Shown: piece by piece, positions 1 through 64,000 of the stretch
Layout: each line of letters begins with the position of its first letter
Numbering within the stretch: position 1 is the first letter of the stretch
From: Acidimicrobiia bacterium
GTDB taxonomy: Bacteria; Actinomycetota; Acidimicrobiia; Spongiisociales; ZC4RG35
Length of the DNA: 64,000 nucleotides
NCBI GenBank assembly: GCA_050741975.1
Contig: JBOGET010000120.1
Location: forward strand, 17,156-81,155
Direction: 5' to 3'
Made by a program: the position numbers and the translations under genes
Notes under the pieces: model-generated
What the model saw: only the letters and a program-made list of their open reading frames with translations
What the model was told of the DNA's origin: nothing
The model's database searches: none

Positions 1-647
1 ACGGTCCCCGCAACCCCGATGTCGGTCAGGGTCGTGATCACCTGGGCCGGTCCGGCCGATGACTCCACCTGATAGCGGATCACGGTCACCAGGCCGTTCT
101 GGATGGTGAGGGAGAAGGGCACACCCTGGGCCGGGCCTGCCGCCGGGCCCAGCAGCCCGGTGAGGACCCCTCCCGTCGCGTCGCCCGACTCGAGTCTCAG
201 GTCATTGGCGTCGACCAGGGCGGCGAGCGGCGGTGATACCGGGGGCTCCCCTTCCAGGGGCACCCATTCGCCGTCGGCTCCGGTGACCCATTCGCCATCC
301 GGTGTCCTCACATAGGAGACGGCGCCCGAACCGGTGGAGATCTCGGCCGCCACTGAACCCCCATCCACGTTCCCTGTGATCGTGGTCAGGGTCTGCTCCC
401 CTACCAACACCACGGACGAGAACCTGTAATTGGCACTGGTTGCAGCGAGACTGTCGCCGACCAAGGAGACGGCATCGGCAGGTTGAGTTGTTGCGGTCGC
501 GTCGGTTGTCGTCGTTGTGCCGGCTTCGCTCATGGTCGGCGCCGACGTGGCGGAAGCCGTTGCCGGCGAGCTGCTCGTCTCGTCGACGGGCTCACCGGTG
601 CAGGCGACGACGAGCACGATGGCGAGGACGGGGAGGACCCTCGTCAA
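1..647 (-). CDS. Putative lipoprotein (5' end in window, C-terminus runs off window start)
   Basis: Reverse-complement reading from a TTG at 647 gives MTRVLPVLAIVLVVAC-TGEP..., a signal peptide with an L-V-V-A-C lipobox, then a Thr/Ser-rich linker. A GGAG-containing stretch lies upstream. It is absent from the ORF track because no stop falls inside the window. Confidence 0.4.
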   Translation of the reverse strand, partial: MTRVLPVLAIVLVVACTGEPVDETSSSPATASATSAPTMSEAGTTTTTDATATTQPADAVSLVGDSLAATSANYRFSSVVLVGEQTLTTITGNVDGGSVAAEISTGSGAVSYVRTPDGEWVTGADGEWVPLEGEPPVSPPLAALVDANDLRLESGDATGGVLTGLLGPAAGPAQGVPFSLTIQNGLVTVIRYQVESSAGPAQVITTLTDIGVAGT

Positions 648-694
648 GGGTCCCCCCCGACTCCGTGGAGACAGTTGATCAACCATTCACCCGG

Positions 695-1573
695 TCAACC
701 TTCGCCATCGCCGCCTTCGCCGTCGCCGCCGTCGTCATCGCCGCCGTCCTTGCGGTCGTCGTCATCGTGATCCCGGTCACTGCTCTTGTCCCCATCACGA
801 TCGTCGTCGTCATCTCGATCCCACTTGTCGCGATGGTCGTCGTCATCGTCCCAATGCTTGTGCCGATCCCGATCCGAGACAGTCACCGACAGACGAACCT
901 TGACCTCGCCGTCGTCGTCGTCGACATAGGTCTTGGCAACGAGTGTCACCTTGGCCTTCTCCTCACCGGAGGTCAGCCGAACCTTGACCTTGTAGGAGGA
1001 CTTGTCGTCGTCGTCGGAGACCCGAGCCTTGGGCTCGCCGACCTCGGCCACCACGCCATCGGGGACGACGACCTCGCCGACGGTGATGATCGGCGCGTTG
1101 CCATCGAAGGACACCGTGTAGGGGATGGTGACCAGACCGTTGCCAAAGATGTCGGCCGACCAGGAGCCCGGACCGGTGATGTCGGCAGTGGCGTCGGCCT
1201 TGACCGTGGTCTTGATCTTGTCGCCTCGAGACTTGACCACGATCTCGGTGTTCCCGTCGCTGAGGAGGAACACAACCTTGTGGTCGTTCTCCTTGATGAT
1301 GGTGGACCCGTCGGCAGGATCGAGTGCGACCGCAGAGATCTCGCCGTCCTCACCCCGTGTGGTGATGGTCACGCTGAGACCGGTCCCCAGGACGGGGAGT
1401 GAGGACAGAACCTCGGTGATCTCGTGCTCCGGGACAGTCGTCTCCGGCTCGCCGACCTCGGTCTCGTCTAGATCGGTGTCCTTGTCCCCGGCCAGGGATG
1501 CGCCCGGCGTCGCTGTCACCAACACCATGGCCAGACACCACATCAGGGCTTTTCGTCTGTATCGGAATCTCAT
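695..1573 (-). CDS. Secreted protein with extremely acidic Asp/His/Arg-rich C-terminal tail
   Basis: N-terminal signal peptide (MRFRYRRKALMWCLAMVLVTATPGASLAG). The C-terminus is ...DDDDDHRDKWDRDDDDDRDGDKSSDRDHDDDD.... It lies immediately downstream of the anti-sigma gene on the same strand. Confidence 0.55.
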   Translation of the reverse strand: MRFRYRRKALMWCLAMVLVTATPGASLAGDKDTDLDETEVGEPETTVPEHEITEVLSSLPVLGTGLSVTITTRGEDGEISAVALDPADGSTIIKENDHKVVFLLSDGNTEIVVKSRGDKIKTTVKADATADITGPGSWSADIFGNGLVTIPYTVSFDGNAPIITVGEVVVPDGVVAEVGEPKARVSDDDDKSSYKVKVRLTSGEEKAKVTLVAKTYVDDDDGEVKVRLSVTVSDRDRHKHWDDDDDHRDKWDRDDDDDRDGDKSSDRDHDDDDRKDGGDDDGGDGEGGDGEG

Positions 1574-1600
1574 TTCTCATGCCTCCTTGTCCGGAGTCGG

Positions 1601-2422
1601 TCAATCGTGACCGTCGCGCCTCTCGTCGTCGGACGACCTGTCGTCGTCCTGCTCGTCCTCGCGTAGCTCCTCCTCTTCGTCGTGATCCATTTCCTTGTGA
1701 TCTCGATGCTCCTCGTCGTCCCGGTCATCCCAATGAGGCCTGCCCTCACCCCCACCATCCCCGAGCCTGGCCCCACCCTCCCGATTACCGGCACGCCCTT
1801 CGTCGTCGGTCTCGGAGCGCCGATCGATGCGATCGGCTACGAGGTCGCGCCACGACCGGGTGCGTTCGTCGCTGTCGAGCTCGCAGCCGGCAGCGGGCCC
1901 TTCGCCGGCTTGCTCGTGCTCGCCGCATTCAGGCCACTCTTCACGCTGGTCGTCCCGTGCGGCGAGGATCGGCTGAGACGAGCTCGGCTCGGCTGACGAT
2001 GTGTGTGGTTCGGCGGTCTCGGCGGTGGCCGAGTCGATGTCGCCCTCGGCCTCACCCTCCTCCGGGGGAGGGGCGAGAGCCGGCTCGGCGCCGTCCGAGG
2101 CGACTCCGACGGCTCCCTCGGGATAGGGAACGGGGATGGGGACAGGCAGGGCCCTGGCAACGTCCGCCACGACATCCTGGATCGGCGCAGGCAGACCCCC
2201 GGCGAGGGCCACGCCTCCCGTCCCCAAGACGGTGCCCAGGATGGCGGCCATCACCGCCAGGCGGACCGCCCGGGCCCGCCGGGCCGTATGGGCAGACCTT
2301 GCGGCCATGGCGGCGGTGGTCACATGGCGTGTTGCGGTCGGCTCGTCCGGTCCGGCCACGAGGTCGTCAGCCAGAGCCGACAGGAAGGCTTCAGGATCTC
2401 GGTACGGCTCTGGCTGGCGCAC
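1601..2422 (-). CDS. Putative membrane-anchored anti-sigma factor (single TM, acidic extracytoplasmic tail)
   Basis: Lies 30 nt downstream of the ECF sigma gene. Short cytoplasmic N-terminus, one TM helix (AVRLAVMAAILGTVLGTGGVALAGGL), and a D/E/H-rich C-terminus. No recognisable zinc-finger anti-sigma motif. Confidence 0.45.
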   Translation of the reverse strand: MRQPEPYRDPEAFLSALADDLVAGPDEPTATRHVTTAAMAARSAHTARRARAVRLAVMAAILGTVLGTGGVALAGGLPAPIQDVVADVARALPVPIPVPYPEGAVGVASDGAEPALAPPPEEGEAEGDIDSATAETAEPHTSSAEPSSSQPILAARDDQREEWPECGEHEQAGEGPAAGCELDSDERTRSWRDLVADRIDRRSETDDEGRAGNREGGARLGDGGGEGRPHWDDRDDEEHRDHKEMDHDEEEELREDEQDDDRSSDDERRDGHD

Positions 2423-2452
2423 GTGAGGGAATCGTCTCCGTGCCCGATTGCC

Positions 2453-3088
2453 TTACGTCTCGTCGAGCATCTCCTGCAGCGCCCTGCGTGCCCGATGCTG
2501 CAGCTGCTCGACCGACCCCGTGGTCCTCCCGGTGATCTCGGCCACCTGCTTCGAGGTCCAGCCACCCAGCGCCCGCAGGATCAGCACCTCGCTCTGGTCG
2601 TCGGTCAGCCGGTCGAGGAGACCGAGCAGGTCACCGAGTGCGACCGTGGCGAGAGCTTCTCCCTCCACGTCGTCGAGGGATGGAACCGCCTCGTGGATGC
2701 CGGTGTCCAACGGGTCCTCACGTCGCCGGGCGCGACGACGTATGTCGTCGACGCGGCGGGCCCTGGCGATGGTGAACACCCATGCCCTGAACCCTGGGGC
2801 ATCTCCGCGAAATCGTCCGATCCCGCGGGCGACGTCCACGAACACATCACCGAGCACGTCTTCGGCGTCGGGGATGCGACTGGCCCGGAGGTAGCCCAAA
2901 ACCTGGGGGGCGAGCCATTGGTAGAGGACGCGCCATGCTTCATCATCTCCGTGCCGGGCGGCACGGAGATGGATGCGAAACTGGCTGTCCGTGATGCCCG
3001 AACTTGGCCTCATGCAGGGTTTTGGGGGGACACGGAGCCTCGTCTTGGGCTCTTCTCGCCTCCCGGCATCGGGCGGAAGGGCAGTCAA
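2453..3088 (-). CDS. ECF-type RNA polymerase sigma-70 factor
   Basis: Sigma-70 region 2 (WRVLYQWLAPQVLGYL...DAEDVLGDVFVDVARGIGRFRG) and a region 4 HTH (SEVLILRALGGWTSKQVAEITGRTTGSVEQLQHRARRAL). The true start may be the internal Met at about 3013. Confidence 0.8.
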   Translation of the reverse strand: MTALPPDAGRREEPKTRLRVPPKPCMRPSSGITDSQFRIHLRAARHGDDEAWRVLYQWLAPQVLGYLRASRIPDAEDVLGDVFVDVARGIGRFRGDAPGFRAWVFTIARARRVDDIRRRARRREDPLDTGIHEAVPSLDDVEGEALATVALGDLLGLLDRLTDDQSEVLILRALGGWTSKQVAEITGRTTGSVEQLQHRARRALQEMLDET

Positions 3089-3165
3089 GAAGCGGGACGG
3101 ACCGGGCGGGTGGGGCTATTGCTCGCCGAGGGAGGCGGGAGCGGGTTCCAGGTCCGTCCCGACGT

Positions 3166-3178
3166 TCTTGACTGTCAA
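3166..3178. promoter_or_regulatory. Perfect palindrome CTTGAC-T-GTCAAG in sigma-factor / BMC-operon intergenic region
   Basis: A 6-1-6 inverted repeat seen directly in the 180-bp gap between the BMC operon end (3272) and the ECF sigma start. Too short a loop for a hairpin, so a possible operator. Confidence 0.2.
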
Positions 3179-3271
3179 GGACGGCGTCTTACCCCGGCAC
3201 CCGGAAGTTGAAACATGGCCGTTCCCGAGCCCTTCTGTAGCCTCCTGGCGCCATATACGGCGCTGCGTACC

Positions 3272-3562
3272 TCAGGTAAGCCGGCGCACCTCGCCGTCCA
3301 CGACGAGCTGGTCGACGATGCCGACCACGACGGCGCGGATCGCTCCCCGGTCCAGGCCCAGGATCTGGCGGGCGGAGCTCCCCTCGTCGAGGATGAGCAC
3401 GGTGTCACCCACCCCGGCGTCGACGACGTCCACGGCAATGGTGTAGCCCGATGGCTTCCCCTCCACGTCCTGGAGGTCGCAGAGGAGGAGTCGGTGCCGG
3501 TCGAGCAGGGGGATGTTGATGGTGGAGATCACCGTCCCCGCCACCCGTCCCACCTTCATCAC
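3272..3562 (-). CDS. BMC vertex (pentamer) shell protein, EutN/CcmL/PduN family (BMC-P)
   Basis: MMKVGRVAGTVISTINIPLLDRHRLLLCDL...GYTIAVDVVDAGVGDTVLILDEGSSAR matches the PF03319 pattern. A 4-nt overlap with the upstream gene. Confidence 0.85.
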   Translation of the reverse strand: MMKVGRVAGTVISTINIPLLDRHRLLLCDLQDVEGKPSGYTIAVDVVDAGVGDTVLILDEGSSARQILGLDRGAIRAVVVGIVDQLVVDGEVRRLT

Positions 3563-3834
3563 TTCTCCTCCAGATGCACGTCATCGACGATCCCCACGAT
3601 GGCATGGTCGACCGGTACGAATCGCTCGGGCAGCGCTTCGGCCGCTTCCCGCGAGGAGACGAAGTAGACCAGCTCACCGGGCCCGGCCATGGACACCGCG
3701 TCGGCGGCGACCAGGGTCTCCCCGGCGGCCTGCTCGAACTTGTCGAGCGGCTGGACGATGAGAAAACGCACCCCTTCCAGACCGAGGACCTTCTCGGTGG
3801 CCACCACACTGCCCAGGACACGGCCTAGTTGCAT
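3559..3834 (-). CDS. BMC vertex shell protein (BMC-P), second paralog
   Basis: MQLGRVLGSVVATEKVLGLEGVRFLIVQPLD...LVAADAVSMAGPGELVYFVSSREA follows the EutN/CcmL fold pattern. Confidence 0.85.
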   Translation of the reverse strand: MQLGRVLGSVVATEKVLGLEGVRFLIVQPLDKFEQAAGETLVAADAVSMAGPGELVYFVSSREAAEALPERFVPVDHAIVGIVDDVHLEEK

Positions 3835-3835
3835 C

Positions 3836-4447
3836 TCACCCGTCCCCGGCGACGGAGGATACCCGGCTCATGAAATGAAGCTCACCACGCAGATTGTCCG
3901 CCATCTCGTCGTGGAGCTGGGCGATGAGATCCGACCGGACGAGCATGCCATGGTCCCGGGCCCGGTCGGTGGCGGCGTCGAGAGCCGCCTCGACCTCGGC
4001 CACCACACCCGAGAACAGCAGGTAGCCTTTGCCCCCGAGCCCGTCGGCGAGACGGATGGCGGCCAGGCCCACATCGGCTGCCTTGACCCCCGCATCGGCG
4101 GCGTCGATGGCGGCGGCGACAGTCGTGGTCTCCACCACTCCCAATGCCTCGTCCCCGACCGGCGCCATGGTGCTGTTCCCGGTCACCGCTTCGACCACGG
4201 ACGGATGGATGTCGGGGAGAAACACCATGTCGGCCAGGGTCTCCGACCCGACCTCGGTGCCCGCCCTGACCGCCTCCTCGACACTGGCGGTGTCCCCGCT
4301 GACGAGGACCAGGTACTTGCCCGGGTGCACCGTGCCGGCGTAGATGGCACCCAGCGGCGCCGTCTTGACCATGGCGTCACCGGCGACGATGCCGGCGCTG
4401 ATCGAGCCGAACTCGAGGAGAGCGATTGCCGGGTCGCGCTCAGACAA
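3836..4447 (-). CDS. BMC-T tandem-domain shell protein (PduT/CcmO-like)
   Basis: Two PF00936-like domains. Domain 1 is ALLEFGSISAGIVAGDAMVKTAP.... Domain 2 is ALGVVETTTVAAAIDAADAGVKAADVGL.... Confidence 0.8.
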   Translation of the reverse strand: MSERDPAIALLEFGSISAGIVAGDAMVKTAPLGAIYAGTVHPGKYLVLVSGDTASVEEAVRAGTEVGSETLADMVFLPDIHPSVVEAVTGNSTMAPVGDEALGVVETTTVAAAIDAADAGVKAADVGLAAIRLADGLGGKGYLLFSGVVAEVEAALDAATDRARDHGMLVRSDLIAQLHDEMADNLRGELHFMSRVSSVAGDG

Positions 4448-5897
4448 TGCGCAGGGCCCCGACCACGGTCACCCTCCGCACCCGGGAGAAGGTGCGGGGC
4501 CGGGTCATCCCCTCCCCGGTCGGGCTGGCGATGGAGAAAGAGGTGAACCCCTCTCCGCCCTGGCCCAGGCCGTTGAAGTTGGAGCCGTTGGCCACGAAGA
4601 TGCTGCAGTTCATGGCCCGGGCCATCCGGGTGATGGTCTCGACGTTGGTGCTGTGGATGGAGGCCGTGTGCCGGAACCCATGCTCGGAGCGCACCGCCAG
4701 ATCGATGGCATCCTCCACGTTGCCCACCCGGACCACCGGCATCACAGGCATCATCTGCTCAGTCCACACCAGGTTGTGCTCCCTGGGCACCTCGGCGACG
4801 ACGAGACGGGTGTCCTCGCCGGTGGTCACACCGATCTCGGCCAGGATCTTGGCAGCGTCCTTGCCGATCCACTCCGGGTTGATCATCCCCGGCTTCCCGG
4901 GTGGCCCCATCTCCCTGAAGATCACCCGCTCCAGACGCTTCAGCTCGTGCTCCTTGAGCCGGTAGGCCCCGGCGGAGACCATGGCTTGGACCAGACGGTC
5001 GGCCACGGTGTCGACCACGATCGTCGTCTTCTCGTCTGTGCAGATCACGTTGTTGTCGAACGACGCCCCCTTGACGATGGCCCGTCCTGCCCCCTCGACG
5101 TCGGCGGTCTGGTCGACGACGGCAGGGGGATTGCCCGGCCCGGCCGTTATCGCCTTCTTGCTGGTCTTCAGGGCCTCCTTGACCACCCCCGGGCCCCCGG
5201 TCACCAGGAGCACGCTGACCTCGGGGTGGTTCATCAGTTCCCTGGCCGACTCCAGGGTCGGCGACGGAACGGCGGTGACCAGGTCGGACGGGCCGCCGGC
5301 GCCGACGATGGCCCGATTCAAGATCTGGACGTTCTCCACCGAGACCAGCCGGGCATTGGGGTGGACGTTGAAGGTGACGGCGTTCCCGGCGGAGACGATG
5401 GCAATGGCGTTGTTGATGATGGTCGAGGTGGGGTTGGTGGTCGGGGTGATCGAACCGATCACGCCGTATGGGGCGTACTCGGTGACCATCATCCCGGCGT
5501 CGCCGGTGACCACCTGGGGCTCCAAGTCCTCGGGCCCAGGGGTGCGGGTCGTCACCAGGCGGTTCTTCATCGCCTTGTCCTCACCCCGCCCCAGACCGGT
5601 CTCCTCGGCGGCCATGTAACCGAGCCGCTCCCCCTCCCGCAACATGGCGGCCCGCATGGCGTCGACGATGCTCTTGCGGGCCTCCAGCCCCATCTCCCGG
5701 TAGCCGAGGAAGGCGGTCCGGGCCGCCGACACCGCCTGCTCGATGTCGGCATGGATCCCGTCGCCGAGTTGGACGTCGGAGACGGCGAGATCGTCTGCGG
5801 CGCGCAGGGCAGGGGCCGCCCGACCCGAGATCTCGGCGGCGGCAACCCGGCCCCTGACCCGCTCGATGATGGCCTGGATCTCTGCGTCGCTCAGCAT
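4440..5897 (-). CDS. CoA-acylating aldehyde dehydrogenase (PduP/EutE family) with N-terminal encapsulation peptide
   Basis: Aligns along its full length with PduP-type AldDH (GVIGSITPTTNPTSTIINNAIAIVSAGNAV, catalytic FDNNVICTDEK, C-terminal SPTGEGMTRPRTFSRVRRV). N-terminal LSDAEIQAIIERVRG is an amphipathic helix ahead of the catalytic core. Confidence 0.9.
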   Translation of the reverse strand: MLSDAEIQAIIERVRGRVAAAEISGRAAPALRAADDLAVSDVQLGDGIHADIEQAVSAARTAFLGYREMGLEARKSIVDAMRAAMLREGERLGYMAAEETGLGRGEDKAMKNRLVTTRTPGPEDLEPQVVTGDAGMMVTEYAPYGVIGSITPTTNPTSTIINNAIAIVSAGNAVTFNVHPNARLVSVENVQILNRAIVGAGGPSDLVTAVPSPTLESARELMNHPEVSVLLVTGGPGVVKEALKTSKKAITAGPGNPPAVVDQTADVEGAGRAIVKGASFDNNVICTDEKTTIVVDTVADRLVQAMVSAGAYRLKEHELKRLERVIFREMGPPGKPGMINPEWIGKDAAKILAEIGVTTGEDTRLVVAEVPREHNLVWTEQMMPVMPVVRVGNVEDAIDLAVRSEHGFRHTASIHSTNVETITRMARAMNCSIFVANGSNFNGLGQGGEGFTSFSIASPTGEGMTRPRTFSRVRRVTVVGALRIV

Positions 5898-5899
5898 CT

Positions 5900-6211
5900 C
5901 TACCCCGTGGGCGCCTCCTCCCGGCCCTTGTGATATCTCTCCTCGCCGCCCACGTCCCAGGAGTCGACGATCGCCATGATCACCGCATCCACGGGGCGGT
6001 CCCGGGTCAGCTCGGTCTGACGGGCAGAGCTGCCCGAGGCGTAGAGCACCACCTCATCGACCCCGGCGCCGACTGCGTCCACCGCCACCACATAGCCACC
6101 GGTGTCGGAATTGTCGGCGTCGAGCTGACGCACCACCAGGAACTTCATACCCTCCATGAGGGCCTCCTTGCGGCTGGCGACCAGTGTCCCCGCAACGCGG
6201 CCTAGATGCAC
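5900..6211 (-). CDS. BMC vertex shell protein (BMC-P), third paralog
   Basis: [31 protein letters not shown]...[27 protein letters not shown] is EutN/CcmL-like. Confidence 0.8.
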
Positions 6212-6238
6212 AGTGCCATCTCCCGCCCTCGCCGCCGG

Positions 6239-6541
<303 letters not shown>

Positions 6542-6576
6542 GAAGCTGCTCCTTTCGTTGACTTCGGTTCATCGAT

Positions 6577-7236
6577 TCAACCCGATCCTGCGTCCCGCCC
6601 GGAGAGCCCCTCGAGCGCCGCCACGGCCGCCTGCCATCCGACGTCGATGTCCCGCTCTTCGCCACCCAGGTAGACCCGGCCCATCGAGCCGAAGCTGCGC
6701 ACCTCGAGGACGTTGATCTCCGCCGCCTTCTCCGCCTCGTTGGCTGCCAGTGAGGCATAGGCGGCAGGCTCGCACTCGAGGACGTAGAGGGTTTGGCCGG
6801 GGATGATCATCTGACCGTGACGGGTCCGGTTGATGAGCTGGGCATGGTGGTCGTCCAGCCGACGAATGATCTGCGAGGATAGGATGCGGGGCTTGATGCG
6901 GTCGTCCTCGGTGCTCTCGATGCCGTCGAGGATTGCCGCCCCGGCCGCCCTGGTCTCGGCCTGGTCGGGAGAGTGCACCTCGAGGACCCCGTAATAGCGC
7001 TCGATGATCTGCAGCCCGGGTTTGACGGAAGTCGCCTTGAGGGCGACATCGGTCAGGCGGTTGATCTCGATCCCGGGGGCCACCTCGACCCAGAGGGAGG
7101 CATCGCCGGCGAGAGGGAGGAAGCCCTGGGCCACGGTCCCGAGGAAGGCGGCGTACTGGGGCTGGAGGCTGTCCAGGAACGCAAACGACCTCAGCTCAAT
7201 ACCTCTCGTCACCACTACCTCCATCCCTCTTGCCAA
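6577..7236 (-). CDS. Permuted tandem BMC-T shell protein (EutL/PduB-like)
   Basis: About 219 aa with two BMC-like domains. ...[20 protein letters not shown] resembles EutL ...PNPAEVRAGLDAMIAHIENG. The second domain [44 protein letters not shown] resembles the AADAMVKAA...GGG...VAAVKAAV core. The start is uncertain (Met at 7236 or 7224) and overlaps the DeoC 3' end by about 30-40 nt. Confidence 0.6.
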
Positions 7237-8029
7237 CGATCTCGATCCCGGCCGAAGCCCCGATTCTGGTCGCCCCTGCGGCGATCATGTCTTCCGCGTC
7301 ACCCGTGGTGCGGACCCCACCCGAGGCCTTCACCCCCATGTTCGGCCCCACCGTCTCCCTCATCAACGCCACGTCGTACACGGTTGCCCCGCCCGGGCCG
7401 AACCCTGTGGAGGTCTTGACGAAGTCGGCCTTGGCCTGTTTGGCCAGGGCCGAGGCGATGACCTTCTCCTCGTCGGTGAGCAAGGCCGTCTCCAGGATCA
7501 CCTTGCACAAGCCGCCGACCTCGTGGGCGGCGTCGACCACCTTCTCCATGTCCTTCAACACCAACTCGTGGTCGCTGGACTTGAGGGCTCCGATGTTGAG
7601 CACCATGTCGACCTCGCGCGCGCCATCCCTCAGGGCCCGGCGTGCCTCCATCGCCTTCACCTCCGGCGTGGTCGCTCCCAGCGGGAACCCGATCACGGTG
7701 CACACCGGGACCGAGGTGCCCCGGAGGTTCTCGGCCGCTCGCTTGACCCAGGTGGGGTTGATGCACACGGAGGCGAAGTGGTACTGCTCCGCCTCACGGC
7801 AGAGTTGGTCGATGTCGGCGGCGGTCGCCTCCGGTTTGAGCAGGGTGTGGTCGATGTATCGGGCCATGTCGAGGGGGACCTCCGCCGCCTCGCCGTGGAA
7901 GGCAACCCGGTCGGCTCCGTTGGCCACGACCTCGCGAACCTTCTCCCCGGTGTCGCAGACGTCGTAGCGGGCGGACAGCGCGGCCAGCACCTCCCGGGTG
8001 ACCATCTCGACGAGAGTCTCCCGGTTCAT
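7196..8029 (-). CDS. deoC: Deoxyribose-5-phosphate aldolase (class I, DeoC) with ~50-aa N-terminal encapsulation-peptide extension
   Basis: [11 protein letters not shown]...[10 protein letters not shown]...[11 protein letters not shown]...[11 protein letters not shown]...[14 protein letters not shown]...[10 protein letters not shown] aligns with B. subtilis-type DeoC. The start ATG at 8029 overlaps the rpiB stop (ATGA). The extension [23 protein letters not shown] is an amphipathic helix plus linker. Confidence 0.9.
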
Positions 8030-8649
8030 CCGGTGTCCTGTCTCATTCCGACTTTGGAGTATTGCTGCTCGATTGCGTCGATCTTGGCAACCCGGCGGGC
8101 GTGCCGGTCGCCGCCCCATTCGACCGAAAGCCACTCTTCGACGATCTGCCAGGCCAGTGCATCGCCGATCAAGCCCGCTCCCAGGGTGAGGACGTTGGCG
8201 TGGTTGTGCTCCCGGCTGTTGCGGGCGGTGGACAGGTCGTGACAGGGTGCGGCGCGGACACCGGGGACCTTGTTGGCCACCATCGCCGAGCCGATGCCGG
8301 CCCCATCGACGATGACTCCGTAGCGGCAGGCGCCCGATGCCACCTCACTGGCGACCGCATGGGCGAAGTCGGGGTAGTCGACCGAGTCGTGCGAATCCGT
8401 GCCACAGTCGAGTACCTCGTAGCCCGCCTCCTTCAGGCGGAAGCCGATCTTCTCCTTGAGCGGGTACCCGCCGTGGTCGGACCCGATGGCGATCCTCGTC
8501 TTCGTGTCGCCGGGCACCGTCGTCTGCGGGGGCGAGCCGGCCTCCGCGCGCGGAGGCTGATCGGATCCGATGACGCCGTCGATGACACGCTCGACGAGCG
8601 AGCGGACTTCCTGCTCTGTGGGTGAGCTCGGGCCGGCGGGAGATGTCAT
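8026..8649 (-). CDS. rpiB: Ribose-5-phosphate isomerase B (RpiB/LacAB family) with ~55-aa N-terminal extension
   Basis: [18 protein letters not shown]...[17 protein letters not shown]...[24 protein letters not shown]...NHANVLTLG is the RpiB fold. N-terminal [17 protein letters not shown] helix followed by a Pro/Thr linker. It is the first gene of the operon. Confidence 0.85.
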
Positions 8650-8671
8650 CGGGCTGGGTGCGGCCTCACCT

Positions 8672-8694
8672 GGCCCATCCTAGGAAGATGGGCC
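8672..8694. promoter_or_regulatory. Inverted repeat GGCCCATC-N7-GATGGGCC in divergent promoter region of BMC operon
   Basis: An 8-7-8 perfect inverted repeat about 25 bp upstream of the rpiB start, between the BMC operon and the divergent HTH gene. Confidence 0.25.
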
Positions 8695-8726
8695 GGCGCC
8701 ACGGTCTTGCCCGGCCTCATGTTCTT

Positions 8727-9398
8727 ATGATGCCTCGCATGGCCGATCGGGACCCTGCCTTTCTCTGGGAGACCGAGGCGCTTCGCACCTCGGCGACGTC
8801 TCCGGGCGGCCCGCCACCCATCGCGCGATCGGCGCCGGCCGACTGGCTGACCTTGCGCCAGGCGAGCGCCGCCACCGGGATCCCGGTGTCGACCCTCCGC
8901 AACTGGGCCCGGAAGGGCAAAGTCGCCAGCTCGCTCGAGGAGACCCCCGCCGGGGCCCGTCGAATGGTCTCGCTGAAGGGGGTTGAGGACCGGGCCCGTC
9001 AGTTGGGACAGAATGTCGACGCGGTGGTCGAGACGATGGGTACGGAAATCCCCCCGACCTCGGTCCGGCAGGATCAGGTCTCACAACCCCCGGGGACGGT
9101 GCTGGTCCCCATCGATGCCTGGGACAAGATGCTGCTCCAACTGGGAAACCTGCACCAGGCCGGTCAACAATTGGCCGAGGCCAGGGAACGGGCTGCCCGG
9201 GCAGAGACCGAGGCCGACTTCCTCCGGGAGCGGTTGGCCGAGCTGAGATCCTCCAAACCCGGCTCCGACCCGGTCCACCCGACGGTGGAGGCGCCGCCTC
9301 CTATCGAGGAGGAGCCCGAGCCGGCCAAACCAACGAGGATGCCCAGCTTCACCGCCTATTTGTGGCGTCTTGCCGTGTCGGACAGGCGCCGGAAGTAG
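8727..9398 (+). CDS. Excisionase/MerR-superfamily helix-turn-helix DNA-binding protein with coiled-coil C-terminus
   Basis: WLTLRQASAATGIPVSTLRNWARKGKV is an excisionase-family HTH. C-terminal AEARERAARAETEADFLRERLAELR is helical. The track ORF starts at 8622; Met at 8727-8739 is more likely because it clears the rpiB start. Confidence 0.5.
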   Translation: MMPRMADRDPAFLWETEALRTSATSPGGPPPIARSAPADWLTLRQASAATGIPVSTLRNWARKGKVASSLEETPAGARRMVSLKGVEDRARQLGQNVDAVVETMGTEIPPTSVRQDQVSQPPGTVLVPIDAWDKMLLQLGNLHQAGQQLAEARERAARAETEADFLRERLAELRSSKPGSDPVHPTVEAPPPIEEEPEPAKPTRMPSFTAYLWRLAVSDRRRK

Positions 9399-9416
9399 AG
9401 GGAGCGAGCGTTTACA

Positions 9417-10106
9417 TCAAGGTCGCGCGGGAGATTCCTCGAAGATCCGCCCGTCGTTGAGGTGGAGCACGCGGTGGGCGTGGTCGGCCAGACCTGGGTC
9501 GTGCGTCGCCACCAGGGCGGCGAGACCGAGGCGGTCGACGAGCTCGCGGATCATCCTCATCAACTTCAGCCCGGTCTCCGAGTCGAGCTGGCCTGTCGGC
9601 TCGTCGGCAAGGAGGATCGACGGCTCGGTGACCAGTGCCCGCGCCAGCGCCACACGCTGCTGTTCTCCGCCCGAGAGCTCCTCCGGCCGATGGTCGGCCC
9701 GGGCGGTCAACCCGACCCGGCTCAGGACCTCGTCCACCAGCCTCGCCCTCTCCACGGGGTCGACCCTGCTCACCCGGAGCGGGAGCTCGACGTTCTCGGC
9801 GGCGGTGAGGATCGGGATCAATCCGCCCGACTGCACCACCAGCGAGACCTTGCTCCTTCGCAGCTCGGAGAGCTCACGCTCGCCGGCGGTGGAGAGATCG
9901 AGCCCATTCAGGCTGATCGAGCCCTCGTCGGGGCGGTCGATCCCGGCCAGCATCGACAAGAGGGTGGTCTTTCCCGCTCCCGACCGGCCCAGCAGGAGAA
10001 CCAGTTCGCCGGGGCGTAGGGCGAGATCGACCCCGTCGATGGCCCTGATCTCAGCGTCTCCCACCTGGAATCGGCGGTGCAGGTCGGTGGCCAGCAATAC
10101 CGTCAC
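9417..10106 (-). CDS. ABC transporter ATP-binding protein (MacB/FtsE-like)
   Basis: Walker A LLGRSGAGKTT, signature LSGGEQQRVALARAL, Walker B LLADEPTGQLD. The likely GTG start overlaps the upstream gene's stop (GTGA). Confidence 0.85.
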   Translation of the reverse strand: MTVLLATDLHRRFQVGDAEIRAIDGVDLALRPGELVLLLGRSGAGKTTLLSMLAGIDRPDEGSISLNGLDLSTAGERELSELRRSKVSLVVQSGGLIPILTAAENVELPLRVSRVDPVERARLVDEVLSRVGLTARADHRPEELSGGEQQRVALARALVTEPSILLADEPTGQLDSETGLKLMRMIRELVDRLGLAALVATHDPGLADHAHRVLHLNDGRIFEESPARP

Positions 10107-11023
10107 GAACCGATGCCTTTGAAGTCCGAAGGCCATACCCGCACGTGGTCCTCCTCCAACGTCAGCTTCACCCGTTTCGCCATCCCCAGCCGCTCCACAT
10201 ACTCGGCGGGCAGCTGGAGCCTCCCGGCGCGATCGAGAACAGCGAACTCCGAGGAGGGAACCCGGCCTTCCTCGTCACGGTGAATGATCTCGGTGGCAGT
10301 CCTCCCGTCGCGAATGGCAACGGTCCGGTCGACGTGCTCGGCTATGAGGGGGTCATGGCTGACCACGACCGCCGACATCCCTAGCTCCTCGTTGAGAGTC
10401 CGGAGCGTGCTGAGGACCTCGTGGCTGGTGGCGCTGTCGAGGTCACCGGTCGGCTCGTCGGCGAGGAGCACCTCGGGATCGTTGGCCAGCGCAACCGCCA
10501 GAGCCACCCGCTGCTGCTCTCCGGGGGAGAGCCGCCCCGGCCGGTGGTCGAGCCGGTGGGACATCCCCACCATCGCGAGCAGCTGGCGGCCTCTGCTCAT
10601 CCTGGCCCACTTGGGGAGACCGGCCAGCGCCGAAGGGAGGTCGACGTTCTCCAGCGCCGTCAGATAAGGAAGGAGATTGCGGGCGCTCTGCTGCCAGACG
10701 AACCCGACCGCTCGCCTCCGGTATTGGACCCGGCGTCGGCGCGACATGCGGAGCAGCTCGAAATCACCTACCCGGACCTTCCCCGCCGTCGGGGTGTCGA
10801 TGGCGCCCAGGATGTTGAGCAAAGTCGACTTCCCGCTTCCCGACGCGCCCACTACCGCCACCATCTCGCCGCGGTCCACCACCAGGTCGAGACCCTGGAG
10901 GGCGACCACCTCGAGCTTCGATGACGAGTAGATCTTGACGAGGTTGTCGCAGACGATGTGGGCGCCCTCGCCAAACCCGGGCGCATGTTGATGGTCGGGG
11001 ATCATCACTGGCTCGATCATCAT
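10103..11023 (-). CDS. ABC transporter ATP-binding protein with ~70-aa C-terminal extension
   Basis: VVGASGSGKSTLL, LSPGEQQRVALAVAL, LLADEPTGDLD. Extra C-terminal domain (...EFAVLDRAGRLQLPAEYVERLGMAKRVKLTLEEDHVRVWP). Confidence 0.85.
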   Translation of the reverse strand: MMIEPVMIPDHQHAPGFGEGAHIVCDNLVKIYSSSKLEVVALQGLDLVVDRGEMVAVVGASGSGKSTLLNILGAIDTPTAGKVRVGDFELLRMSRRRRVQYRRRAVGFVWQQSARNLLPYLTALENVDLPSALAGLPKWARMSRGRQLLAMVGMSHRLDHRPGRLSPGEQQRVALAVALANDPEVLLADEPTGDLDSATSHEVLSTLRTLNEELGMSAVVVSHDPLIAEHVDRTVAIRDGRTATEIIHRDEEGRVPSSEFAVLDRAGRLQLPAEYVERLGMAKRVKLTLEEDHVRVWPSDFKGIGS

Positions 11024-13680
11024 CGCACCTCGCTCCGAAGAGCCTCAACCGCATCGGCCGCGCCCAACCTCCTGCCGGCGACGACGGCGACGACCACTGC
11101 CACGATGACGAGGACCGCCGGCGCCACCAGGAGCCCAAGCGGGTCGACGGTCGGGCCCACCCTCCCCGGGGCCCCGGTGAGCCGGGCGAGGGCGGACGCC
11201 TCCACCCCGAGCCTCACCGCTACGATGCCGGCCAGGACTCCGGCGAGGGTGGCGGGAACCACCGGGACCACGAGCTCCAGCGTCACCAGCGCCGACATCG
11301 ACGGCCGCGGCACCCCGATGAGGTCGAGATGGGCCGCCTCGTTGGCCCGGCGCGACCCAGTGAGCAAGGCAACCAACAAGATGGTGGCGACACCAAAGAT
11401 GAGCGACACCACCGACACCGTCCGGAATCCTCCCGGGACCGCGGCCGAGAAGGGGGAGGCGCTCAGATCGGCGACGACGCCGCGCCGCACCGTCACCGAC
11501 GCCGTGGACTCGACGCCTTCTACCAACTCGGCGATCGCCACGTCCCCGTCGACCGGCGCATCGGGTGTGAGGTCGAGATAGAGGCGGTCGAGGCGCTGCT
11601 CGATCAGCGGCGCGGCTCTGATCGCCTCATCGAGGAAGGTGACGACAAACGGCGCCTGGACCGACGGGAACTCGTCTACTACCCCCTCCACCTCGACCAT
11701 GACCCTTTGGCCGCCAAGGATGAGGGCAATGACGTCGCCCGGCTCACCCACCCCCGGAGAGACCAGGGCGGACAGCCGGGCCCCACGTGAAGGCAACGGA
11801 ACCGGGATCGGCGAACCAGAGCCGATCCTCGACAGGGCGTCGAGGTCGGCGGCGAGAAACCCGACATCTCGGGCCTGTCCCAGGACCTTGACGTTCTCCG
11901 CGTAGGCGAGGGTGGTCTCGCCGACCTCAGCCATCGACTCGAGACCCGCCTCCTCCACGATGGTGGCCACCGCGTCCGACTCGATCATCAGGTCGGCGCC
12001 CACGGTGCGCCACCCCGTGCGCTCTTGCTCGGTGCGAAGTGTGGTCTCGAACACGAAGGCGTAGGTGGCGGTGGTGACGACCAGGACCACGACCACCGGC
12101 AGCGCCAGACCCTGCCGGTCCCGGCTGAACCGCCGGAGCACCAACGCCGCCACCAGCCCACGTCCACGACGGGCGGCGGCGGCCAGGGAAGGGGCCACGA
12201 GCGAGTAGAGCCGTACCAGCACCAAGGCCGCGGCCAGTGCGAGAAGCGGCGGGGCGAGGGCGAGCAAGAGGTCGAACCGCCCGAGCGGCTCCGCCCGTCG
12301 CCGAGCGAGGAGGATGGCGACCACCACGGCGAGGGCCACCACACCCACCTCGACGGCCGCCCTACCCACCCTCTCCAAACGTCCCGTCGCCCGGGGAGCG
12401 TCCCACCACACTGTCACAATCGCCACGATGAGCGTCACGAGGAAGGCGATTGCCCCTGCCTGCCACGCCGACAACCCGTCGAGAGCAGTCAGACGGTCTG
12501 CCACGATGGCGGCCAGCGTCCCTGCCAGGGCCGAGAGTGCCAAGGTCGCCGCGGTCGACGTCGTGATCTGGAGCCCGTTCGCTCCCCGGTCCCGCGCCAG
12601 TTCGGTGGTGTGCCGCCTTCTCTCGGCCAGGAACCGTGCAAGCACGAGGATGGCGGCGAGTGCTGCCAGAGCCGCCGAGATGCCGGCCACCAAGAGGAAG
12701 CTCCGAGTCGCCTCGAGGTCCGCCTCCGCCCGTGTGAAGATGTTGGGGAGCCCGCTCTGGATGAGAAGGCCGTCCCCGGCGGGATGGCTCAGCTCGGAGA
12801 GCCTGGCGAAGCCGAGCGAGAGGGCGTCCCGCCCGGCGGGGTCGTAACGCCCCGGATCGACCAGGAACCGCCAGGTGACCCTGGGTTCGATGACGCCCAA
12901 CCCGACCGCTTCGACGGCAGCCAGCGAACCGTCGTCCACGAGTGCGGTGACGTCGACCAACTTGTTGAGGTTCGCATCGAACGACACCGCCGGGTCGAGA
13001 AGAGCGATATCCCCGCCCCAGAACCTCTCGTCGCGGTCGACGCCCTCGAACAGGCCGGTCACCACGACCTCGAAGGGCATCGCCCGTCGACCAGCGAGGA
13101 ACAGCCTGCGACCATCGCCGGTCAGCCTCACCTCGACCACATCGCCGACGCCAACCTCCGTCGCCGAGGCGGAGGCCGAGCTCAGCGCCACCTCCAAGGG
13201 CTCGGTGCCGACCTTGGGCCTCGGCCAGGAGCCCTCGACGAGGGCGAGGTGGTCCCGTGCGGTTGGCTGAACACGGAAGTTGAAGGTCCGCAGGAGCTCC
13301 CCGGTGGGGGTGGTCGGGCTCGTCATTCCCACTTGCGGAGCCTCCATTTCCACCCGTCGATCGGCGACGAGGGCGGCGACCTGGGGATGGAGCTCCTCAT
13401 CGAGGATCCGCCCGCCCTCGCCGGTGAGGGCACTCAACGACGCCACCGAGGTGAACTGCGTGGCGGTGATGTGACGCGTCAGCGGCGAGGACTGCGACAC
13501 CAGGTAGGGGAACTGGGCCGCCTCGACCGATTGGTAATCGGCACTGAGTGCCGCGGCGGCGTGGGTGAGGGACCCCACCAACACCATGACGGCGAGGCTC
13601 ACCGGGCCGTCCCACCGGGCAAGCAGGGTCACGGGGCGAAGCAGCGACCAGCCCCCCCGACCGACCGGCTCGCTCACCAT
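11020..13680 (-). CDS. ABC transporter permease, double FtsX-domain type (TM-ECD-3TM-TM-ECD-3TM)
   Basis: Two large extracytoplasmic domains, each followed by an FtsX-like TM cluster. The track ORF is extended to 14229; Met at about 13680 abuts the upstream gene's stop. Confidence 0.75.
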   Translation of the reverse strand: MVSEPVGRGGWSLLRPVTLLARWDGPVSLAVMVLVGSLTHAAAALSADYQSVEAAQFPYLVSQSSPLTRHITATQFTSVASLSALTGEGGRILDEELHPQVAALVADRRVEMEAPQVGMTSPTTPTGELLRTFNFRVQPTARDHLALVEGSWPRPKVGTEPLEVALSSASASATEVGVGDVVEVRLTGDGRRLFLAGRRAMPFEVVVTGLFEGVDRDERFWGGDIALLDPAVSFDANLNKLVDVTALVDDGSLAAVEAVGLGVIEPRVTWRFLVDPGRYDPAGRDALSLGFARLSELSHPAGDGLLIQSGLPNIFTRAEADLEATRSFLLVAGISAALAALAAILVLARFLAERRRHTTELARDRGANGLQITTSTAATLALSALAGTLAAIVADRLTALDGLSAWQAGAIAFLVTLIVAIVTVWWDAPRATGRLERVGRAAVEVGVVALAVVVAILLARRRAEPLGRFDLLLALAPPLLALAAALVLVRLYSLVAPSLAAAARRGRGLVAALVLRRFSRDRQGLALPVVVVLVVTTATYAFVFETTLRTEQERTGWRTVGADLMIESDAVATIVEEAGLESMAEVGETTLAYAENVKVLGQARDVGFLAADLDALSRIGSGSPIPVPLPSRGARLSALVSPGVGEPGDVIALILGGQRVMVEVEGVVDEFPSVQAPFVVTFLDEAIRAAPLIEQRLDRLYLDLTPDAPVDGDVAIAELVEGVESTASVTVRRGVVADLSASPFSAAVPGGFRTVSVVSLIFGVATILLVALLTGSRRANEAAHLDLIGVPRPSMSALVTLELVVPVVPATLAGVLAGIVAVRLGVEASALARLTGAPGRVGPTVDPLGLLVAPAVLVIVAVVVAVVAGRRLGAADAVEALRSEVR

Positions 13681-16600
13681 TGCTCCACTCCACGTCGGGC
13701 CGGCGCCGCCCTCATCGTGCGGGCCCGTCCTACCACCGCCAGGAGCATGACCACCAGCACCAGCCCGATCCCGGCAACCACGAGGAGCGCCCGAATCGCC
13801 GGAAGCTCCACGGTGGCGGCAGGCACCGGTTGGCGCCCATCGGACCCGAGCGTCACCGATCCGAGCAGGAGGTAGGAGAGGAGGACCCCCAGCCCCCCAC
13901 CGGCGAGCCCTGAAAAGAGGAGCAAGGCGCCATGCTCGACCGCCAGAGCGGTCGACAGTTGGCGCGAGCTCATCCCGGCCATGATCATGACGATCATCTC
14001 GGAGCGCCGCTCCTCGAGGGCGGAGGCCAGCGCCGTCGCCATGATCACCGCAGCCAGCAAGGCAGCCAGGGCTGCACCGAGATACGACGCCGCCAGAAGG
14101 CCCAGCGGCAGCGGGTCGCCCAAGAGCTCGGCGAGCCGCCCGGCGCGGGTGGTCACCTCGGCGGCGCCGGCCGCCAGCAGCGCCGACCGAGCCGCCGCAG
14201 GGTCGCCTCGATCCAAAGAAGCCCACCACTCGTCAGGGCCGCCCACTCTTCCCGACGCGGCGAACTCCAGCGTCGCAAGAGCAGCGCGGTCCATGACGAT
14301 GATCCCGTCGTCGGGGTCGCCCGTGGGAAAGAGCTCGACCACGCCCACTACCTCGAACTCACGGCGCAGGCCGGCGAAGACGAGCTGGAAATGATCCCCG
14401 TCGCCGACGACCGACGCCGAGGCAAAGGTCTCGTTGACGATCACCGCGATTGGCGCGTCGACCGGAGGGGTGGACGCCAGGTACCTGGTCACGGTGTTGA
14501 CACCGTCCGATTCTCCCGGCAGCGCAACCCAATCGAGGGTCAAGGAGACGGTTCCGGAGTCCGACTCGACGATCACCGCTTCCGGACGCGCATCGGGCGC
14601 ATCCACCACCACCCCGATCACCGTCAGCGGCGTCGAGGCCTCATCGAGGGCTCCTGCGCCCTCCAACCATTCTCTCGGGGCCAGGGCGGGACCTGCCGCG
14701 CCGGAAAGCACATGGAGCACGCCTTGGAAGTCGCGGACCACGAGCTCGACCCGGGCCGGTCGGTCGGTGACGACGGCGACTCGTCGGGGAGCTCCCAGCT
14801 CCACTCCGAGACCGGCCCAGGCCCCTCCCAACTCGTCGGCGCGCAGAATGCCACCAAGGGGACGTCCTCGTACCAGGCCGATGTCCGCCACCCCGGGCCC
14901 CACACCGAGCACGACGCCACCGTCGGTGGCCGAGGCCAGCGACAGGGCCCTCCGGGTGACTGGGACGACCGAACTCACACCTGGCGCCGCTGCGAAGCCG
15001 GTGCCTTCGCCGAAGGGCGCCGGGTCGGTCTCCAGAGCCCTCTCCGGGATGATCAAGGCGTCGGACCCGACCTGGTGCGAGGCGCGATCGGCCTGCGAGT
15101 TGGTCCAGGTGGCGTCAAATGCAAGGGCGAAGACCAGCATCGCCACCGCCAGCACGGTGAGGATCGATGAGTGGGTATGACGCCCAGCACGCGAGCCGAA
15201 GTTCCTCATCCCCAACCACAGCGGGACGGCCTCGGTACCTGAGGTCAGCCTGGCTGTTCCGGCGCTGGCCGCCGGAACGAGACGGGCCGCGACCGAAGGG
15301 GCCAGGAGCAACGCCACCGCCGGAACCGCGAGGAGGGCGGGATCGCCGCCGCTCGCCAGCCGGGGCGGGTTGAAGAGCAGGACCGCCATCGCCACCACAG
15401 CGATCCCAGCCAGAACCAAGTCGATCCGGGTGCGGCGGAGGAGGTCGGGGGCGGGTGACCCGATGCGTGAGGCCATGAGAGCCACCAGCGCCACGGCCAC
15501 GGCGATGGCGCCACCGGCGAAGACGTAGGCGGTGGCGTCGAGTCCCGCTTCGAGGATCAGTCCGGCCTCCACGAAGGTGGGCAGCCTTCCCAGGGCGTCG
15601 ACTGCCCAGGATGCCAACCACGGTCCGGCGACCACTGCCGGGATCCCGAGGAGAGTCGCCTGCAAGGCTCCCGCGATCATCATCTGCCGGCGTGTGCCGC
15701 CCCGCAGCTCGATCGTTTGGTAGTGGCGGCGCAGCGACGCCATCAACGACGCGGCTGCCGACCACATGGCAAAGCCGGCCATCAACGAAAGCTGCACGGA
15801 GGTGGCGTTGATCCCGGCGGAGGAGACCTCCACCTTCCTCCGCAGGTCTGCTTCGAGAGTCGGGAAGTCGGATTCGACGCCGACCTCGAGCGCCGCCAGA
15901 CGCTCGTCGACAGACCGCATGCCGTCGGAGACCCGCCCCAGGTCATCCGAGGTGATCGATCCGAAATCGGGAAAGACCCGCCATTCCTGACGGGCCCCAT
16001 AGCCCTCCACCACGTCGTCGAAGCTCCGGCCTGAGACGACCAGAGGCCCGGTGACGACGAACTCCGCCGTGACCCGGCGCCCGGCCGTCTCCAGGAGCTC
16101 GCCCCACCAGAACGGGTCCTGGGCGTCGACAACCCGGAAGATCCCCGCCACCGACACGGTCAGTCGGTCATGGGAGCCACCGGAGACCTCGATTCCGACA
16201 CTGTCTCCCACAACAAGACCGAGGGCGGCGGCGGCCTGCTCGGAGAGCGCAACCGGAAGCGTTTCTCCCGGTCCGACGTCTCCCGGCCAGGTCCCTTCCA
16301 CCAGCTCGGCGTGCCCCTCGATTCCCTCATGGGCGACGATGACGGTGGTGTCATAGGGCGTGGGATCGTCTTGCCAGGTGAAGGGCGCAGACTGCCGGAT
16401 CTCCGACACGGTCGCACCGGGGAGCCCATCGGAGACGACCCCGGTCACCGCGGCCGACAACTCATCCATGGAGGCAGCCCGGACCGGCGCCGAGCCCCGC
16501 AGGCCGACCGCCTCCACCGGCGCCGCCGCCAGCGCGGCGCGGAGCCCGGCGTCGCCAACAGCAGAGGAGAGGATCGGGCCTACCGACACCGAGACCGCAG

Positions 16601-16691
16601 CGACGAGGAGGATGAGGGCGGCAGAAGCCGACGCCACCGGGCGGGCGCCGATCGCCCTCAGGCTTCGCCCCAGGCTCCCAGAGCCGCTCAC
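13674..16691 (-). CDS. ABC transporter permease, double FtsX-domain type (paralog)
   Basis: 1005 aa with the same architecture as its neighbour: N-terminal TM, large ECD, FtsX TM clusters. Confidence 0.75.
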   Translation of the reverse strand: MSGSGSLGRSLRAIGARPVASASAALILLVAAVSVSVGPILSSAVGDAGLRAALAAAPVEAVGLRGSAPVRAASMDELSAAVTGVVSDGLPGATVSEIRQSAPFTWQDDPTPYDTTVIVAHEGIEGHAELVEGTWPGDVGPGETLPVALSEQAAAALGLVVGDSVGIEVSGGSHDRLTVSVAGIFRVVDAQDPFWWGELLETAGRRVTAEFVVTGPLVVSGRSFDDVVEGYGARQEWRVFPDFGSITSDDLGRVSDGMRSVDERLAALEVGVESDFPTLEADLRRKVEVSSAGINATSVQLSLMAGFAMWSAAASLMASLRRHYQTIELRGGTRRQMMIAGALQATLLGIPAVVAGPWLASWAVDALGRLPTFVEAGLILEAGLDATAYVFAGGAIAVAVALVALMASRIGSPAPDLLRRTRIDLVLAGIAVVAMAVLLFNPPRLASGGDPALLAVPAVALLLAPSVAARLVPAASAGTARLTSGTEAVPLWLGMRNFGSRAGRHTHSSILTVLAVAMLVFALAFDATWTNSQADRASHQVGSDALIIPERALETDPAPFGEGTGFAAAPGVSSVVPVTRRALSLASATDGGVVLGVGPGVADIGLVRGRPLGGILRADELGGAWAGLGVELGAPRRVAVVTDRPARVELVVRDFQGVLHVLSGAAGPALAPREWLEGAGALDEASTPLTVIGVVVDAPDARPEAVIVESDSGTVSLTLDWVALPGESDGVNTVTRYLASTPPVDAPIAVIVNETFASASVVGDGDHFQLVFAGLRREFEVVGVVELFPTGDPDDGIIVMDRAALATLEFAASGRVGGPDEWWASLDRGDPAAARSALLAAGAAEVTTRAGRLAELLGDPLPLGLLAASYLGAALAALLAAVIMATALASALEERRSEMIVMIMAGMSSRQLSTALAVEHGALLLFSGLAGGGLGVLLSYLLLGSVTLGSDGRQPVPAATVELPAIRALLVVAGIGLVLVVMLLAVVGRARTMRAAPARRGVEQW

Positions 16692-16792
16692 CTTGCCGGA
16701 ACGGGGGGGAGCCGCAGCATCACGGCATGATATGAGCGGATCAACGTCTGGAAATCAGGCCGAGCGAGCCTGGTCGCCGGCCGGCTCCGGGT

Positions 16793-17878
16793 TCAGGCGG
16801 TTGGCCCGGAGATGAGCCTGTAGCTGATGTCCTGGTCGAGGTTCATGTCCATCACGAAGCCGACCATCTCACCGGTCTGCTCGTCGGGGATGCTCATGTC
16901 CATCGAGATGTTGGCGCCCGAGGTGGTCTCCGACTGCCGAGCGACCCCGGCCTCGGCGTCGAACCAGGTTCTGCTGTCGGCGGTGGTGCCGTCGACGCTG
17001 ATCAGGAAATGGAGCTGGTCCAGTATCGCCTCGAGCTCGGCCGTCTCCTCCGGCGTGGCCTCCTCGGTGGCGAAACCCTCGAACATCCCGGCGAAGAACT
17101 CGGCCAGGTCGACCTCGATGAGTGAGGTGCTCGAGTTGCTCTCGATGACGAGGACTTCGGTCCCGTCCAGCTCTTCGACACCGGTGACCGTGGTGGTGAT
17201 GCTGGTCACGATGGGCTCCCCGCCGAAACCGGGGGTCTCCACCTCATCGCTCCAGGCGTCGCCCACGGTGACCTCTTGGTCGGAGAAGGGAGGGCCGATG
17301 AACTTGCCGGGGTCGAGGCCGGGAGCGGAGCTGTCGCCCCCGAGTGCGCCCAAGTCTCCGAACATGCCCGCCAGCGGGTCCTCGGCGCCCGTCGCCCCAT
17401 CCTGGATGAGATTTCCCTGCTCGTCCACGACGACCGTGACATCGATCGGATCGAGAGTCGCGAAATCGGGTGCCACATCGGAGTCGACGGGTTGGCCGTC
17501 GATGGTCCCCGTCACGCTGACATCTGTGAACTCCCCGGTGATGTGGACCTCATAGGTGTCGGGCTGGGGACCATCGGAGACGACGTGGGTGAATGTGGCC
17601 GTCCCTGCCAGGTCCAACGCTGCCTCACCGGGCACTTCTTCGCCGCCCATGAGCGAGGGGTCGCCGGAGGCGGTCATCTCGATGTGCTGGTCGAGACCCA
17701 CTTCGTACTCGAACTCATCCCCGGCGGCGAGGGAGTAGCTGAGCAACACGGCCTCCACGGCCGGCGCCGTTGTCGTGGACTCGGGCTCGGGGGCTGTGGT
17801 GGTCGAGTTCCCGGAGGCCCCGCCACAGGCGGCAACCCCGAGAGCCAGCGCTGCGATGAGGATGAGACGACGCTTCAT
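16793..17878 (-). CDS. Acidic lipoprotein, first gene of the FtsX-ABC cluster
   Basis: MKRRLILIAALALGVAACGG is a lipoprotein signal with lipobox, followed by a Thr-rich linker and a highly acidic mature domain. Confidence 0.55.
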   Translation of the reverse strand: MKRRLILIAALALGVAACGGASGNSTTTAPEPESTTTAPAVEAVLLSYSLAAGDEFEYEVGLDQHIEMTASGDPSLMGGEEVPGEAALDLAGTATFTHVVSDGPQPDTYEVHITGEFTDVSVTGTIDGQPVDSDVAPDFATLDPIDVTVVVDEQGNLIQDGATGAEDPLAGMFGDLGALGGDSSAPGLDPGKFIGPPFSDQEVTVGDAWSDEVETPGFGGEPIVTSITTTVTGVEELDGTEVLVIESNSSTSLIEVDLAEFFAGMFEGFATEEATPEETAELEAILDQLHFLISVDGTTADSRTWFDAEAGVARQSETTSGANISMDMSIPDEQTGEMVGFVMDMNLDQDISYRLISGPTA

Positions 17879-17940
17879 ATCGACAGGTTATCGGTATCGG
17901 GGGCCTTTCCTTTGAGCCCATCCTTGCCCTGCGACGACGA

Positions 17941-18066
17941 ACCTCAGCTTGCACGGCCCGGATATGGCACAAACTCTCTCAGGTTCAGAAGGAGGCGGCA
18001 CCCCTCACGAACTCGAGACGGTTTGTGCCACATATGAAACGCAGAAGCTCAGCTTCGACGTCGCGT
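17941..18066. repeat. MITE/REP-like inverted-repeat element, copy A
   Basis: GAACCTCAGCTTGCACGGCCCGGATATGG...CAGGTTCAG ... GAGACGGTTTGTGCCACATATG...AAGCTCAGCTTCG. About 75-80% identical to the element at 51601..51720. Intergenic between the divergent lipoprotein and metG genes. Confidence 0.4.
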
Positions 18067-18082
18067 TTACCCTCCGGAGCCT

Positions 18083-19723
18083 ATGAGCCGACGGATACTC
18101 GTTGCCGTGGCCTGGCCGTATGCGTCGGGGTCGCTTCATCTGGGCCACCTCGGCGGTGCCTATCTCCCATCGGACATCTTCGCCCGCTACCACCGAATCG
18201 TCGGGAACGAGGTGCTCATGGTCTCCGGCTCCGACGCCCACGGCACCCCGATCACGGTCAAGGCCGACGAGGAAGGCATAAGCCCCTCACAAGTCGTCGA
18301 GAGATATCACCCCGAGATCGTGGGCTACTGGGAGTCGCTCGGGATCTCCTTCGACCTGTTCACCACCACCATGACCGAGAACCACGCCACGGTCACCCAA
18401 GACGTCTTCCTCCGGCTGCTGGAGAAGGGATATCTGGTCAAGGGGACCTCGACCCAGTATTACGACCCGGAGGCGGAGCGGTTCCTCCCCGACCGTTACG
18501 TCGAGGGGACCTGCCCGCATTGTGGCTATCCCCAGGCCAGGGGGGACCAATGTGAGAACTGCGGCCGGACCCTGGACGCCACCGACCTGCTCCAACCACG
18601 CTCCCGTCTCACCGGGGCCACGCCGGTGCTCAGGGAGACGGAGCACTACTTCTTCCGGCTCCCCGAGTTCGCCCAGCCGCTCCGGGAGTGGCTGGAGTCG
18701 AAGACCACCTGGCGCCGTCACGTGAAGAACTGGGCACTGGGAATGATCGAGGAGGGGATGCCGGAGCGGGCCATCACCCGGGACATCGAGTGGGGTGTCG
18801 AGGTCCCCGTCGACGACCTGGGCCCGGGGAAGCGGATCTACGTGTGGTTCGACGCCGTGATCGGCTATCTGAGCGCGGCCAAGGAGTGGGCGGCCTCGAC
18901 CGACGACCCCGATGCCTGGAAACGGTGGTGGGAGGACCCCCAAGCCGAGTCGTACTACTTCGTGGGCAAGGACAACATCCCGTTCCACACCGTGATCTGG
19001 CCCGCGATGCTGATGGGCTATGGAGGGCTCAACCTGCCCACCGACGTCCCGGCCAACCAGTACATCACGTTCAAAGGCCAGAAGGCGTCCAAGTCCCAGG
19101 GGGTGGGCAAGTCGATCGGATGGTACGCCGGGCGACTCGAGCCCGACGCGATCCGCTACGCCATCGCCTCGGTGCTCCCCGAGCAGAACGACACCGACCT
19201 CAGCGACGACGAGATCATCCGCAGGGTCAACGAGGAGCTGGTCGCCACCTGGGGCAACCTGGTCAACCGCGTCCTCTCGTTGAGCGAGCGGAACTTCGAC
19301 GGAGGTGTCCCCTCACCGGGCCCGCTGACGGCCACCGACGAGGCTCTCGTGGCCACGGTGGACAAGAGCCTCGAGGCCACGGCCGGCCACATCGAAGCCG
19401 TCGAGCTCCGGGCCGGGCTCCGGGCGGCCGTGGATGCCGCCTCCGAGGTCAACGCCTATCTGAACTCCGAGGAGCCGTGGCATGTCCTCAAGGAGGATAC
19501 CGAGCGTGCGGGGACCATCCTCTGGACCGCCATCCAGGCAATATCCGGGATCAGGGTCGCCCTCGCCCCGTATCTGCCCTGGACCACGGTTCGATTGGGC
19601 GAGATGCTCGGGATCGAGGGCGAGATCGACGGGTGGGAGCGACCCCTGGTCGAGGGTGGGACCAGGCTGGGGCCGGTGACACCCCTGTTCACCAAGCTCG
19701 AGCCGGACGTGCTCGACGACTGA
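18083..19723 (+). CDS. metG: Methionyl-tRNA synthetase
   Basis: HIGH motif (ASGSLHLGHL), Zn knuckle CPHCGY...CENCG, KMSKS-like KASKSQG. Class I aaRS architecture. Confidence 0.9.
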   Translation: MSRRILVAVAWPYASGSLHLGHLGGAYLPSDIFARYHRIVGNEVLMVSGSDAHGTPITVKADEEGISPSQVVERYHPEIVGYWESLGISFDLFTTTMTENHATVTQDVFLRLLEKGYLVKGTSTQYYDPEAERFLPDRYVEGTCPHCGYPQARGDQCENCGRTLDATDLLQPRSRLTGATPVLRETEHYFFRLPEFAQPLREWLESKTTWRRHVKNWALGMIEEGMPERAITRDIEWGVEVPVDDLGPGKRIYVWFDAVIGYLSAAKEWAASTDDPDAWKRWWEDPQAESYYFVGKDNIPFHTVIWPAMLMGYGGLNLPTDVPANQYITFKGQKASKSQGVGKSIGWYAGRLEPDAIRYAIASVLPEQNDTDLSDDEIIRRVNEELVATWGNLVNRVLSLSERNFDGGVPSPGPLTATDEALVATVDKSLEATAGHIEAVELRAGLRAAVDAASEVNAYLNSEEPWHVLKEDTERAGTILWTAIQAISGIRVALAPYLPWTTVRLGEMLGIEGEIDGWERPLVEGGTRLGPVTPLFTKLEPDVLDD

Positions 19724-19726
19724 GAG

Positions 19727-19993
19727 ATGAATCCTCCTCTTCTCTACCCGACCCCGGCCGATACAATCGGCATGATGAGTCGAGTCGCCCGTCTGGCCGG
19801 AGGTTTCACCTTGCTCGGGGCCGGCACCGCGATGCTGGTGTTGCCCGGGCCCGGCGTGCTCGCCATCCTGGGCGGGCTGGCCCTGCTCGAGCGCGACCTG
19901 CCCTGGGCCAAGCGGATAACCGACCGGCTCAGGACGCGATCGGTCGATCGGGCGTCCGGCGACGAGCCGGGCGATCAGGCCGCAGGCGGGTAG
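19727..19993 (+). CDS. Small PGPGW-motif transmembrane protein
   Basis: LLGAGTAMLVLPGPGVLAILGGLALL is the PGPGW family signature, with two TM helices. Confidence 0.5.
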   Translation: MNPPLLYPTPADTIGMMSRVARLAGGFTLLGAGTAMLVLPGPGVLAILGGLALLERDLPWAKRITDRLRTRSVDRASGDEPGDQAAGG

Positions 19994-20388
19994 ACCCCGG
20001 CGCCCTTTCCCTTCTCGGTCTGCCAGAAGATGTCGGCGATCTCGTCGATGAGGTCGATCAGCTTCTTGCCATCCTCCGGGTCCACCGACTTCTTGGCGTT
20101 GCCGGCCTGGAGTATCGCCCGCCAGAACAAATCGTCGAGATCGGGGAACTCCTTGCGATGGTCGGCGGTGAAGAAGTCGACCCAGAGCACCATCAGGTGA
20201 TGCTTGACCAGTTCGGCCCGCTCCTCCTTGATCGAGATGGCACGGGCCCGAAATACCTCGTCATCCGAGGCCTGGTACTTCTCGGCCGACTTGAGGACCG
20301 ACATCGCCTCGATCTTGGCCTGGGCCGGGTCGTACACCCCGCAGAAGAGATCGCAGTGGGCGTGGGCAATGGTCGTCTGCCGCATGGC
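19975..20388 (-). CDS. sodN: Nickel superoxide dismutase (SodN) with short N-terminal propeptide
   Basis: Propeptide MRQTTIAHA followed by Ni-hook HCDLFCGVYDPAQAKIEA, then ...ELVKHHLMVLWVDFF...IDEIADIFWQTEK. The AAGGAG RBS is seen. The track ORF is extended upstream to 20490. Confidence 0.85.
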   Translation of the reverse strand, partial: AMRQTTIAHAHCDLFCGVYDPAQAKIEAMSVLKSAEKYQASDDEVFRARAISIKEERAELVKHHLMVLWVDFFTADHRKEFPDLDDLFWRAILQAGNAKKSVDPEDGKKLIDLIDEIADIFWQTEKGKGAGVYPPAA

Positions 20389-20405
20389 ACTCCTTCGTTG
20401 TCGAT

Positions 20406-20720
20406 GTGCTCGATCGACCATACCCTCCCAGGACGATTCCCATGCGACGGTTCCGAGTGTCCGAAGATTCGATGCGACCGATCCTGGCACCGGGTGACGA
20501 ATTCGTCGCCACAGGCTCCAGACCGGCGGTCGTCGGCGACATCGTCGCCTTCCCCCACCCCGCTCGAACCGACTTCTGGCTGGTAAAGCGTCTCAGCGCT
20601 GGTCCCGGCGACCGGGTCGATGGCCGCCCCCCACTCGGCCCGGATGAGGCCTGGGTCACATCGGACAACCCCCATGTCCCGTCGACCGACTCGCAGAGCT
20701 TCGGCCCGGTGCCGATCGCG
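20406..20720 (+). CDS. sodX: S26-family signal-peptidase-like Ni-SOD maturation protease (SodX-like)
   Basis: SMRPILAPGD (the SM.PTL catalytic Ser motif), ...WLVKRLSAGPGD..., C-terminal box AWVTSDNPHVPSTDSQSFGPVPIASL. Divergent from sodN. No stop before the downstream glycosylase domain. Confidence 0.6.
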
Positions 20721-21401
20721 TCCCTGCAGCCGTTGGTCACCCATCTCGACCAGACCACGTTCCTCGAGGCCGTGTCCTTGCTCGCAGACGAGGAGGAGCC
20801 GTTCGCATCGGTCATCGCCGAACACGGGCTCCCGCCGTTCTGGAGCAGACCCGCCGGGTTCCCCACCCTGGTGTGGCTGATCATGGAGCAGCAGGTGTCG
20901 CTCGAGTCGGGTGCGGCGATGTACCGGAGGCTCCACGGTCTCCTGGGGACGATCACATCCGAGGGGGTGGCCGGGTCGTCCGAAGCCGACCTGCGCGGGA
21001 TCGGGGTGACCAGACAGAAGACGGTCTACCTGCTCCAGCTTGCTCGGGCCATCGTGGAGGGCGATCTCGATCTCGAGGCGATGGCGTCGGCACCGTTCGA
21101 CGCGGCGCGGGACATGCTGCTCGCGGTGAAGGGGATCGGACCCTGGACCGCCGATGCCTACCTCCTCTCCGCACTCCGCTTCCCCGACGTGTTCCCGGTC
21201 GGGGACCGGGCACTCCAGGTGGGGACGGCCGAGGTCCTCGGGATGTCGTCGGTGCCCGATGAGGAGGAGTTGGAGATCCTCTCCCTTCCCTGGCGCCCGA
21301 TCCGGTCGGCGGCGGCGAGGATCATCTGGCACGCCTATCTGAAGACGAGGGGGCGTGTCGAGCCGGCGGACCCGACCGGCGTCGGGCACGCAGTGCCGTG
21401 A
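20721..21401 (+). CDS. HhH-GPD DNA glycosylase (AlkA / 3-methyladenine glycosylase II-like)
   Basis: ...FASVIAEHGLPPFWSRP...FPTLVWLIMEQQVSLESGAAMYRRL...VKGIGPWTADAYLL...GD. HhH-GPD motif with catalytic Asp. In frame with the sodX ORF. In-frame TTG at ~20714 and GTG at ~20774 are candidate independent starts. Confidence 0.55.
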   Translation, partial: SLQPLVTHLDQTTFLEAVSLLADEEEPFASVIAEHGLPPFWSRPAGFPTLVWLIMEQQVSLESGAAMYRRLHGLLGTITSEGVAGSSEADLRGIGVTRQKTVYLLQLARAIVEGDLDLEAMASAPFDAARDMLLAVKGIGPWTADAYLLSALRFPDVFPVGDRALQVGTAEVLGMSSVPDEEELEILSLPWRPIRSAAARIIWHAYLKTRGRVEPADPTGVGHAVP

Positions 21402-21419
21402 CAGGCGTAGAGTCGTGCC

Positions 21420-21821
21420 ATGACCGAGTTCGTCGTCCGGATGGAGAACCGTCCGGGCAGGCTGGCGTCGCTGACCGAGGCACTGGCCGCGTTCGGCGTC
21501 AACATCGAGGCGCTGGCCGCGTACGGTCATGACGGGGAGGGGACCATCCGTCTCATAGTCGACGATGCCGCTACGACGAGGCGGGTGCTCGAGGAAGCCG
21601 CCCTCCACAACGAGGAGCACACGGTGCTCACCGCCCAACTCCCCCACCGCCCCGGCGAGCTGGCTCGGCTGACCAGGCTGCTGGCCGACGCCGGGGTCAA
21701 CATCGACGCCCTCTACGTCCTCCGCTCCAACGCCGAAGGAATCGAGTTCGCGATCTCCATCGATCAGGCCGACGAGGCCATGCCCGAGTTGCCGATCACC
21801 GGCGGGGTATTGGTGGTCTAA
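21420..21821 (+). CDS. Tandem ACT-domain protein
   Basis: Two βαββαβ ACT-like repeats (VVRMENRPGRLASLTEALAAFGVNIEAL; LTAQLPHRPGELARLTRLLADAGVNIDAL). Confidence 0.6.
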   Translation: MTEFVVRMENRPGRLASLTEALAAFGVNIEALAAYGHDGEGTIRLIVDDAATTRRVLEEAALHNEEHTVLTAQLPHRPGELARLTRLLADAGVNIDALYVLRSNAEGIEFAISIDQADEAMPELPITGGVLVV

Positions 21822-21849
21822 GAGCCAGGGGGCGATACTCTGCCGCCCC

Positions 21850-22932
21850 ATGTGGTCAAAAATCTCCGAGTTCGTTCGCACTCGGGCCTTCCTCTCCGTA
21901 GCGGCAGTAGTCGTCCTCCTCGGTGTCGGCACCGCCTTGTTCATGGCGGCGAACGCCGAGCCCGAAGTCACCACCACCGTCGCGGCACCAACCACGAGCA
22001 CGACGACTGTGAACAGCACGACCACCGAGGCACCGACCACGACCGCCGGAGGGGAGATCTCCCAGATCAACGGGCTCCCGGTCGATGACCCCGATCTCCT
22101 CGATCGTCGCCTCCTCGCGGTAAAGATCGACAACCACCCCGATGCCAGGCCCCACTCCGGGATAGAGCATGCCGACGCCGTAATCGAGCTCATGGTCGAA
22201 GGGGTCACCCGCTTCATCTCGATGTGGCAGCAGAGCGATGCCGAGTACCTGGGGCCGATGCGCTCCGGCCGTCCCACCGACCAGACCCTGCTCGCTTTCT
22301 TCAATGAGCCGAGCTTCGCCATCTCAGGCGCTCAGAGCTGGGTCCAGGACATGATCGCCTCCGTGGGCATTCATCTGATCGGCGAGGTGGACCCGGCGAC
22401 CTTCCGGGCACCCGAGCGCCGGGCCCCACACAACCTCTTCACCAACACCGAGCTGCTGCGGGAGTACGCCGACTCCCGGGACTATCCCGATGACCCGATC
22501 TCGGGCCCGATGTGGGAGTTCGGGCCGATGCGCGAGGATGGAGAGCCCGCGAGCAAGGTCTCCTTCGACTTCCTGGGCAACCCTGTCGAATGGACCTGGG
22601 ACGAGACGACTGAGACCTGGCTCCGCACCATCGGAGGGGAAGAGTCGATCACCGTCACCGAGGACGAAGAGGAGAGCCAGATCGGGTTCCCGGTGTTGAT
22701 CGCCCTCTATGTCGAGCAGTACACCGTGGGCGACCTGCCCGCCAGCCGGACCTCCGGGCAGGGCCTGGCCTATATCTTCGCCGACGGCAAGGTGGTCCAG
22801 GGCACGTGGCAGCGAGACGCTCTCGACGCATGGTTCACCCTGGCCGACAACGAGGGGGAGCCCATCCTCGTCCCGCCGGGACAGGTGTGGATCTCGCTGG
22901 TTCCCAACACCACCGGCATCGTCCTCGAGTGA
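21850..22932 (+). CDS. DUF3048-domain membrane-anchored protein (YerB-like)
   Basis: N-terminal TM, Thr-rich linker, LAVKIDNHPDARPHSGIEHADAVIELMVEGVTRF is the DUF3048 N-terminal signature. Confidence 0.6.
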   Translation: MWSKISEFVRTRAFLSVAAVVVLLGVGTALFMAANAEPEVTTTVAAPTTSTTTVNSTTTEAPTTTAGGEISQINGLPVDDPDLLDRRLLAVKIDNHPDARPHSGIEHADAVIELMVEGVTRFISMWQQSDAEYLGPMRSGRPTDQTLLAFFNEPSFAISGAQSWVQDMIASVGIHLIGEVDPATFRAPERRAPHNLFTNTELLREYADSRDYPDDPISGPMWEFGPMREDGEPASKVSFDFLGNPVEWTWDETTETWLRTIGGEESITVTEDEEESQIGFPVLIALYVEQYTVGDLPASRTSGQGLAYIFADGKVVQGTWQRDALDAWFTLADNEGEPILVPPGQVWISLVPNTTGIVLE

Positions 22933-23003
22933 CCGGGCATGCGGGCCGGCAGTCGAGCTCGCCGGCCAGCGGGGCGGGGACAGGACCTCGCTAGGGTCGC
23001 CCG

Positions 23004-24305
23004 ATGTCCATCTCGGCCCGGATCCAGGATTCGCTCGATGCCGCCCACGCCACACAGAGCACACTGAATGCCTTCACCCAGATCGACGGCGAGGCTGCCC
23101 CGACCCGGGCCGCGCAGATCGAGAGCGACATCGAGCGCGGCGGGACACCCGGTCCCATGGCCGGGATGCCGGTGGGGCTCAAGGACCTGATCGACCACCA
23201 GGGCCGGACCACCACCGCCGGCTCCGCCTTCTACCGCCACGACGCCCCGGAGTCGGCGCCGGTGGTCACCCGGCTCGAAGCCGCGGGAGCCGTCATCATC
23301 GGGCGCACCGGTCTCCACGAGTTCGCCTTCGGTTTCTCCTCGGAGAACCCCCACTTCGGCCCGGTTCGAAACCCGTGGGACACCGACACCTCGCCGGGTG
23401 GCTCCTCCGGGGGCTCGGCGGCGGCGGTGGCCGCCGGGATCACCCCGGTCGCCATCGGGACCGACACCGGAGGCTCGGTGCGGGTCCCCGCCGCCTTGTG
23501 CGGGTGCTACGGGCTCAAGGTGACCCGCGGTCGGATCCCGATCGACGGCGTGTTCCCCCTCGTCGCCTCCATAGATACCGTGGGTCCGCTGGCCGACTCG
23601 ATTCGAGCCCTCGACATCTCATACCGGGTGATGTCGGGCGACCTCGGTGACGAGCCACAGTCACGACCGCTCCGACTCGGTGTGCCCCAGCCCTGGACCG
23701 ACGAGGCACCGATGCAGGACACGGTGGGCGCCGTGTTCGAAGACACCCTTCGCGCCCTTGGAGAGCTGGGGCACAATGTCAGCACCGTCGAGATGCCCGG
23801 TGTCGTTCCTTCCCCGCTGCTGATCAACGCCATCGCCGGAGAGGTCGACTCTGTGCACCGGTCGTTCCGGGAGCAAGGGCTGCCCTACGGCGACGACGTG
23901 GCCAAGAGAGTCGACGATTGTCTCGCCAAGGCGACCGACGAGCGCGAGACCGGCCGGGAGTGGCAGATGACGATCAGGAGCCGGTTCGCCGAGGCGTTCG
24001 AAACCATCGACCTGCTGATCACCCCGACCACCCCGGCCATACGCAAGGTGATCGGAGACGACTCGATCGGAGACCGTCACTACCGGGCGGTCCTCTCCTG
24101 GTTCACCGCATTGGTGAACCACGCCCTCCACCCCGCCATTGCCCTCCCCCTGCTCGCTTCCGGGGCCCCGCCGGTGTCAGTTCAGGCCATTGGGTCGCTC
24201 GGCTCAGAGACACGACTCATCGGCTTCGGTAGATCATTGGAGGAAGCCGGATTGGTCGGGTTCACCCCTGCGCCAAAGGCTTCGGGTAGCACGCGACGCC
24301 GATAA
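23004..24305 (+). CDS. Amidase-signature family amidase
   Basis: GGSSGGSAAAVAAG...GTDTGGSVRVPAALCG is the AS-family Ser-cisSer-Lys signature. Confidence 0.8.
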   Translation: MSISARIQDSLDAAHATQSTLNAFTQIDGEAAPTRAAQIESDIERGGTPGPMAGMPVGLKDLIDHQGRTTTAGSAFYRHDAPESAPVVTRLEAAGAVIIGRTGLHEFAFGFSSENPHFGPVRNPWDTDTSPGGSSGGSAAAVAAGITPVAIGTDTGGSVRVPAALCGCYGLKVTRGRIPIDGVFPLVASIDTVGPLADSIRALDISYRVMSGDLGDEPQSRPLRLGVPQPWTDEAPMQDTVGAVFEDTLRALGELGHNVSTVEMPGVVPSPLLINAIAGEVDSVHRSFREQGLPYGDDVAKRVDDCLAKATDERETGREWQMTIRSRFAEAFETIDLLITPTTPAIRKVIGDDSIGDRHYRAVLSWFTALVNHALHPAIALPLLASGAPPVSVQAIGSLGSETRLIGFGRSLEEAGLVGFTPAPKASGSTRRR

Positions 24306-24402
24306 ACTGAGAGCACGCGGCAACCGGGATGCGGTCTTCACACGAAAACCTTCAACAGCCTGGCAAGACGCGTGCCATGACAACACAAGGAAGTGACCCA
24401 AA

Positions 24403-26277
24403 GTGGCCGACGAGATCGCCACAGCTGACCCTTCAACCACAACCACGACCGAGACCCTCGAAAAAGTCGTTGTCCGATTCGCCGGTGACTCCGGCGACGG
24501 GATGCAGGTAGCCGGATCGAGATTCACCGACGCCAGCGCCCTCTTCGGGAACGATTTGGCAACGCTCCCCTCTTTCCCAGCTGAGATCCGTGCCCCGGCC
24601 GGGACCCTCCCCGGGGTCTCCAGCTTCCAGGTCCAGATCGCCGACTTCGACATCCTGACCGCGGGCGACCAGCCCGACTGCCTGGTGGCGATGAACCCGG
24701 CGGCGTTGAAGAAGAACATCAAGGACCTGCGTCAGGGCGGGACCCTGATCGTCAACACCGACACCTTCGACGAGCGCAACCTGGCCAAGGCCGGCTACCA
24801 GGCCGATCCCCTGGAGGACGGAACCCTCGAAGGCTTCAGGGTGATACAAGTGCCCATGGACGAGCTCACCAAGGAGGCCGTCAAGGACACCGGGGTGTCG
24901 GGGCGCAGCGTGCTGCGCTCCAAGAACTTCTTCGCCCTCGGGCTGCTCGCCTGGCTGTTCCACCGCCCCACCGAACCGACCATCGAATGGGCGCAGAAGA
25001 AGTTCTCCCGGACCCCCGAGGTGGCTGCGGCCAACGTCGCAGCCTTCCGGGCCGGGTACACCTTCGGTGTGGCCACCGAGGCGGCCAAGATCACGTTCGA
25101 GGTCAAGCCCGCCGCACTGCGACCGGGCACCTACACCAACGTCAACGGCAACACCGCACTGGCCTGGGGGCTGATCACCGCCTCCAAGCTCTCCGGTCTG
25201 CCCCTGTTCTACGGGAGCTACCCCATCACCCCGGCGTCGGACATCCTCCATGAGCTGGCCCGCCACAAGAACTTCGGGGTGCGGACCTTCCAGGCCGAAG
25301 ACGAGATCGCCGGCGTCGGAACCGCCATCGGCGCCGCCTTCGCCGGGAACCTGGCCGTCACCGGGTCCTCGGGCCCGGGCATCGCCCTCAAGAGCGAGGC
25401 GATCTCAATGGCGTTCATGATGGAACTGCCACTGATCGTGATCAACGTCCAGAGGGGCGGCCCCTCCACCGGTCTCCCCACCAAGCCGGAGCAGTCGGAC
25501 CTGCTGTTCTCCCTCTACGGGCGTCATGGCGAATCACCGATCCCGGTGCTTGCGATCGCATCGCCATCGGACGCCTTCGAGATGACGATCGAAGCGGCGC
25601 GCATCGCACTCACGTACATGACCCCGATCTTGCTCCTAAGCGACAACCAGGTCGCCAACGGCTCCGAGCCGTGGAGACTGCCCGACATCGACGCAATCCC
25701 ACCCATCGACGTCCACTTCGCCAAGCATCCCAACGGGCCCAACGGCACGTTCCTCCCCTACATGCGTGACATCGACACCTTCGCCCGTCCCTGGGCCCTC
25801 CCCGGCACTCCCGGGCTGGAGCACCGGATCGGCGGTCTGGAGAAGGAGGCCATCACCGGCAACGTGTCTTACGACCCGGCCAACCACCAGCTCATGACCG
25901 ACTCGCGTGCCTGGAAGGTGGCCAACATCGTCAACGACATCCCCGATCTCGAGGTGAGCGGCGATGAGGATGCGGCGATCCTGGTGCTGGGCTGGGGCTC
26001 GACCTTCGGCTCGATCCGGGCTGCCGCCCGCAGAGTGAGATTGGAAGGAAAGAAGGTGGCCACCACCCATCTCCGCCATCTCAATCCGCTTCCCCAGAAC
26101 CTGGGCGAGATCGTGCACCGATACGACCAGATCCTGATCCCGGAGTTGAACACGGGTCAGCTGCGGAAGGTGATCAGGGCCGAGTACCTGGTCGACGCCA
26201 AGGGCCTGAACAAGGTCGCCGGTGAGCCGTTCAAGATCTCGGAGATAACAGAGAAGATCCTGGAGATGATGAAGTGA
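24403..26277 (+). CDS. korA: 2-oxoacid (2-oxoglutarate):ferredoxin oxidoreductase alpha subunit
   Basis: 624 aa actinobacterial KorA-like. GTG start with an AAGGAAG RBS. A 4-nt overlap with korB. Confidence 0.8.
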   Translation: MADEIATADPSTTTTTETLEKVVVRFAGDSGDGMQVAGSRFTDASALFGNDLATLPSFPAEIRAPAGTLPGVSSFQVQIADFDILTAGDQPDCLVAMNPAALKKNIKDLRQGGTLIVNTDTFDERNLAKAGYQADPLEDGTLEGFRVIQVPMDELTKEAVKDTGVSGRSVLRSKNFFALGLLAWLFHRPTEPTIEWAQKKFSRTPEVAAANVAAFRAGYTFGVATEAAKITFEVKPAALRPGTYTNVNGNTALAWGLITASKLSGLPLFYGSYPITPASDILHELARHKNFGVRTFQAEDEIAGVGTAIGAAFAGNLAVTGSSGPGIALKSEAISMAFMMELPLIVINVQRGGPSTGLPTKPEQSDLLFSLYGRHGESPIPVLAIASPSDAFEMTIEAARIALTYMTPILLLSDNQVANGSEPWRLPDIDAIPPIDVHFAKHPNGPNGTFLPYMRDIDTFARPWALPGTPGLEHRIGGLEKEAITGNVSYDPANHQLMTDSRAWKVANIVNDIPDLEVSGDEDAAILVLGWGSTFGSIRAAARRVRLEGKKVATTHLRHLNPLPQNLGEIVHRYDQILIPELNTGQLRKVIRAEYLVDAKGLNKVAGEPFKISEITEKILEMMK

Positions 26278-27302
26278 CCGCCCCTACCTACACACGTGCC
26301 GACTTCCAGACGGACCAGGAGGTCCGCTGGTGCCCGGGTTGCGGCGACTACACCATCCTGGCCTCGGTCCAGCAGTTCCTGGCCGGTCTCGGTCGTCCCC
26401 GTGAGGAGTTCGTCTTCGTCTCGGGCATCGGTTGCGCCGCCCGGTTCCCCTATTACATGAACACCTACGGCATGCACTCCATCCATGGTCGGGCCCCGGC
26501 CATCGCCTCGGGCATCGCAGCGACCCGGCCCGAGCTGTCGGTGTGGGTGATCACCGGCGACGGGGATGCCCTCTCCATCGGGGGCAACCATCTGATCCAC
26601 GCCCTGCGGCGCAACATCAACCTGAAGATCCTGCTGTTCAACAACCAGATCTACGGGCTGACCAAGGGCCAGTACTCCCCCACGTCGGAGACGGGCAAGA
26701 CCACCAAGTCCTCGCCCTTCGGGTCCATCGACTACCCGTTCAACCCGGTGTCGCTGGCCCTCGGCGCCGAGGCCACCTTCGTGGCCCGGACCCTCGACAT
26801 GGACCGCAACCACACCCAGGAGCTGCTCCAGGCCGCCTACGAGCACGAGGGCTCGGCCTTCATCGAGATCTACCAGAACTGCAACGTGTTCAACGACAAG
26901 GCGTTCATCCAGCTCAGCGGGAAGGAAGAGAGGGTGCACAACCGCATCGACCTCGAGGCGGGCAAGCCAATCGTGTTCGACGAGGGCTCCAAGGCCATCG
27001 TGCTACGCGACGGGCAGGCCACGATCGTGGACTCGTCCTCGGTCGACCCGGGAGCGATCCTGGTCCACGACCCGACCCGGCCCGATCCGGCGATTGCCTT
27101 CGCCTTGAGCCGGCTCTCCCACGGGCCCTATGGGCCGACGCCACTCGGCATCTTCCGGAACGTGAGCCGCCCCACCTACGAGGGACAGATGAACTCACAG
27201 ATCGAAGCCGCCAAAGAGAAGCAGGGTGAGGGAGAACTCTCCAGCCTCATCGCCAGTCACGGCACCTGGACGGTCAAGGACCCCTCCTCGAACGGGGGTT
27301 GA
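26274..27302 (+). CDS. korB: 2-oxoacid:ferredoxin oxidoreductase beta subunit (TPP-binding)
   Basis: GIGCAARFPYY, TPP motif GDGDALSIGGNHLIHALRRNIN. Confidence 0.8.
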   Translation: MTAPTYTRADFQTDQEVRWCPGCGDYTILASVQQFLAGLGRPREEFVFVSGIGCAARFPYYMNTYGMHSIHGRAPAIASGIAATRPELSVWVITGDGDALSIGGNHLIHALRRNINLKILLFNNQIYGLTKGQYSPTSETGKTTKSSPFGSIDYPFNPVSLALGAEATFVARTLDMDRNHTQELLQAAYEHEGSAFIEIYQNCNVFNDKAFIQLSGKEERVHNRIDLEAGKPIVFDEGSKAIVLRDGQATIVDSSSVDPGAILVHDPTRPDPAIAFALSRLSHGPYGPTPLGIFRNVSRPTYEGQMNSQIEAAKEKQGEGELSSLIASHGTWTVKDPSSNGG

Positions 27303-27313
27303 ACCGCATTCCT

Positions 27314-27349
27314 AATGCAGGGCGTCACGCATGCGTGACGCCCTGCATT
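27314..27349. terminator. Bidirectional intrinsic terminator (36-bp perfect palindrome)
   Basis: AATGCAGGGCGTCACGCATGCGTGACGCCCTGCATT lies between convergent korB (ends 27302) and paaR (ends 27375). Confidence 0.6.
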
Positions 27350-27374
27350 GCGTTTGGGCTGAGGAGGGGCCTTC

Positions 27375-27950
27375 TCAGGCGATGCCGGTCAGGGCGAAGG
27401 CGAGGATGGCGTCGACCAGTCCGTCCCGGTCCAGCTCCCCGTCCGGCCGGTACCAGCGCTGCAATGCGTTGAGGATGGAGAGGGTGAAGATCGAGACGAC
27501 CTTGGGGTCGACGTCGCCCCGAAACGAGCCGTCCCGCACCCCGTCCGCCACGACCTGGCGGAACGCCTGCTCATAGACATCCCGGGCGGCGATCACCCGG
27601 GCCCGATGCTCCTCGTCGAGCATGCGGGCCTCGTTGAGGAAGGTGCGGACGATGTCCTGGTTGGCCAGGACGACATCGACATGACCTGTGACCAGGGCCC
27701 GCAGCCGATCCGAGCCCGACCCCTCGACCGCCAGTGCCGTCTGCGCCGACTCCTGGAAGAGACGGGCCCCCTCCTCGACCACCGCGACCAGAAGGTCCTG
27801 CTTGGACTCGACGTGGGCATAGAGCGAGGAGCCGAGCAGGCCCAGCTCCCGCCCCAGGACGCGCATCGACGTCCCGTGATACCCCTTCTCGGCGAACAAC
27901 CGGCCGGCGGCGGCGACCACGTCGGCACGGCTGTTTCGAGTCGTGACCAT
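27375..27950 (-). CDS. paaR: TetR-family transcriptional regulator, probable PaaR
   Basis: N-terminal TetR HTH (AGRLFAEKGYHGTSMRVLGRELGLLGSSLYAHVESKQDLL). The start codon overlaps the paaE stop by 1 nt. Confidence 0.7.
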   Translation of the reverse strand: MVTTRNSRADVVAAAGRLFAEKGYHGTSMRVLGRELGLLGSSLYAHVESKQDLLVAVVEEGARLFQESAQTALAVEGSGSDRLRALVTGHVDVVLANQDIVRTFLNEARMLDEEHRARVIAARDVYEQAFRQVVADGVRDGSFRGDVDPKVVSIFTLSILNALQRWYRPDGELDRDGLVDAILAFALTGIA

Positions 27951-29056
27951 CAGCGGTGGTCGTAGCGGACGACGACCCGGCCCGAAACGGGATGCGACTG
28001 GCAAGTGAGGACGTATCCGGACTCGAGCTCGGAGTCGACCAGGGCATAGTTCTTGTCCATGCGCACCTCGCCTTCCTCGATCCGCCCCTTGCAACTGGCG
28101 CACATCCCGCCCTTGCAGGAGAAGGGGAGCTCGGACCGCACCCTGAGGGCAGCGTCGAGGATCGAGGTCTCCTCCGTCATCCTGGTCTGCACCGCCCGAC
28201 CGTCGAGGATGACGGTGAGATCGACCGTGCCCTCGCCCGGCGGAGGCTCCGGTGGAAGCGAGGCCGGGTCCAGCGGCCCGGCGAAGAACAGCTCGTCGTG
28301 GATCCGCTCCTCCTCGACACCCAAGTCGCCGAGGGCCCGCCTGGCCATCATCACCATGTCGTAGGGCCCGCACAGGTACCAGGAATCGACCTCCCGGCCC
28401 CCGAGCAGTTGATCGTGGACGACCCGGATCTTCTCCCCGTCGATCCGCCCCGACAACAGCGGCAGGTCCGACCCTTCACGACTGAGGAGATGGAGAAGCT
28501 GGAACCGGTCCGGGTATCGGTCCTTCAACCCCTCCAGCTCTTCGAGGAACATGACCGTGTTGGCCGTCTTGTTGCCATTGAGGAGGGTCCAGGACGAGCC
28601 CGGCTCGGTCTCCAACGTGGTGCTGATCAGGGACAGGACCGGGGTGATCCCCGAGCCGGCGGCGATGGCGACCCGATGGCGCGCCGCGCTCGGATCGGGG
28701 TCGATGGTGAACTCGCCGACAGGGGCCATCACCTCGATCACGTCGCCCGCCTGCAACGATCCGGTGGCAAAACCGGAGAAGGCGCCCCCGGGGAGCCGCT
28801 TGATGCCGACCCGAAGCTTGCCCCCATTCGCGTTGGAACAGATCGAGTAGGACCGGCGGACATCCACCGCGTCGATCATGGCGCGCAGGGTCACATGCTG
28901 GCCGGGCAGATAACGGAAGCTGGCGGCCAGCTCCTCGGGCACGTCGAATGTCACGGCCACCGCCTCGTCGGTGAGTCGAGTCACCTCGAGGACCCGGAGG
29001 GGATGGAAGGCGACGCCCACCTCAGAAGACCTTGAAGTAGTCGAACGGCTCGCCAC
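27950..29056 (-). CDS. paaE: Phenylacetyl-CoA epoxidase reductase subunit (FNR-like + 2Fe-2S ferredoxin)
   Basis: FAD/NAD-binding (RSYSICS, GSGITP) and C-terminal plant-type ferredoxin (CKGGMCASCKG...C). Confidence 0.85.
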   Translation of the reverse strand: MASRSTTSRSSEVGVAFHPLRVLEVTRLTDEAVAVTFDVPEELAASFRYLPGQHVTLRAMIDAVDVRRSYSICSNANGGKLRVGIKRLPGGAFSGFATGSLQAGDVIEVMAPVGEFTIDPDPSAARHRVAIAAGSGITPVLSLISTTLETEPGSSWTLLNGNKTANTVMFLEELEGLKDRYPDRFQLLHLLSREGSDLPLLSGRIDGEKIRVVHDQLLGGREVDSWYLCGPYDMVMMARRALGDLGVEEERIHDELFFAGPLDPASLPPEPPPGEGTVDLTVILDGRAVQTRMTEETSILDAALRVRSELPFSCKGGMCASCKGRIEEGEVRMDKNYALVDSELESGYVLTCQSHPVSGRVVVRYDHR

Positions 29057-29492
29057 ACGACCTGCACACCACGAGCGCCTTGCATGCCGTGGAGCCGAAT
29101 CGAGCCAGCATCCTCGGCGCCGACGACCTGCATCTGGGGCAGAGCACCTCCCCGTCGGGGACCGGGGGGGCGATACCGAACTTCTCCAGCTTCTCCCTGC
29201 CCTCGGCCGTGATCCAATCGCTGCCCCAGGTTGGGCTGTGAGTGACCATCACCTCCACGTCGTCGAATCCAGCGTCATCGAGGGCCGAGCGCAGGTCGTC
29301 CTCTATCTGACGCATGGCGGGACAGCCCGAGTAGGTCGGGGTGATGGTCACCACTATCCGACGCCCCTCGGCTCGGACGTCTCTCAGGATGCCCAGATCG
29401 GCCACTGTGAGGACCGGGATCTCCGGGTCCACGACACCCGAGGCGACAGCCCGGGCCCGATGGATGTCAAGTGCGGGGGCGAGGCTCACCAT
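29022..29492 (-). CDS. paaD: Phenylacetyl-CoA epoxidase subunit PaaD (DUF59/SUF-like)
   Basis: ...VLTVADLGILRDV...ITPTYSGCPA...CPRCRS...CRSCGEPFDYF. The track ORF is over-extended to 30521; start placed at MVSLAP (29492) or MDAAQL (29522). Confidence 0.75.
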   Translation of the reverse strand: MVSLAPALDIHRARAVASGVVDPEIPVLTVADLGILRDVRAEGRRIVVTITPTYSGCPAMRQIEDDLRSALDDAGFDDVEVMVTHSPTWGSDWITAEGREKLEKFGIAPPVPDGEVLCPRCRSSAPRMLARFGSTACKALVVCRSCGEPFDYFKVF

Positions 29493-30208
29493 TCCAATCC
29501 CGGGTAGCTGCGCTGCATCCATTGCATCTCGGCGAGAAGGGGGCCCAGATGCTCCGAGTGGAGTCCGCGACGGCCGCCGCCGCGCTGATAGGGATCCTCG
29601 GGGACGAGGAGCCCCGCCTCGTCGAGCACGGTCTGCACCGATCGGTGCCAGTCGTCCTGATACTTCGCCGCCTCCCCTTCGAACAGCTCGCCCGTGTACC
29701 GCCACAGGGCATCGACCGCCTGTTGGGCCCTCCGGTGGGACTCGTCGGTCCCGTCGCCCAGACGAACCACCCAGGTCGATGAGTGGAGCAGGTGGTATCT
29801 GGCCTCCTTCTCGGCCCGGGCCGCGATGCCGGCCAACGTCTCGCCCTCCGAGCCCGATAGGTCGGCCCAGAGATTCACCTGGTAGGCGTCGAAGAAGAGG
29901 CCCCGCACCATGGTGTGGGCGAAGTCGCCGTTGGACTGCTCGACCAGCAGCACATTGAGGAACTCCCGCTCGGCGCGTCGCATCGCGAAGTCGTCCTCGG
30001 TGCGACCCATCCCCTCGATCCCGGCGGCATGTGTGTAGAGGGCGCGGGCCACACCCAGATGGTCGAGGGCGATGTTGCCCAGGGCGATGTCCTCCTCCAG
30101 CTCGGGGGCATTGGAGATCCACTCCCCCAGCCGCTGGGCCAGGACCATGTTGTCGTCGGCATGCCCGACGAGCCACGACGCATGTGAGGCGAGCTCGGCC
30201 GACCTCAC
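29486..30208 (-). CDS. paaC: Phenylacetyl-CoA epoxidase subunit PaaC
   Basis: ...LVGHADDNMVLAQRLGEWISNAPELEEDIALGNIALDHLGVAR.... GTG start overlapping the paaB stop (GTGA). The Arg-rich N-terminal part of the track ORF was rejected. Confidence 0.75.
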   Translation of the reverse strand: MRSAELASHASWLVGHADDNMVLAQRLGEWISNAPELEEDIALGNIALDHLGVARALYTHAAGIEGMGRTEDDFAMRRAEREFLNVLLVEQSNGDFAHTMVRGLFFDAYQVNLWADLSGSEGETLAGIAARAEKEARYHLLHSSTWVVRLGDGTDESHRRAQQAVDALWRYTGELFEGEAAKYQDDWHRSVQTVLDEAGLLVPEDPYQRGGGRRGLHSEHLGPLLAEMQWMQRSYPGLEW

Positions 30209-30549
30209 ATGCGTCCCACTTCGTCGGGGATGTCGTAGGCGGTGGCGAGCCGGTACACCTTCTCGTTGGCTTCGACGTACTCCGATATGTCCTCGGGATC
30301 GAAGGAATTGATCTCGGTGCTGCGCACCACCCAGAGACTGGCCCCCTCCCCGCGCCTGGTGTAGACGTCGCGGGCGTTCTGCAGGGCGCTCTCGGCGTCG
30401 GCGGCATGAAGACTGCCGATGTGCACGTGTGATATCCCGCGCCGGGCCCGGACGAACACCTCCCACATCGGCCAGGCCTCCCCGGACAGCTCGGTGCTCT
30501 CCTCGATGTGAGAGCTCTCACCGGGGGCGACAGGGACCTCGTACGTCAT
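30205..30549 (-). CDS. paaB: Phenylacetyl-CoA epoxidase subunit PaaB
   Basis: MWEVFVRARRGISHVHIGSLHAADAESALQNARDVYTRR matches PaaB closely. Confidence 0.85.
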   Translation of the reverse strand: MTYEVPVAPGESSHIEESTELSGEAWPMWEVFVRARRGISHVHIGSLHAADAESALQNARDVYTRRGEGASLWVVRSTEINSFDPEDISEYVEANEKVYRLATAYDIPDEVGRM

Positions 30550-30565
30550 CTCGCCTCCCGGGTGC

Positions 30566-31495
30566 TCACGCCGCCGACCGGGCGGTCTTCTTGGCGGCGT
30601 GGGCGGTGGCGGCCTCCCTGACCCAGGCTCCCTCCTCCCAGGCCTTGACCTTGTGCTCGACGCGGTCGCGATTCATCGGTCCGTCGCCCTCGACGACGGC
30701 CCAGAACTCGCCCCAGTCGATCTCGCCGGTGTCGTAATGGCCCCGGTCCTCGTTCCATCGCAGCTCGGGATCGGGCACTGCCAGCCCCAGATAGTCGGCC
30801 TGGGGCACGGTCATGTCGACGAACTGCTGACGAAGGTCGTCGTTGGACACCCGCTTGATCTTCCACTCCATCGACTGCTCGGTGTGGGTGGAGTCGGTGT
30901 CGTGCGGCCCGAACATCATCAACGACGGCCACCACCAACGGTCGAGAGCGTCCTGGGCCATTGCCTTCTGCTCCTCGGAACCGGAGCAGAGCCTGATCAG
31001 GCTCTCGTATCCCTGACGCTGATGGAACGACTCTTCCTTGCAGATGCGCACCATTGCCCGCGCATAGGGACCGTAGGAGCAACGGGTCAGCATCACCTGG
31101 TTGGTGATGGCCGCCCCGTCGACGAGCCAGCCGATGATGCCCATGTCGGCCCAGCTCAGCGTGGGGTAATTGAAGATCGACGAGTACTTGTGCTTGCCCT
31201 GGTGCAACAGCTCCTGGAGCTCGTCCCGATTGACCCCGAGGGTCTCGGCGGCCGAGTAGAGGTAGAGCCCATGCCCGGCCTCGTCCTGGACCTTGGCCAT
31301 GAGAATCGCCTTCCGGTGCAGAGTCGGGGCCCGGCTGATCCAGTTCCCCTCCGGTTGCATCCCGATGATCTCGGAGTGGGCATGCTGGGCGATCTGACGG
31401 ATCAGGGTCTTGCGGTAGGCCTCCGGCATCCAATCCGCCGGCTCGATCTTCTCCTCGGCGGCGACGATCGCCTCAAAACGCTGTTCGGGAGTCAC
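30566..31495 (-). CDS. paaA: Phenylacetyl-CoA 1,2-epoxidase catalytic subunit PaaA
   Basis: Di-iron carboxylate ferritin-like (...[16 protein letters not shown]...[10 protein letters not shown]...). Confidence 0.9.
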
Positions 31496-31508
31496 GACCT
31501 GGAGGATA

Positions 31509-31528
31509 ACAAACGAACGTTCGTTTGT
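31509..31528. promoter_or_regulatory. Putative PaaR operator (20-bp perfect palindrome ACAAACGAACGTTCGTTTGT)
   Basis: Located 14 bp upstream of the paaA start. The core CAAACGAACGTTCG fits the CNAACGNNCGTTNG motif reported for TetR-type PaaR in Thermus. Confidence 0.5.
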
Positions 31529-31761
31529 CGATAGGGTTTCGTTTCCGATCTCGCCGCGTGGTCACGAACACCAACCGCCAGGACCCAAGGACTAGTCAAG
31601 AATGGTGAATCGGGAACGGGCCTGGAGCCGGGGCCGCCACCGGGGAAGATTTCCACGGCGCCGGGAGAGGGCGCCATTTGGGGATTGTCTTGGGGGCTTC
31701 ACCCCTTCGGCATCTTGGCTTGCAGATCGAATGTTGCCCGCAGCGATCCCTGAAATCACCC

Positions 31762-31797
31762 GAAGGGAGGGTCTCGCCACAGGGAGACCCTCCCTTC
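31762..31797. terminator. GC-rich hairpin (14-bp perfect stem, 8-nt loop) downstream of ABC-F gene
   Basis: GAAGGGAGGGTCTC-GCCACAGG-GAGACCCTCCCTTC followed by ACCGTTTTCG on + and GGUGAUUUCA on -. Lies 45 bp past the ABC-F stop. Confidence 0.4.
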
Positions 31798-31841
31798 ACC
31801 GTTTTCGACCGAGATCGGCTTTCAGGGTCCCAGGTGACCGC

Positions 31842-33440
31842 TCAGGCCAATGCCACCAGGTCCAGCAGCTCCTCGTCGAAGAACCGCATCTCCCCCTCGG
31901 GCATCAGCATCGCCCGGTCAGGCATGAGCTGGGCCACGAAGTCGGTGTCATGGCTGACCAGCACAACAGTCCCCTCGTAAAGGGTCAGGGCGTCGAGCAA
32001 CGCTTCTTTGGCCTGGGGATCGAGGTTGTTGGTCGGCTCGTCGAGGAGGAGCACGTTGGGCCGCTCCGCCACCAGCATGGCCAGGGCCAGCTTGGTCTTC
32101 TCACCACCTGACAGCGTCGCCGCGTCCTGGTCCACCTTGTCCGCCAGGAGGAAGTGGCCGAGCAAGGAACGCAGGGTTTGGTCGGTGAGTCCTCCGCCTC
32201 GACGCATGTGATCGAGAACCGAGATACCTGCCCGTATTTGCTCATGCTCCTGGGCGTAGTACCCCAGGCTGGCCTTGTGTCCTAGGTAGACCTCCCCCAG
32301 GTCGGGGGTCTCCACCCCGGCCAGGATGCGGAGCAGGGTCGTCTTCCCCGCGCCATTGAGACCGATGAGCAGCATCCGCTCACCTCGCTCGACGGCGAAC
32401 TCGACATCGACGAAAACCAGATTGTCGCCGAACGACTTGGCCAGACCGAACCCCGAAAGCGGCAGACGGCCCGGCTTCTCGGGTTGGGGGAAGGCGACCT
32501 TCATCTTCTTCCCACCCTTCTGCACATCGACCAGGTCGCGCTTCATCCGGTCCACCCGGCTCTCCCAGCCCCTCGCCGTCTTGGCCATCTTCTCGGTGGT
32601 GCCCTTGAAGCGCCTGATGTTGGCCTCGAGACGTTCGATGGCCTCGTCCTGATGTCTGCGCTCCCGCTCCTTCTGCTGCCGCCGCCGGTCCCGCTCCACC
32701 AGGTAGTTCGTGTAGTTCCCCCGGTAGGCCTCCAGCTCGCCGTGCTCCAGGGCGAGTACAGAGGTGATCGCCTCGTCGAGAAGGGGCAAGTCATGGGAGA
32801 CGACCAGCATCCCTCCCTTGTAGGAGGTGAGCCACTCGATGAGCCAGGCCTTGGCGTCGAGATCGAGATGGTTGGTCGGCTCGTCCAGGAGGAGGATGTC
32901 TGTCTCGGCGAAGAGGATCCTGGCCAGCTCGACCCGTCGTCTCTGCCCACCGGACATGGTCACCACCGATTGCCCCAACTCGTCGTTACCGATTCCGAGG
33001 GCGGCGGCCATGCGCTTGGCTGTGGCCTCGGCGACGAGCCCGCCCTTGGCCTCGAACTCCTCGTGGAGTCGGATGAACCGGGCGATGCCCCGGTCCCGTT
33101 CCTCACCGCTCAGATCGTGCAGCCGTCGGCGGGCCTCTTCGATGTGACGCTGCAGGGCGCCGATCTCCCTGGCCATGAGGATCCGCTCCAGGGCGGTGGC
33201 GTCAGGGTGCTCGAGCTCGGGGAGGGCCGCTTCCTGCGAGAGGTAGCCGATGTGGCCGGACCCGAGAATCGTCCCTTCCACGGGCGTCCGGGCCCCGGTG
33301 AGCGTCCTCATCAGGGTGGTCTTGCCCGCCCCGTTGCGGCCGACGAGACCGATCCGATCCCCTGACTGCACGCTCAACGACGCCCCCTCGAGCAGTTTGC
33401 GGGGGCCGACGTCGATGCGGAGGTCGCGTGCGATCAACAT
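31842..33440 (-). CDS. ABC-F family ATPase (tandem ABC domains, no TMD; EttA/Uup-like)
   Basis: Two Walker A motifs (GRNGAGKTTL, GLNGAGKTTL) and two signature motifs (LSGGQRRRV, LSGGEKTKL). The probable start is MLIARDL at about 33440; the track starts at 33542. Confidence 0.85.
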   Translation of the reverse strand: MLIARDLRIDVGPRKLLEGASLSVQSGDRIGLVGRNGAGKTTLMRTLTGARTPVEGTILGSGHIGYLSQEAALPELEHPDATALERILMAREIGALQRHIEEARRRLHDLSGEERDRGIARFIRLHEEFEAKGGLVAEATAKRMAAALGIGNDELGQSVVTMSGGQRRRVELARILFAETDILLLDEPTNHLDLDAKAWLIEWLTSYKGGMLVVSHDLPLLDEAITSVLALEHGELEAYRGNYTNYLVERDRRRQQKERERRHQDEAIERLEANIRRFKGTTEKMAKTARGWESRVDRMKRDLVDVQKGGKKMKVAFPQPEKPGRLPLSGFGLAKSFGDNLVFVDVEFAVERGERMLLIGLNGAGKTTLLRILAGVETPDLGEVYLGHKASLGYYAQEHEQIRAGISVLDHMRRGGGLTDQTLRSLLGHFLLADKVDQDAATLSGGEKTKLALAMLVAERPNVLLLDEPTNNLDPQAKEALLDALTLYEGTVVLVSHDTDFVAQLMPDRAMLMPEGEMRFFDEELLDLVALA

Positions 33441-33542
33441 CAGGGGTCCTGTGTGCCCCGGACGATAGGAGCCGCCGTCTCGATACCGGGTCGATTTACC
33501 CGGGCGAGCAGATCGGAGCCGACTCGCTTCGACTAACTTCAC

Positions 33543-34631
33543 GGCGGATGTTCGGACGGTTCAAGGCACTGTTCGACTCACCCTTCCTGCGCAGGGTGAG
33601 CTGGCACGTGAAACGGGTGGGCGAGAAGATCGACAGACGGTTCTTCAGCTCGCTTTTGCTCGGTCTAGCACTGTTCCTCGGGTTAACCGCGATCCTGATC
33701 TGGGTGGCGGAGACCGATCGTTCCCTCGACCAGCTGTGACAGTCGTTCTACTGGGCGGGGGCCACCGTGCTCGGACTGGGCGAAGGCGGGTTCGTCTCGG
33801 GCCCGGTGGGCTGGGTGGTGAGTTGGCTGCTCGGTCTCTTCGGTGTGGCCATCGTCGCCACGATCACCGGTGCCTTGGTGGGTTTTGTCATCGATTTCCT
33901 ATTGAAGGAGAGACAGGGGATGGGAGCCTCGGGATATCGGGACCACATCGTGGTCTGTGGGTGGAATGCGACGGCACGAGACCTGATCGGCGAGCTGGCC
34001 AAGGACGAGTACGGGACCAAGATCGTCCTCCTCCACGACAGCGAGCGGAACCCGGCCGACGACTCCGTCTACTTCGTCCGGGGCGACACCACCAACGAGG
34101 GCGATCTGAAGCGAGCCGGGATCGAGAATGCCGTGTCGGCTATCATCTGCCCCGCCGATGGGTCGAACGAAGCCGACATGTCGTCCATCCTCACCGTGCT
34201 CGCCATCGAGTCGCTGGCCCCGAACGTGCGCACCGTGGTCGAGGTGAACAACCCCGATCACGTGCCTCACTTCCGACGCGCCGAGGTCGATGAGGTGATG
34301 GTCACCTCCAAGCTGGCCTCGCATCTCCTGGCCCGGACCGCGCTGTACCCCGGGCTGTCCCAGCTCGTGATCGACATCGTGTCCGGGGGGTGACGGTTCC
34401 GAGCTGTACCGGGTGACCCTGCCCGAGGAATTCGTCGGCCTGTCGATAGACGACGTCGCCTCCAGACTGCGCAAGGACCATCGGGCCACGCTCCTGGCGG
34501 TTGCCCGGAACGGGGCCACCCACACCAACCCGGGTCAGGACTTCCAGCTCGCGCCCGACGACGATCTGGTGGTGGTGGCCGAGTCGCTGGGGGCCTTGCA
34601 GCCGCTGCGGGAGTCGTCGGCCCTGGCCTGA
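33543..34631 (+). pseudogene. Disrupted K+ channel gene (2TM pore + RCK N/C domains) with in-frame TGA and +1 frameshift
   Basis: TM helix ...LLLGLALFLGLTAILIWVAETDRSLDQL, then a TGA at 33737-39, then in the same frame QSFYWAGATVLGLGEGGF (pore/filter). The RCK-N domain (HIVVCGWNATARDLIGEL...) ends ...VIDIVSGG* in a 6-G run. RCK-C continues as GSELYRVTLPEEF... in the +1 frame; removing one G restores VSGGDGSELYRV. Confidence 0.6.
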
Positions 34632-34702
34632 GAGCCGGGCGAAAGACTGCGTTCAGCTTCGGGTTCCATTGAGCGCATGTCGTAGGCTCTCGGACGCTCT
34701 CC

Positions 34703-35890
34703 ATGACCGAGATTTCCCATCGCAGCCCCACGGTGATCATCGGCGGCGGGCCCGCCGGCTCGCTCCTCGCCATCCTGTTGCATCGCCAGGGCATCGACAG
34801 CGTGGTCCTCGAGCTTCGCACCAGAGAGCACGTCATGGGGCGGGTCAGGGCCGGTGTCATCGAGCATGGGAGCGCAGAGATCCTTCGCTCGGCCGGCGTC
34901 GGCGAGCGAATGGACCGGGACGGCTTCGTCCACGAGGGGGTGTCCGTCGCCCATGGCGGGGAGATGCTTCGCATCGACTTCCAGCGCCTCACCGGCAAGC
35001 ACGTGACGATCTATGGCCAGACCGAGCTGCAGAAGGACCTGTACGACGCAATCGACGACACCGGGATAGTCCTCATCGACGAGGCCGAGGAGATCCGGAT
35101 CGAGGGTGTCGAGGGTGAGACCCCGTCGGTGACCTTCATGCTCCACGGCCAGCCGCACACCATCGAATGCGAGCTGATCGCGGGCTGTGACGGTGTCCAC
35201 AGCGTCACCCGCGACTTCATCCCGGAATCGTCGAAGCGCACCTTCGAGCGCAACTATCCCTTCTGCTGGGTGGGGCTGCTCTCGGAGACGCCACCGGTGA
35301 GCGACGAGCTCATATACGTCAACCACGAACATGGTTTTGCCCTCTGCTCGATGCGGAACGAGCACCGCAGTCGTTACTACGTGCAGGCCCCGGCAGACAC
35401 CGCTATCGAGGACTGGCCCGACGACCGATTCTGGCGCGAGCTCACGGCCCGTCTGCCCGAAGCGCCGGCGGACCGGCTGGTGACCGGGCCATCGATCGAG
35501 AAGATCGTCACGCCGCTGCGGAGCTGGGTCTCCGAGCCGATGCGCCATGGGAGGTTGTTCCTCGCCGGCGATGCCGCCCACATCGTGCCGCCCACTGGGG
35601 CCAAGGGCCTCAACCTGGCGATCTCCGACGTTGTCTACCTCAGCCAGGCGTTCACCGATTATTTCTCCACGGGCTCGACCACGGGGCTGGATCATTACTC
35701 CGAGACCGCCCTGGCCCGGGTGTGGAAAGCGGTTCGATTCTCCTGGTGGTGGACAACGACAATGCACCAATTCCCGGGGATGAGCGACGAGTTCGAGCGC
35801 CGACTGCAGAGGACGGAGCTGGAGTACCTGTTCGGATCGGAAGCGGCGCAGCGGGCCATGGCCGAGAACTATGTCGGCCTCCCCCTCTGA
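34703..35890 (+). CDS. pobA: 4-hydroxybenzoate 3-monooxygenase
   Basis: Near full-length match to the PobA pattern (VIIGGGPAGSLLAILLHRQGIDSVVLE...GCDGVHSV...LFLAGDAAHIVPPTGAKGLNLAISDV...AENYVGLPL). Confidence 0.9.
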   Translation: MTEISHRSPTVIIGGGPAGSLLAILLHRQGIDSVVLELRTREHVMGRVRAGVIEHGSAEILRSAGVGERMDRDGFVHEGVSVAHGGEMLRIDFQRLTGKHVTIYGQTELQKDLYDAIDDTGIVLIDEAEEIRIEGVEGETPSVTFMLHGQPHTIECELIAGCDGVHSVTRDFIPESSKRTFERNYPFCWVGLLSETPPVSDELIYVNHEHGFALCSMRNEHRSRYYVQAPADTAIEDWPDDRFWRELTARLPEAPADRLVTGPSIEKIVTPLRSWVSEPMRHGRLFLAGDAAHIVPPTGAKGLNLAISDVVYLSQAFTDYFSTGSTTGLDHYSETALARVWKAVRFSWWWTTTMHQFPGMSDEFERRLQRTELEYLFGSEAAQRAMAENYVGLPL

Positions 35891-35919
35891 ACCCGGACAG
35901 CGAGCAAGGATGAGAGAGC

Positions 35920-36291
35920 ATGGGCACATATGAAGACGGGATGAAGGTCAGACGGGAGGTTCTCGGCGACGAGCACGTCGACCGGGCCATTGCGGCGACC
36001 ACCGATCTCGACGCGGGATTTCAACGGTGGATCACCGAGTCGGTCTGGGGCGGGGTGTGGGCCCGACCCGGGCTCGACCGCCGATCGAGGAGCATGATCA
36101 CCATCGCCATCCTCGGCGCCCTCAACCACGAGGAGTTGGAGATGCACATCCGGGCCGGGAGGAACACCGCGGTCACACCCGAGGACATCAGCGAGGTGCT
36201 GCTCCACGTGGCGGTGTATGCCGGCGTGCCCGCCGCCAATAGAGCGTTCAAGGTGGCCAAGTCGGTGTATGGAGAGGAGACGACGTCTTGA
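35920..36291 (+). CDS. pcaC: 4-carboxymuconolactone decarboxylase
   Basis: Carboxymuconolactone decarboxylase family fold (...ESVWGGVWARPGLDRRSRSMITIAILGALN...HVAVYAGVPAA). Confidence 0.75.
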   Translation: MGTYEDGMKVRREVLGDEHVDRAIAATTDLDAGFQRWITESVWGGVWARPGLDRRSRSMITIAILGALNHEELEMHIRAGRNTAVTPEDISEVLLHVAVYAGVPAANRAFKVAKSVYGEETTS

Positions 36292-36360
36292 CCCGGCCCT
36301 TGGCCCGTCGCCACCGGCCGGAGACCCATCAGGGTGGTGAGCCGGCGGCGAGGGCGAGCC

Positions 36361-37479
36361 ATGTTTGACCCCGGGTTCACCACCCTCGAGATGGGAGCGG
36401 CATTCGCCCCGTCCAGCCGGGTGAGCGCCCTGATGAGATTCGAGGCCGCCCTGGCCCTGGCCCTGGCCGACGTGGGCATCGTCGATGAGGAGGCGGCCGG
36501 GGCCGTGGCCGAGGCCTGCGCCCAACCAGCGGCCGATCCCGATGCCGTCCTCGCCGGCACCTGGACGGAGGGGACGCCGCTCATACCCCTCCTCGCCGAG
36601 ATCCGGGGGCGGCTATCCGAATCCGACGCCAGGTGGGCCCATTTCGGGGCGACCAGCCAGGACGCGGTCGACACCGCGATGATGCTCCAGGCGGCCGCCG
36701 GGCTGGAGATCCTGGAGCACCGGCTGACCGACCTGGCCCGCCTCATCGCCCCGATGGTCGACGAATACCGGGACCAACCCCATGTCGGCCGCACCTTCCT
36801 CCAGCATGCCCGGCCCACGACATTCGGGGTCAGGCTGGCCGGGTGGCTCGAACCGGTCCTGCGGCATGTCGCCGAGCTGAGGGAGACGCGGGCCGCTCTC
36901 GTCGTGCAGCTCGGGGGGCCGGTAGGCGATCTCGCCGGGTACGGCGACCGGGGAGTGGAGGTGATGGCCGCCCTCGCCCGGCGTCTCGATCTGAAGACGC
37001 CCGACCTGCCATGGCACACGGACCGGTCCCGGGTCTCGGCGATGGTATCTGCCATCGAGCGACCGGCCCGCACCATGGCCAAGATCGCCGTGGACGTCGC
37101 CCTGCTCAACCAGAGCGAGATTGCAGAGATCCGGGTGCGGGGCGGAGGCTCGTCGAGCATGACCGAGAAGAGAAACCCGATTGGTGCGATTCGAGCGGTT
37201 GCAGCCGCAGAGGCGTGCAGCGCCGCGGCGGGCATCGTCACCTCCGGGCGACCCCACGAGCTGGACCGGGCGGTGGGGGGATGGCATGCGGAGTGGCTGG
37301 CGATACCGCTCGTGTTCCAGACCGCCGCCGCCGCGGTAGAAGGCGTCACCCGTTGCCTCGAATCGCTCGAGGTCGACCGGGATCGCATGTCGGCCCAGGT
37401 GAAGGATCGCGTCACTCCCGACCCGGCCCTCATCGAAGGGGTCCTGTCCCGGTTCGACGAGGTGATCGGAACCGCATGA
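36361..37479 (+). CDS. pcaB: 3-carboxy-cis,cis-muconate cycloisomerase
   Basis: Fumarase/aspartase lyase-class-I family with signature GGGSSSMTEKRNPIGA. The stop overlaps the pcaD start (ATGA). Confidence 0.8.
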   Translation: MFDPGFTTLEMGAAFAPSSRVSALMRFEAALALALADVGIVDEEAAGAVAEACAQPAADPDAVLAGTWTEGTPLIPLLAEIRGRLSESDARWAHFGATSQDAVDTAMMLQAAAGLEILEHRLTDLARLIAPMVDEYRDQPHVGRTFLQHARPTTFGVRLAGWLEPVLRHVAELRETRAALVVQLGGPVGDLAGYGDRGVEVMAALARRLDLKTPDLPWHTDRSRVSAMVSAIERPARTMAKIAVDVALLNQSEIAEIRVRGGGSSSMTEKRNPIGAIRAVAAAEACSAAAGIVTSGRPHELDRAVGGWHAEWLAIPLVFQTAAAAVEGVTRCLESLEVDRDRMSAQVKDRVTPDPALIEGVLSRFDEVIGTA

Positions 37480-38270
37480 CGGGGTCCCGTCTCCGAACCG
37501 GAGAGCTCTTCTGGTCGGTGAGCGGATCGGCATTGAGCCACCCGCTGGTGATGCTGCACTCCCTCGGGGCGGACAGCACCATGTGGGAGCCGAACCTCGG
37601 TGGGCTCTCCACCATCCGCCGGCTGATCTCGATCGACCTGCCCGGGCACGGGGCCTCCTCCGCCGCCCCGGGCCCCTACTCACTCGACGAGATCGCCCAG
37701 GACGTGATCGATGCCGCCGGTGCCGCCGGTGCCGTCCGATTCGACGTCTGTGGCATCTCTCTCGGGGGCCTGATCGGCCTGTGGCTGGCGATCAACGCCC
37801 CGGACCGGGTCACCGGCCTGGTGGCGGCCAACACCGCCGCCCGGGTCGGGACCGAGGCTCTCTGGCAGGAGCGGATCGATGCGGTCACGGCCGGTGGGAT
37901 GGAGTCGATCAGGGATCGCGTGGTGGCCCGGTTCTTCACCACCCAGTTCGCCCGACGCGACCCCGAGTGGTTCGCCCGGGTCAACGGTCTCTTCGCCGCC
38001 GTCGACCCGGTCGGATATTCCGGGTGTTGTGCCGCCCTGAGAGACGCCGACCTGCGGCAATCGGTCGCCGGCATCCGGTGCCCGACCCTGATCGTCGCGG
38101 GTGACCAGGATGTGGCGACACCGGTATCCGAGTCGGAGTGGCTCCAAGGCCAGATCGCCGGGAGCCATCTGGAGGTCATCGAGGAGGCTGCGCATCTCTC
38201 CAGCCTCGAGCAACCGGACATCTTCACCTCTGTGGTGCACCGCTTCCTCGCCGCGCTCCAGCCCGTCTAG
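37476..38270 (+). CDS. pcaD: 3-oxoadipate enol-lactonase (alpha/beta hydrolase)
   Basis: HPLVMLHSLGADSTMW...CGISLGGLIG is the nucleophile elbow GxSxG. Its position after pcaB is typical. Confidence 0.75.
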   Translation: MTGSRLRTGELFWSVSGSALSHPLVMLHSLGADSTMWEPNLGGLSTIRRLISIDLPGHGASSAAPGPYSLDEIAQDVIDAAGAAGAVRFDVCGISLGGLIGLWLAINAPDRVTGLVAANTAARVGTEALWQERIDAVTAGGMESIRDRVVARFFTTQFARRDPEWFARVNGLFAAVDPVGYSGCCAALRDADLRQSVAGIRCPTLIVAGDQDVATPVSESEWLQGQIAGSHLEVIEEAAHLSSLEQPDIFTSVVHRFLAALQPV

Positions 38271-38279
38271 CTTGCGATC

Positions 38280-38720
38280 GTGCCCAGCGACACCTTCCAA
38301 CACACGTCGAGCACCCCGGCCGGCGTCGAATCGGTGTGGAAGGCCCTCGATGAGCCTTCCACCTGGGAGGCGATCCCCGGTGTCGACAGGGTCGTGGACC
38401 CGATCTTCGACGCCTCGGGTCGTCTCGACGGGTTCTCGTTCGAGACCCTGATCGGCGGCAAGACCTATATGGGTGAGGCGAGGCCTGCCGGTCGCGAGGA
38501 AGGAAAGCTGATGGCCTGGGACATCTCCACCTCCGAGCTCAAGGGGAGGATGACGGTTGCTCTCGGCCCCGCCGGCGACCTGACCAGGGTCCAGGTCCGG
38601 CTCCAGGTCGAAGGTGTCGGAATGCTCGGCGCAATGTTCTTCCCGGTCATCGCCTCGGCGATAGGCAACGGCTTCCCCCAAGCGGTCGAGGAGTTCGTGC
38701 AAGGGTTTGACCCCGCCTGA
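38280..38720 (+). CDS. SRPBCC (polyketide cyclase/dehydrase-like) family protein
   Basis: 146 aa, helix-grip-like composition. Follows pcaD with a 10-nt gap. Confidence 0.45.
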   Translation: MPSDTFQHTSSTPAGVESVWKALDEPSTWEAIPGVDRVVDPIFDASGRLDGFSFETLIGGKTYMGEARPAGREEGKLMAWDISTSELKGRMTVALGPAGDLTRVQVRLQVEGVGMLGAMFFPVIASAIGNGFPQAVEEFVQGFDPA

Positions 38721-38761
38721 TCGGGATCGTCAGGTCCTCGTTCGAGCCCTGAGCGTCCCGA

Positions 38762-40539
<1,778 letters not shown>

Positions 40540-40544
40540 TCATC

Positions 40545-41444
40545 TCAGTGTGGTTTTCCTGTCCGGCCCTCGGCGAGGGCCTCCGCCCCGCCCACGATCT
40601 CGGCGATGGCGGTGGTGATCTCGGCTTGACGGGCCCGGTTGGCCTGGACCCGGAGGATCCTTATCAGCTCCTCGGCGTTGTCGGTAGCGGCCTTCATCGC
40701 CCGCCGTCTCGCACTGTGCTCCGATGCGGAAGCCTCGAGCAGGATGTTGAAGATGGTGGCCTCCACGTACCGGGGAAGGAGACGGTCGAGTATCTCCTCG
40801 GGTGAAGGCTCGTACTCGTAGGAGACCCGCTGTGCCCGCTCCTCATCGGTCATCTCCGGCGGGGTGATGGGCAGCAGGTCGAGCCGGCTGGGCACCTGGG
40901 TCATCGCCGACTGGAAGCTGGTGAAGAACACCTCCAACGAGTCGATGTGGCCCGTGGCGAAAGCGGCCAGCGCCGTATTGGCGACGGCACGGGCGTCACC
41001 GTATCCCGGGGTGTCGGTCACCCCGACGTAGGCGCCTTCGATCCGGTAGCGCCGGTAGCGGAAGTAGGCCTGCGCCTTCTTGCCCACCGCATAGAGGACC
41101 ACGTCCTTGCCCTCGTGATCGAGCTCCCGGATCCGGGATTCGGCGAGTCGTATCACGTTGGAGGAATAGGAACCGGCCAGACCACGGTCCGAGGAGACAA
41201 CGAGCAGACCGACGGTCTCGATGTCCCGCTGCTCGAGCAGGATGTGGGACGACCCGGTGCCGGCAGAGCCTACGTTCTCGATGACCTCGATCAGCTTCGC
41301 CGTGTACGGCTGGGACGCTTTGACGCGAGCCTGCGCCTTGGGGATGCGGCTGGCGGCGATCAGCTCCATGGCGCGGGTGATCTTCTTGATCGCCTCGACG
41401 GATCCGATCCGTCGCCGTGTGTCACGAAGCTGGGCGGAAGCCAT
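40545..41444 (-). CDS. atpG: ATP synthase F1 gamma subunit
   Basis: MASAQLRDTRRRIGSVEAIKKITRAMELIAASR. Confidence 0.9.
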   Translation of the reverse strand: MASAQLRDTRRRIGSVEAIKKITRAMELIAASRIPKAQARVKASQPYTAKLIEVIENVGSAGTGSSHILLEQRDIETVGLLVVSSDRGLAGSYSSNVIRLAESRIRELDHEGKDVVLYAVGKKAQAYFRYRRYRIEGAYVGVTDTPGYGDARAVANTALAAFATGHIDSLEVFFTSFQSAMTQVPSRLDLLPITPPEMTDEERAQRVSYEYEPSPEEILDRLLPRYVEATIFNILLEASASEHSARRRAMKAATDNAEELIRILRVQANRARQAEITTAIAEIVGGAEALAEGRTGKPH

Positions 41445-41454
41445 CGGGCGCCCG

Positions 41455-42996
41455 TCACTCCTCGGTCACGGAGCCCTCGAAGGTCTCCTTGAACTCGGCG
41501 ATGGCCCCATTGATGGTCGCCGCCTCCGGGAGCTTCCCCGTATCCCGCAGCTCGGTCAACAGACCGGGCTGCCGGGTGCGAAAGTACTCACGGAGCCCGG
41601 TCTCGAAACGATGTATGTCGGCGATCTCGACATCGTCCATCTGACCCTCGGTGACAGCGTAGATGACCACGACCTGCTCCTCGATCGGCACCGGCGAGAA
41701 CTGGGGTTGCTTCAGCACCTCCACGACACGACGTCCCCGCTCCAGCTGAGCCAGCGAGGTTGCATCCAACTCCGAGCCGAACTCGGCGAAGGCGGCCAGG
41801 TCGCGGTATTGGGCCAGGTTGAGCCGGAGGGGCCCGGCGATCTTCTTCATGGCGGCGACTTGGGCCGCGCCGCCGACCCGGGACACCGAGGTACCGGCGT
41901 TCAGCGCCGGCCGGATCCCCTGGTAGAAGAGGTCGGTCTCGAGGAAGCACTGACCGTCGGTGATCGAGATCACGTTGGTCGGGATGTAGGCCGAGATGTC
42001 GTTCGACTTGGTCTCGATGACGGGCAGACCGGTCATCGAGCCCGCCCCCAGCTCGTCGGAGAGCTTGGCGCAGCGCTCGAGGAGCCGGCTGTGCAGATAG
42101 AACACGTCACCGGGGTAGGCCTCACGACCTGGCGGGCGACGCAGCAGCAGTGAGATCTCCCGATAGGCCACGGCCTGCTTGGAGAGATCGTCGAACATGA
42201 CAAGGGTGTGCTGCCCCTTGTACATCCAATGCTGGCCGATGGCCGACCCGGCGTAGGGGGCGTACATCTGGAGGGCGGGGGCGGCCGACGCCGGGGCGTT
42301 GACGATCACGGTGTACTCCATGGCGCCGTGTTCTTCGAGAGTGGAGACGATCTCGGCCACCGTCGACGCCTTCTGCCCGATGGCGACGTATATGCACTTG
42401 ACCTCGTCCTTGGTGCCCTGGTTGACCTTCTGGTTGATGATGGTGTCGACCAGGATGGCGGTCTTGCCGGTCTGCCGGTCACCGATGATCAGCTGACGCT
42501 GTCCTCGCCCGATGGGGGTCATCGAGTCGATGGCCTTGATTCCGGTCTGCAGCGGCTCGCTGACCGGCTGTCTCTGCACCACCGACGGTGCTTGTGTCTC
42601 CAGGAGACGGCGCTCGGTGGTGTTGATCGGGCCCTTGCCGTCGACGGGGTTGCCCAGAGGGTCGATGACCCGCCCCAGCAGTGCGTCGCCGACCGGGACG
42701 GAGAGAACCGTGCCGGTCTGCTTGACCGGGTCCCCCTGCTGGATGTGGCTCGCCTCACCGAGGATGACCACACCGAGGTCCTCCTCGTCGATGTTCAGGG
42801 TGACGCCGATCAGACCGCCGGGGAGCTCGAGCAACTCGGAGGCCATGACGTTGGGAAGACCCTCTACCCGGGCCACGCCGTCGGCGATGGAGGTGACATA
42901 GCCGACGGTCTCCTTTTCCACCTCCGGCTCCCAGCCCGAGAGCTGGTCGCGCAGAGTCTCTGTGATCCGGTCGGCGGTGATGGTCAGATCGGACAT
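41455..42996 (-). CDS. atpA: ATP synthase F1 alpha subunit
   Basis: [10 protein letters not shown] Walker A; full-length alpha. Confidence 0.95.
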
Positions 42997-43004
42997 GTTT
43001 CTCC

Positions 43005-43538
43005 TCAGCGGCTGAGAACGGTTTGACGAAGTTCCTCGAGTGAGTTGGCCACGGACCCGTCGATCACCACGTCGCCGACCCTGGCCACGATCCCACCGAT
43101 GACCGACTCGTCGACGATCACCTTCACCTCGACCTTGCGTCCGGTGGCCTTGCCCAGTGCGGCGGCGAGACGTTCGACGGTGGCGTCGTCGAGCGGGACG
43201 GCACTTCGGACCTCGGCCAATGCCCTGGACCGGGACTCGACGGCCTGCTCCAAGAATGATGCGGCAATCGAAGGGAGCTCGGAGGCGCGGCCGACCCCGA
43301 CGATGAACTGGACCAGCCCCACGGTGAGATTGGAGGCCCGGCCACCGATGAGCTCGTCGATGACCGCCCGCTTCTTCTCCAAGGGGAGCTGAGGGTCGGT
43401 GAGGGCGGATCTCAGGTCGGCGGATTTTTCCAGCGCCTGGCTGATGGCGAAGAACTCGGACTCGACGACCTCCAACTCACCCTCGGCCTCGGCGAGGTCG
43501 AGGATGGCGCCGGCGTACCCCGAGACCCGATCGCTCAT
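43005..43538 (-). CDS. atpH: ATP synthase F1 delta subunit
   Basis: OSCP/delta family; its position is between atpF and atpA. Confidence 0.85.
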
Positions 43539-44093
43539 CTACAGGGTCTCCAGCTCGGTGAGGTAGCGCTCGATCAGGTCTTTCTGGATCTTGTCGTCCA
43601 GCGAGCCACCGACGATCTTCTCGGCTAGCCCGACGGAGATCTCGCCCACCTCGCGACGAGCTTCGGCGAGGGCACGGGTCTTCTCGGCCTCCGCCTCCTC
43701 CCGGGCCTTGGCCAGGGTCTGGGCGGCTTCCTCCTCGGCCCGGGCCACGATGTCGGCCTTGAGCTGCTCCCCGGCGGTCCGGGCGTCTTCGATCATCCGG
43801 TTGCCCTCGGCCTTGGCCTCGGCGAGCTGGGCCCGATAGTCGGCGAGAAGGCTCTCCGCCTCCCGCTTCGACTGCTCGGCCTCGGCGAGCTGGCCGGTGA
43901 TGGCCTGCTGGCGGGCCTCGAGGGTCTTGTTGATGGTGGGAAGGGCGTACTTCCAAACGAAGAAGAAGACGATGAGAAAGGCCAGGATGCCGGCGATCAG
44001 CTCGGCGGGCTCGGGCAACACCAGGCTGGCGCCGGAGGCTGCCTCCTCGCCTTCCTCGGTGGCCAGCACGGCCAGCGCGGTCAACAGATGCAT
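43539..44093 (-). CDS. atpF: ATP synthase F0 subunit b
   Basis: N-terminal TM plus a long charged coiled coil. Confidence 0.85.
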   Translation of the reverse strand: MHLLTALAVLATEEGEEAASGASLVLPEPAELIAGILAFLIVFFFVWKYALPTINKTLEARQQAITGQLAEAEQSKREAESLLADYRAQLAEAKAEGNRMIEDARTAGEQLKADIVARAEEEAAQTLAKAREEAEAEKTRALAEARREVGEISVGLAEKIVGGSLDDKIQKDLIERYLTELETL

Positions 44094-44102
44094 CTCCGCC
44101 TC

Positions 44103-45141
<1,039 letters not shown>

Positions 45142-45154
<13 letters not shown>

Positions 45155-45564
45155 CTCGGCTCCCTTTCTCTACGTTTTGACATCGACACCGCCTCCCAGG
45201 TCAAGAGTGTGAGGTAGGCAACCACCGCCGCCACCCCAAACGCCGGCCGGTCCACGTCGACCGCACTTGCGATCAGGTAGATGGCGCCGATGAACAAGCC
45301 AAGACGTAGGAAGAAGCCGACCAGAGCGGCGACATGATAAGCCTGGAGGCCGATCCTTGCCGAAATCGAGAGGATGGCTCCCGACAGCAGGAAGTTGGCG
45401 ATGACCACCGCCACGCCAAGAGCGGCGCTCCAGGCCCCATCCCATCCCCGGAGGAGACCGAAGAGGAGGATCAGCACGGGGCCGACGTAGATACCGCGGC
45501 TGACGGTGCTCCGGGCAAGGTCGGCCTCGATGGCCGGTCCGTGCTCAAGGTTCACGTTGGGCAT
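45142..45564 (-). CDS. Hydrophobic membrane protein in atp operon (AtpI-like)
   Basis: Four predicted TM helices; its position is immediately upstream of atpB. Confidence 0.4.
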
Positions 45565-45781
45565 CCTCGACCTCTCGCGACCACCGCCACATGCTCATGA
45601 ACCCCGAGTACGAGCCGAGGAGGATCCCGGCTACGACCAGCCAGGGGTCGGTGCCCAGCCAGCGGTCGGCGAGATAGCCGAGGAGTGCGCCGGCCAGGAT
45701 CGAGGAGACGAAGGAGCCCCCGTGGAGCCAACCTTCGTCGACGGCGCGCCCGACTTCTTGGTGGATGGTTTGGTGCTTCAT
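45545..45781 (-). CDS. AtpZ/AtpI-family small membrane protein
   Basis: 78 aa with two TM helices (SSILAGALLGYLADRWLG...WLVVAGILLGSYSGF). First gene of the atp operon. Confidence 0.5.
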   Translation of the reverse strand: MKHQTIHQEVGRAVDEGWLHGGSFVSSILAGALLGYLADRWLGTDPWLVVAGILLGSYSGFMSMWRWSREVEDAQREP

Positions 45782-45800
45782 GGGCTCGCTTGCTCCGAGC

Positions 45801-45816
45801 TTGTGAATCTATTCAC
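45801..45816. promoter_or_regulatory. Crp/GlxR-like site TGTGAATCTATTCACA upstream of atp operon
   Basis: Perfect TGTGA-N6-TCACA palindrome 20 bp upstream of the atpZ start, in an AT-richer intergenic region between glyA and the atp operon. Confidence 0.35.
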
Positions 45817-45882
45817 AAAGTGTAGGGCTGGGTTCGGATCGGGCCAAATCGAAGGTATACCTTATTGCGGGCCGACTTCGCC

Positions 45883-47154
45883 TCAGACATGCCCGGCAAA
45901 ATCCCTGGGATAGGGAGGGAAGCCGGAGGCCAGGTCGGAGACACGGGCCGTCACCTTTGACAGCTCCACCTCGTCATCCCGGTTCTGCAGGGCGTGGGCG
46001 ATGAGCGTTGCCACCTCGGCGGCCTGATCTTCCTTCATCCCCTGGGTGGTCATGGCCGGGGTCCCGATCCTGAGCCCTGAGGCCCTGAACGGGGGCCGGG
46101 GATCGAAGGGGATGGTGTTGAAGTTGAGGGTGATGCCCACTTCGTCGAGGAGCCGGGCGGCCCTCTTGCCGTCGAGGTCGTCGTCGATCGACCTCAGGTC
46201 GACTAGGAACAGGTGGTTGTCCGTCCCACCGGAGACCACCCGCACCCCGTGCTCCTGAATGCTCGTGGCCATGGCCCTGGCGTTGGCCACGATCTGCTCG
46301 GTATAGAGGTGGAAGCCGGGCTGCATCGCCTCGTGGAACGACACCGCCTTGGCTGCGATCTGGGACTCGATCGGCCCGCCCTGGGCATTGGGGAAGATCG
46401 CCTTGTCGATGTCCTTGGCATTTCGCTCGGTGCTCAGGATCACCCCGCCCCTGGGCCCCCTCAGAGCCTTGTGGGTGGTGCCGGTGACCACATCGGCATG
46501 GGGCACCGGCGACGGGTGCGACTTGCCGGCCACCAACCCGATGAAGTGGGCGGCGTCGACCATGAAGATGGCGCCGATCTCGTCGGCTATGGAGCGAAAG
46601 CCCTCGTAGTCGAGCACCCGGGAGTAGGCCGAGTAACCGGCGAGCACGATCTTCGGCTCGTACTCGAGGGCGAGGGCATGCACCTGGTCCATGTCGATCA
46701 GCTCGGTCTCCGGATCGACCCCGTAGGCCACGAAGTCGTAGTAGAGACCGGAGAAGTTGACCGGGGAGCCGTGGGTCAGATGCCCACCCTGGTCGAGACG
46801 CATCCCGAGCACGCGGTCACCCGGCTCGAGCAGCGAGAAATAGACGCCCATGTTGGCCTGGGCCCCCGAATGTGCCTGCACATTGGCGTGCTCGGCACCG
46901 AAGAGCTCCTTGGCCCGGTCGATGGCGAGCTGCTCCATCTCGTCCACCACCTGACAGCCCTCGTAGTAACGGCGTCCCGGATAGCCCTCGGCGTATTTGT
47001 TGGTGAACACCGATCCCGAGGCGGCCATCACCGCCGGCGAGGCGAAGTTCTCCGAGGCGATGAGATGGATGTGGGTGTTCTGTCGTTCCAGGTCCTTGCG
47101 AATGAGACCCGCTATCGCCGGGTCGACCTGCTCCAGTGGCTCGATCGAGATCAT
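45883..47154 (-). CDS. glyA: Serine hydroxymethyltransferase
   Basis: LIASENFASPAVMAA...TTHKALRGPRGG (PLP-Lys region). Confidence 0.95.
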   Translation of the reverse strand: MISIEPLEQVDPAIAGLIRKDLERQNTHIHLIASENFASPAVMAASGSVFTNKYAEGYPGRRYYEGCQVVDEMEQLAIDRAKELFGAEHANVQAHSGAQANMGVYFSLLEPGDRVLGMRLDQGGHLTHGSPVNFSGLYYDFVAYGVDPETELIDMDQVHALALEYEPKIVLAGYSAYSRVLDYEGFRSIADEIGAIFMVDAAHFIGLVAGKSHPSPVPHADVVTGTTHKALRGPRGGVILSTERNAKDIDKAIFPNAQGGPIESQIAAKAVSFHEAMQPGFHLYTEQIVANARAMATSIQEHGVRVVSGGTDNHLFLVDLRSIDDDLDGKRAARLLDEVGITLNFNTIPFDPRPPFRASGLRIGTPAMTTQGMKEDQAAEVATLIAHALQNRDDEVELSKVTARVSDLASGFPPYPRDFAGHV

Positions 47155-47168
47155 GACCCCGAGGGTAA

Positions 47169-47729
47169 CTACACGAACACAGGTCCCTGCCGCAGCACCA
47201 TGACCTCTCTCCCGGTGACGTCGACCACCGTCGAGGCCTCCCCACCGGGTGCCCTCCCCTCGACGTACACCGCCACCTGCTCGCCGAACACGGCCCGTGC
47301 CTCCTCGTCGCTCATCGACTCACCACCTCCACTGAGATTGGCCGAGGTCACGGCGAGCGGGCCGACGGCGGTCAGCAGCTCGATGGCTACGGCGTGATCG
47401 GGCACCCTGAGGCCGACGGTCTGCGGCTGGGCATCGCCCACCCAATCGGCCAGGATCACCTTCGGTGTGACCACCAGCGTGAGCGCTCCCGGCCAATGCG
47501 CGGCGGCGAGCTCGGCGGCCACCCCCTCGATCTCGCCGATGACCATTGCCTGCTCCAGCGAGGCGGCCAACAATCCGATCGGCTTGTGCCCGGGCCGGCC
47601 CTTCAGCTCGAACAACCTGGCTACCGCCACCTCGCTCATCGGATCGACCCCTATCCCGTAGACGGTGTCGGTGGGGAGGCCGATCACCTGCCCGGACCTG
47701 ATCGCCGCCACCGCTTCGTCGATGCTCAA
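47169..47729 (-). CDS. tsaC: L-threonylcarbamoyladenylate synthase (YrdC/Sua5 family)
   Basis: GQVIGLPTDTVYGIGVDP is the YrdC signature. Confidence 0.8.
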   Translation of the reverse strand: MSIDEAVAAIRSGQVIGLPTDTVYGIGVDPMSEVAVARLFELKGRPGHKPIGLLAASLEQAMVIGEIEGVAAELAAAHWPGALTLVVTPKVILADWVGDAQPQTVGLRVPDHAVAIELLTAVGPLAVTSANLSGGGESMSDEEARAVFGEQVAVYVEGRAPGGEASTVVDVTGREVMVLRQGPVFV

Positions 47730-48451
47730 GGTTTGACGGCGACGATGTAGCGGTCACGGCCGGTGAGGTCCTGACGGACGATCGCCGGCAGGTCCATGAA
47801 GGAGCTAGTGGCAGACACACCCTGCTTTTCCCCGATCTCACAGATCACGACGCCCCCGGGGCGCAGCCATGCCGCCGCCGAGGCGCCGATCCTCTGGATG
47901 ACCTCGAGCCCGGTCGGCCCCGCCACCAGCGCCACCTTCGGCTCACGCTGGACGTCGACGGGCAGCCGGTCGAAGTCGACTTCGGCCACATAGGGTGGGT
48001 TGGCGACGATGAGATCGACGGATCCGAGTATCGCGGTGGGCAGTGGGTCGAAGAGATTGCCTTCGGCCAGATAGATCTGCAGCCCTGTGCGATAGCGATT
48101 GTCGGTGGCGACCTCGATCGCATCCGCGGAGATGTCGGTGGCGAACACCGCCGCCGCCGGGAAGCGACTCTTGAGGGCCAGCGCCAGAGCACCTGACCCG
48201 GTACACAGGTCGACGATGATCTCCGGGCTGCGCACCATGCGAGACGACAGCTCGAATATCCCTTCGGTCTCCGGTCTGGGAATCAGAACCCGGTCGTCGA
48301 TCATGAGATCCAGCGGGCCAAACGCCGCCGTTCCCTCGATGTATTGCAGTGGCTCGCCCCCGAGCCGGCGGGCGATCAGTGCTTCGAGAGGAGTGTCGGG
48401 CCCGGCCAGCGCTTCGAGTCTGACCCTCTCATGTTCGGGAATCGTGGCCAT
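47726..48451 (-). CDS. prmC: Release-factor glutamine N5-methyltransferase
   Basis: IVANPPY motif; HemK family. Confidence 0.85.
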   Translation of the reverse strand: MATIPEHERVRLEALAGPDTPLEALIARRLGGEPLQYIEGTAAFGPLDLMIDDRVLIPRPETEGIFELSSRMVRSPEIIVDLCTGSGALALALKSRFPAAAVFATDISADAIEVATDNRYRTGLQIYLAEGNLFDPLPTAILGSVDLIVANPPYVAEVDFDRLPVDVQREPKVALVAGPTGLEVIQRIGASAAAWLRPGGVVICEIGEKQGVSATSSFMDLPAIVRQDLTGRDRYIVAVKP

Positions 48452-48604
48452 GCACGCACCAGGGTCTCAATATGGACAGCCGTCAGAAGATACTTCACTT
48501 TCGCGATCTGGCCGGGCACTTCCACGCCGCCATCCGGGGAGCGGCGTCCGTTTCTGCCATGATCAGGGCATATAACCTGCGGGTGGGAGAATTGGAGAGA
48601 GCTC

Positions 48605-48976
48605 TTGAAGAGCGAGATCAAGCGCGTTCTCGTCGCGGATGACTCGGAAACGGTCACCACCGTCCTGGTCACCGCGCTCCAGTTGGAGGGATATGAGGTG
48701 GACACCGCGGTCAACGGGGTCGAGGCGTACGAGAAGGGGTGCACCGGGGAATACGACCTGGTCATCCTCGACCAGCTCATGCCTGGCCTTCTCGGGCTGG
48801 AGATCATCGAGCGCTGGCAGCAGGAAGGCCACGAGATCCAAACCATCATGCTCTCCGGGGTCGATGACGAGCGCACGGTGGTGAGCAGCCTCGAATCGGG
48901 CGCCGTCGATTTCATAAGAAAGCCGTTCCGGCTCCCCGAGCTGCTGGCCCGGGTCCGCCAGCGTTTGCCTGCCTGA
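48605..48976 (+). CDS. Stand-alone response-regulator receiver domain (CheY-like)
   Basis: VLVADDSETV...DLVILDQLMPG...K. Conserved phospho-acceptor Asp, no output domain. TTG start with a GGAGA RBS. Confidence 0.75.
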   Translation: MKSEIKRVLVADDSETVTTVLVTALQLEGYEVDTAVNGVEAYEKGCTGEYDLVILDQLMPGLLGLEIIERWQQEGHEIQTIMLSGVDDERTVVSSLESGAVDFIRKPFRLPELLARVRQRLPA

Positions 48977-49032
48977 ATAACCCACCTTCTCAATACGGTC
49001 CCGTAATGAGCCGATGATTCAGCTGAGATCTC

Positions 49033-50178
49033 ATGAACGGGACAACGATCGGTCTGATCGCGGTCGGGATCGTGTTCATCGTGGACATCGCGCTCCTCTT
49101 GGGGCTGGTCGCGCTGAAGACTGTCCACCGCCGGCGCGCTGAGCGTCATGGGCTGCGCCGCGCCGCCTATGTGGCCGCCCTGAGCCGCCATCTCGCCTCC
49201 AACGCCCCCACCGAACCGATTGGACAGAGCGCCGCCGAGGACGATGCCTTCCTGGACGCCGTGATCGACCTGCGCAACCTCATGTCGGGTCACGAGATCG
49301 AGACTCTCTCCGGCATCGTCGACGGTCTGGGGCTGGCGGAGAGACAGGTGGCGAGGCTACGCAGTCGCTTTCCGTTGGGAAAACGGCTTCGCGCTGCCGT
49401 CTCACTGGCCGAGATGGGTGACGAGAGCACCGCCGGCGTCCTCATCGAACATCTGTCGGACCGGGAGCCGGAGATCCGGATCCAATGTGCCCGGGGCCTG
49501 GGGCGTATGCAGCACACGGCTGCGATCGACGCCATCCTGGAGAGACTCGGTCTCGAGGCCCCCTGGGTACGGGCCCGATTCGCCGACACCCTGGTCGGGT
49601 TCGGGGCCAAGGCAACCTGGCCGTTGGTGGCCTACATCAGGGTCAATCTGCGTCACAACGAGAACCAGGGCGTCATCGAGGCGATTCGGGTGTTGGGGAC
49701 GATCGGAGATCGCGACGTCGGCCCGACCCTGGCCGGAGTGCTCCGAGTGGCCAGTGATCCCGAGATCCAGCTCGCGGCAATCGAGGCCCTGGGGGCGGTG
49801 GGAGGCCCCCTGGCGATAAGACCCATCAAGCACACCTTCCGATCCTCCGACTGGAGGCTGAGGGCGAAGTCGGCCACGTCCCTCGGCCAGATCGGCGACC
49901 CCTCGATCAATGTCGTGCTCGCCGGCGGTCTCGAGGACGCCAACTGGTGGGTCCGTCGCAACAGCGCAGCAGCCCTTGCCTCGCTCCCCGGTGGCGAGGA
50001 GCACCTGTTCAAGGCCGTCGGATCAGATGACCCGTTCGCCCGCGACGCCGCCGCCGAAGCCCTCGCCGACTCGGGCGCCCTGGCCGCGGCCCGGGAACGC
50101 GAAGATCACGGGCAGGCGACGGAAAACGATCGCTTGCTCCTCGACCACGTGGAGGCCGGGGATTCGGTGTTGGCATGA
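49033..50178 (+). CDS. Membrane-anchored HEAT-repeat (PBS-lyase-like) protein
   Basis: N-terminal TM, then multiple HEAT-like repeats (…EIRIQCARGLGRM…, …WWVRRNSAAALASL…, …FARDAAAEALADSG). Confidence 0.6.
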   Translation: MNGTTIGLIAVGIVFIVDIALLLGLVALKTVHRRRAERHGLRRAAYVAALSRHLASNAPTEPIGQSAAEDDAFLDAVIDLRNLMSGHEIETLSGIVDGLGLAERQVARLRSRFPLGKRLRAAVSLAEMGDESTAGVLIEHLSDREPEIRIQCARGLGRMQHTAAIDAILERLGLEAPWVRARFADTLVGFGAKATWPLVAYIRVNLRHNENQGVIEAIRVLGTIGDRDVGPTLAGVLRVASDPEIQLAAIEALGAVGGPLAIRPIKHTFRSSDWRLRAKSATSLGQIGDPSINVVLAGGLEDANWWVRRNSAAALASLPGGEEHLFKAVGSDDPFARDAAAEALADSGALAAAREREDHGQATENDRLLLDHVEAGDSVLA

Positions 50179-51584
50179 TCCATGACATCCTCCTCTGGGC
50201 CGGCTACGCGACGCTGATCTACTTCATTCTCATGCAGGCCTACATGATCGGTCTCGGGCTGCGATCGGCGACGGTCATGCGACGTCACCACCATCTCGAT
50301 CGGTTCGGCCGGGTCTCCGAGATGCTCTCCAGCCAGACCTCGCCACCGGTCTCGATCGTCATCCCTGCCTACAACGAAGCGGCGGGGATCGTCGACTCGG
50401 TCCGGTCGATGTCGATTGTCGGCTATCCCAGGTTCGAGATCGTGATCGTCAACGACGGGTCGAGCGACGAGACCCTGAAGGCACTCATCGAGGCGTTCAA
50501 CCTGGAGCGGGTCCGCATCCCCTATCGGCCTGACATCCCCACGGCATCGATCAAGGGCATCTACCGGGGGCACGGGACAGTGGACTTGACCGTGATCGAC
50601 AAGGAGAACGGGGGGCGGGCCGATGCTCTCAATGCCGGGATCAACGCTGCCCGTTACCCCTATGCCCTGTGCACCGACGCCGACGTCATCCTCGACGCCA
50701 ACTGCTTGGTGGGGGCGATGCGCCGTGTCGTCGAGGACCGCCAGCGGACCGTTGCGGTCGGGGGCAACATCCGACCGCTGAATGGGAGCCAGGTCCGACT
50801 CGGCCATCTGATCAGGGCCGAGGTGCCGAAGAAGTTCGTTCCTCGCATGCAGGTGCTGGAGTATCTCCGCACTTTCCTGGCCAGCCGCCCCGCCTGGTCC
50901 CAGATGGAGGCGCTCCCTCTGGTGTCGGGCGCCTTCGGGGTCTGGAGGCGTTCGGCGGTCATAGCCGTCGGCGGCTTCAGCAGCGGGCACATGGGCGAAG
51001 ACATGGACCTGACCATGCGTCTCCACCGATATCACATGGACCACGGCATCCCTTATCGGATCGTCTACGAGCCTTCTGCGGTGATCTGGACCGAGGTCCC
51101 GGAGACACTCCGTGTCCTCAAACGCCAGCGTATTCGCTGGCATCGGGGCTTGATGACCGCGGTGAAGGACTTCATGCCCATGACCTTCAACCCCAGGTAC
51201 GGGAAGGTGGGGATGGTCACCTGGGCGGCAATGTTCCTCTTCGAGTACCTGGCGCCGATCATCGAGTTCGTCGGCTGGATCACCATCCCGACGGCCCTGC
51301 TGCTCGGGGCTCTGAACACGACGTCGTTGCTCATGCTCCTCGCCCTCGCCCTTGGGGTGGGGCTGCTCAACTCGTTGGTGGCCCTCCTGCTCGACGAGTC
51401 GTACGGCTATTTCAACTCCAAGGCCGACACCGCCCGGCTCATCGTCATGGTCCTCATCGAGAATTTCGGCATGCGCCAGCTCACCGTCGCCTGGCGCATC
51501 CGCGCCATCATCGGAGGCAAGGCGACCCGGGCCTGGGGCAACATGGAGCGCAAGGGCGTCGCCAACCTCGGTGTGGGCGCCTGA
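50175..51584 (+). CDS. Processive family-2 glycosyltransferase (PgaC/IcaA/cellulose-synthase-like)
   Basis: DGSSDET, DAD, and the processive-GT2 motif RQRIRWHRG (Q/RxxRW). N- and C-terminal TM helices. A 4-nt overlap with the HEAT gene. Confidence 0.8.
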   Translation: MIHDILLWAGYATLIYFILMQAYMIGLGLRSATVMRRHHHLDRFGRVSEMLSSQTSPPVSIVIPAYNEAAGIVDSVRSMSIVGYPRFEIVIVNDGSSDETLKALIEAFNLERVRIPYRPDIPTASIKGIYRGHGTVDLTVIDKENGGRADALNAGINAARYPYALCTDADVILDANCLVGAMRRVVEDRQRTVAVGGNIRPLNGSQVRLGHLIRAEVPKKFVPRMQVLEYLRTFLASRPAWSQMEALPLVSGAFGVWRRSAVIAVGGFSSGHMGEDMDLTMRLHRYHMDHGIPYRIVYEPSAVIWTEVPETLRVLKRQRIRWHRGLMTAVKDFMPMTFNPRYGKVGMVTWAAMFLFEYLAPIIEFVGWITIPTALLLGALNTTSLLMLLALALGVGLLNSLVALLLDESYGYFNSKADTARLIVMVLIENFGMRQLTVAWRIRAIIGGKATRAWGNMERKGVANLGVGA

Positions 51585-51600
51585 GGGGGCCCGCGACATC

Positions 51601-51720
51601 GAACCTCAGCTTCCACGGCCCAAATATGGGCCGAATCGTCTCAGATTCAGCTCGAGCGGTTCACGCTCCCGAAGCTGAGACAGTTTGACCCAAATACGGG
51701 CCGAGGAAGCTGAGGTTCAG
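51601..51720. repeat. MITE/REP-like inverted-repeat element, copy B
   Basis: Perfect 12-bp terminal inverted repeats GAACCTCAGCTT ... AAGCTGAGGTTC, with internal imperfect ~45-bp arms. Similar to 17941..18066. Lies between convergent GT2 and prfA. Confidence 0.4.
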
Positions 51721-51759
51721 GTACCGGTCAGGTACCGGTCGGATACCGGTCGACCGGTG
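51719..51759. repeat. Tandem 11-bp repeat (GGTACCGGTCA x3, degenerate) adjacent to MITE copy B
   Basis: aGGTACCGGTCaGGTACCGGTCgGATACCGGTCgACCGGTG seen directly. Each unit contains a palindromic ACCGGT. Confidence 0.5.
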
Positions 51760-51780
51760 CCTGGACCTCGGGTGGCGGGG

Positions 51781-52839
51781 TCAGACCCCTTCTGCCAGTC
51801 GGGAGGCCTGCTCGTCGGCGGTGAGCGCGGTGACGATCTCGTCGAGATCGCCTTCGAGGACCTGGTCGAGACGCTTCAGGGTGAGACCGATGCGATGGTC
51901 GGTCACACGGTTCTCCTTGAAGTTGTAGGTGCGGATCTTCTCGGACCGCCCACCCGATCCCACCTGGGAGCGCCGGGCGCCGGCCAGCTCGGCCTGCTGA
52001 CGCTCCATCTCCATCTGGTGAAGTCTTGCCCGCAGGATGCGCATTGCCTTCTCCTTGTTCTGGAGCTGGCTCTTCTCGTCCTGGCAGGTGACGACGAGAC
52101 CACTGGGGAGATGGGTCAGTCGGACCGCCGAGTCGGTTGTGTTGACCGACTGGCCGCCGGGTCCGGTCGAGCGATAGACGTCGATCTTGACGTCATTGGG
52201 ATCGATCTGGACCTCGACCTCCTCGACCTCGGGGAGGACGGCGACGGTGGCCGTGGAGGTGTGTATCCGGCCCTGGGACTCCGTCTTTGGCACCCGCTGC
52301 ACCCGGTGGACGCCCGCCTCGTACTTCATCTTGGAGTAGGCGCCCCGTCCCTTGATGGCAAAGGTGACCTTGTCGTGGCCGCCGGCCTCTGAGGGTGAGC
52401 TGTCCAAAGGCTCCACCTTGAACCCGCTCCGGTCGGCATAGCGCTCGTACATCCGGAGCAGGTCTCCGGCCCAGATGGCAGCCTCGTCACCGCCGGCGGC
52501 GGAACGGATCTCGACGATCACGTCCTTGGCGTCGGACGGGTCGGTCGGGACCAGGGCCAGCCTGACCCGACTCTCGAGCTCCTCTATCTCGGCCAACAGC
52601 TCCCGGGCGAGACCCGCCATGTCCGGGTCGTCGGCCATGTCCCGGGCGACGTCGAGATCGTCCTGGGCCTTACGGAGACGTCGGACGTCGGCTACGACGT
52701 CGCGGAGATCGGCGTGACGCTTGCCCAACTCGGCGAGAAGGGACGGGTCGGCAAGGGTCTCGGGGTCGGCCAGCGCCGCCTCGGTATCCTCGAACACGGC
52801 CTCGATCTCGGCGAGCTTCGCCGAGAGTGTCTCGTCCAT
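51781..52839 (-). CDS. prfA: Peptide chain release factor 1
   Basis: GGQ motif (RSTGPGGQSVNTT), PxT-type domain. The track ORF is extended to 53364. Confidence 0.9.
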   Translation of the reverse strand: MDETLSAKLAEIEAVFEDTEAALADPETLADPSLLAELGKRHADLRDVVADVRRLRKAQDDLDVARDMADDPDMAGLARELLAEIEELESRVRLALVPTDPSDAKDVIVEIRSAAGGDEAAIWAGDLLRMYERYADRSGFKVEPLDSSPSEAGGHDKVTFAIKGRGAYSKMKYEAGVHRVQRVPKTESQGRIHTSTATVAVLPEVEEVEVQIDPNDVKIDVYRSTGPGGQSVNTTDSAVRLTHLPSGLVVTCQDEKSQLQNKEKAMRILRARLHQMEMERQQAELAGARRSQVGSGGRSEKIRTYNFKENRVTDHRIGLTLKRLDQVLEGDLDEIVTALTADEQASRLAEGV

Positions 52840-53795
52840 CACTCCTCCCGGGCGGGAGGTGTCACTCCCAGGACGGTATCGCGCACTGCCAGCGCCGACG
52901 CGGGCAGGCCCCCTCGCCCGATCACATCGTCCACCATCTCTTCGTCGAGAGCCACGACAAGACTCGAGATCGCCACCTCGATCTGCGACTCGTCGGGCAC
53001 CCGTGTCGTCAACTTCTGCAGCCAGATCCCGGGTGCGGCCAGCACACGCGCCAGCCACCCTGTGCCCCGTGTGCCCGACCATCTCAAGAGCTCGTAGGCG
53101 AATCCGGCGATGATCGGTATGCCGAGGAGACGAGAGACGACGAGGAAGGCCCAGCCGGGCCGCCCGAAGAAAGAGAACAAGATGATCGAGCCGAGGACCA
53201 CGATCAACAGGAAGCTGGTGCCGCAACGGGGGTGCTCGGGCGGGTAACGACGGACCGACTCGATGCTGAGCGGCTCCCCCGCCTCGTAGGCATGAATCGA
53301 CATGTGCTCGGCGCCGTGATACTCGAACACCCTCGCGATCTCGGAGGAGCGTCCGATCGCCCATATGTACCCGATGAAAAGGACGAGGCGGGTGATCCCC
53401 TCGATCACATTGAAGGCAATCCCCGACTCACCGGACAACAGACCGGCGGCCAGCGCCGGGAGCAGGATGAAGATCCCGGCGAACACGACGAAGGCGAGAC
53501 CCATGGTCCACCCGATCTGGGCCTTGCTCAATGGCTCTTCCTCCTCACCGGTGGCCATCTCGGCCGACCAGGAGAGGGCGCGGAACCCGAGACTCAGTGA
53601 CTCCCAGAGCACGACGACGCCACGAACTAAGGGGATGCGGGCGGCTCGGTTCCGGTCGGCGAGACGGCCCAGGATGTCGCGTCGGGCCACGATCGTCTGG
53701 TCGGGGCGACGGACCGCCACCGCCCAGGCCCCAGGGGCGCGCATCATCACACCCTCCATGACCGCCTGGCCCCCGACCGTCTTGGCCGGGTCGAC
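52839..53795 (-). CDS. DUF1385 family membrane protein (YqhQ-like)
   Basis: GGQAVMEGVMMR... is DUF1385. Classic rpmE-DUF1385-prfA arrangement. Start uncertain: GTG at about 53795, or Met at about 53861 overlapping rpmE. Confidence 0.65.
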   Translation of the reverse strand, partial: VDPAKTVGGQAVMEGVMMRAPGAWAVAVRRPDQTIVARRDILGRLADRNRAARIPLVRGVVVLWESLSLGFRALSWSAEMATGEEEEPLSKAQIGWTMGLAFVVFAGIFILLPALAAGLLSGESGIAFNVIEGITRLVLFIGYIWAIGRSSEIARVFEYHGAEHMSIHAYEAGEPLSIESVRRYPPEHPRCGTSFLLIVVLGSIILFSFFGRPGWAFLVVSRLLGIPIIAGFAYELLRWSGTRGTGWLARVLAAPGIWLQKLTTRVPDESQIEVAISSLVVALDEEMVDDVIGRGGLPASALAVRDTVLGVTPPAREE

Positions 53796-53823
53796 CGGAC
53801 CGCTCAGCCGGTGAGCGCCTGAC

Positions 53824-54093
53824 TCATTCCGCGTCAGCGGTTTCCGCCTCCGCGCTCGCATCGGCCGGGTCGCCGGCCTTGGTGAAGACGGTCTTCCCGT
53901 AGCGCTTCTGGAAACGCTCGACCCGCCCCCCGCTGTCCACCAGCTTCTGCTTGCCGGTGAAGAATGGATGGCACTCGTTGCACAACTCGATGTGCATCTC
54001 GCCGGGCTTGGTGCTCCTCGTGGTGAAGACGTTGCCACACGAGCACGTGACGTGCGTCTCGGCGTATGCAGGATGAATGTCGGTCTTCACCAT
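53824..54093 (-). CDS. rpmE: 50S ribosomal protein L31 (Zn-ribbon type)
   Basis: CSCGNVF...[13 protein letters not shown] with an acidic C-terminal tail. Confidence 0.85.
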
Positions 54094-54103
54094 GACTCCT
54101 ATC

Positions 54104-55585
54104 TCAGTTGCCGCTCTTCGCCACCTCGGCGAGGAACTCGGCGTTGGACTTGGTGGTCTTCAAACGGTCGATGAGCAGTTCCAGGGCGGCACCCGGATCC
54201 AACGCCAGCAGCACCCTGCGCAGCTTCCAGACCTGCGTGAGCTCTTTCTGGTCGAACAAGAGCTCTTCCTTTCTTGTTCCCGAGGCCTCGATGTCGATCG
54301 CCGGGTAGATCCGCTTGTCGGCCAGCTTGCGATCGAGGCGGAGCTCCATGTTCCCGGTGCCCTTGAACTCCTCGAAGATGACCTCGTCCATCTTGGACCC
54401 GGTCTCGACGAGGGCAGTCCCGAGGATGGTCAGCGAGCCGCCCTCCTCGATGTTTCGGGCGGCGCCGAAGAACCGCTTCGGCGGGTACAGGGCCTGAGAG
54501 TCCACACCTCCGGAGAGGATTCGGCCCGACGCGGGCGTGGCCAGGTTGTGAGCCCGGGCCAGACGGGTGATCGAGTCGAGGAGGATGACCACATCGGTGC
54601 CCATCTCCACCAGGCGCTTGGCCCGCTCCAGCGCCAGCTCCGAGACCTGGGTGTGCTCCTCGGCGGGACGGTCGAAGGTGGAGTAGATGACCTCGCCCTT
54701 GACCGAGCGCTGCATGTCGGTGACCTCTTCCGGTCGCTCGTCGACCAGGACCACCATCAGATAGCACTCCGGGTTGTTGGTCGTGATCGCCTGGGCGATC
54801 TCCTGGAGCACGGTCGTCTTGCCCGCCTTGGGCGGGGAGACGATGAGGCCACGCTGTCCCTTCCCGATGGGAGCGATTAGGTCGACGATCCGGGTGAGGA
54901 TGCCGTTGGCCTTCCCGTCCACCTCGAGACGGAGCCTCTCATCGGGGAACAACGGGGTGAGGGACTCGAACTTGGGCCGTCTCATCGCCTCTTCGGATGA
55001 CATCCCGTTGACCTTGTCGATGCGGACGACGGCGGGGAACTTCTCCTTGGAGCGAGGGGGGCGGATCGGCCCGGAGACGATGTCGCCCTTCCTGAGACGG
55101 AACTTGCGCACCTGGTTGGCCGAGACGTAGACGTCTTTGTCGCCGGGCAGATACCCGGTGACTCTCAAGAAGCCATAGCCCTCGGGCAGGATGTCGAGCA
55201 GGCCTTCGCGGATCTCCAAGTCCTCCTCGGGGATGAACTCGTCGTCGCGACCCCCGCCCCGACGGCGGCGGTTGCGATTCCGATTGCCGCCCTGACGGTG
55301 ATCCTCGTAGTCGACACGTCCCCCCGGACGCTGCTCGAGGCGCGTGTCATCGGAGTCGTCTGACTCGGGCTCGCCTTCGCCGTCCTGTGCCACTCTCTCG
55401 ATTCGAGGTGTTGCCTGGGGCAGCTCGACGTCCTCGGTCGGGGACGCCGCTGCAACCTGACCGGCGTCCACGAGGGCGGTGATCAGCTTTGATTTCTGGA
55501 GACCGTCGGTCTCGATCCCTACGGCATCGGCGATCTGTCTCAGTTCGTCGATGGACTTGCTCTGGAGTTGAGCTCGTGTGGTCAT
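54104..55585 (-). CDS. rho: Transcription termination factor Rho (with Arg/Gly-rich N-terminal insertion)
   Basis: [16 protein letters not shown] Walker A, RecA-like core, [18 protein letters not shown] insertion. Confidence 0.95.
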
Positions 55586-55764
55586 TGGATCCTTCGCGAT
55601 TCTTCGCTGGCAGGCTCAATTGGACCGGGATACGCACCATTGCCATGCAACGGGGCATGCCTCTGATGAGGACTGTGGGTGGATCGCCGCGGCGTCCCTT
55701 GGCGTCGTCGGCACCCCGTATGGTAGCTGGTCGCCGCGTTTGCGCAAAGCAGCTACGAGGTTGG

Positions 55765-56979
55765 TTATCGGAGCAGACGATCCAGGTCTGAAGGATCGGC
55801 GTCGATGAGCACGGAGCGCTCGGGTCTCCGGAGGAGGTCCTCGAACCCCGTCGGCAGCTCGGGCCGGCGGCCGACCGACTGCTCGACGGCATCGGGGAAC
55901 TTGGCCGGATGAGCGGTGCCCACCACCACCTGGGGCCTCTCACCCAGGACCGAGCTGCCCACGAACCATGCCGTGGCGGTGTGCGGGTCGAGCAGATAAC
56001 CATGACGTCGGTCGACATCGGCCATCGTCTCCCTGATCTGTTGGTCCTCCGCATACCCGGCGTTGAATGCCCGGGTCGGGTCGCCGGTGAATCGCTCCAG
56101 GTTCGAGGGGACCTTCACGTCCATCGCCGGGGCCAGGGTCGGGACCACCTCCATGGTGGCCATCGAGCCCGTGTTGACCAGGGTGGCGACACCCCGGTTG
56201 GCATTGTTGGCGATGGTGATCTGTTCGATGGGGGCTCCCATCTGCTTGGCGACCCAGCAGGAGAGGACGTTGCCGAAATTGCCCGTGGGGACAATGACGT
56301 CGAAGGACTGTGCCATCCGGCCCGCCAGATACACGTAATAGCCGCTCTGGGCCGCCACCCGGGCCCAGTTGATCGAGTTGAGGGCGAGAAGGCCTTCGTG
56401 GCGTCGGAAGGCATCCTTGACCATCGCCTGGCAATCGTCGAAGGTGCCTCTTACCGCCACCGCCACGACGTTCTCGTCCTCGACCGTGGTCATCTGGCGG
56501 CGTTGGAAGTGGGTCACCATCCCGTGGGGAAAGAGGACCACGATCCTCAGGTGGGGACGGCCCCGGCACGCCTCGATCGCCGCCGAGCCGGTATCGCCCG
56601 AGGTGGCTACGAGGACTGTGGCCGGAGCGGTGACCTCGCGGTCGAGCAGTCCTCCCAGCACCTGGAGGGCGTGGTCCTTGAAGGAGAGGGTCGGGCCCCA
56701 GAACAGCTCGAACACGGATCGATCACCGACCTCGACCAGGGGCGCCACCTCGGGAGGAGCGAATCGGGACGCCGCTTGCAGCACCAATGGCCCGACCTGC
56801 TCGGCGCCGAAGAGGGTCAGCGTGGCGGTCACGGCCTGCTGATAGGACCATTCCCGCCATCCCTCGGGCAGGAGCGGGATCCGATCGGGCACGTACAGCC
56901 CGCCATCGGCGGCCAGACCGGCGAGCAAGGTACCCCGAAACCCCAGCTCGGGAGCGTTACCCCTGGTCGAGACGTACAT
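55765..56979 (-). CDS. thrC: Threonine synthase
   Basis: LSFKDHALQVLG is the PLP Lys motif. Start at MYVSTRG; the track ORF is extended to 57312 across the tRNA. Confidence 0.9.
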   Translation of the reverse strand: MYVSTRGNAPELGFRGTLLAGLAADGGLYVPDRIPLLPEGWREWSYQQAVTATLTLFGAEQVGPLVLQAASRFAPPEVAPLVEVGDRSVFELFWGPTLSFKDHALQVLGGLLDREVTAPATVLVATSGDTGSAAIEACRGRPHLRIVVLFPHGMVTHFQRRQMTTVEDENVVAVAVRGTFDDCQAMVKDAFRRHEGLLALNSINWARVAAQSGYYVYLAGRMAQSFDVIVPTGNFGNVLSCWVAKQMGAPIEQITIANNANRGVATLVNTGSMATMEVVPTLAPAMDVKVPSNLERFTGDPTRAFNAGYAEDQQIRETMADVDRRHGYLLDPHTATAWFVGSSVLGERPQVVVGTAHPAKFPDAVEQSVGRRPELPTGFEDLLRRPERSVLIDADPSDLDRLLR

Positions 56980-57029
56980 CACAGGCCGGAGGGTAGGGGT
57001 TGCGGCGTCGGTACAATCCGCGCCATCGA

Positions 57030-57101
<72 letters not shown>

Positions 57102-57284
57102 CCGCTCTCATTGCCGGCCGACTTCGCCCGAGGCCCACCCTCAGCCATCGACATGGAACGGCCCCGCGTCCACACAGCCTCGGGCGAACAGACGCCGGTC
57201 GGCCGGAGCTACCGCCGCGCCACCATGCTGAACCGCCACCCACCACCCACCACCAATTAACCGTTACCCGGTACCATTCAGCCC

Positions 57285-58082
57285 ATGCCAAGAGCCATAT
57301 GGAAGGGTGCAATCAACTTCGGGCTGGTGACCATCCCGGTTGGTCTCTACACCGCTACCGACAACAAGACGCCCAAGTTCAAGCAGCTCCGCAAGACCGA
57401 TCACTCCCCCATCCGCTACAAGCGGGTCGCCGAGGCCGACGGCAAGGAAGTGGAGTGGGACGACATCGTCAAGGGCTACGAGTTCGAGAAGGATCGCTAC
57501 GTCGTCTTCACCGACGAGGAGCTCGACTCGGCCCATCAGGACGGCAACAAACTGGTCGACGTGGTCCAGTTCGTGGACGAGTCGGAGATCGACCCGATGT
57601 ACTACAAGTCGTCCTACTACCTGGCCCCGGAGAAGACTGGCATCAAGGCCTATAAGATCTTGGAGGAGGCGCTGGAGGACAAGGGACGCGTGGCCATCGC
57701 CAAGGTCTCGATCCGGGAGAAGCAGCAGCTCGCCACACTTCGGGCCAGAGACGGTGTGATCGTCATGGAGACCATGTATTGGCCCGACGAGCTGCGCGAC
57801 GCCGAGTTCGAAGAGTTGGATTCGGAGGTCGAGATCCGACCCGAAGAGGTGAAGATGGCTGCCTCGCTCATCGCCAACCTGACCCGCCCCTTCGACGCCG
57901 CCGAGTACGTCGACCGCACCCGGGAGGCGATCGAGGAGCTGGCTGCCAAGAAGGTGGCGGGCGAGGAGATCGTCGCCACCGTCTCGCCGGAGCCAACCAA
58001 GGTCGTCGACCTGCTCGAGGCGCTCAAGGCGTCGGTGGAGGCAACCAAGTCGAAGGAGACCAAGACCGCAAAGGCCGGTTAG
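57285..58082 (+). CDS. ku: Ku DNA end-binding protein (NHEJ)
   Basis: MPRAIWKGAINFGLVTIPVGLY is a canonical bacterial Ku N-terminus. Confidence 0.9.
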   Translation: MPRAIWKGAINFGLVTIPVGLYTATDNKTPKFKQLRKTDHSPIRYKRVAEADGKEVEWDDIVKGYEFEKDRYVVFTDEELDSAHQDGNKLVDVVQFVDESEIDPMYYKSSYYLAPEKTGIKAYKILEEALEDKGRVAIAKVSIREKQQLATLRARDGVIVMETMYWPDELRDAEFEELDSEVEIRPEEVKMAASLIANLTRPFDAAEYVDRTREAIEELAAKKVAGEEIVATVSPEPTKVVDLLEALKASVEATKSKETKTAKAG

Positions 58083-59023
58083 ACAGGCCCCTCCTCGGCC
58101 CAAGTCACCGTCTCCGGGTCTGCCATCTCTATCCCCTTGTACACCGGTGCCCTGAGGTGCTGGTCGTGGGTCCATTCCTTGTACTCCACGTCGACCACGA
58201 TCCCTGGCTCCACCCAGACTGGTCTGGTCGGCTTGGGGAGGATCACCTGGTTGTGGAAGGGTGAAGTCGGACGTTCGATCTGGCGGAGATGGCCGGCAAA
58301 TGCCCGAAGGGAGGCCTCGTCGAAACCCGAACCGACGGCGGCGATCCAGCGCAGCCCCTTCTCGTCGTGGAGCCCCACCAGGATCGAACCGAACGTAGAG
58401 GCCCTTCCCCCCTCGCCGGGCAGGTAGCCGCCCACCACCGCCCGCAGACGCCGTCTCACCGAGACTTTCCGCCAATCGGGCGACCGCCTCCCGGGGAGAT
58501 AGGGGGAGCCGAGTCTCTTCCCGACTATGCCCTCCAGACCACGGGCCCGAGCCACATCGAACAGGTTGGTCCCGCGCTCCGGCGTCGGCTCGGGGACCAC
58601 GATCGGCGATGACAGGCTCAATGCGCCCAGTCGCTCGACCCGCTCTTCGTACGGTCGGGCAAGGAGGCTCTCCCCGTTGTAGAGAAGGTCGAAAGCGACG
58701 AAGTTGACCCCCACATCGGCACCTGTGCCCCGGCCACCGAATCCCGTGCGTCTCTGCAAGTTGGAGAAGGAGGGGCGGCCCTGATCATCGAAGGCCACCA
58801 CCTCCCCATCGATTGCCACCCCATCGGGTATGGGAAGGGCGGACAGCTCGGGGAACGATCCGGTCAGATCCAGCCCACGTCTGGAGCGAGCCCGTATCCG
58901 CCCTCCCTCGGAGGCGACGACCGCCCGGTACCCGTCCCATTTGACCTCGAACCACCAGCCGGGATCGTCGAAGGCAGCCGTCCAGCGTGCGGCCAGCATC
59001 GGCTCGTAGTCGGGCACGCTCAA
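58079..59023 (-). CDS. ATP-dependent DNA ligase (LigD ligase-domain-only / LigC-like)
   Basis: Adenylation motif I EVKWDGYR. 314 aa with no polymerase or nuclease domains. Convergent with ku, with a 4-nt overlap. Confidence 0.85.
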   Translation of the reverse strand: MSVPDYEPMLAARWTAAFDDPGWWFEVKWDGYRAVVASEGGRIRARSRRGLDLTGSFPELSALPIPDGVAIDGEVVAFDDQGRPSFSNLQRRTGFGGRGTGADVGVNFVAFDLLYNGESLLARPYEERVERLGALSLSSPIVVPEPTPERGTNLFDVARARGLEGIVGKRLGSPYLPGRRSPDWRKVSVRRRLRAVVGGYLPGEGGRASTFGSILVGLHDEKGLRWIAAVGSGFDEASLRAFAGHLRQIERPTSPFHNQVILPKPTRPVWVEPGIVVDVEYKEWTHDQHLRAPVYKGIEMADPETVTWAEEGPV

Positions 59024-59484
59024 CCGGCGGAGAGCTCCTCGCGGACCAGACGATTGACCAGGCCCCCGTCGAGGTCCTTGCCGCGACTCTTCATCAATTG
59101 TCCGGTCACCCGGCCGGCAGCCTTCTCGTCACCGCCGACACCCAGCTCGACGATCGCCGCCCGGACCAAGGCGCGGGTGGCTTCCTCGTCCAGCTTCTGG
59201 GGCAGCCAACGGGACAGGTACTCCACCTCGAACCCGAGCTTGGCCGCCATGGCCTCGCCCCGAGCCCCGAGGTCGAGATACTCCTGACGCGACTTGTCCA
59301 TCTTCTTGACGTAGGAGGCGATGACCTGGCGGTACAAGTCGTCGTCGACCTCTCCGGCGAACCCGGGCTGGCTCCGGGCCAGGGAGACCTCGGTCTCGAT
59401 CTGCCGGATGACGTCGCGTCTGGGGCCATCTTTGGACCTCATCGCGTGCCTGAGCTCTACTACCAGCTCCTCCTTGATGCTCAT
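59020..59484 (-). CDS. GatB/YqeY-domain protein
   Basis: MSIKEELVVELRHAMRSKD... is the PF09424 pattern. The track ORF is extended upstream. Confidence 0.65.
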   Translation of the reverse strand: MSIKEELVVELRHAMRSKDGPRRDVIRQIETEVSLARSQPGFAGEVDDDLYRQVIASYVKKMDKSRQEYLDLGARGEAMAAKLGFEVEYLSRWLPQKLDEEATRALVRAAIVELGVGGDEKAAGRVTGQLMKSRGKDLDGGLVNRLVREELSAG

Positions 59485-60176
59485 CGGTCTCTCCCAAGGG
59501 CCGAGCTCACGACGCCCGGGTCGTCGGTAATGATGCCCCACACCCCGAGACCGGCCAACTCGCCGGCGCGCCCCGAGTCGTTCACCACCCAGGGAAACAC
59601 CTGCAGACCGGTCTCGAGTGAGCGCACCAGATCGGTTATGGACAGTTGAATCGAGGGAACCAAAGCGGGGTGGCCGACGTCAAAACACTCGTTGATGGCC
59701 TGGTCTATGTCGCCCGAGTCACCAACCAGCACGCCGGTCGTCACCTCGGGGAACACCCGACGAAGAGCGGCCAACGTGTCCCAATTGAACGAGGTGACCA
59801 TGTCCCCGGGCCGAGCCCGCGCCGCCGTCTCCAAGGCGAGTCGGTGATCGGGCTCGAAACCCGGCTCGTGTGGCTGGTTCTTGACCTCGAACTGAAACGA
59901 CGTGCCCGGGATGGCTGCTATCGCCTCGTCGAGAAGCGCCGGACGATGACCGTCACCCAGATCGAGCTCACCGAGGACGGACCATGGGTGGTCGGCGACA
60001 TCGAGCCCGCCGAGGACCGGGTCGTGGGACAGAACCAGCTTCCCGTCGGCACTGCGCCGGATGTCGGTCTCCACGGCATCGGCGACCGTGGCGGCGGCGA
60101 GGAAGCCGGCCAAGGTGTTGTCGGGGAAACGGGCGGGCCATCCCCTGTGACCGACCACGACGGGAGGGTCCTTCAC
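59481..60176 (-). CDS. Glycerophosphodiester phosphodiesterase
   Basis: VVGHRGWPARFPDNTLAGF...ETDIRRSADGKLVLSHD is the GDPD motif. Confidence 0.8.
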   Translation of the reverse strand: MKDPPVVVGHRGWPARFPDNTLAGFLAAATVADAVETDIRRSADGKLVLSHDPVLGGLDVADHPWSVLGELDLGDGHRPALLDEAIAAIPGTSFQFEVKNQPHEPGFEPDHRLALETAARARPGDMVTSFNWDTLAALRRVFPEVTTGVLVGDSGDIDQAINECFDVGHPALVPSIQLSITDLVRSLETGLQVFPWVVNDSGRAGELAGLGVWGIITDDPGVVSSALGRDR

Positions 60177-60241
60177 TTCGCTCCTAGAAAACCGTTTACA
60201 GGCTGGAATCCGGACTGTATCGTTCGGGCTGGAAATCCATC

Positions 60242-60267
60242 GTTCCCAGCATTTCCCTGCTGGGAAC
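60242..60267. promoter_or_regulatory. Inverted repeat GTTCCCAGCA-N6-TGCTGGGAAC upstream of whiB
   Basis: Perfect 10-bp arms in the divergent intergenic region. Confidence 0.3.
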
Positions 60268-60270
60268 GCT

Positions 60271-60286
60271 TGTGAAAAAGATCACA
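60271..60286. promoter_or_regulatory. Crp/GlxR-like site TGTGAAAAAGATCACA immediately upstream of whiB
   Basis: Perfect TGTGA-N6-TCACA 11 bp before the annotated whiB ATG. WhiB1 is a known CRP target in Mycobacterium tuberculosis. Confidence 0.4.
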
Positions 60287-60296
60287 AAGTTAGGAA

Positions 60297-60575
60297 ATGG
60301 TCTTGCTTACCACCATCACCACAGATTGGCGGGATCTGGCAGCCTGCCGGGACTCCGAGCCGACTCTGTTCTTCCCGGTCGGGACCACCGGTCCGGCGAT
60401 CGAGCAGATCGAGGCCGCCGTCGCCATCTGCTCGACCTGCCCGGTCCAGGAGTCGTGTCTCCAATATGCCCTGGAGACGAATCAGGAGTCCGGGGTCTGG
60501 GGCGGTTACGCCGAGGACGATCGTCGTCGTCTCCGCAAGCGCTGGCTCGCCGAGCGCCGCCGGCGGGCGGTCTGA
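60297..60575 (+). CDS. whiB: WhiB-family (WhiB1-like) [4Fe-4S] transcription factor
   Basis: Four Cys (C..C..C..C), ...DWRDLAACRDSEPTLFFPVG...GVWGG...RRR basic tail. Confidence 0.85.
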   Translation: MVLLTTITTDWRDLAACRDSEPTLFFPVGTTGPAIEQIEAAVAICSTCPVQESCLQYALETNQESGVWGGYAEDDRRRLRKRWLAERRRRAV

Positions 60576-60672
60576 CCGCGGATAGCCGCGCTGACCGACG
60601 CGTCGGTGGACGTAGTCCCCGATGCGAGAGGCTCTTACGTCACGGAGCCAACCGGACAAAGTCGGCCGGCAA

Positions 60673-60900
60673 TCAAACAGCCGGGGCGAAGCCGACCGAG
60701 GGACCGCTGTCCGCGGCTTCTATCTCGACGAAGGCGACGGAGCGGGTGGGGATGCCCACGGTGCGTCCCTTGGTGTCGGTGAACCAAGCGAGGCCACCAT
60801 CGGTCACTCCACGCTCCATCTCCTTCTGAAAAGTCTTGACGTCGTCGATGTCGACCTCGACGACCTTGTTGGTATCGGCGATTCCGATACGGACTTTCAT
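60673..60900 (-). CDS. DUF3107-family small protein
   Basis: MKVRIGIADTNKVVEVDIDDVKTFQKEME.... An actinobacterial family commonly next to whiB. Confidence 0.6.
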   Translation of the reverse strand: MKVRIGIADTNKVVEVDIDDVKTFQKEMERGVTDGGLAWFTDTKGRTVGIPTRSVAFVEIEAADSGPSVGFAPAV

Positions 60901-60972
60901 TCCGGCTCCTGATCGGCTTCCCGGCACTGTAACCCCCTTCCCCTCGCTCCCCTCTTGTCGTATTGATGGGGC

Positions 60973-61311
60973 ATGGCGTGGGGAAGACGACTCGGACTCG
61001 CCACAGCGGTGTGTCTGATCGGCTCGATGGCCGTGGCCGAGCCGGCGGGGCCCAACGTCTTCGTGCCGGTGTCGATCGGTGAGGGTGCCGCCCCGGGTGA
61101 CTCTGTCGTGGTGAAGCCCGGAGACCATTTGTGGAAGATCAGCGATGCCCGCCTCGATCAGGCCCTGGGACGCCCGGCGGGGCCTGAGGAAGTGGCTCCC
61201 TATTGGCGCTCGGTCATCGAGGTCAACCGGGAACGTCTCCTTTCCGGCGACCCCGACCTCATCTACCCGGGCGAGGTGATCTCGCTCCCGCCATCGGATA
61301 ACGGCGGCTGA
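60973..61311 (+). CDS. Secreted LysM-domain protein
   Basis: Signal peptide; VKPGDHLWKISD...YPGEVISLP is LysM. Confidence 0.7.
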   Translation: MAWGRRLGLATAVCLIGSMAVAEPAGPNVFVPVSIGEGAAPGDSVVVKPGDHLWKISDARLDQALGRPAGPEEVAPYWRSVIEVNRERLLSGDPDLIYPGEVISLPPSDNGG

Positions 61312-61336
61312 ACCCGCTGGAAGGACCGAACCCAGG

Positions 61337-62674
61337 CTAACGGTCGGCCACGAAGCGGGCGATGGTGCCCTCCTCGTGGGTGCCCAGGTACAGCTCGCCG
61401 GCATCGTCCAGGCCGAAGGTGTTGATGAACCCGAGCTGGCCCAGGTCGGCCGACCAGTCCCGCTCCTCGGTGACCTGGCCTCCGACGTACTTGAACGACC
61501 GGATCCACTCGGAGCACCAATCGCTGTAGAAGTAGGTGCCGGCGAGCTCGGGAATCGCGCTGCCCCGATAGACGTAGCCGCCGGTCACGGAGCACCCTTC
61601 TTCGTGGGTGTAGGTGAGCACGGGCGAGGTGTAGTTGGCGAGATCGCAGTCCTGGACGTGAAAGCATCGCGTCCCCTCGACGTCCGACCATCCGAGGTTG
61701 AAACCACCCTCGTCGATGGGAAGGACATTTATCTCCTCCTGGTCGGCGTGACCGACGTCGGCGATGTAGATGAGCCGGTCCACCGGGTCGATTGAGAAGC
61801 GCCACGGGTTCCTCAGACCGAAGGCCCACACCTCCTCGGCCCCGCCACCGTCGACGAAGGGGTTCTCGGCCGGGACCCCGTAGGGGTCTCCGCCGTCGAC
61901 GTCGATCCTGGACACCGTGCCGAACAGGGTGTTCGGGTCCTGTCCCTGGTCTCTGGAGTCGGCGCCATCTCCCATCGACATCCACAGGTACCCGTCGGGC
62001 CCGAAGGCGAGCTGGCCGCCGTAGTGACGGATGTCGGTGGCGTCCGGCGGCTGCTCCAGCTCGATCAGCACCCGCTCGGTGTCGGGCGACGCGATGTTGG
62101 GGTCGGACACCGACACCTGGAACTCGGAGAGTTGGCGTCGTCCCCCTTGGTCGGTGTAGTAGACGTAGAAGCGGCCGTTGTTGGCGTAGTCGGGGTGGAA
62201 GGCGAGACCGAGCAGCCCCTGTTCGATCCCGTTGGCCAGGACCCTGTCCGTGAGATCGAGGAAGGTCGTGTCGAGCAGCTCACGATTGGCATCGAGGACC
62301 CGGATCACACCGAATCGCTCCACCACGAAGAGACGCTCGTCACCCGGTGGGGTGGTTATCGATGTGGGCTGCCTGAGGTCCTGGGCGACCGTCTCCAATC
62401 TCACCCCCTGCAGGGCGGGCAGATTGCCGCTGGTGCTGGTCTGTCCCCCGGGGAGGGTGGTGGAACCTCCGGGCGAGGTGGTCACCGAGCCGGACGGCGT
62501 CGAAGTGGTGGTGGACCCGGCGGCCGCAGGGGGATTCGTCCCCTGGGGGCCATCCCCTTCGCCCGAGCCGCGCAGGAAGAAGAAGGCGATGATGAAGATG
62601 GCCACGAGTGCGATGACGAGGGAGCGCAGCCGAGCCTGGGCCGTGGAGACAGGTTGGCGATGGCGCGCACTCAC
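61337..62674 (-). CDS. PQQ-dependent soluble sugar dehydrogenase (GSDH/sorbosone dehydrogenase family), membrane-anchored
   Basis: N-terminal TM, Thr/Ser-rich linker, LLGLAFHPDYANNGRFYVYYT and β-propeller repeats. Confidence 0.75.
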   Translation of the reverse strand: MSARHRQPVSTAQARLRSLVIALVAIFIIAFFFLRGSGEGDGPQGTNPPAAAGSTTTSTPSGSVTTSPGGSTTLPGGQTSTSGNLPALQGVRLETVAQDLRQPTSITTPPGDERLFVVERFGVIRVLDANRELLDTTFLDLTDRVLANGIEQGLLGLAFHPDYANNGRFYVYYTDQGGRRQLSEFQVSVSDPNIASPDTERVLIELEQPPDATDIRHYGGQLAFGPDGYLWMSMGDGADSRDQGQDPNTLFGTVSRIDVDGGDPYGVPAENPFVDGGGAEEVWAFGLRNPWRFSIDPVDRLIYIADVGHADQEEINVLPIDEGGFNLGWSDVEGTRCFHVQDCDLANYTSPVLTYTHEEGCSVTGGYVYRGSAIPELAGTYFYSDWCSEWIRSFKYVGGQVTEERDWSADLGQLGFINTFGLDDAGELYLGTHEEGTIARFVADR

Positions 62675-62716
62675 GAGGCGAGGAGTGTAGGAACCACGGC
62701 GCCGGACGTTGCCGAG

Positions 62717-63688
62717 CTAGGCGTTCTCGCCGAGGAAGATCTCCGAAACAGAGGAATCCATGAAGATCGCCTGGAGGGTCTCGGCCAGGATCGGGGCGAT
62801 CGAAAGCACATGCACCTTGTCGAGCTCTAGGACCTCAGCCGAAACCGGCAGGGTGTTGGTCACGATCACCTCCTCCACCGGTGCGTTCTTGAGCAGGTCC
62901 AGCGCAGGCTCGGAGAACACGCCGTGGGTGGCTGCGATCCGGACGCTGGCCGCCCCTTGGTCTTGCACCATCTCCGCGGCGTTGGCGACCGTGCCCGCGG
63001 TGTCGATTATGTCGTCGACGATGACGACGTGCCGGCCCGCCACCGATCCGGCCATCTCCAGGGCCTCGGAGACGTTGTGATGCATTGGGTCGCGTCTCTT
63101 GTAGACGAAGGCCACGGAGGCGTCGAGGAAGCGGGCATAGCGCTCGGCCCGCTTCACGCCGCCGGCATCGGGCGAGACCACAGTGGTCGGCCCGTCGAGC
63201 CGCTCCGACAGATACTCGGTGATGATGGGCAATGCGGTGAGAGAGTCGAACGGCTTGGTGATGAATCCCTGGAGCTGTCCGGTGTGGAGGTCGACCGAAA
63301 CCAGGCGGTCGGCGCCTGCGGTCATGAAGAGATCACCCACCAATCGGGCTGTGATCGGCTCCCGCGGCCGCACCTTCTTGTCCTGTCTCGAGTAGCCGAA
63401 GAACGGCATCACCGCGGTGATCCGGCGGGCGGACGCCCGATTGAGGGCGTCGATGGTGATCAACTGCTCCATGATGTGGTCGTTGATCGGACGGCAGTGG
63501 CTCTGGATCACGTAGCAGTCGGCGCCACGGACGCTTTCCCCGGGCCGGACATAGATCTCGCCGTTGGCGAACCGGGAGCGCTCGAGCTCACCCAGGGAGA
63601 TGCCCATCACCTCCGCCACCTCTTCGGCCAGGGGGATGTTGGCACTCCCGGTGAAGAGCATCATTCGGTTGCGGGAGACAATGTCCAA
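62717..63688 (-). CDS. prs: Ribose-phosphate pyrophosphokinase
   Basis: ...LFTGSANIPLAEEVA...VVSPDAGGVKRA...DDIIDTAGT is the PRPP-binding motif. Confidence 0.9.
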   Translation of the reverse strand: MDIVSRNRMMLFTGSANIPLAEEVAEVMGISLGELERSRFANGEIYVRPGESVRGADCYVIQSHCRPINDHIMEQLITIDALNRASARRITAVMPFFGYSRQDKKVRPREPITARLVGDLFMTAGADRLVSVDLHTGQLQGFITKPFDSLTALPIITEYLSERLDGPTTVVSPDAGGVKRAERYARFLDASVAFVYKRRDPMHHNVSEALEMAGSVAGRHVVIVDDIIDTAGTVANAAEMVQDQGAASVRIAATHGVFSEPALDLLKNAPVEEVIVTNTLPVSAEVLELDKVHVLSIAPILAETLQAIFMDSSVSEIFLGENA

Positions 63689-63689
63689 C

Positions 63690-64000
63690 TCAGTCCTCGG
63701 TTTCCTTGGCGGCCTGTCTCTCTGCTCGACGTTGAGAGTAGCCGGGGATCACCACCTGCTTGTTGCGCTCTATGGCGAGGGCTCCTTCCTCGACGTCATC
63801 GGTGATCGCCGAGCCGGCTCCCGTGACTGCGCGGTCGCCGACGGTGAGGGGGGCGACGAGCATTGTGTCCGACCCGATGAAGGCGTCCTCTCCGATCACA
63901 GTGTGGTGCTTTTCATAGCCGTCGTAGTTGCAGGTGATCGACCCGGCCCCGATGTTGGACCTGGCTCCGACGGTCGCATCGCCCAGATAGCTGAGGTGGG
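63690..64000 (-). CDS. glmU: Bifunctional GlmU C-terminal acetyltransferase domain (partial, N-terminus beyond window)
   Basis: Left-handed β-helix hexapeptide repeats (...[25 protein letters not shown]...). The classic glmU-prs adjacency. Confidence 0.7.

What the first reader, a model, noticed from the sequence alone, without database searches (positions are those of the whole stretch)
17941..18066. Two copies of a ~120-bp MITE/REP-like element with terminal inverted repeats in separate intergenic regions
Copy B (51601..51720) has perfect 12-bp terminal inverted repeats (GAACCTCAGCTT / AAGCTGAGGTTC), with imperfectly complementary ~45-bp arms and a ~30-bp centre. Copy A (17941..18066) shares about 80% identity in the 5' arm (GAACCTCAGCTT[G/C]CACGGCCC..ATATGG...CTCAG.TTCAG) and about 70% in the 3' arm, but its 3' terminal repeat is degraded (AAGCTCAGCTTC). 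Both copies sit in AT-richer intergenic DNA, between divergent genes for A and convergent genes for B. No transposase is in the window. This looks like a non-autonomous miniature inverted-repeat element, or a structured REP-type repeat, not explained by any annotated feature.
Basis: seen in the sequence. Interest (0 to 1): 0.6.

Follow-up and report, generated by a model that had tools for sequence, protein, structure and literature searches.

The report
Palindromic repeat pairs with cognate nuclease
Two 118-bp hairpin-forming repeats in this uncultured Acidimicrobiia genome belong to a dispersed family whose 48-nt units also bracket a conserved DNA-binding nuclease gene in related genomes. 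This looks like the REP/REPIN repeats of Proteobacteria, but it is paired with a different kind of enzyme.

Summary
Copy A (17939-18056) and copy B (51601-51718) are each exactly 118 bp: two 48-nt arms in inverted orientation around a 22-nt spacer. They are the strongest inverted repeats in the window. Each arm is a composite unit with an outer 13-bp palindrome (GAACCTNAGGTTC type), a covarying 7-bp hairpin and an inner CTCAGGTTC motif.

The same unit occurs as singlets and as 118-119-bp doublets in related Acidimicrobiia metagenome contigs. Copy B sits at the same site in a relative with 79% nucleotide identity. Its arms are better conserved than synonymous sites, while its spacer is randomised. 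Copy A is absent from the same site in five relatives.

Unexpectedly, the same arms, in the same inverted orientation, bracket a conserved, syntenic gene that each look-up found in only one genomic context. It encodes an AbiEi-type winged-helix domain fused to a Vsr/DUF559-type nuclease, and the arms were present in every locus examined. Arm variants track protein lineages. Tsukamurella and Gordonia homologues are bracketed by unrelated palindromic units.

I read the elements as REPIN-like doublets whose cognate protein is this nuclease, not a RAYT or an IS transposase. No target-site duplications were found. Mobilisation is inferred, not shown, and the window's own genome could not be searched.

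The parts
17939..18056 (.). Copy A: 118-bp doublet of two inverted 48-nt units with a 22-nt spacer, lying between the divergent lipoprotein-like gene and metG.
   Evidence: The arm profile hits 17939-17987(+) at E=1e-13 and 18056-18008(-) at E=7e-10. The copy is absent from the orthologous site in relatives L025-L033.
17939..17986 (+). Copy A, left arm. The outer 13-mer GAACCTCAGCTTG is at 17939-17951. The inner hairpin region at 17954-17971 is degraded.
   Evidence: Alignment A6 and pair counts.
17987..18008 (.). Copy A spacer, 22 nt, with no conserved sequence.
18009..18056 (-). Copy A, right arm, the most diverged arm. Its outer 13-mer is GAAGCTGAGCTTC, read on the - strand. It shares the derived GGCACAAAC with the left arm.
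51601..51718 (.). Copy B: 118-bp doublet between the convergent glycosyltransferase and RF-1 genes. It is orthologous to L011:8452-8569.
   Evidence: Between the orthologues the arms are 76/96 identical, the spacer is 6/22 identical, and third codon positions of the flanking genes are 61-62% identical.
51601..51648 (+). Copy B, left arm. The outer 13-mer is at 51601-51613. The inner hairpin CGGCCCA-AATA-TGGGCCG at 51616-51633 is intact with 7 bp.
51649..51670 (.). Copy B spacer, 22 nt. Its length is conserved and its sequence is not.
51671..51718 (-). Copy B, right arm. The outer 13-mer is at 51706-51718 and the inner hairpin is at 51686-51703, with two G-T pairs.
51717..51751 (+). An 11-nt tandem repeat (TCAGGTACCGG x 3.2) abutting the right end of copy B. 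It is possibly a slipped duplication of the element terminus, and its relation to the element is uncertain.
   Evidence: It is not present in orthologue L011.

Best explanation
The two elements are REPIN-like doublets: head-to-head pairs of a 48-nt REP-like unit with a fixed 22-23-nt gap.

Each unit has three parts: an outer 13-bp palindrome (G/A)AACCT-N-AGGTT(C), an internal 7-bp stem with a 4-nt loop whose sequence covaries, and an inner-end CTCAGGTTC motif.

In this clade of Acidimicrobiia the same units, with their outer palindromes facing outward, bracket a syntenic gene found in one context per look-up. The gene encodes an AbiEi-like winged-helix DNA-binding module fused to a Vsr/DUF559 PD-(D/E)XK-type nuclease with invariant catalytic-motif residues.

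The most likely mechanism is as follows. The unit is the specific recognition site of this protein, with the winged-helix module reading the palindromes and the nuclease acting nearby. The dispersed singlets and doublets are non-autonomous copies generated and/or maintained in trans by it. This parallels the way RAYT genes relate to REP/REPINs, but with a different enzyme fold.

Shown here:
- the anatomy of the unit;
- family membership of both window copies;
- covariation in the inner hairpin;
- bracketing of the gene by arms in all non-redundant loci examined;
- co-variation of arm variants with protein lineage;
- gain or loss at orthologous sites;
- purifying selection on old arms and on spacer length.

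Inferred, not shown:
- that the protein binds the arms;
- that it cleaves there;
- that it copies or moves the elements;
- that the window's own genome carries the gene.

Local side effects are possible but secondary. These would be a long hairpin at the 3' ends of two convergent transcripts for B, and one in the shared promoter region of metG and the lipoprotein gene for A.
For: 1. The family is real and dispersed. One exact-pattern scan of metagenomes returned 7 true loci, with solo arms in L007, L008, L010 and L014 and 118-119-bp doublets in L011, L012 and L013. Several came from the same samples. L006 is an Acidimicrobiia MAG.

2. L008's two arms flank a 302-aa ORF carrying AbiEi_4 + DUF559/MTES_1575 domains.

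3. Loci fetched through protein homologues at 53-98% identity, and so unbiased with respect to the arms, all carry inverted arms within about 110 nt of the gene ends. These are L015, L016, L018, L019, L024, L034 and L040. Their roughly 20-kb flanks hold only one other arm. The model that found the first of these contained none of them.

4. Arm variants track protein lineage. The inner stem changes from GGCCCG/CGGGCC to GTCCCA/TGGGAC, CGTAACG/CGTTACG and GGGCCA/TGGCCC. The outer palindrome changes from CCTSAGG to CCTAAGG and to CCCGGGG. The solo arm in L024 shares that genome's own variant.

5. Covariation is clear. In the inner helix 6 of 7 pairs change on both sides, and the five core pairs are paired in 23-28 of 28 arms. 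For the combined tested structure (inner helix plus outer palindrome), 0 of 500 shuffles reached the observed covariation score, and slid controls collapsed.

6. The same exact protein is always found in the same neighbourhood, Bmp-Vut_1-[gene]-VanY-ClpC. A paralogue at a Rex/cytochrome site has its own arm variant.

7. Contigs L017 (1070 bp) and L042 (1142 bp) start and end in the arms. This is what assembly breaks at repeats would produce.

8. The nuclease motif D236, E247, D249, R251, W253, H254, D263, R264, R266, D267 is invariant in 30 homologues. The fold matches AbiEi (6y8q) at the N-terminus and Vsr (1cw0), I-Bth0305I (3r3p) and 3hrl at the C-terminus.

9. Copy B is orthologous in L011. 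Its arms are 79% identical, against 61-62% at third codon positions and 27% in the spacer, and the spacer length is kept. Copy A is absent in five relatives at equal divergence. L007 has arms where the window has none.

10. The same architecture appears with unrelated sequence in other Actinobacteria. It is seen in Tsukamurella, which has a bracketed gene plus solo intergenic copies, and in Gordonia.
Against: - No biochemical or in-vivo evidence exists for binding, cleavage or mobilisation.
- A PD-(D/E)XK nuclease alone has no known way to copy DNA to new sites.
- The window contains no copy of the gene, and its genome could not be searched, so co-occurrence in this organism is unproven.
- Copy number is modest, with 2 doublets in 64 kb and none in about 100 kb of non-redundant related sequence around metG.
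- No target-site duplication or clean empty-site junction was recovered. At both variable sites the flanking DNA is rearranged or unalignable.
- Conservation of old arms fits a host-function (binding-site) model as well as a REPIN-like one.
- Up- and downstream arms of one gene are not independent data points for covariation.
- Outside Acidimicrobiia the generalisation rests on two loci.
Confidence: 0.55

Rival explanations
1. The elements are a regulon of operator sites. The protein is chiefly a DNA-binding regulator, autoregulating through the arm in its own promoter as AbiEi antitoxins do. The elements in the window would be immobile cis-regulatory binding sites kept by host selection.
For: - The N-terminal 200 aa match AbiEi (6y8q) in sequence and fold.
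- The upstream arm ends 45-55 nt before the start codon, next to a conserved TCTAGAA box.
- Copy A sits in the shared promoter region of metG and the lipoprotein gene.
- The arms of B are under purifying selection with a free spacer sequence but fixed spacing.
- Covariation of a palindrome is also expected for the site of a dimeric protein.
Against: - Copy B and several others (L006, L012, L013) lie just after stop codons or between convergent genes, not at promoters.
- The same genes in five relatives lack copy A.
- A second arm always sits downstream of the nuclease gene, which autoregulation does not need.
- The nuclease motif residues are invariant.
- Short contigs break at the arms.
Confidence: 0.2
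2. The elements are classical MITEs, internal-deletion derivatives of a DDE-type insertion sequence located elsewhere in the genome and moved by its transposase.
For: They have terminal inverted repeats, small size, an intergenic location and differ in presence or absence between relatives.
Against: - No target-site duplication is seen at any of 10 ends inspected.
- The only coding sequence found between matching arms is the AbiEi_4-DUF559 gene, found in one conserved context per look-up.
- The whole 48-nt arm is conserved, with internal structure and covariation, not just the termini.
- Doublet length is fixed at 118-119 bp.
- An old copy is under selection.
- There is no match in the plasmid or viral collections.
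Confidence: 0.08
3. The elements are true REP/REPINs mobilised by a RAYT (Y1 HUH transposase) encoded outside the window. The association with the DUF559 gene would be a coincidence of insertion preference.
For: The doublet/singlet architecture and intergenic placement are those of REPINs (abstracts of PMC3337134 and PMC5581495). The rest of the genome is unseen.
Against: - All non-redundant AbiEi_4-DUF559 loci have arms on both sides, in fixed orientation and at fixed distance. Variants co-vary with the protein across 53-100% identity and at two different chromosomal sites.
- Two distant genera show the same arrangement.
- No RAYT-like gene was seen in any of the roughly 470 kb fetched, judging by the Pfam labels.
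Confidence: 0.05
4. The elements work as RNA: a bidirectional terminator, an mRNA-stabilising 3' hairpin or a small RNA.
For: The hairpins are very stable, at -58 to -80 kcal/mol with z down to -10. B and several relatives sit directly after stop codons. REPs are known to stabilise upstream mRNA (from my own knowledge of E. coli REP/BIME).
Against: - There is no T-tract and no terminator-like hit.
- No Rfam family matches, even at E up to 10.
- The more stable strand differs between the orthologues B and L011 and among doublets, so there is no strand bias.
- Solo arms and gene-flanking arms keep their primary sequence motifs.
- Copy A lies upstream of both neighbouring genes.
Confidence: 0.07
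5. The doublets are remnant or target sites of a homing-type selfish nuclease gene. The nuclease gene would sit in the middle of a doublet because it homes into, or was deleted from, the spacer, so the doublets are empty or vacated sites.
For: The geometry fits exactly, since the gene replaces the 22-nt spacer with the same arm orientation. The C-terminal domain resembles the I-Bth0305I homing endonuclease catalytic domain, with TM 0.75 normalised to the target.
Against: - The gene sits in one conserved context per look-up and is syntenic over deep divergence.
- Independent deletions would not leave a uniform 22-23-nt spacer.
- Homing needs allelic homology and does not explain spread to new loci.
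Confidence: 0.05

Closest known systems
REPIN-RAYT systems (REP doublets forming hairpins, with REP-associated tyrosine transposases; Bertels & Rainey 2011, PMC3116915; Bertels et al. 2017, PMC5581495)
   Same: - A short palindromic unit occurs as singlets and as inverted doublets separated by a short spacer, forming a hairpin of about 110-120 nt.
- The location is strictly extragenic.
- The associated gene appears single-copy, is vertically inherited and is itself bracketed by the units.
- Unit variants co-vary with the gene lineage.
- Copies persist over long evolutionary times.
   Different: - The bracketed gene is not a Y1 HUH transposase. It is an AbiEi-type winged-helix module plus a Vsr/DUF559 PD-(D/E)XK-type nuclease.
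- The unit is longer, at 48 nt, and composite, with two palindromic modules.
- There is no conserved 5' GTAG-type tetranucleotide.
- The host is an Actinomycetota lineage.
- Copy density appears lower.
MITEs (miniature inverted-repeat transposable elements)
   Same: The elements are small and non-coding, have terminal inverted repeats, and there is a larger element with the same termini that contains a gene.
   Different: There are no target-site duplications. The partner protein is not a known transposase and its gene is not multi-copy. The arms are conserved along their full 48 nt with internal covariation. Old copies are under selection.
E. coli REP/BIME elements
   Same: They are intergenic imperfect palindromes, often just after stop codons, arranged singly or in inverted pairs with spacers of defined length.
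   Different: There is no sequence relationship. BIMEs bind IHF, gyrase and Pol I and are linked to the RAYT gene yafM. Here the linked gene is a DUF559 nuclease.
AbiEi antitoxin of the type IV AbiE toxin-antitoxin system (PDB 6y8q)
   Same: The N-terminal winged-helix plus the following domain match in sequence (E=8e-7) and fold (Foldseek E=1e-9). AbiEi is known to bind inverted repeats in its own promoter (from my own knowledge).
   Different: There is no AbiEii nucleotidyltransferase toxin gene next to it; the neighbours are Vut_1 and VanY. The C-terminus carries a nuclease domain. The repeats lie on both sides of the gene and elsewhere in the genome.
Vsr endonuclease (1cw0) and the Vsr-like homing endonuclease I-Bth0305I (3r3p)
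   Same: The C-terminal roughly 100 aa share the Vsr-type restriction-endonuclease-like fold and a D...ExD...H motif.
   Different: There is no adjacent cytosine methyltransferase and no intron or intein context. CCTNAGG is not significantly depleted in the window.

Membership tests
REP/REPIN | A short imperfect palindromic unit able to form a hairpin. | tested here: met
   The 48-nt unit has a covarying 7-bp inner stem and a 13-bp outer palindrome.
REP/REPIN | Two units in inverted orientation separated by a short spacer, forming a long hairpin (the REPIN). | tested here: met
   A, B, L011, L012 and L013 are 118-119 bp, built as 48 + 22-23 + 48 nt. Folding z-scores are -5 to -10.
REP/REPIN | Extragenic and present in many copies within one genome. 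| tested here: inconclusive
   All copies are intergenic. There are only 2 doublets in the 64-kb window. Several copies come from the same metagenome samples. The source genome is not in the searchable collections.
REP/REPIN | The cognate gene is a RAYT (IS200/IS605-like Y1 HUH transposase) flanked by the units. | tested here: not met
   The gene flanked by the units is AbiEi_4 + DUF559/MTES_1575. No Y1 transposase was seen in the window ORFs scanned or in the fetched loci.
REP/REPIN | The cognate gene is single-copy and vertically inherited. | tested here: met
   This holds for the DUF559 gene. The synteny Bmp-Vut_1-[gene]-VanY-ClpC is conserved across 53-100% protein identity, and the same protein always appears in the same context.
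MITE | Terminal inverted repeats. | tested here: met
   The repeat is perfect for 14 bp in B, and the arms are 81% complementary over 48 nt.
MITE | Target-site duplication flanking the element. | tested here: not met
   No direct repeat is shared by the two flanks at A, B, L011, L012, L013 or the L008 unit.
MITE | An autonomous parent element with the same termini that encodes a transposase. | tested here: inconclusive
   A 1.1-kb unit with the same termini exists (L008:8216-9313 and others). Its protein is not a known transposase, and the unit stays in one syntenic site.
Intrinsic (Rho-independent) terminator | A G+C-rich stem-loop followed by a T-run. | tested here: not met
   There are no terminator-like sites in 17700-18300 or 51400-52000.
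Any Rfam RNA family | A covariance-model match. | tested here: not met
   At gathering threshold the only hit is a tRNA at 57030-57101. E-value scans of both copies and of L008 and L011-L013 gave nothing credible.
AbiE type IV toxin-antitoxin system (for the associated gene) | The AbiEi antitoxin is encoded next to an AbiEii nucleotidyltransferase toxin. | tested here: not met
   The neighbours are Vut_1 and VanY, or Rex and cytochrome genes for the paralogue. No NTase gene is present.
Vsr very-short-patch repair (for the associated gene) | A Vsr-fold nuclease partnered with a Dcm-type C5-methyltransferase and its target site. | tested here: inconclusive
   The fold and motif are present. There is no adjacent methyltransferase. 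CCTNAGG occurs 13 times against 19.7 +/- 4.3 expected, which is not significant.

The most novel reading that the evidence does not exclude
Actinomycetota harbour a second, independently evolved class of REPIN-like systems. In these, a domesticated winged-helix + Vsr-like PD-(D/E)XK nuclease (the widespread, functionally unassigned AbiEi_4-DUF559 family), and not an HUH tyrosine transposase, recognises a structured palindromic unit. That unit brackets the nuclease's own gene, and the nuclease disperses or maintains copies of it across the chromosome. The two elements in this window are such copies.
Probability: 0.4. Interest if true: 0.85.

Novelty: new variant of a known kind. Interest (0 to 1): 0.7.

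Why it matters
REP/REPIN repeats and their RAYT partners are the textbook case of a persistent, vertically inherited repeat population tied to a domesticated transposase. They are known essentially from Proteobacteria. A comparable repeat-plus-gene partnership built on a different enzyme fold would show that this life-style evolved more than once.

It would also give the first functional lead for the large AbiEi_4-DUF559 family. These genes are currently annotated as 'antitoxin domain-containing', 'DUF559 domain-containing' or 'very-short-patch-repair endonuclease'.

Finally, it would provide defined DNA sites for testing: a 13-bp palindrome and a covarying hairpin. On the practical side, the arms break metagenome assemblies and generate spurious small gene calls.

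Tried and rejected
- **Exact look-up of the window's MetG.** It is not on record, so the source genome is not in the collections. The closest MetG is 89% identical, from 'Acidimicrobiia bacterium' MAGs.
- **Genome-contig scan with GAACCTCAGCTTNCNCGGCCC.** Of 6 hits, 5 are chance matches with no similarity beyond the pattern, in unrelated phyla. Only L006 is real.
- **Viral contigs, for the protein.** No relatives were found. **Plasmids, for the element.** No match. **Plasmids, for the protein.** Only a Tsukamurella record appeared, which became a useful out-group.
- **Rfam**, at both gathering and E-value thresholds. Nothing was found.
- **Long-range pairing within an arm (positions 1-9 with 40-48).** It is only 74% paired, with one double change, and it is not compensated when the outer palindrome changes in L019. 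I treat positions 40-48 as a sequence motif and not as a helix.
- **Strand bias as a sign of RNA function.** Energies favour different strands in the orthologues B and L011.
- **Target-site duplications.** None were found. The apparent extension of palindrome A (GCGACGAC / GACGTCGC) includes native sequence that is conserved in relatives lacking the element.
- **Clean empty-site junctions.** Both variable sites (the metG upstream region, and L007 against window 34631-34703) are rearranged or unalignable.
- **CCTNAGG avoidance**, as a hint of a restriction or Vsr link. It is not significant.
- **AbiEi_4-DUF559 gene in the window.** tblastn found none.
- **Multi-copy IS-like behaviour of the gene.** This is rejected, because identical proteins always lie in the same neighbourhood.
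- **Literature.** No paper holds both DUF559 and AbiEi. None links REPIN/RAYT with Actinobacteria. None links Acidimicrobiia with palindromic intergenic repeats.
Full report
**1. The observation**

The two sequences exist and are related. Copy A is 17939-18056 and copy B is 51601-51718. Each is exactly 118 bp, made of a 48-nt arm, a 22-nt spacer and the arm again in reverse complement.

The three longest inverted repeats in the window are A-versus-B (53 nt, 81%), A-internal (56 nt, 71%) and B-internal (48 nt, 81%). B's termini are perfectly complementary for 14 bp.

The 21-mer at the arm start occurs 3 times with up to 3 mismatches, against 0.01 expected. A profile of the arm finds exactly four arms in the window (E = 1e-10 to 1e-14) and nothing else. 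A and B are 69% identical without gaps.

Both fold much better than shuffles, with z from -5 to -10. Both are AT-richer than the window, at 56-57% G+C against 66.4%.

A lies between a lipoprotein-like gene (16793-17878, -) and metG (18083-19723, +). B lies between a family-2 glycosyltransferase (50175-51584, +) and the RF-1 gene (stop at 51781, -). The centre is 22 nt, not about 30.

**2. Source organism**

The window is from an uncultured Acidimicrobiia bacterium. Its MetG is at most 89% identical to any protein on record, and the named hits are 'MAG: Acidimicrobiia bacterium'. The genome itself is in none of the collections. Genome-wide counting in the source organism was therefore impossible.

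**3. A family in related genomes**

One exact-pattern scan each of the genome and metagenome collections was allowed. The genome scan gave one true hit, L006, an Acidimicrobiia MAG with a single arm 5 nt after a stop codon. It also gave five chance hits with no similarity beyond the pattern.

The metagenome scan gave seven true loci. L007, L008, L010 and L014 carry solo arms. L011, L012 and L013 carry full doublets of 118, 119 and 118 bp. Several come from the same samples (Ga0214469 twice, Ga0190265 twice, Ga0299907 twice). All are intergenic, and several fill the gap between a stop codon and the next gene.

**4. Anatomy of the unit**

Twenty-eight arms align without a single gap (alignment A6). 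Reading from the outside in, the unit has three modules:
- Positions 1-13 form a palindrome, (G/A)AACCT-N-AGGTT(C). Most dispersed copies, including the window's, have GAACCTCAGCTTC, which is one step away from the perfect palindrome.
- Positions 16-33 form a 7-bp stem with a 4-nt loop, typically CGGCCCG-GATA-CGGGCCG.
- Positions 40-48 carry the motif CTC(A/G)(G/A)GTTC, a third copy of the half-palindrome.

The inner stem covaries strongly. Six of seven pairs change on both sides, for example GGCCCG/CGGGCC to GTCCCA/TGGGAC, CGTAACG/CGTTACG and GGGCCA/TGGCCC. The five core pairs are paired in 23-28 of 28 arms. For the structure tested (inner stem plus outer palindrome), no shuffle of 500 reaches the observed covariation score, and sliding the partner by one column halves the pairing. 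The outer palindrome also shows a compensated change, T6-A8 to C6-G8, in the L019 lineage.

A longer intra-arm helix (positions 1-9 with 40-48) is poorly supported.

In copy B both inner hairpins are intact. In copy A both are degraded, and the two arms share the derived sequence GGCACAAAC.

**5. Evolutionary behaviour**

L011 is collinear with window 43211-55640 at 78.7% identity and carries a doublet at exactly the position of copy B. Between these orthologues:
- The arms are 76/96 (79%) identical.
- The spacer is 6/22 (27%) identical, but its length is unchanged.
- Third codon positions of the two flanking genes are 61-62% identical.

So the arm sequence and the arm spacing have been under constraint, or homogenised, since the split. 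The spacer sequence has drifted freely.

In contrast, five relatives at the same divergence (77-80% nucleotide identity; L025-L033) have no arm near metG. An EamA gene, or a 41-codon remnant of it, occupies the place of copy A. Homology with the window resumes at 18060 or 18064, a few bases after the element.

Conversely, L007 is collinear with window 31693-37212. It has an arm plus a degenerate second arm in a 288-nt spacer, where the window has 72 nt and no arm. The family therefore shows both long persistence and turnover.

No target-site duplications are visible at any copy. Neither variable site gives a clean empty junction.

**6. The unexpected partner**

In L008 two solo arms lie 1.1 kb apart in inverted orientation. 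They enclose one 302-aa ORF with an AbiEi_4 winged-helix domain (E=1e-12) and a DUF559/MTES_1575 Vsr-type nuclease domain.

I then fetched loci through protein homologues, a route blind to the arms. The proteins and loci were P0007 (78%), P0021 (66%), P0037 (64%), P0056 (53%), P0067 (53%), P0003 (97%) and the paralogue P0070 (54%).

In every non-redundant locus the gene has an arm on each side. The outer palindromes face outward, and the arms lie within about 110 nt of the gene ends. Their roughly 20-kb flanks contain only one other arm. The arm model that detected the first of these had been built without them.

The gene always sits in the same neighbourhood, Bmp-Vut_1-[gene]-VanY-ClpC. Identical proteins found on up to 8 contigs always have the same neighbours. 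On that evidence it behaves as a single-copy, vertically inherited resident and not as a multi-copy IS. The paralogue at a Rex/cytochrome site has its own arm variant, GAACCCGGGGTTG...GGGCCA-AATG-TGGCCC.

Arm variants track protein lineages. The one dispersed solo arm seen near a variant gene (L024:7787-7831) carries that genome's own variant. L040, with a protein 97% identical to L008's, comes from the same metagenome as L010 and L011, the window's closest relative. Two contigs of 1070 and 1142 bp (L017, L042) begin and end in the arms, as expected if assemblies break at a repeat. The window's arms are closest to the L008/L040 type, at 38/48. The window itself has no copy of the gene.

**7. 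The protein**

Thirty homologues at 48-100% identity keep D236, E247, D249, R251, W253, H254, D263, R264, R266, D267, G274 and W275 invariant. This is the DUF559/Vsr-type motif, D...ExD.R.WH...DR.RD...GW.

A profile search of PDB sequences hits AbiEi (6y8q) and AbiGI (9hlo) with residues 6-100, and the DUF559 structure 3hrl with residues 232-301. An AlphaFold model (pLDDT 84) matches AbiEi over about 200 residues (E=1e-9) and Rv2827c. Its C-terminal domain matches Vsr (1cw0), the I-Bth0305I homing-endonuclease catalytic domain (3r3p, TM 0.75) and 3hrl (TM 0.77). There is no adjacent AbiEii toxin or methyltransferase gene.

**8. Generality**

The only plasmid-database relative is a 30%-identical DUF559 gene in a Tsukamurella tyrosinosolvens record; going by its housekeeping gene content, I suspect that record is a chromosome fragment filed as a plasmid.
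- It is bracketed by 42-nt inverted repeats that are 93% complementary and of completely different sequence.
- Each repeat is itself a hairpin with an outer 10-bp stem, an internal loop and an inner 4-7-bp stem.
- Solo copies lie in two other intergenic regions of the same strain, one between convergent genes and one between divergent genes.

A Gordonia homologue is likewise bracketed by about 41-nt self-palindromic units. So the architecture recurs outside Acidimicrobiia: an AbiEi/DUF559 gene between inverted, structured palindromic units in both genera, with solo units elsewhere in Tsukamurella. This rests on two loci.

**9. Interpretation**

The best-supported reading is a REPIN-like system. 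The 48-nt unit is the recognition site of the winged-helix-nuclease protein. The dispersed singlets and doublets, including the window's two, are non-autonomous copies produced and/or maintained in trans by it.

This parallels REPIN-RAYT systems in five respects: unit and doublet architecture, extragenic location, a vertically inherited partner gene seen in one context and bracketed by the units, co-variation of units with the gene, and long persistence (definitions from PMC3337134, PMC5581495 and RAREFAN). It fails the defining RAYT criterion, because the partner is not a Y1 HUH transposase.

Binding, cleavage and mobilisation are inferred. How a PD-(D/E)XK nuclease would copy DNA to new sites is unknown, and this is the weakest step.

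The main rival is that the arms are immobile operator or binding sites of a regulator-nuclease. This is consistent with AbiEi-type autoregulation and with selection on old arms. It fits poorly with copies placed after stop codons or between convergent genes, with the obligatory downstream arm, and with gain and loss at sites whose genes are unchanged.

I judge four other readings less likely:
- a classical MITE of a DDE-type IS, given no duplications, a non-transposase partner and selection on old copies;
- a true RAYT-driven REPIN;
- an RNA element, given no T-tract, no Rfam match and no strand bias;
- a homing-endonuclease target.

**10. Novelty and verdict**

I found no paper connecting DUF559/AbiEi_4 proteins with flanking or dispersed repeats, no report of REPIN/RAYT-type systems in Actinobacteria, and nothing on such repeats in Acidimicrobiia in the searchable library. 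That library is incomplete.

The elements themselves are at least a new family of REP-like repeats. The link to a different enzyme class makes this a new variant of a known kind. It could be more if mobilisation by the nuclease is shown.

Confidence by claim:
- The repeat family and the gene-arm association are real: about 0.9.
- The protein recognises the arms: about 0.7.
- The protein disperses or maintains them: about 0.4-0.5.

Noticed in passing
window 51717-51751: An 11-nt tandem repeat (TCAGGTACCGG x 3.2, rich in ACCGGT palindromes) directly abuts the right end of copy B. It accounts for most of the extra 44 nt between the element and the RF-1 stop codon compared with orthologue L011.
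   Followed up: partly
window 9367-16793: This block holds an ABC ATPase gene and two ORFs of about 1000 aa, at least one with an FtsX-type permease domain. It is an insertion relative to relatives L025 and L027, in which rpiB/MerR-like genes adjoin the lipoprotein gene directly.
   Followed up: partly
window 17879-18082 vs L025:8458-8632, L027:9378-9971: An EamA transporter gene lies between the lipoprotein gene and metG in L027-L033. It is reduced to a 41-codon remnant, called as a gene, in L025 and L026. In the window it is replaced by copy A.
   Followed up: yes
L043:2913-2954 and 3907-3948; L044:2501-2542; L045:2501-2542 (Tsukamurella tyrosinosolvens NCTC13231): A DUF559/AbiEi gene 30% identical to the Acidimicrobiia protein is bracketed by 42-nt inverted, self-palindromic units of unrelated sequence. 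Solo copies sit in two other intergenic regions. These 'plasmid' records carry housekeeping genes such as nrdF and pntB, so I suspect they are chromosome fragments filed as plasmids.
   Followed up: partly
L046:9900-9967 and 10864-10931 (Gordonia MAG): The DUF559 gene is bracketed by inverted repeats, each containing a roughly 41-nt near-perfect palindrome (GTTGATTTCGTGTCCGC...). The downstream one overlaps the 3' end of the gene. No further copy lies within 20 kb.
   Followed up: partly
L010:3500-3553 (- strand): An actinobacterial SOS-box-like palindrome, CGAACACATGTTCG, lies about 35 nt inside the solo arm's inner end and overlaps the ATG of the next gene.
   Followed up: no
L016:4389-4510: Two arms in tandem, in the same orientation and 73 nt apart start to start, lie downstream of the nuclease gene, where other loci have one.
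   Followed up: no
L007:3816-3860: A strong extra hairpin (GATCGGGGCGAC-ACTGT-GGTCGCCCCGATG) sits between the intact arm and the degenerate second arm, in an intergenic region that is 288 nt in L007 and 72 nt in the window.
   Followed up: no
L017 (1070 bp), L042 (1142 bp) and many 1.0-1.3-kb contigs: Many homologues of the nuclease gene are found on contigs barely longer than the gene. The two inspected start and end inside the arms, which suggests the arms systematically break short-read assemblies.
   Followed up: partly
window 55765-57312 (-) and 57030-57101 (+): The longest ORF for the threonine-synthase-like gene overlaps a tRNA gene on the other strand, so its real start must be further downstream. 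Ku and an ATP-dependent DNA ligase (NHEJ) genes follow at 57285-59023.
   Followed up: no
window 3200-9400: By synteny with L025 and L027 this is a bacterial-microcompartment locus, with aldehyde dehydrogenase, DeoC aldolase and RpiB in the window and BMC/EutN shell genes in the relatives. It is conserved across the clade.
   Followed up: no
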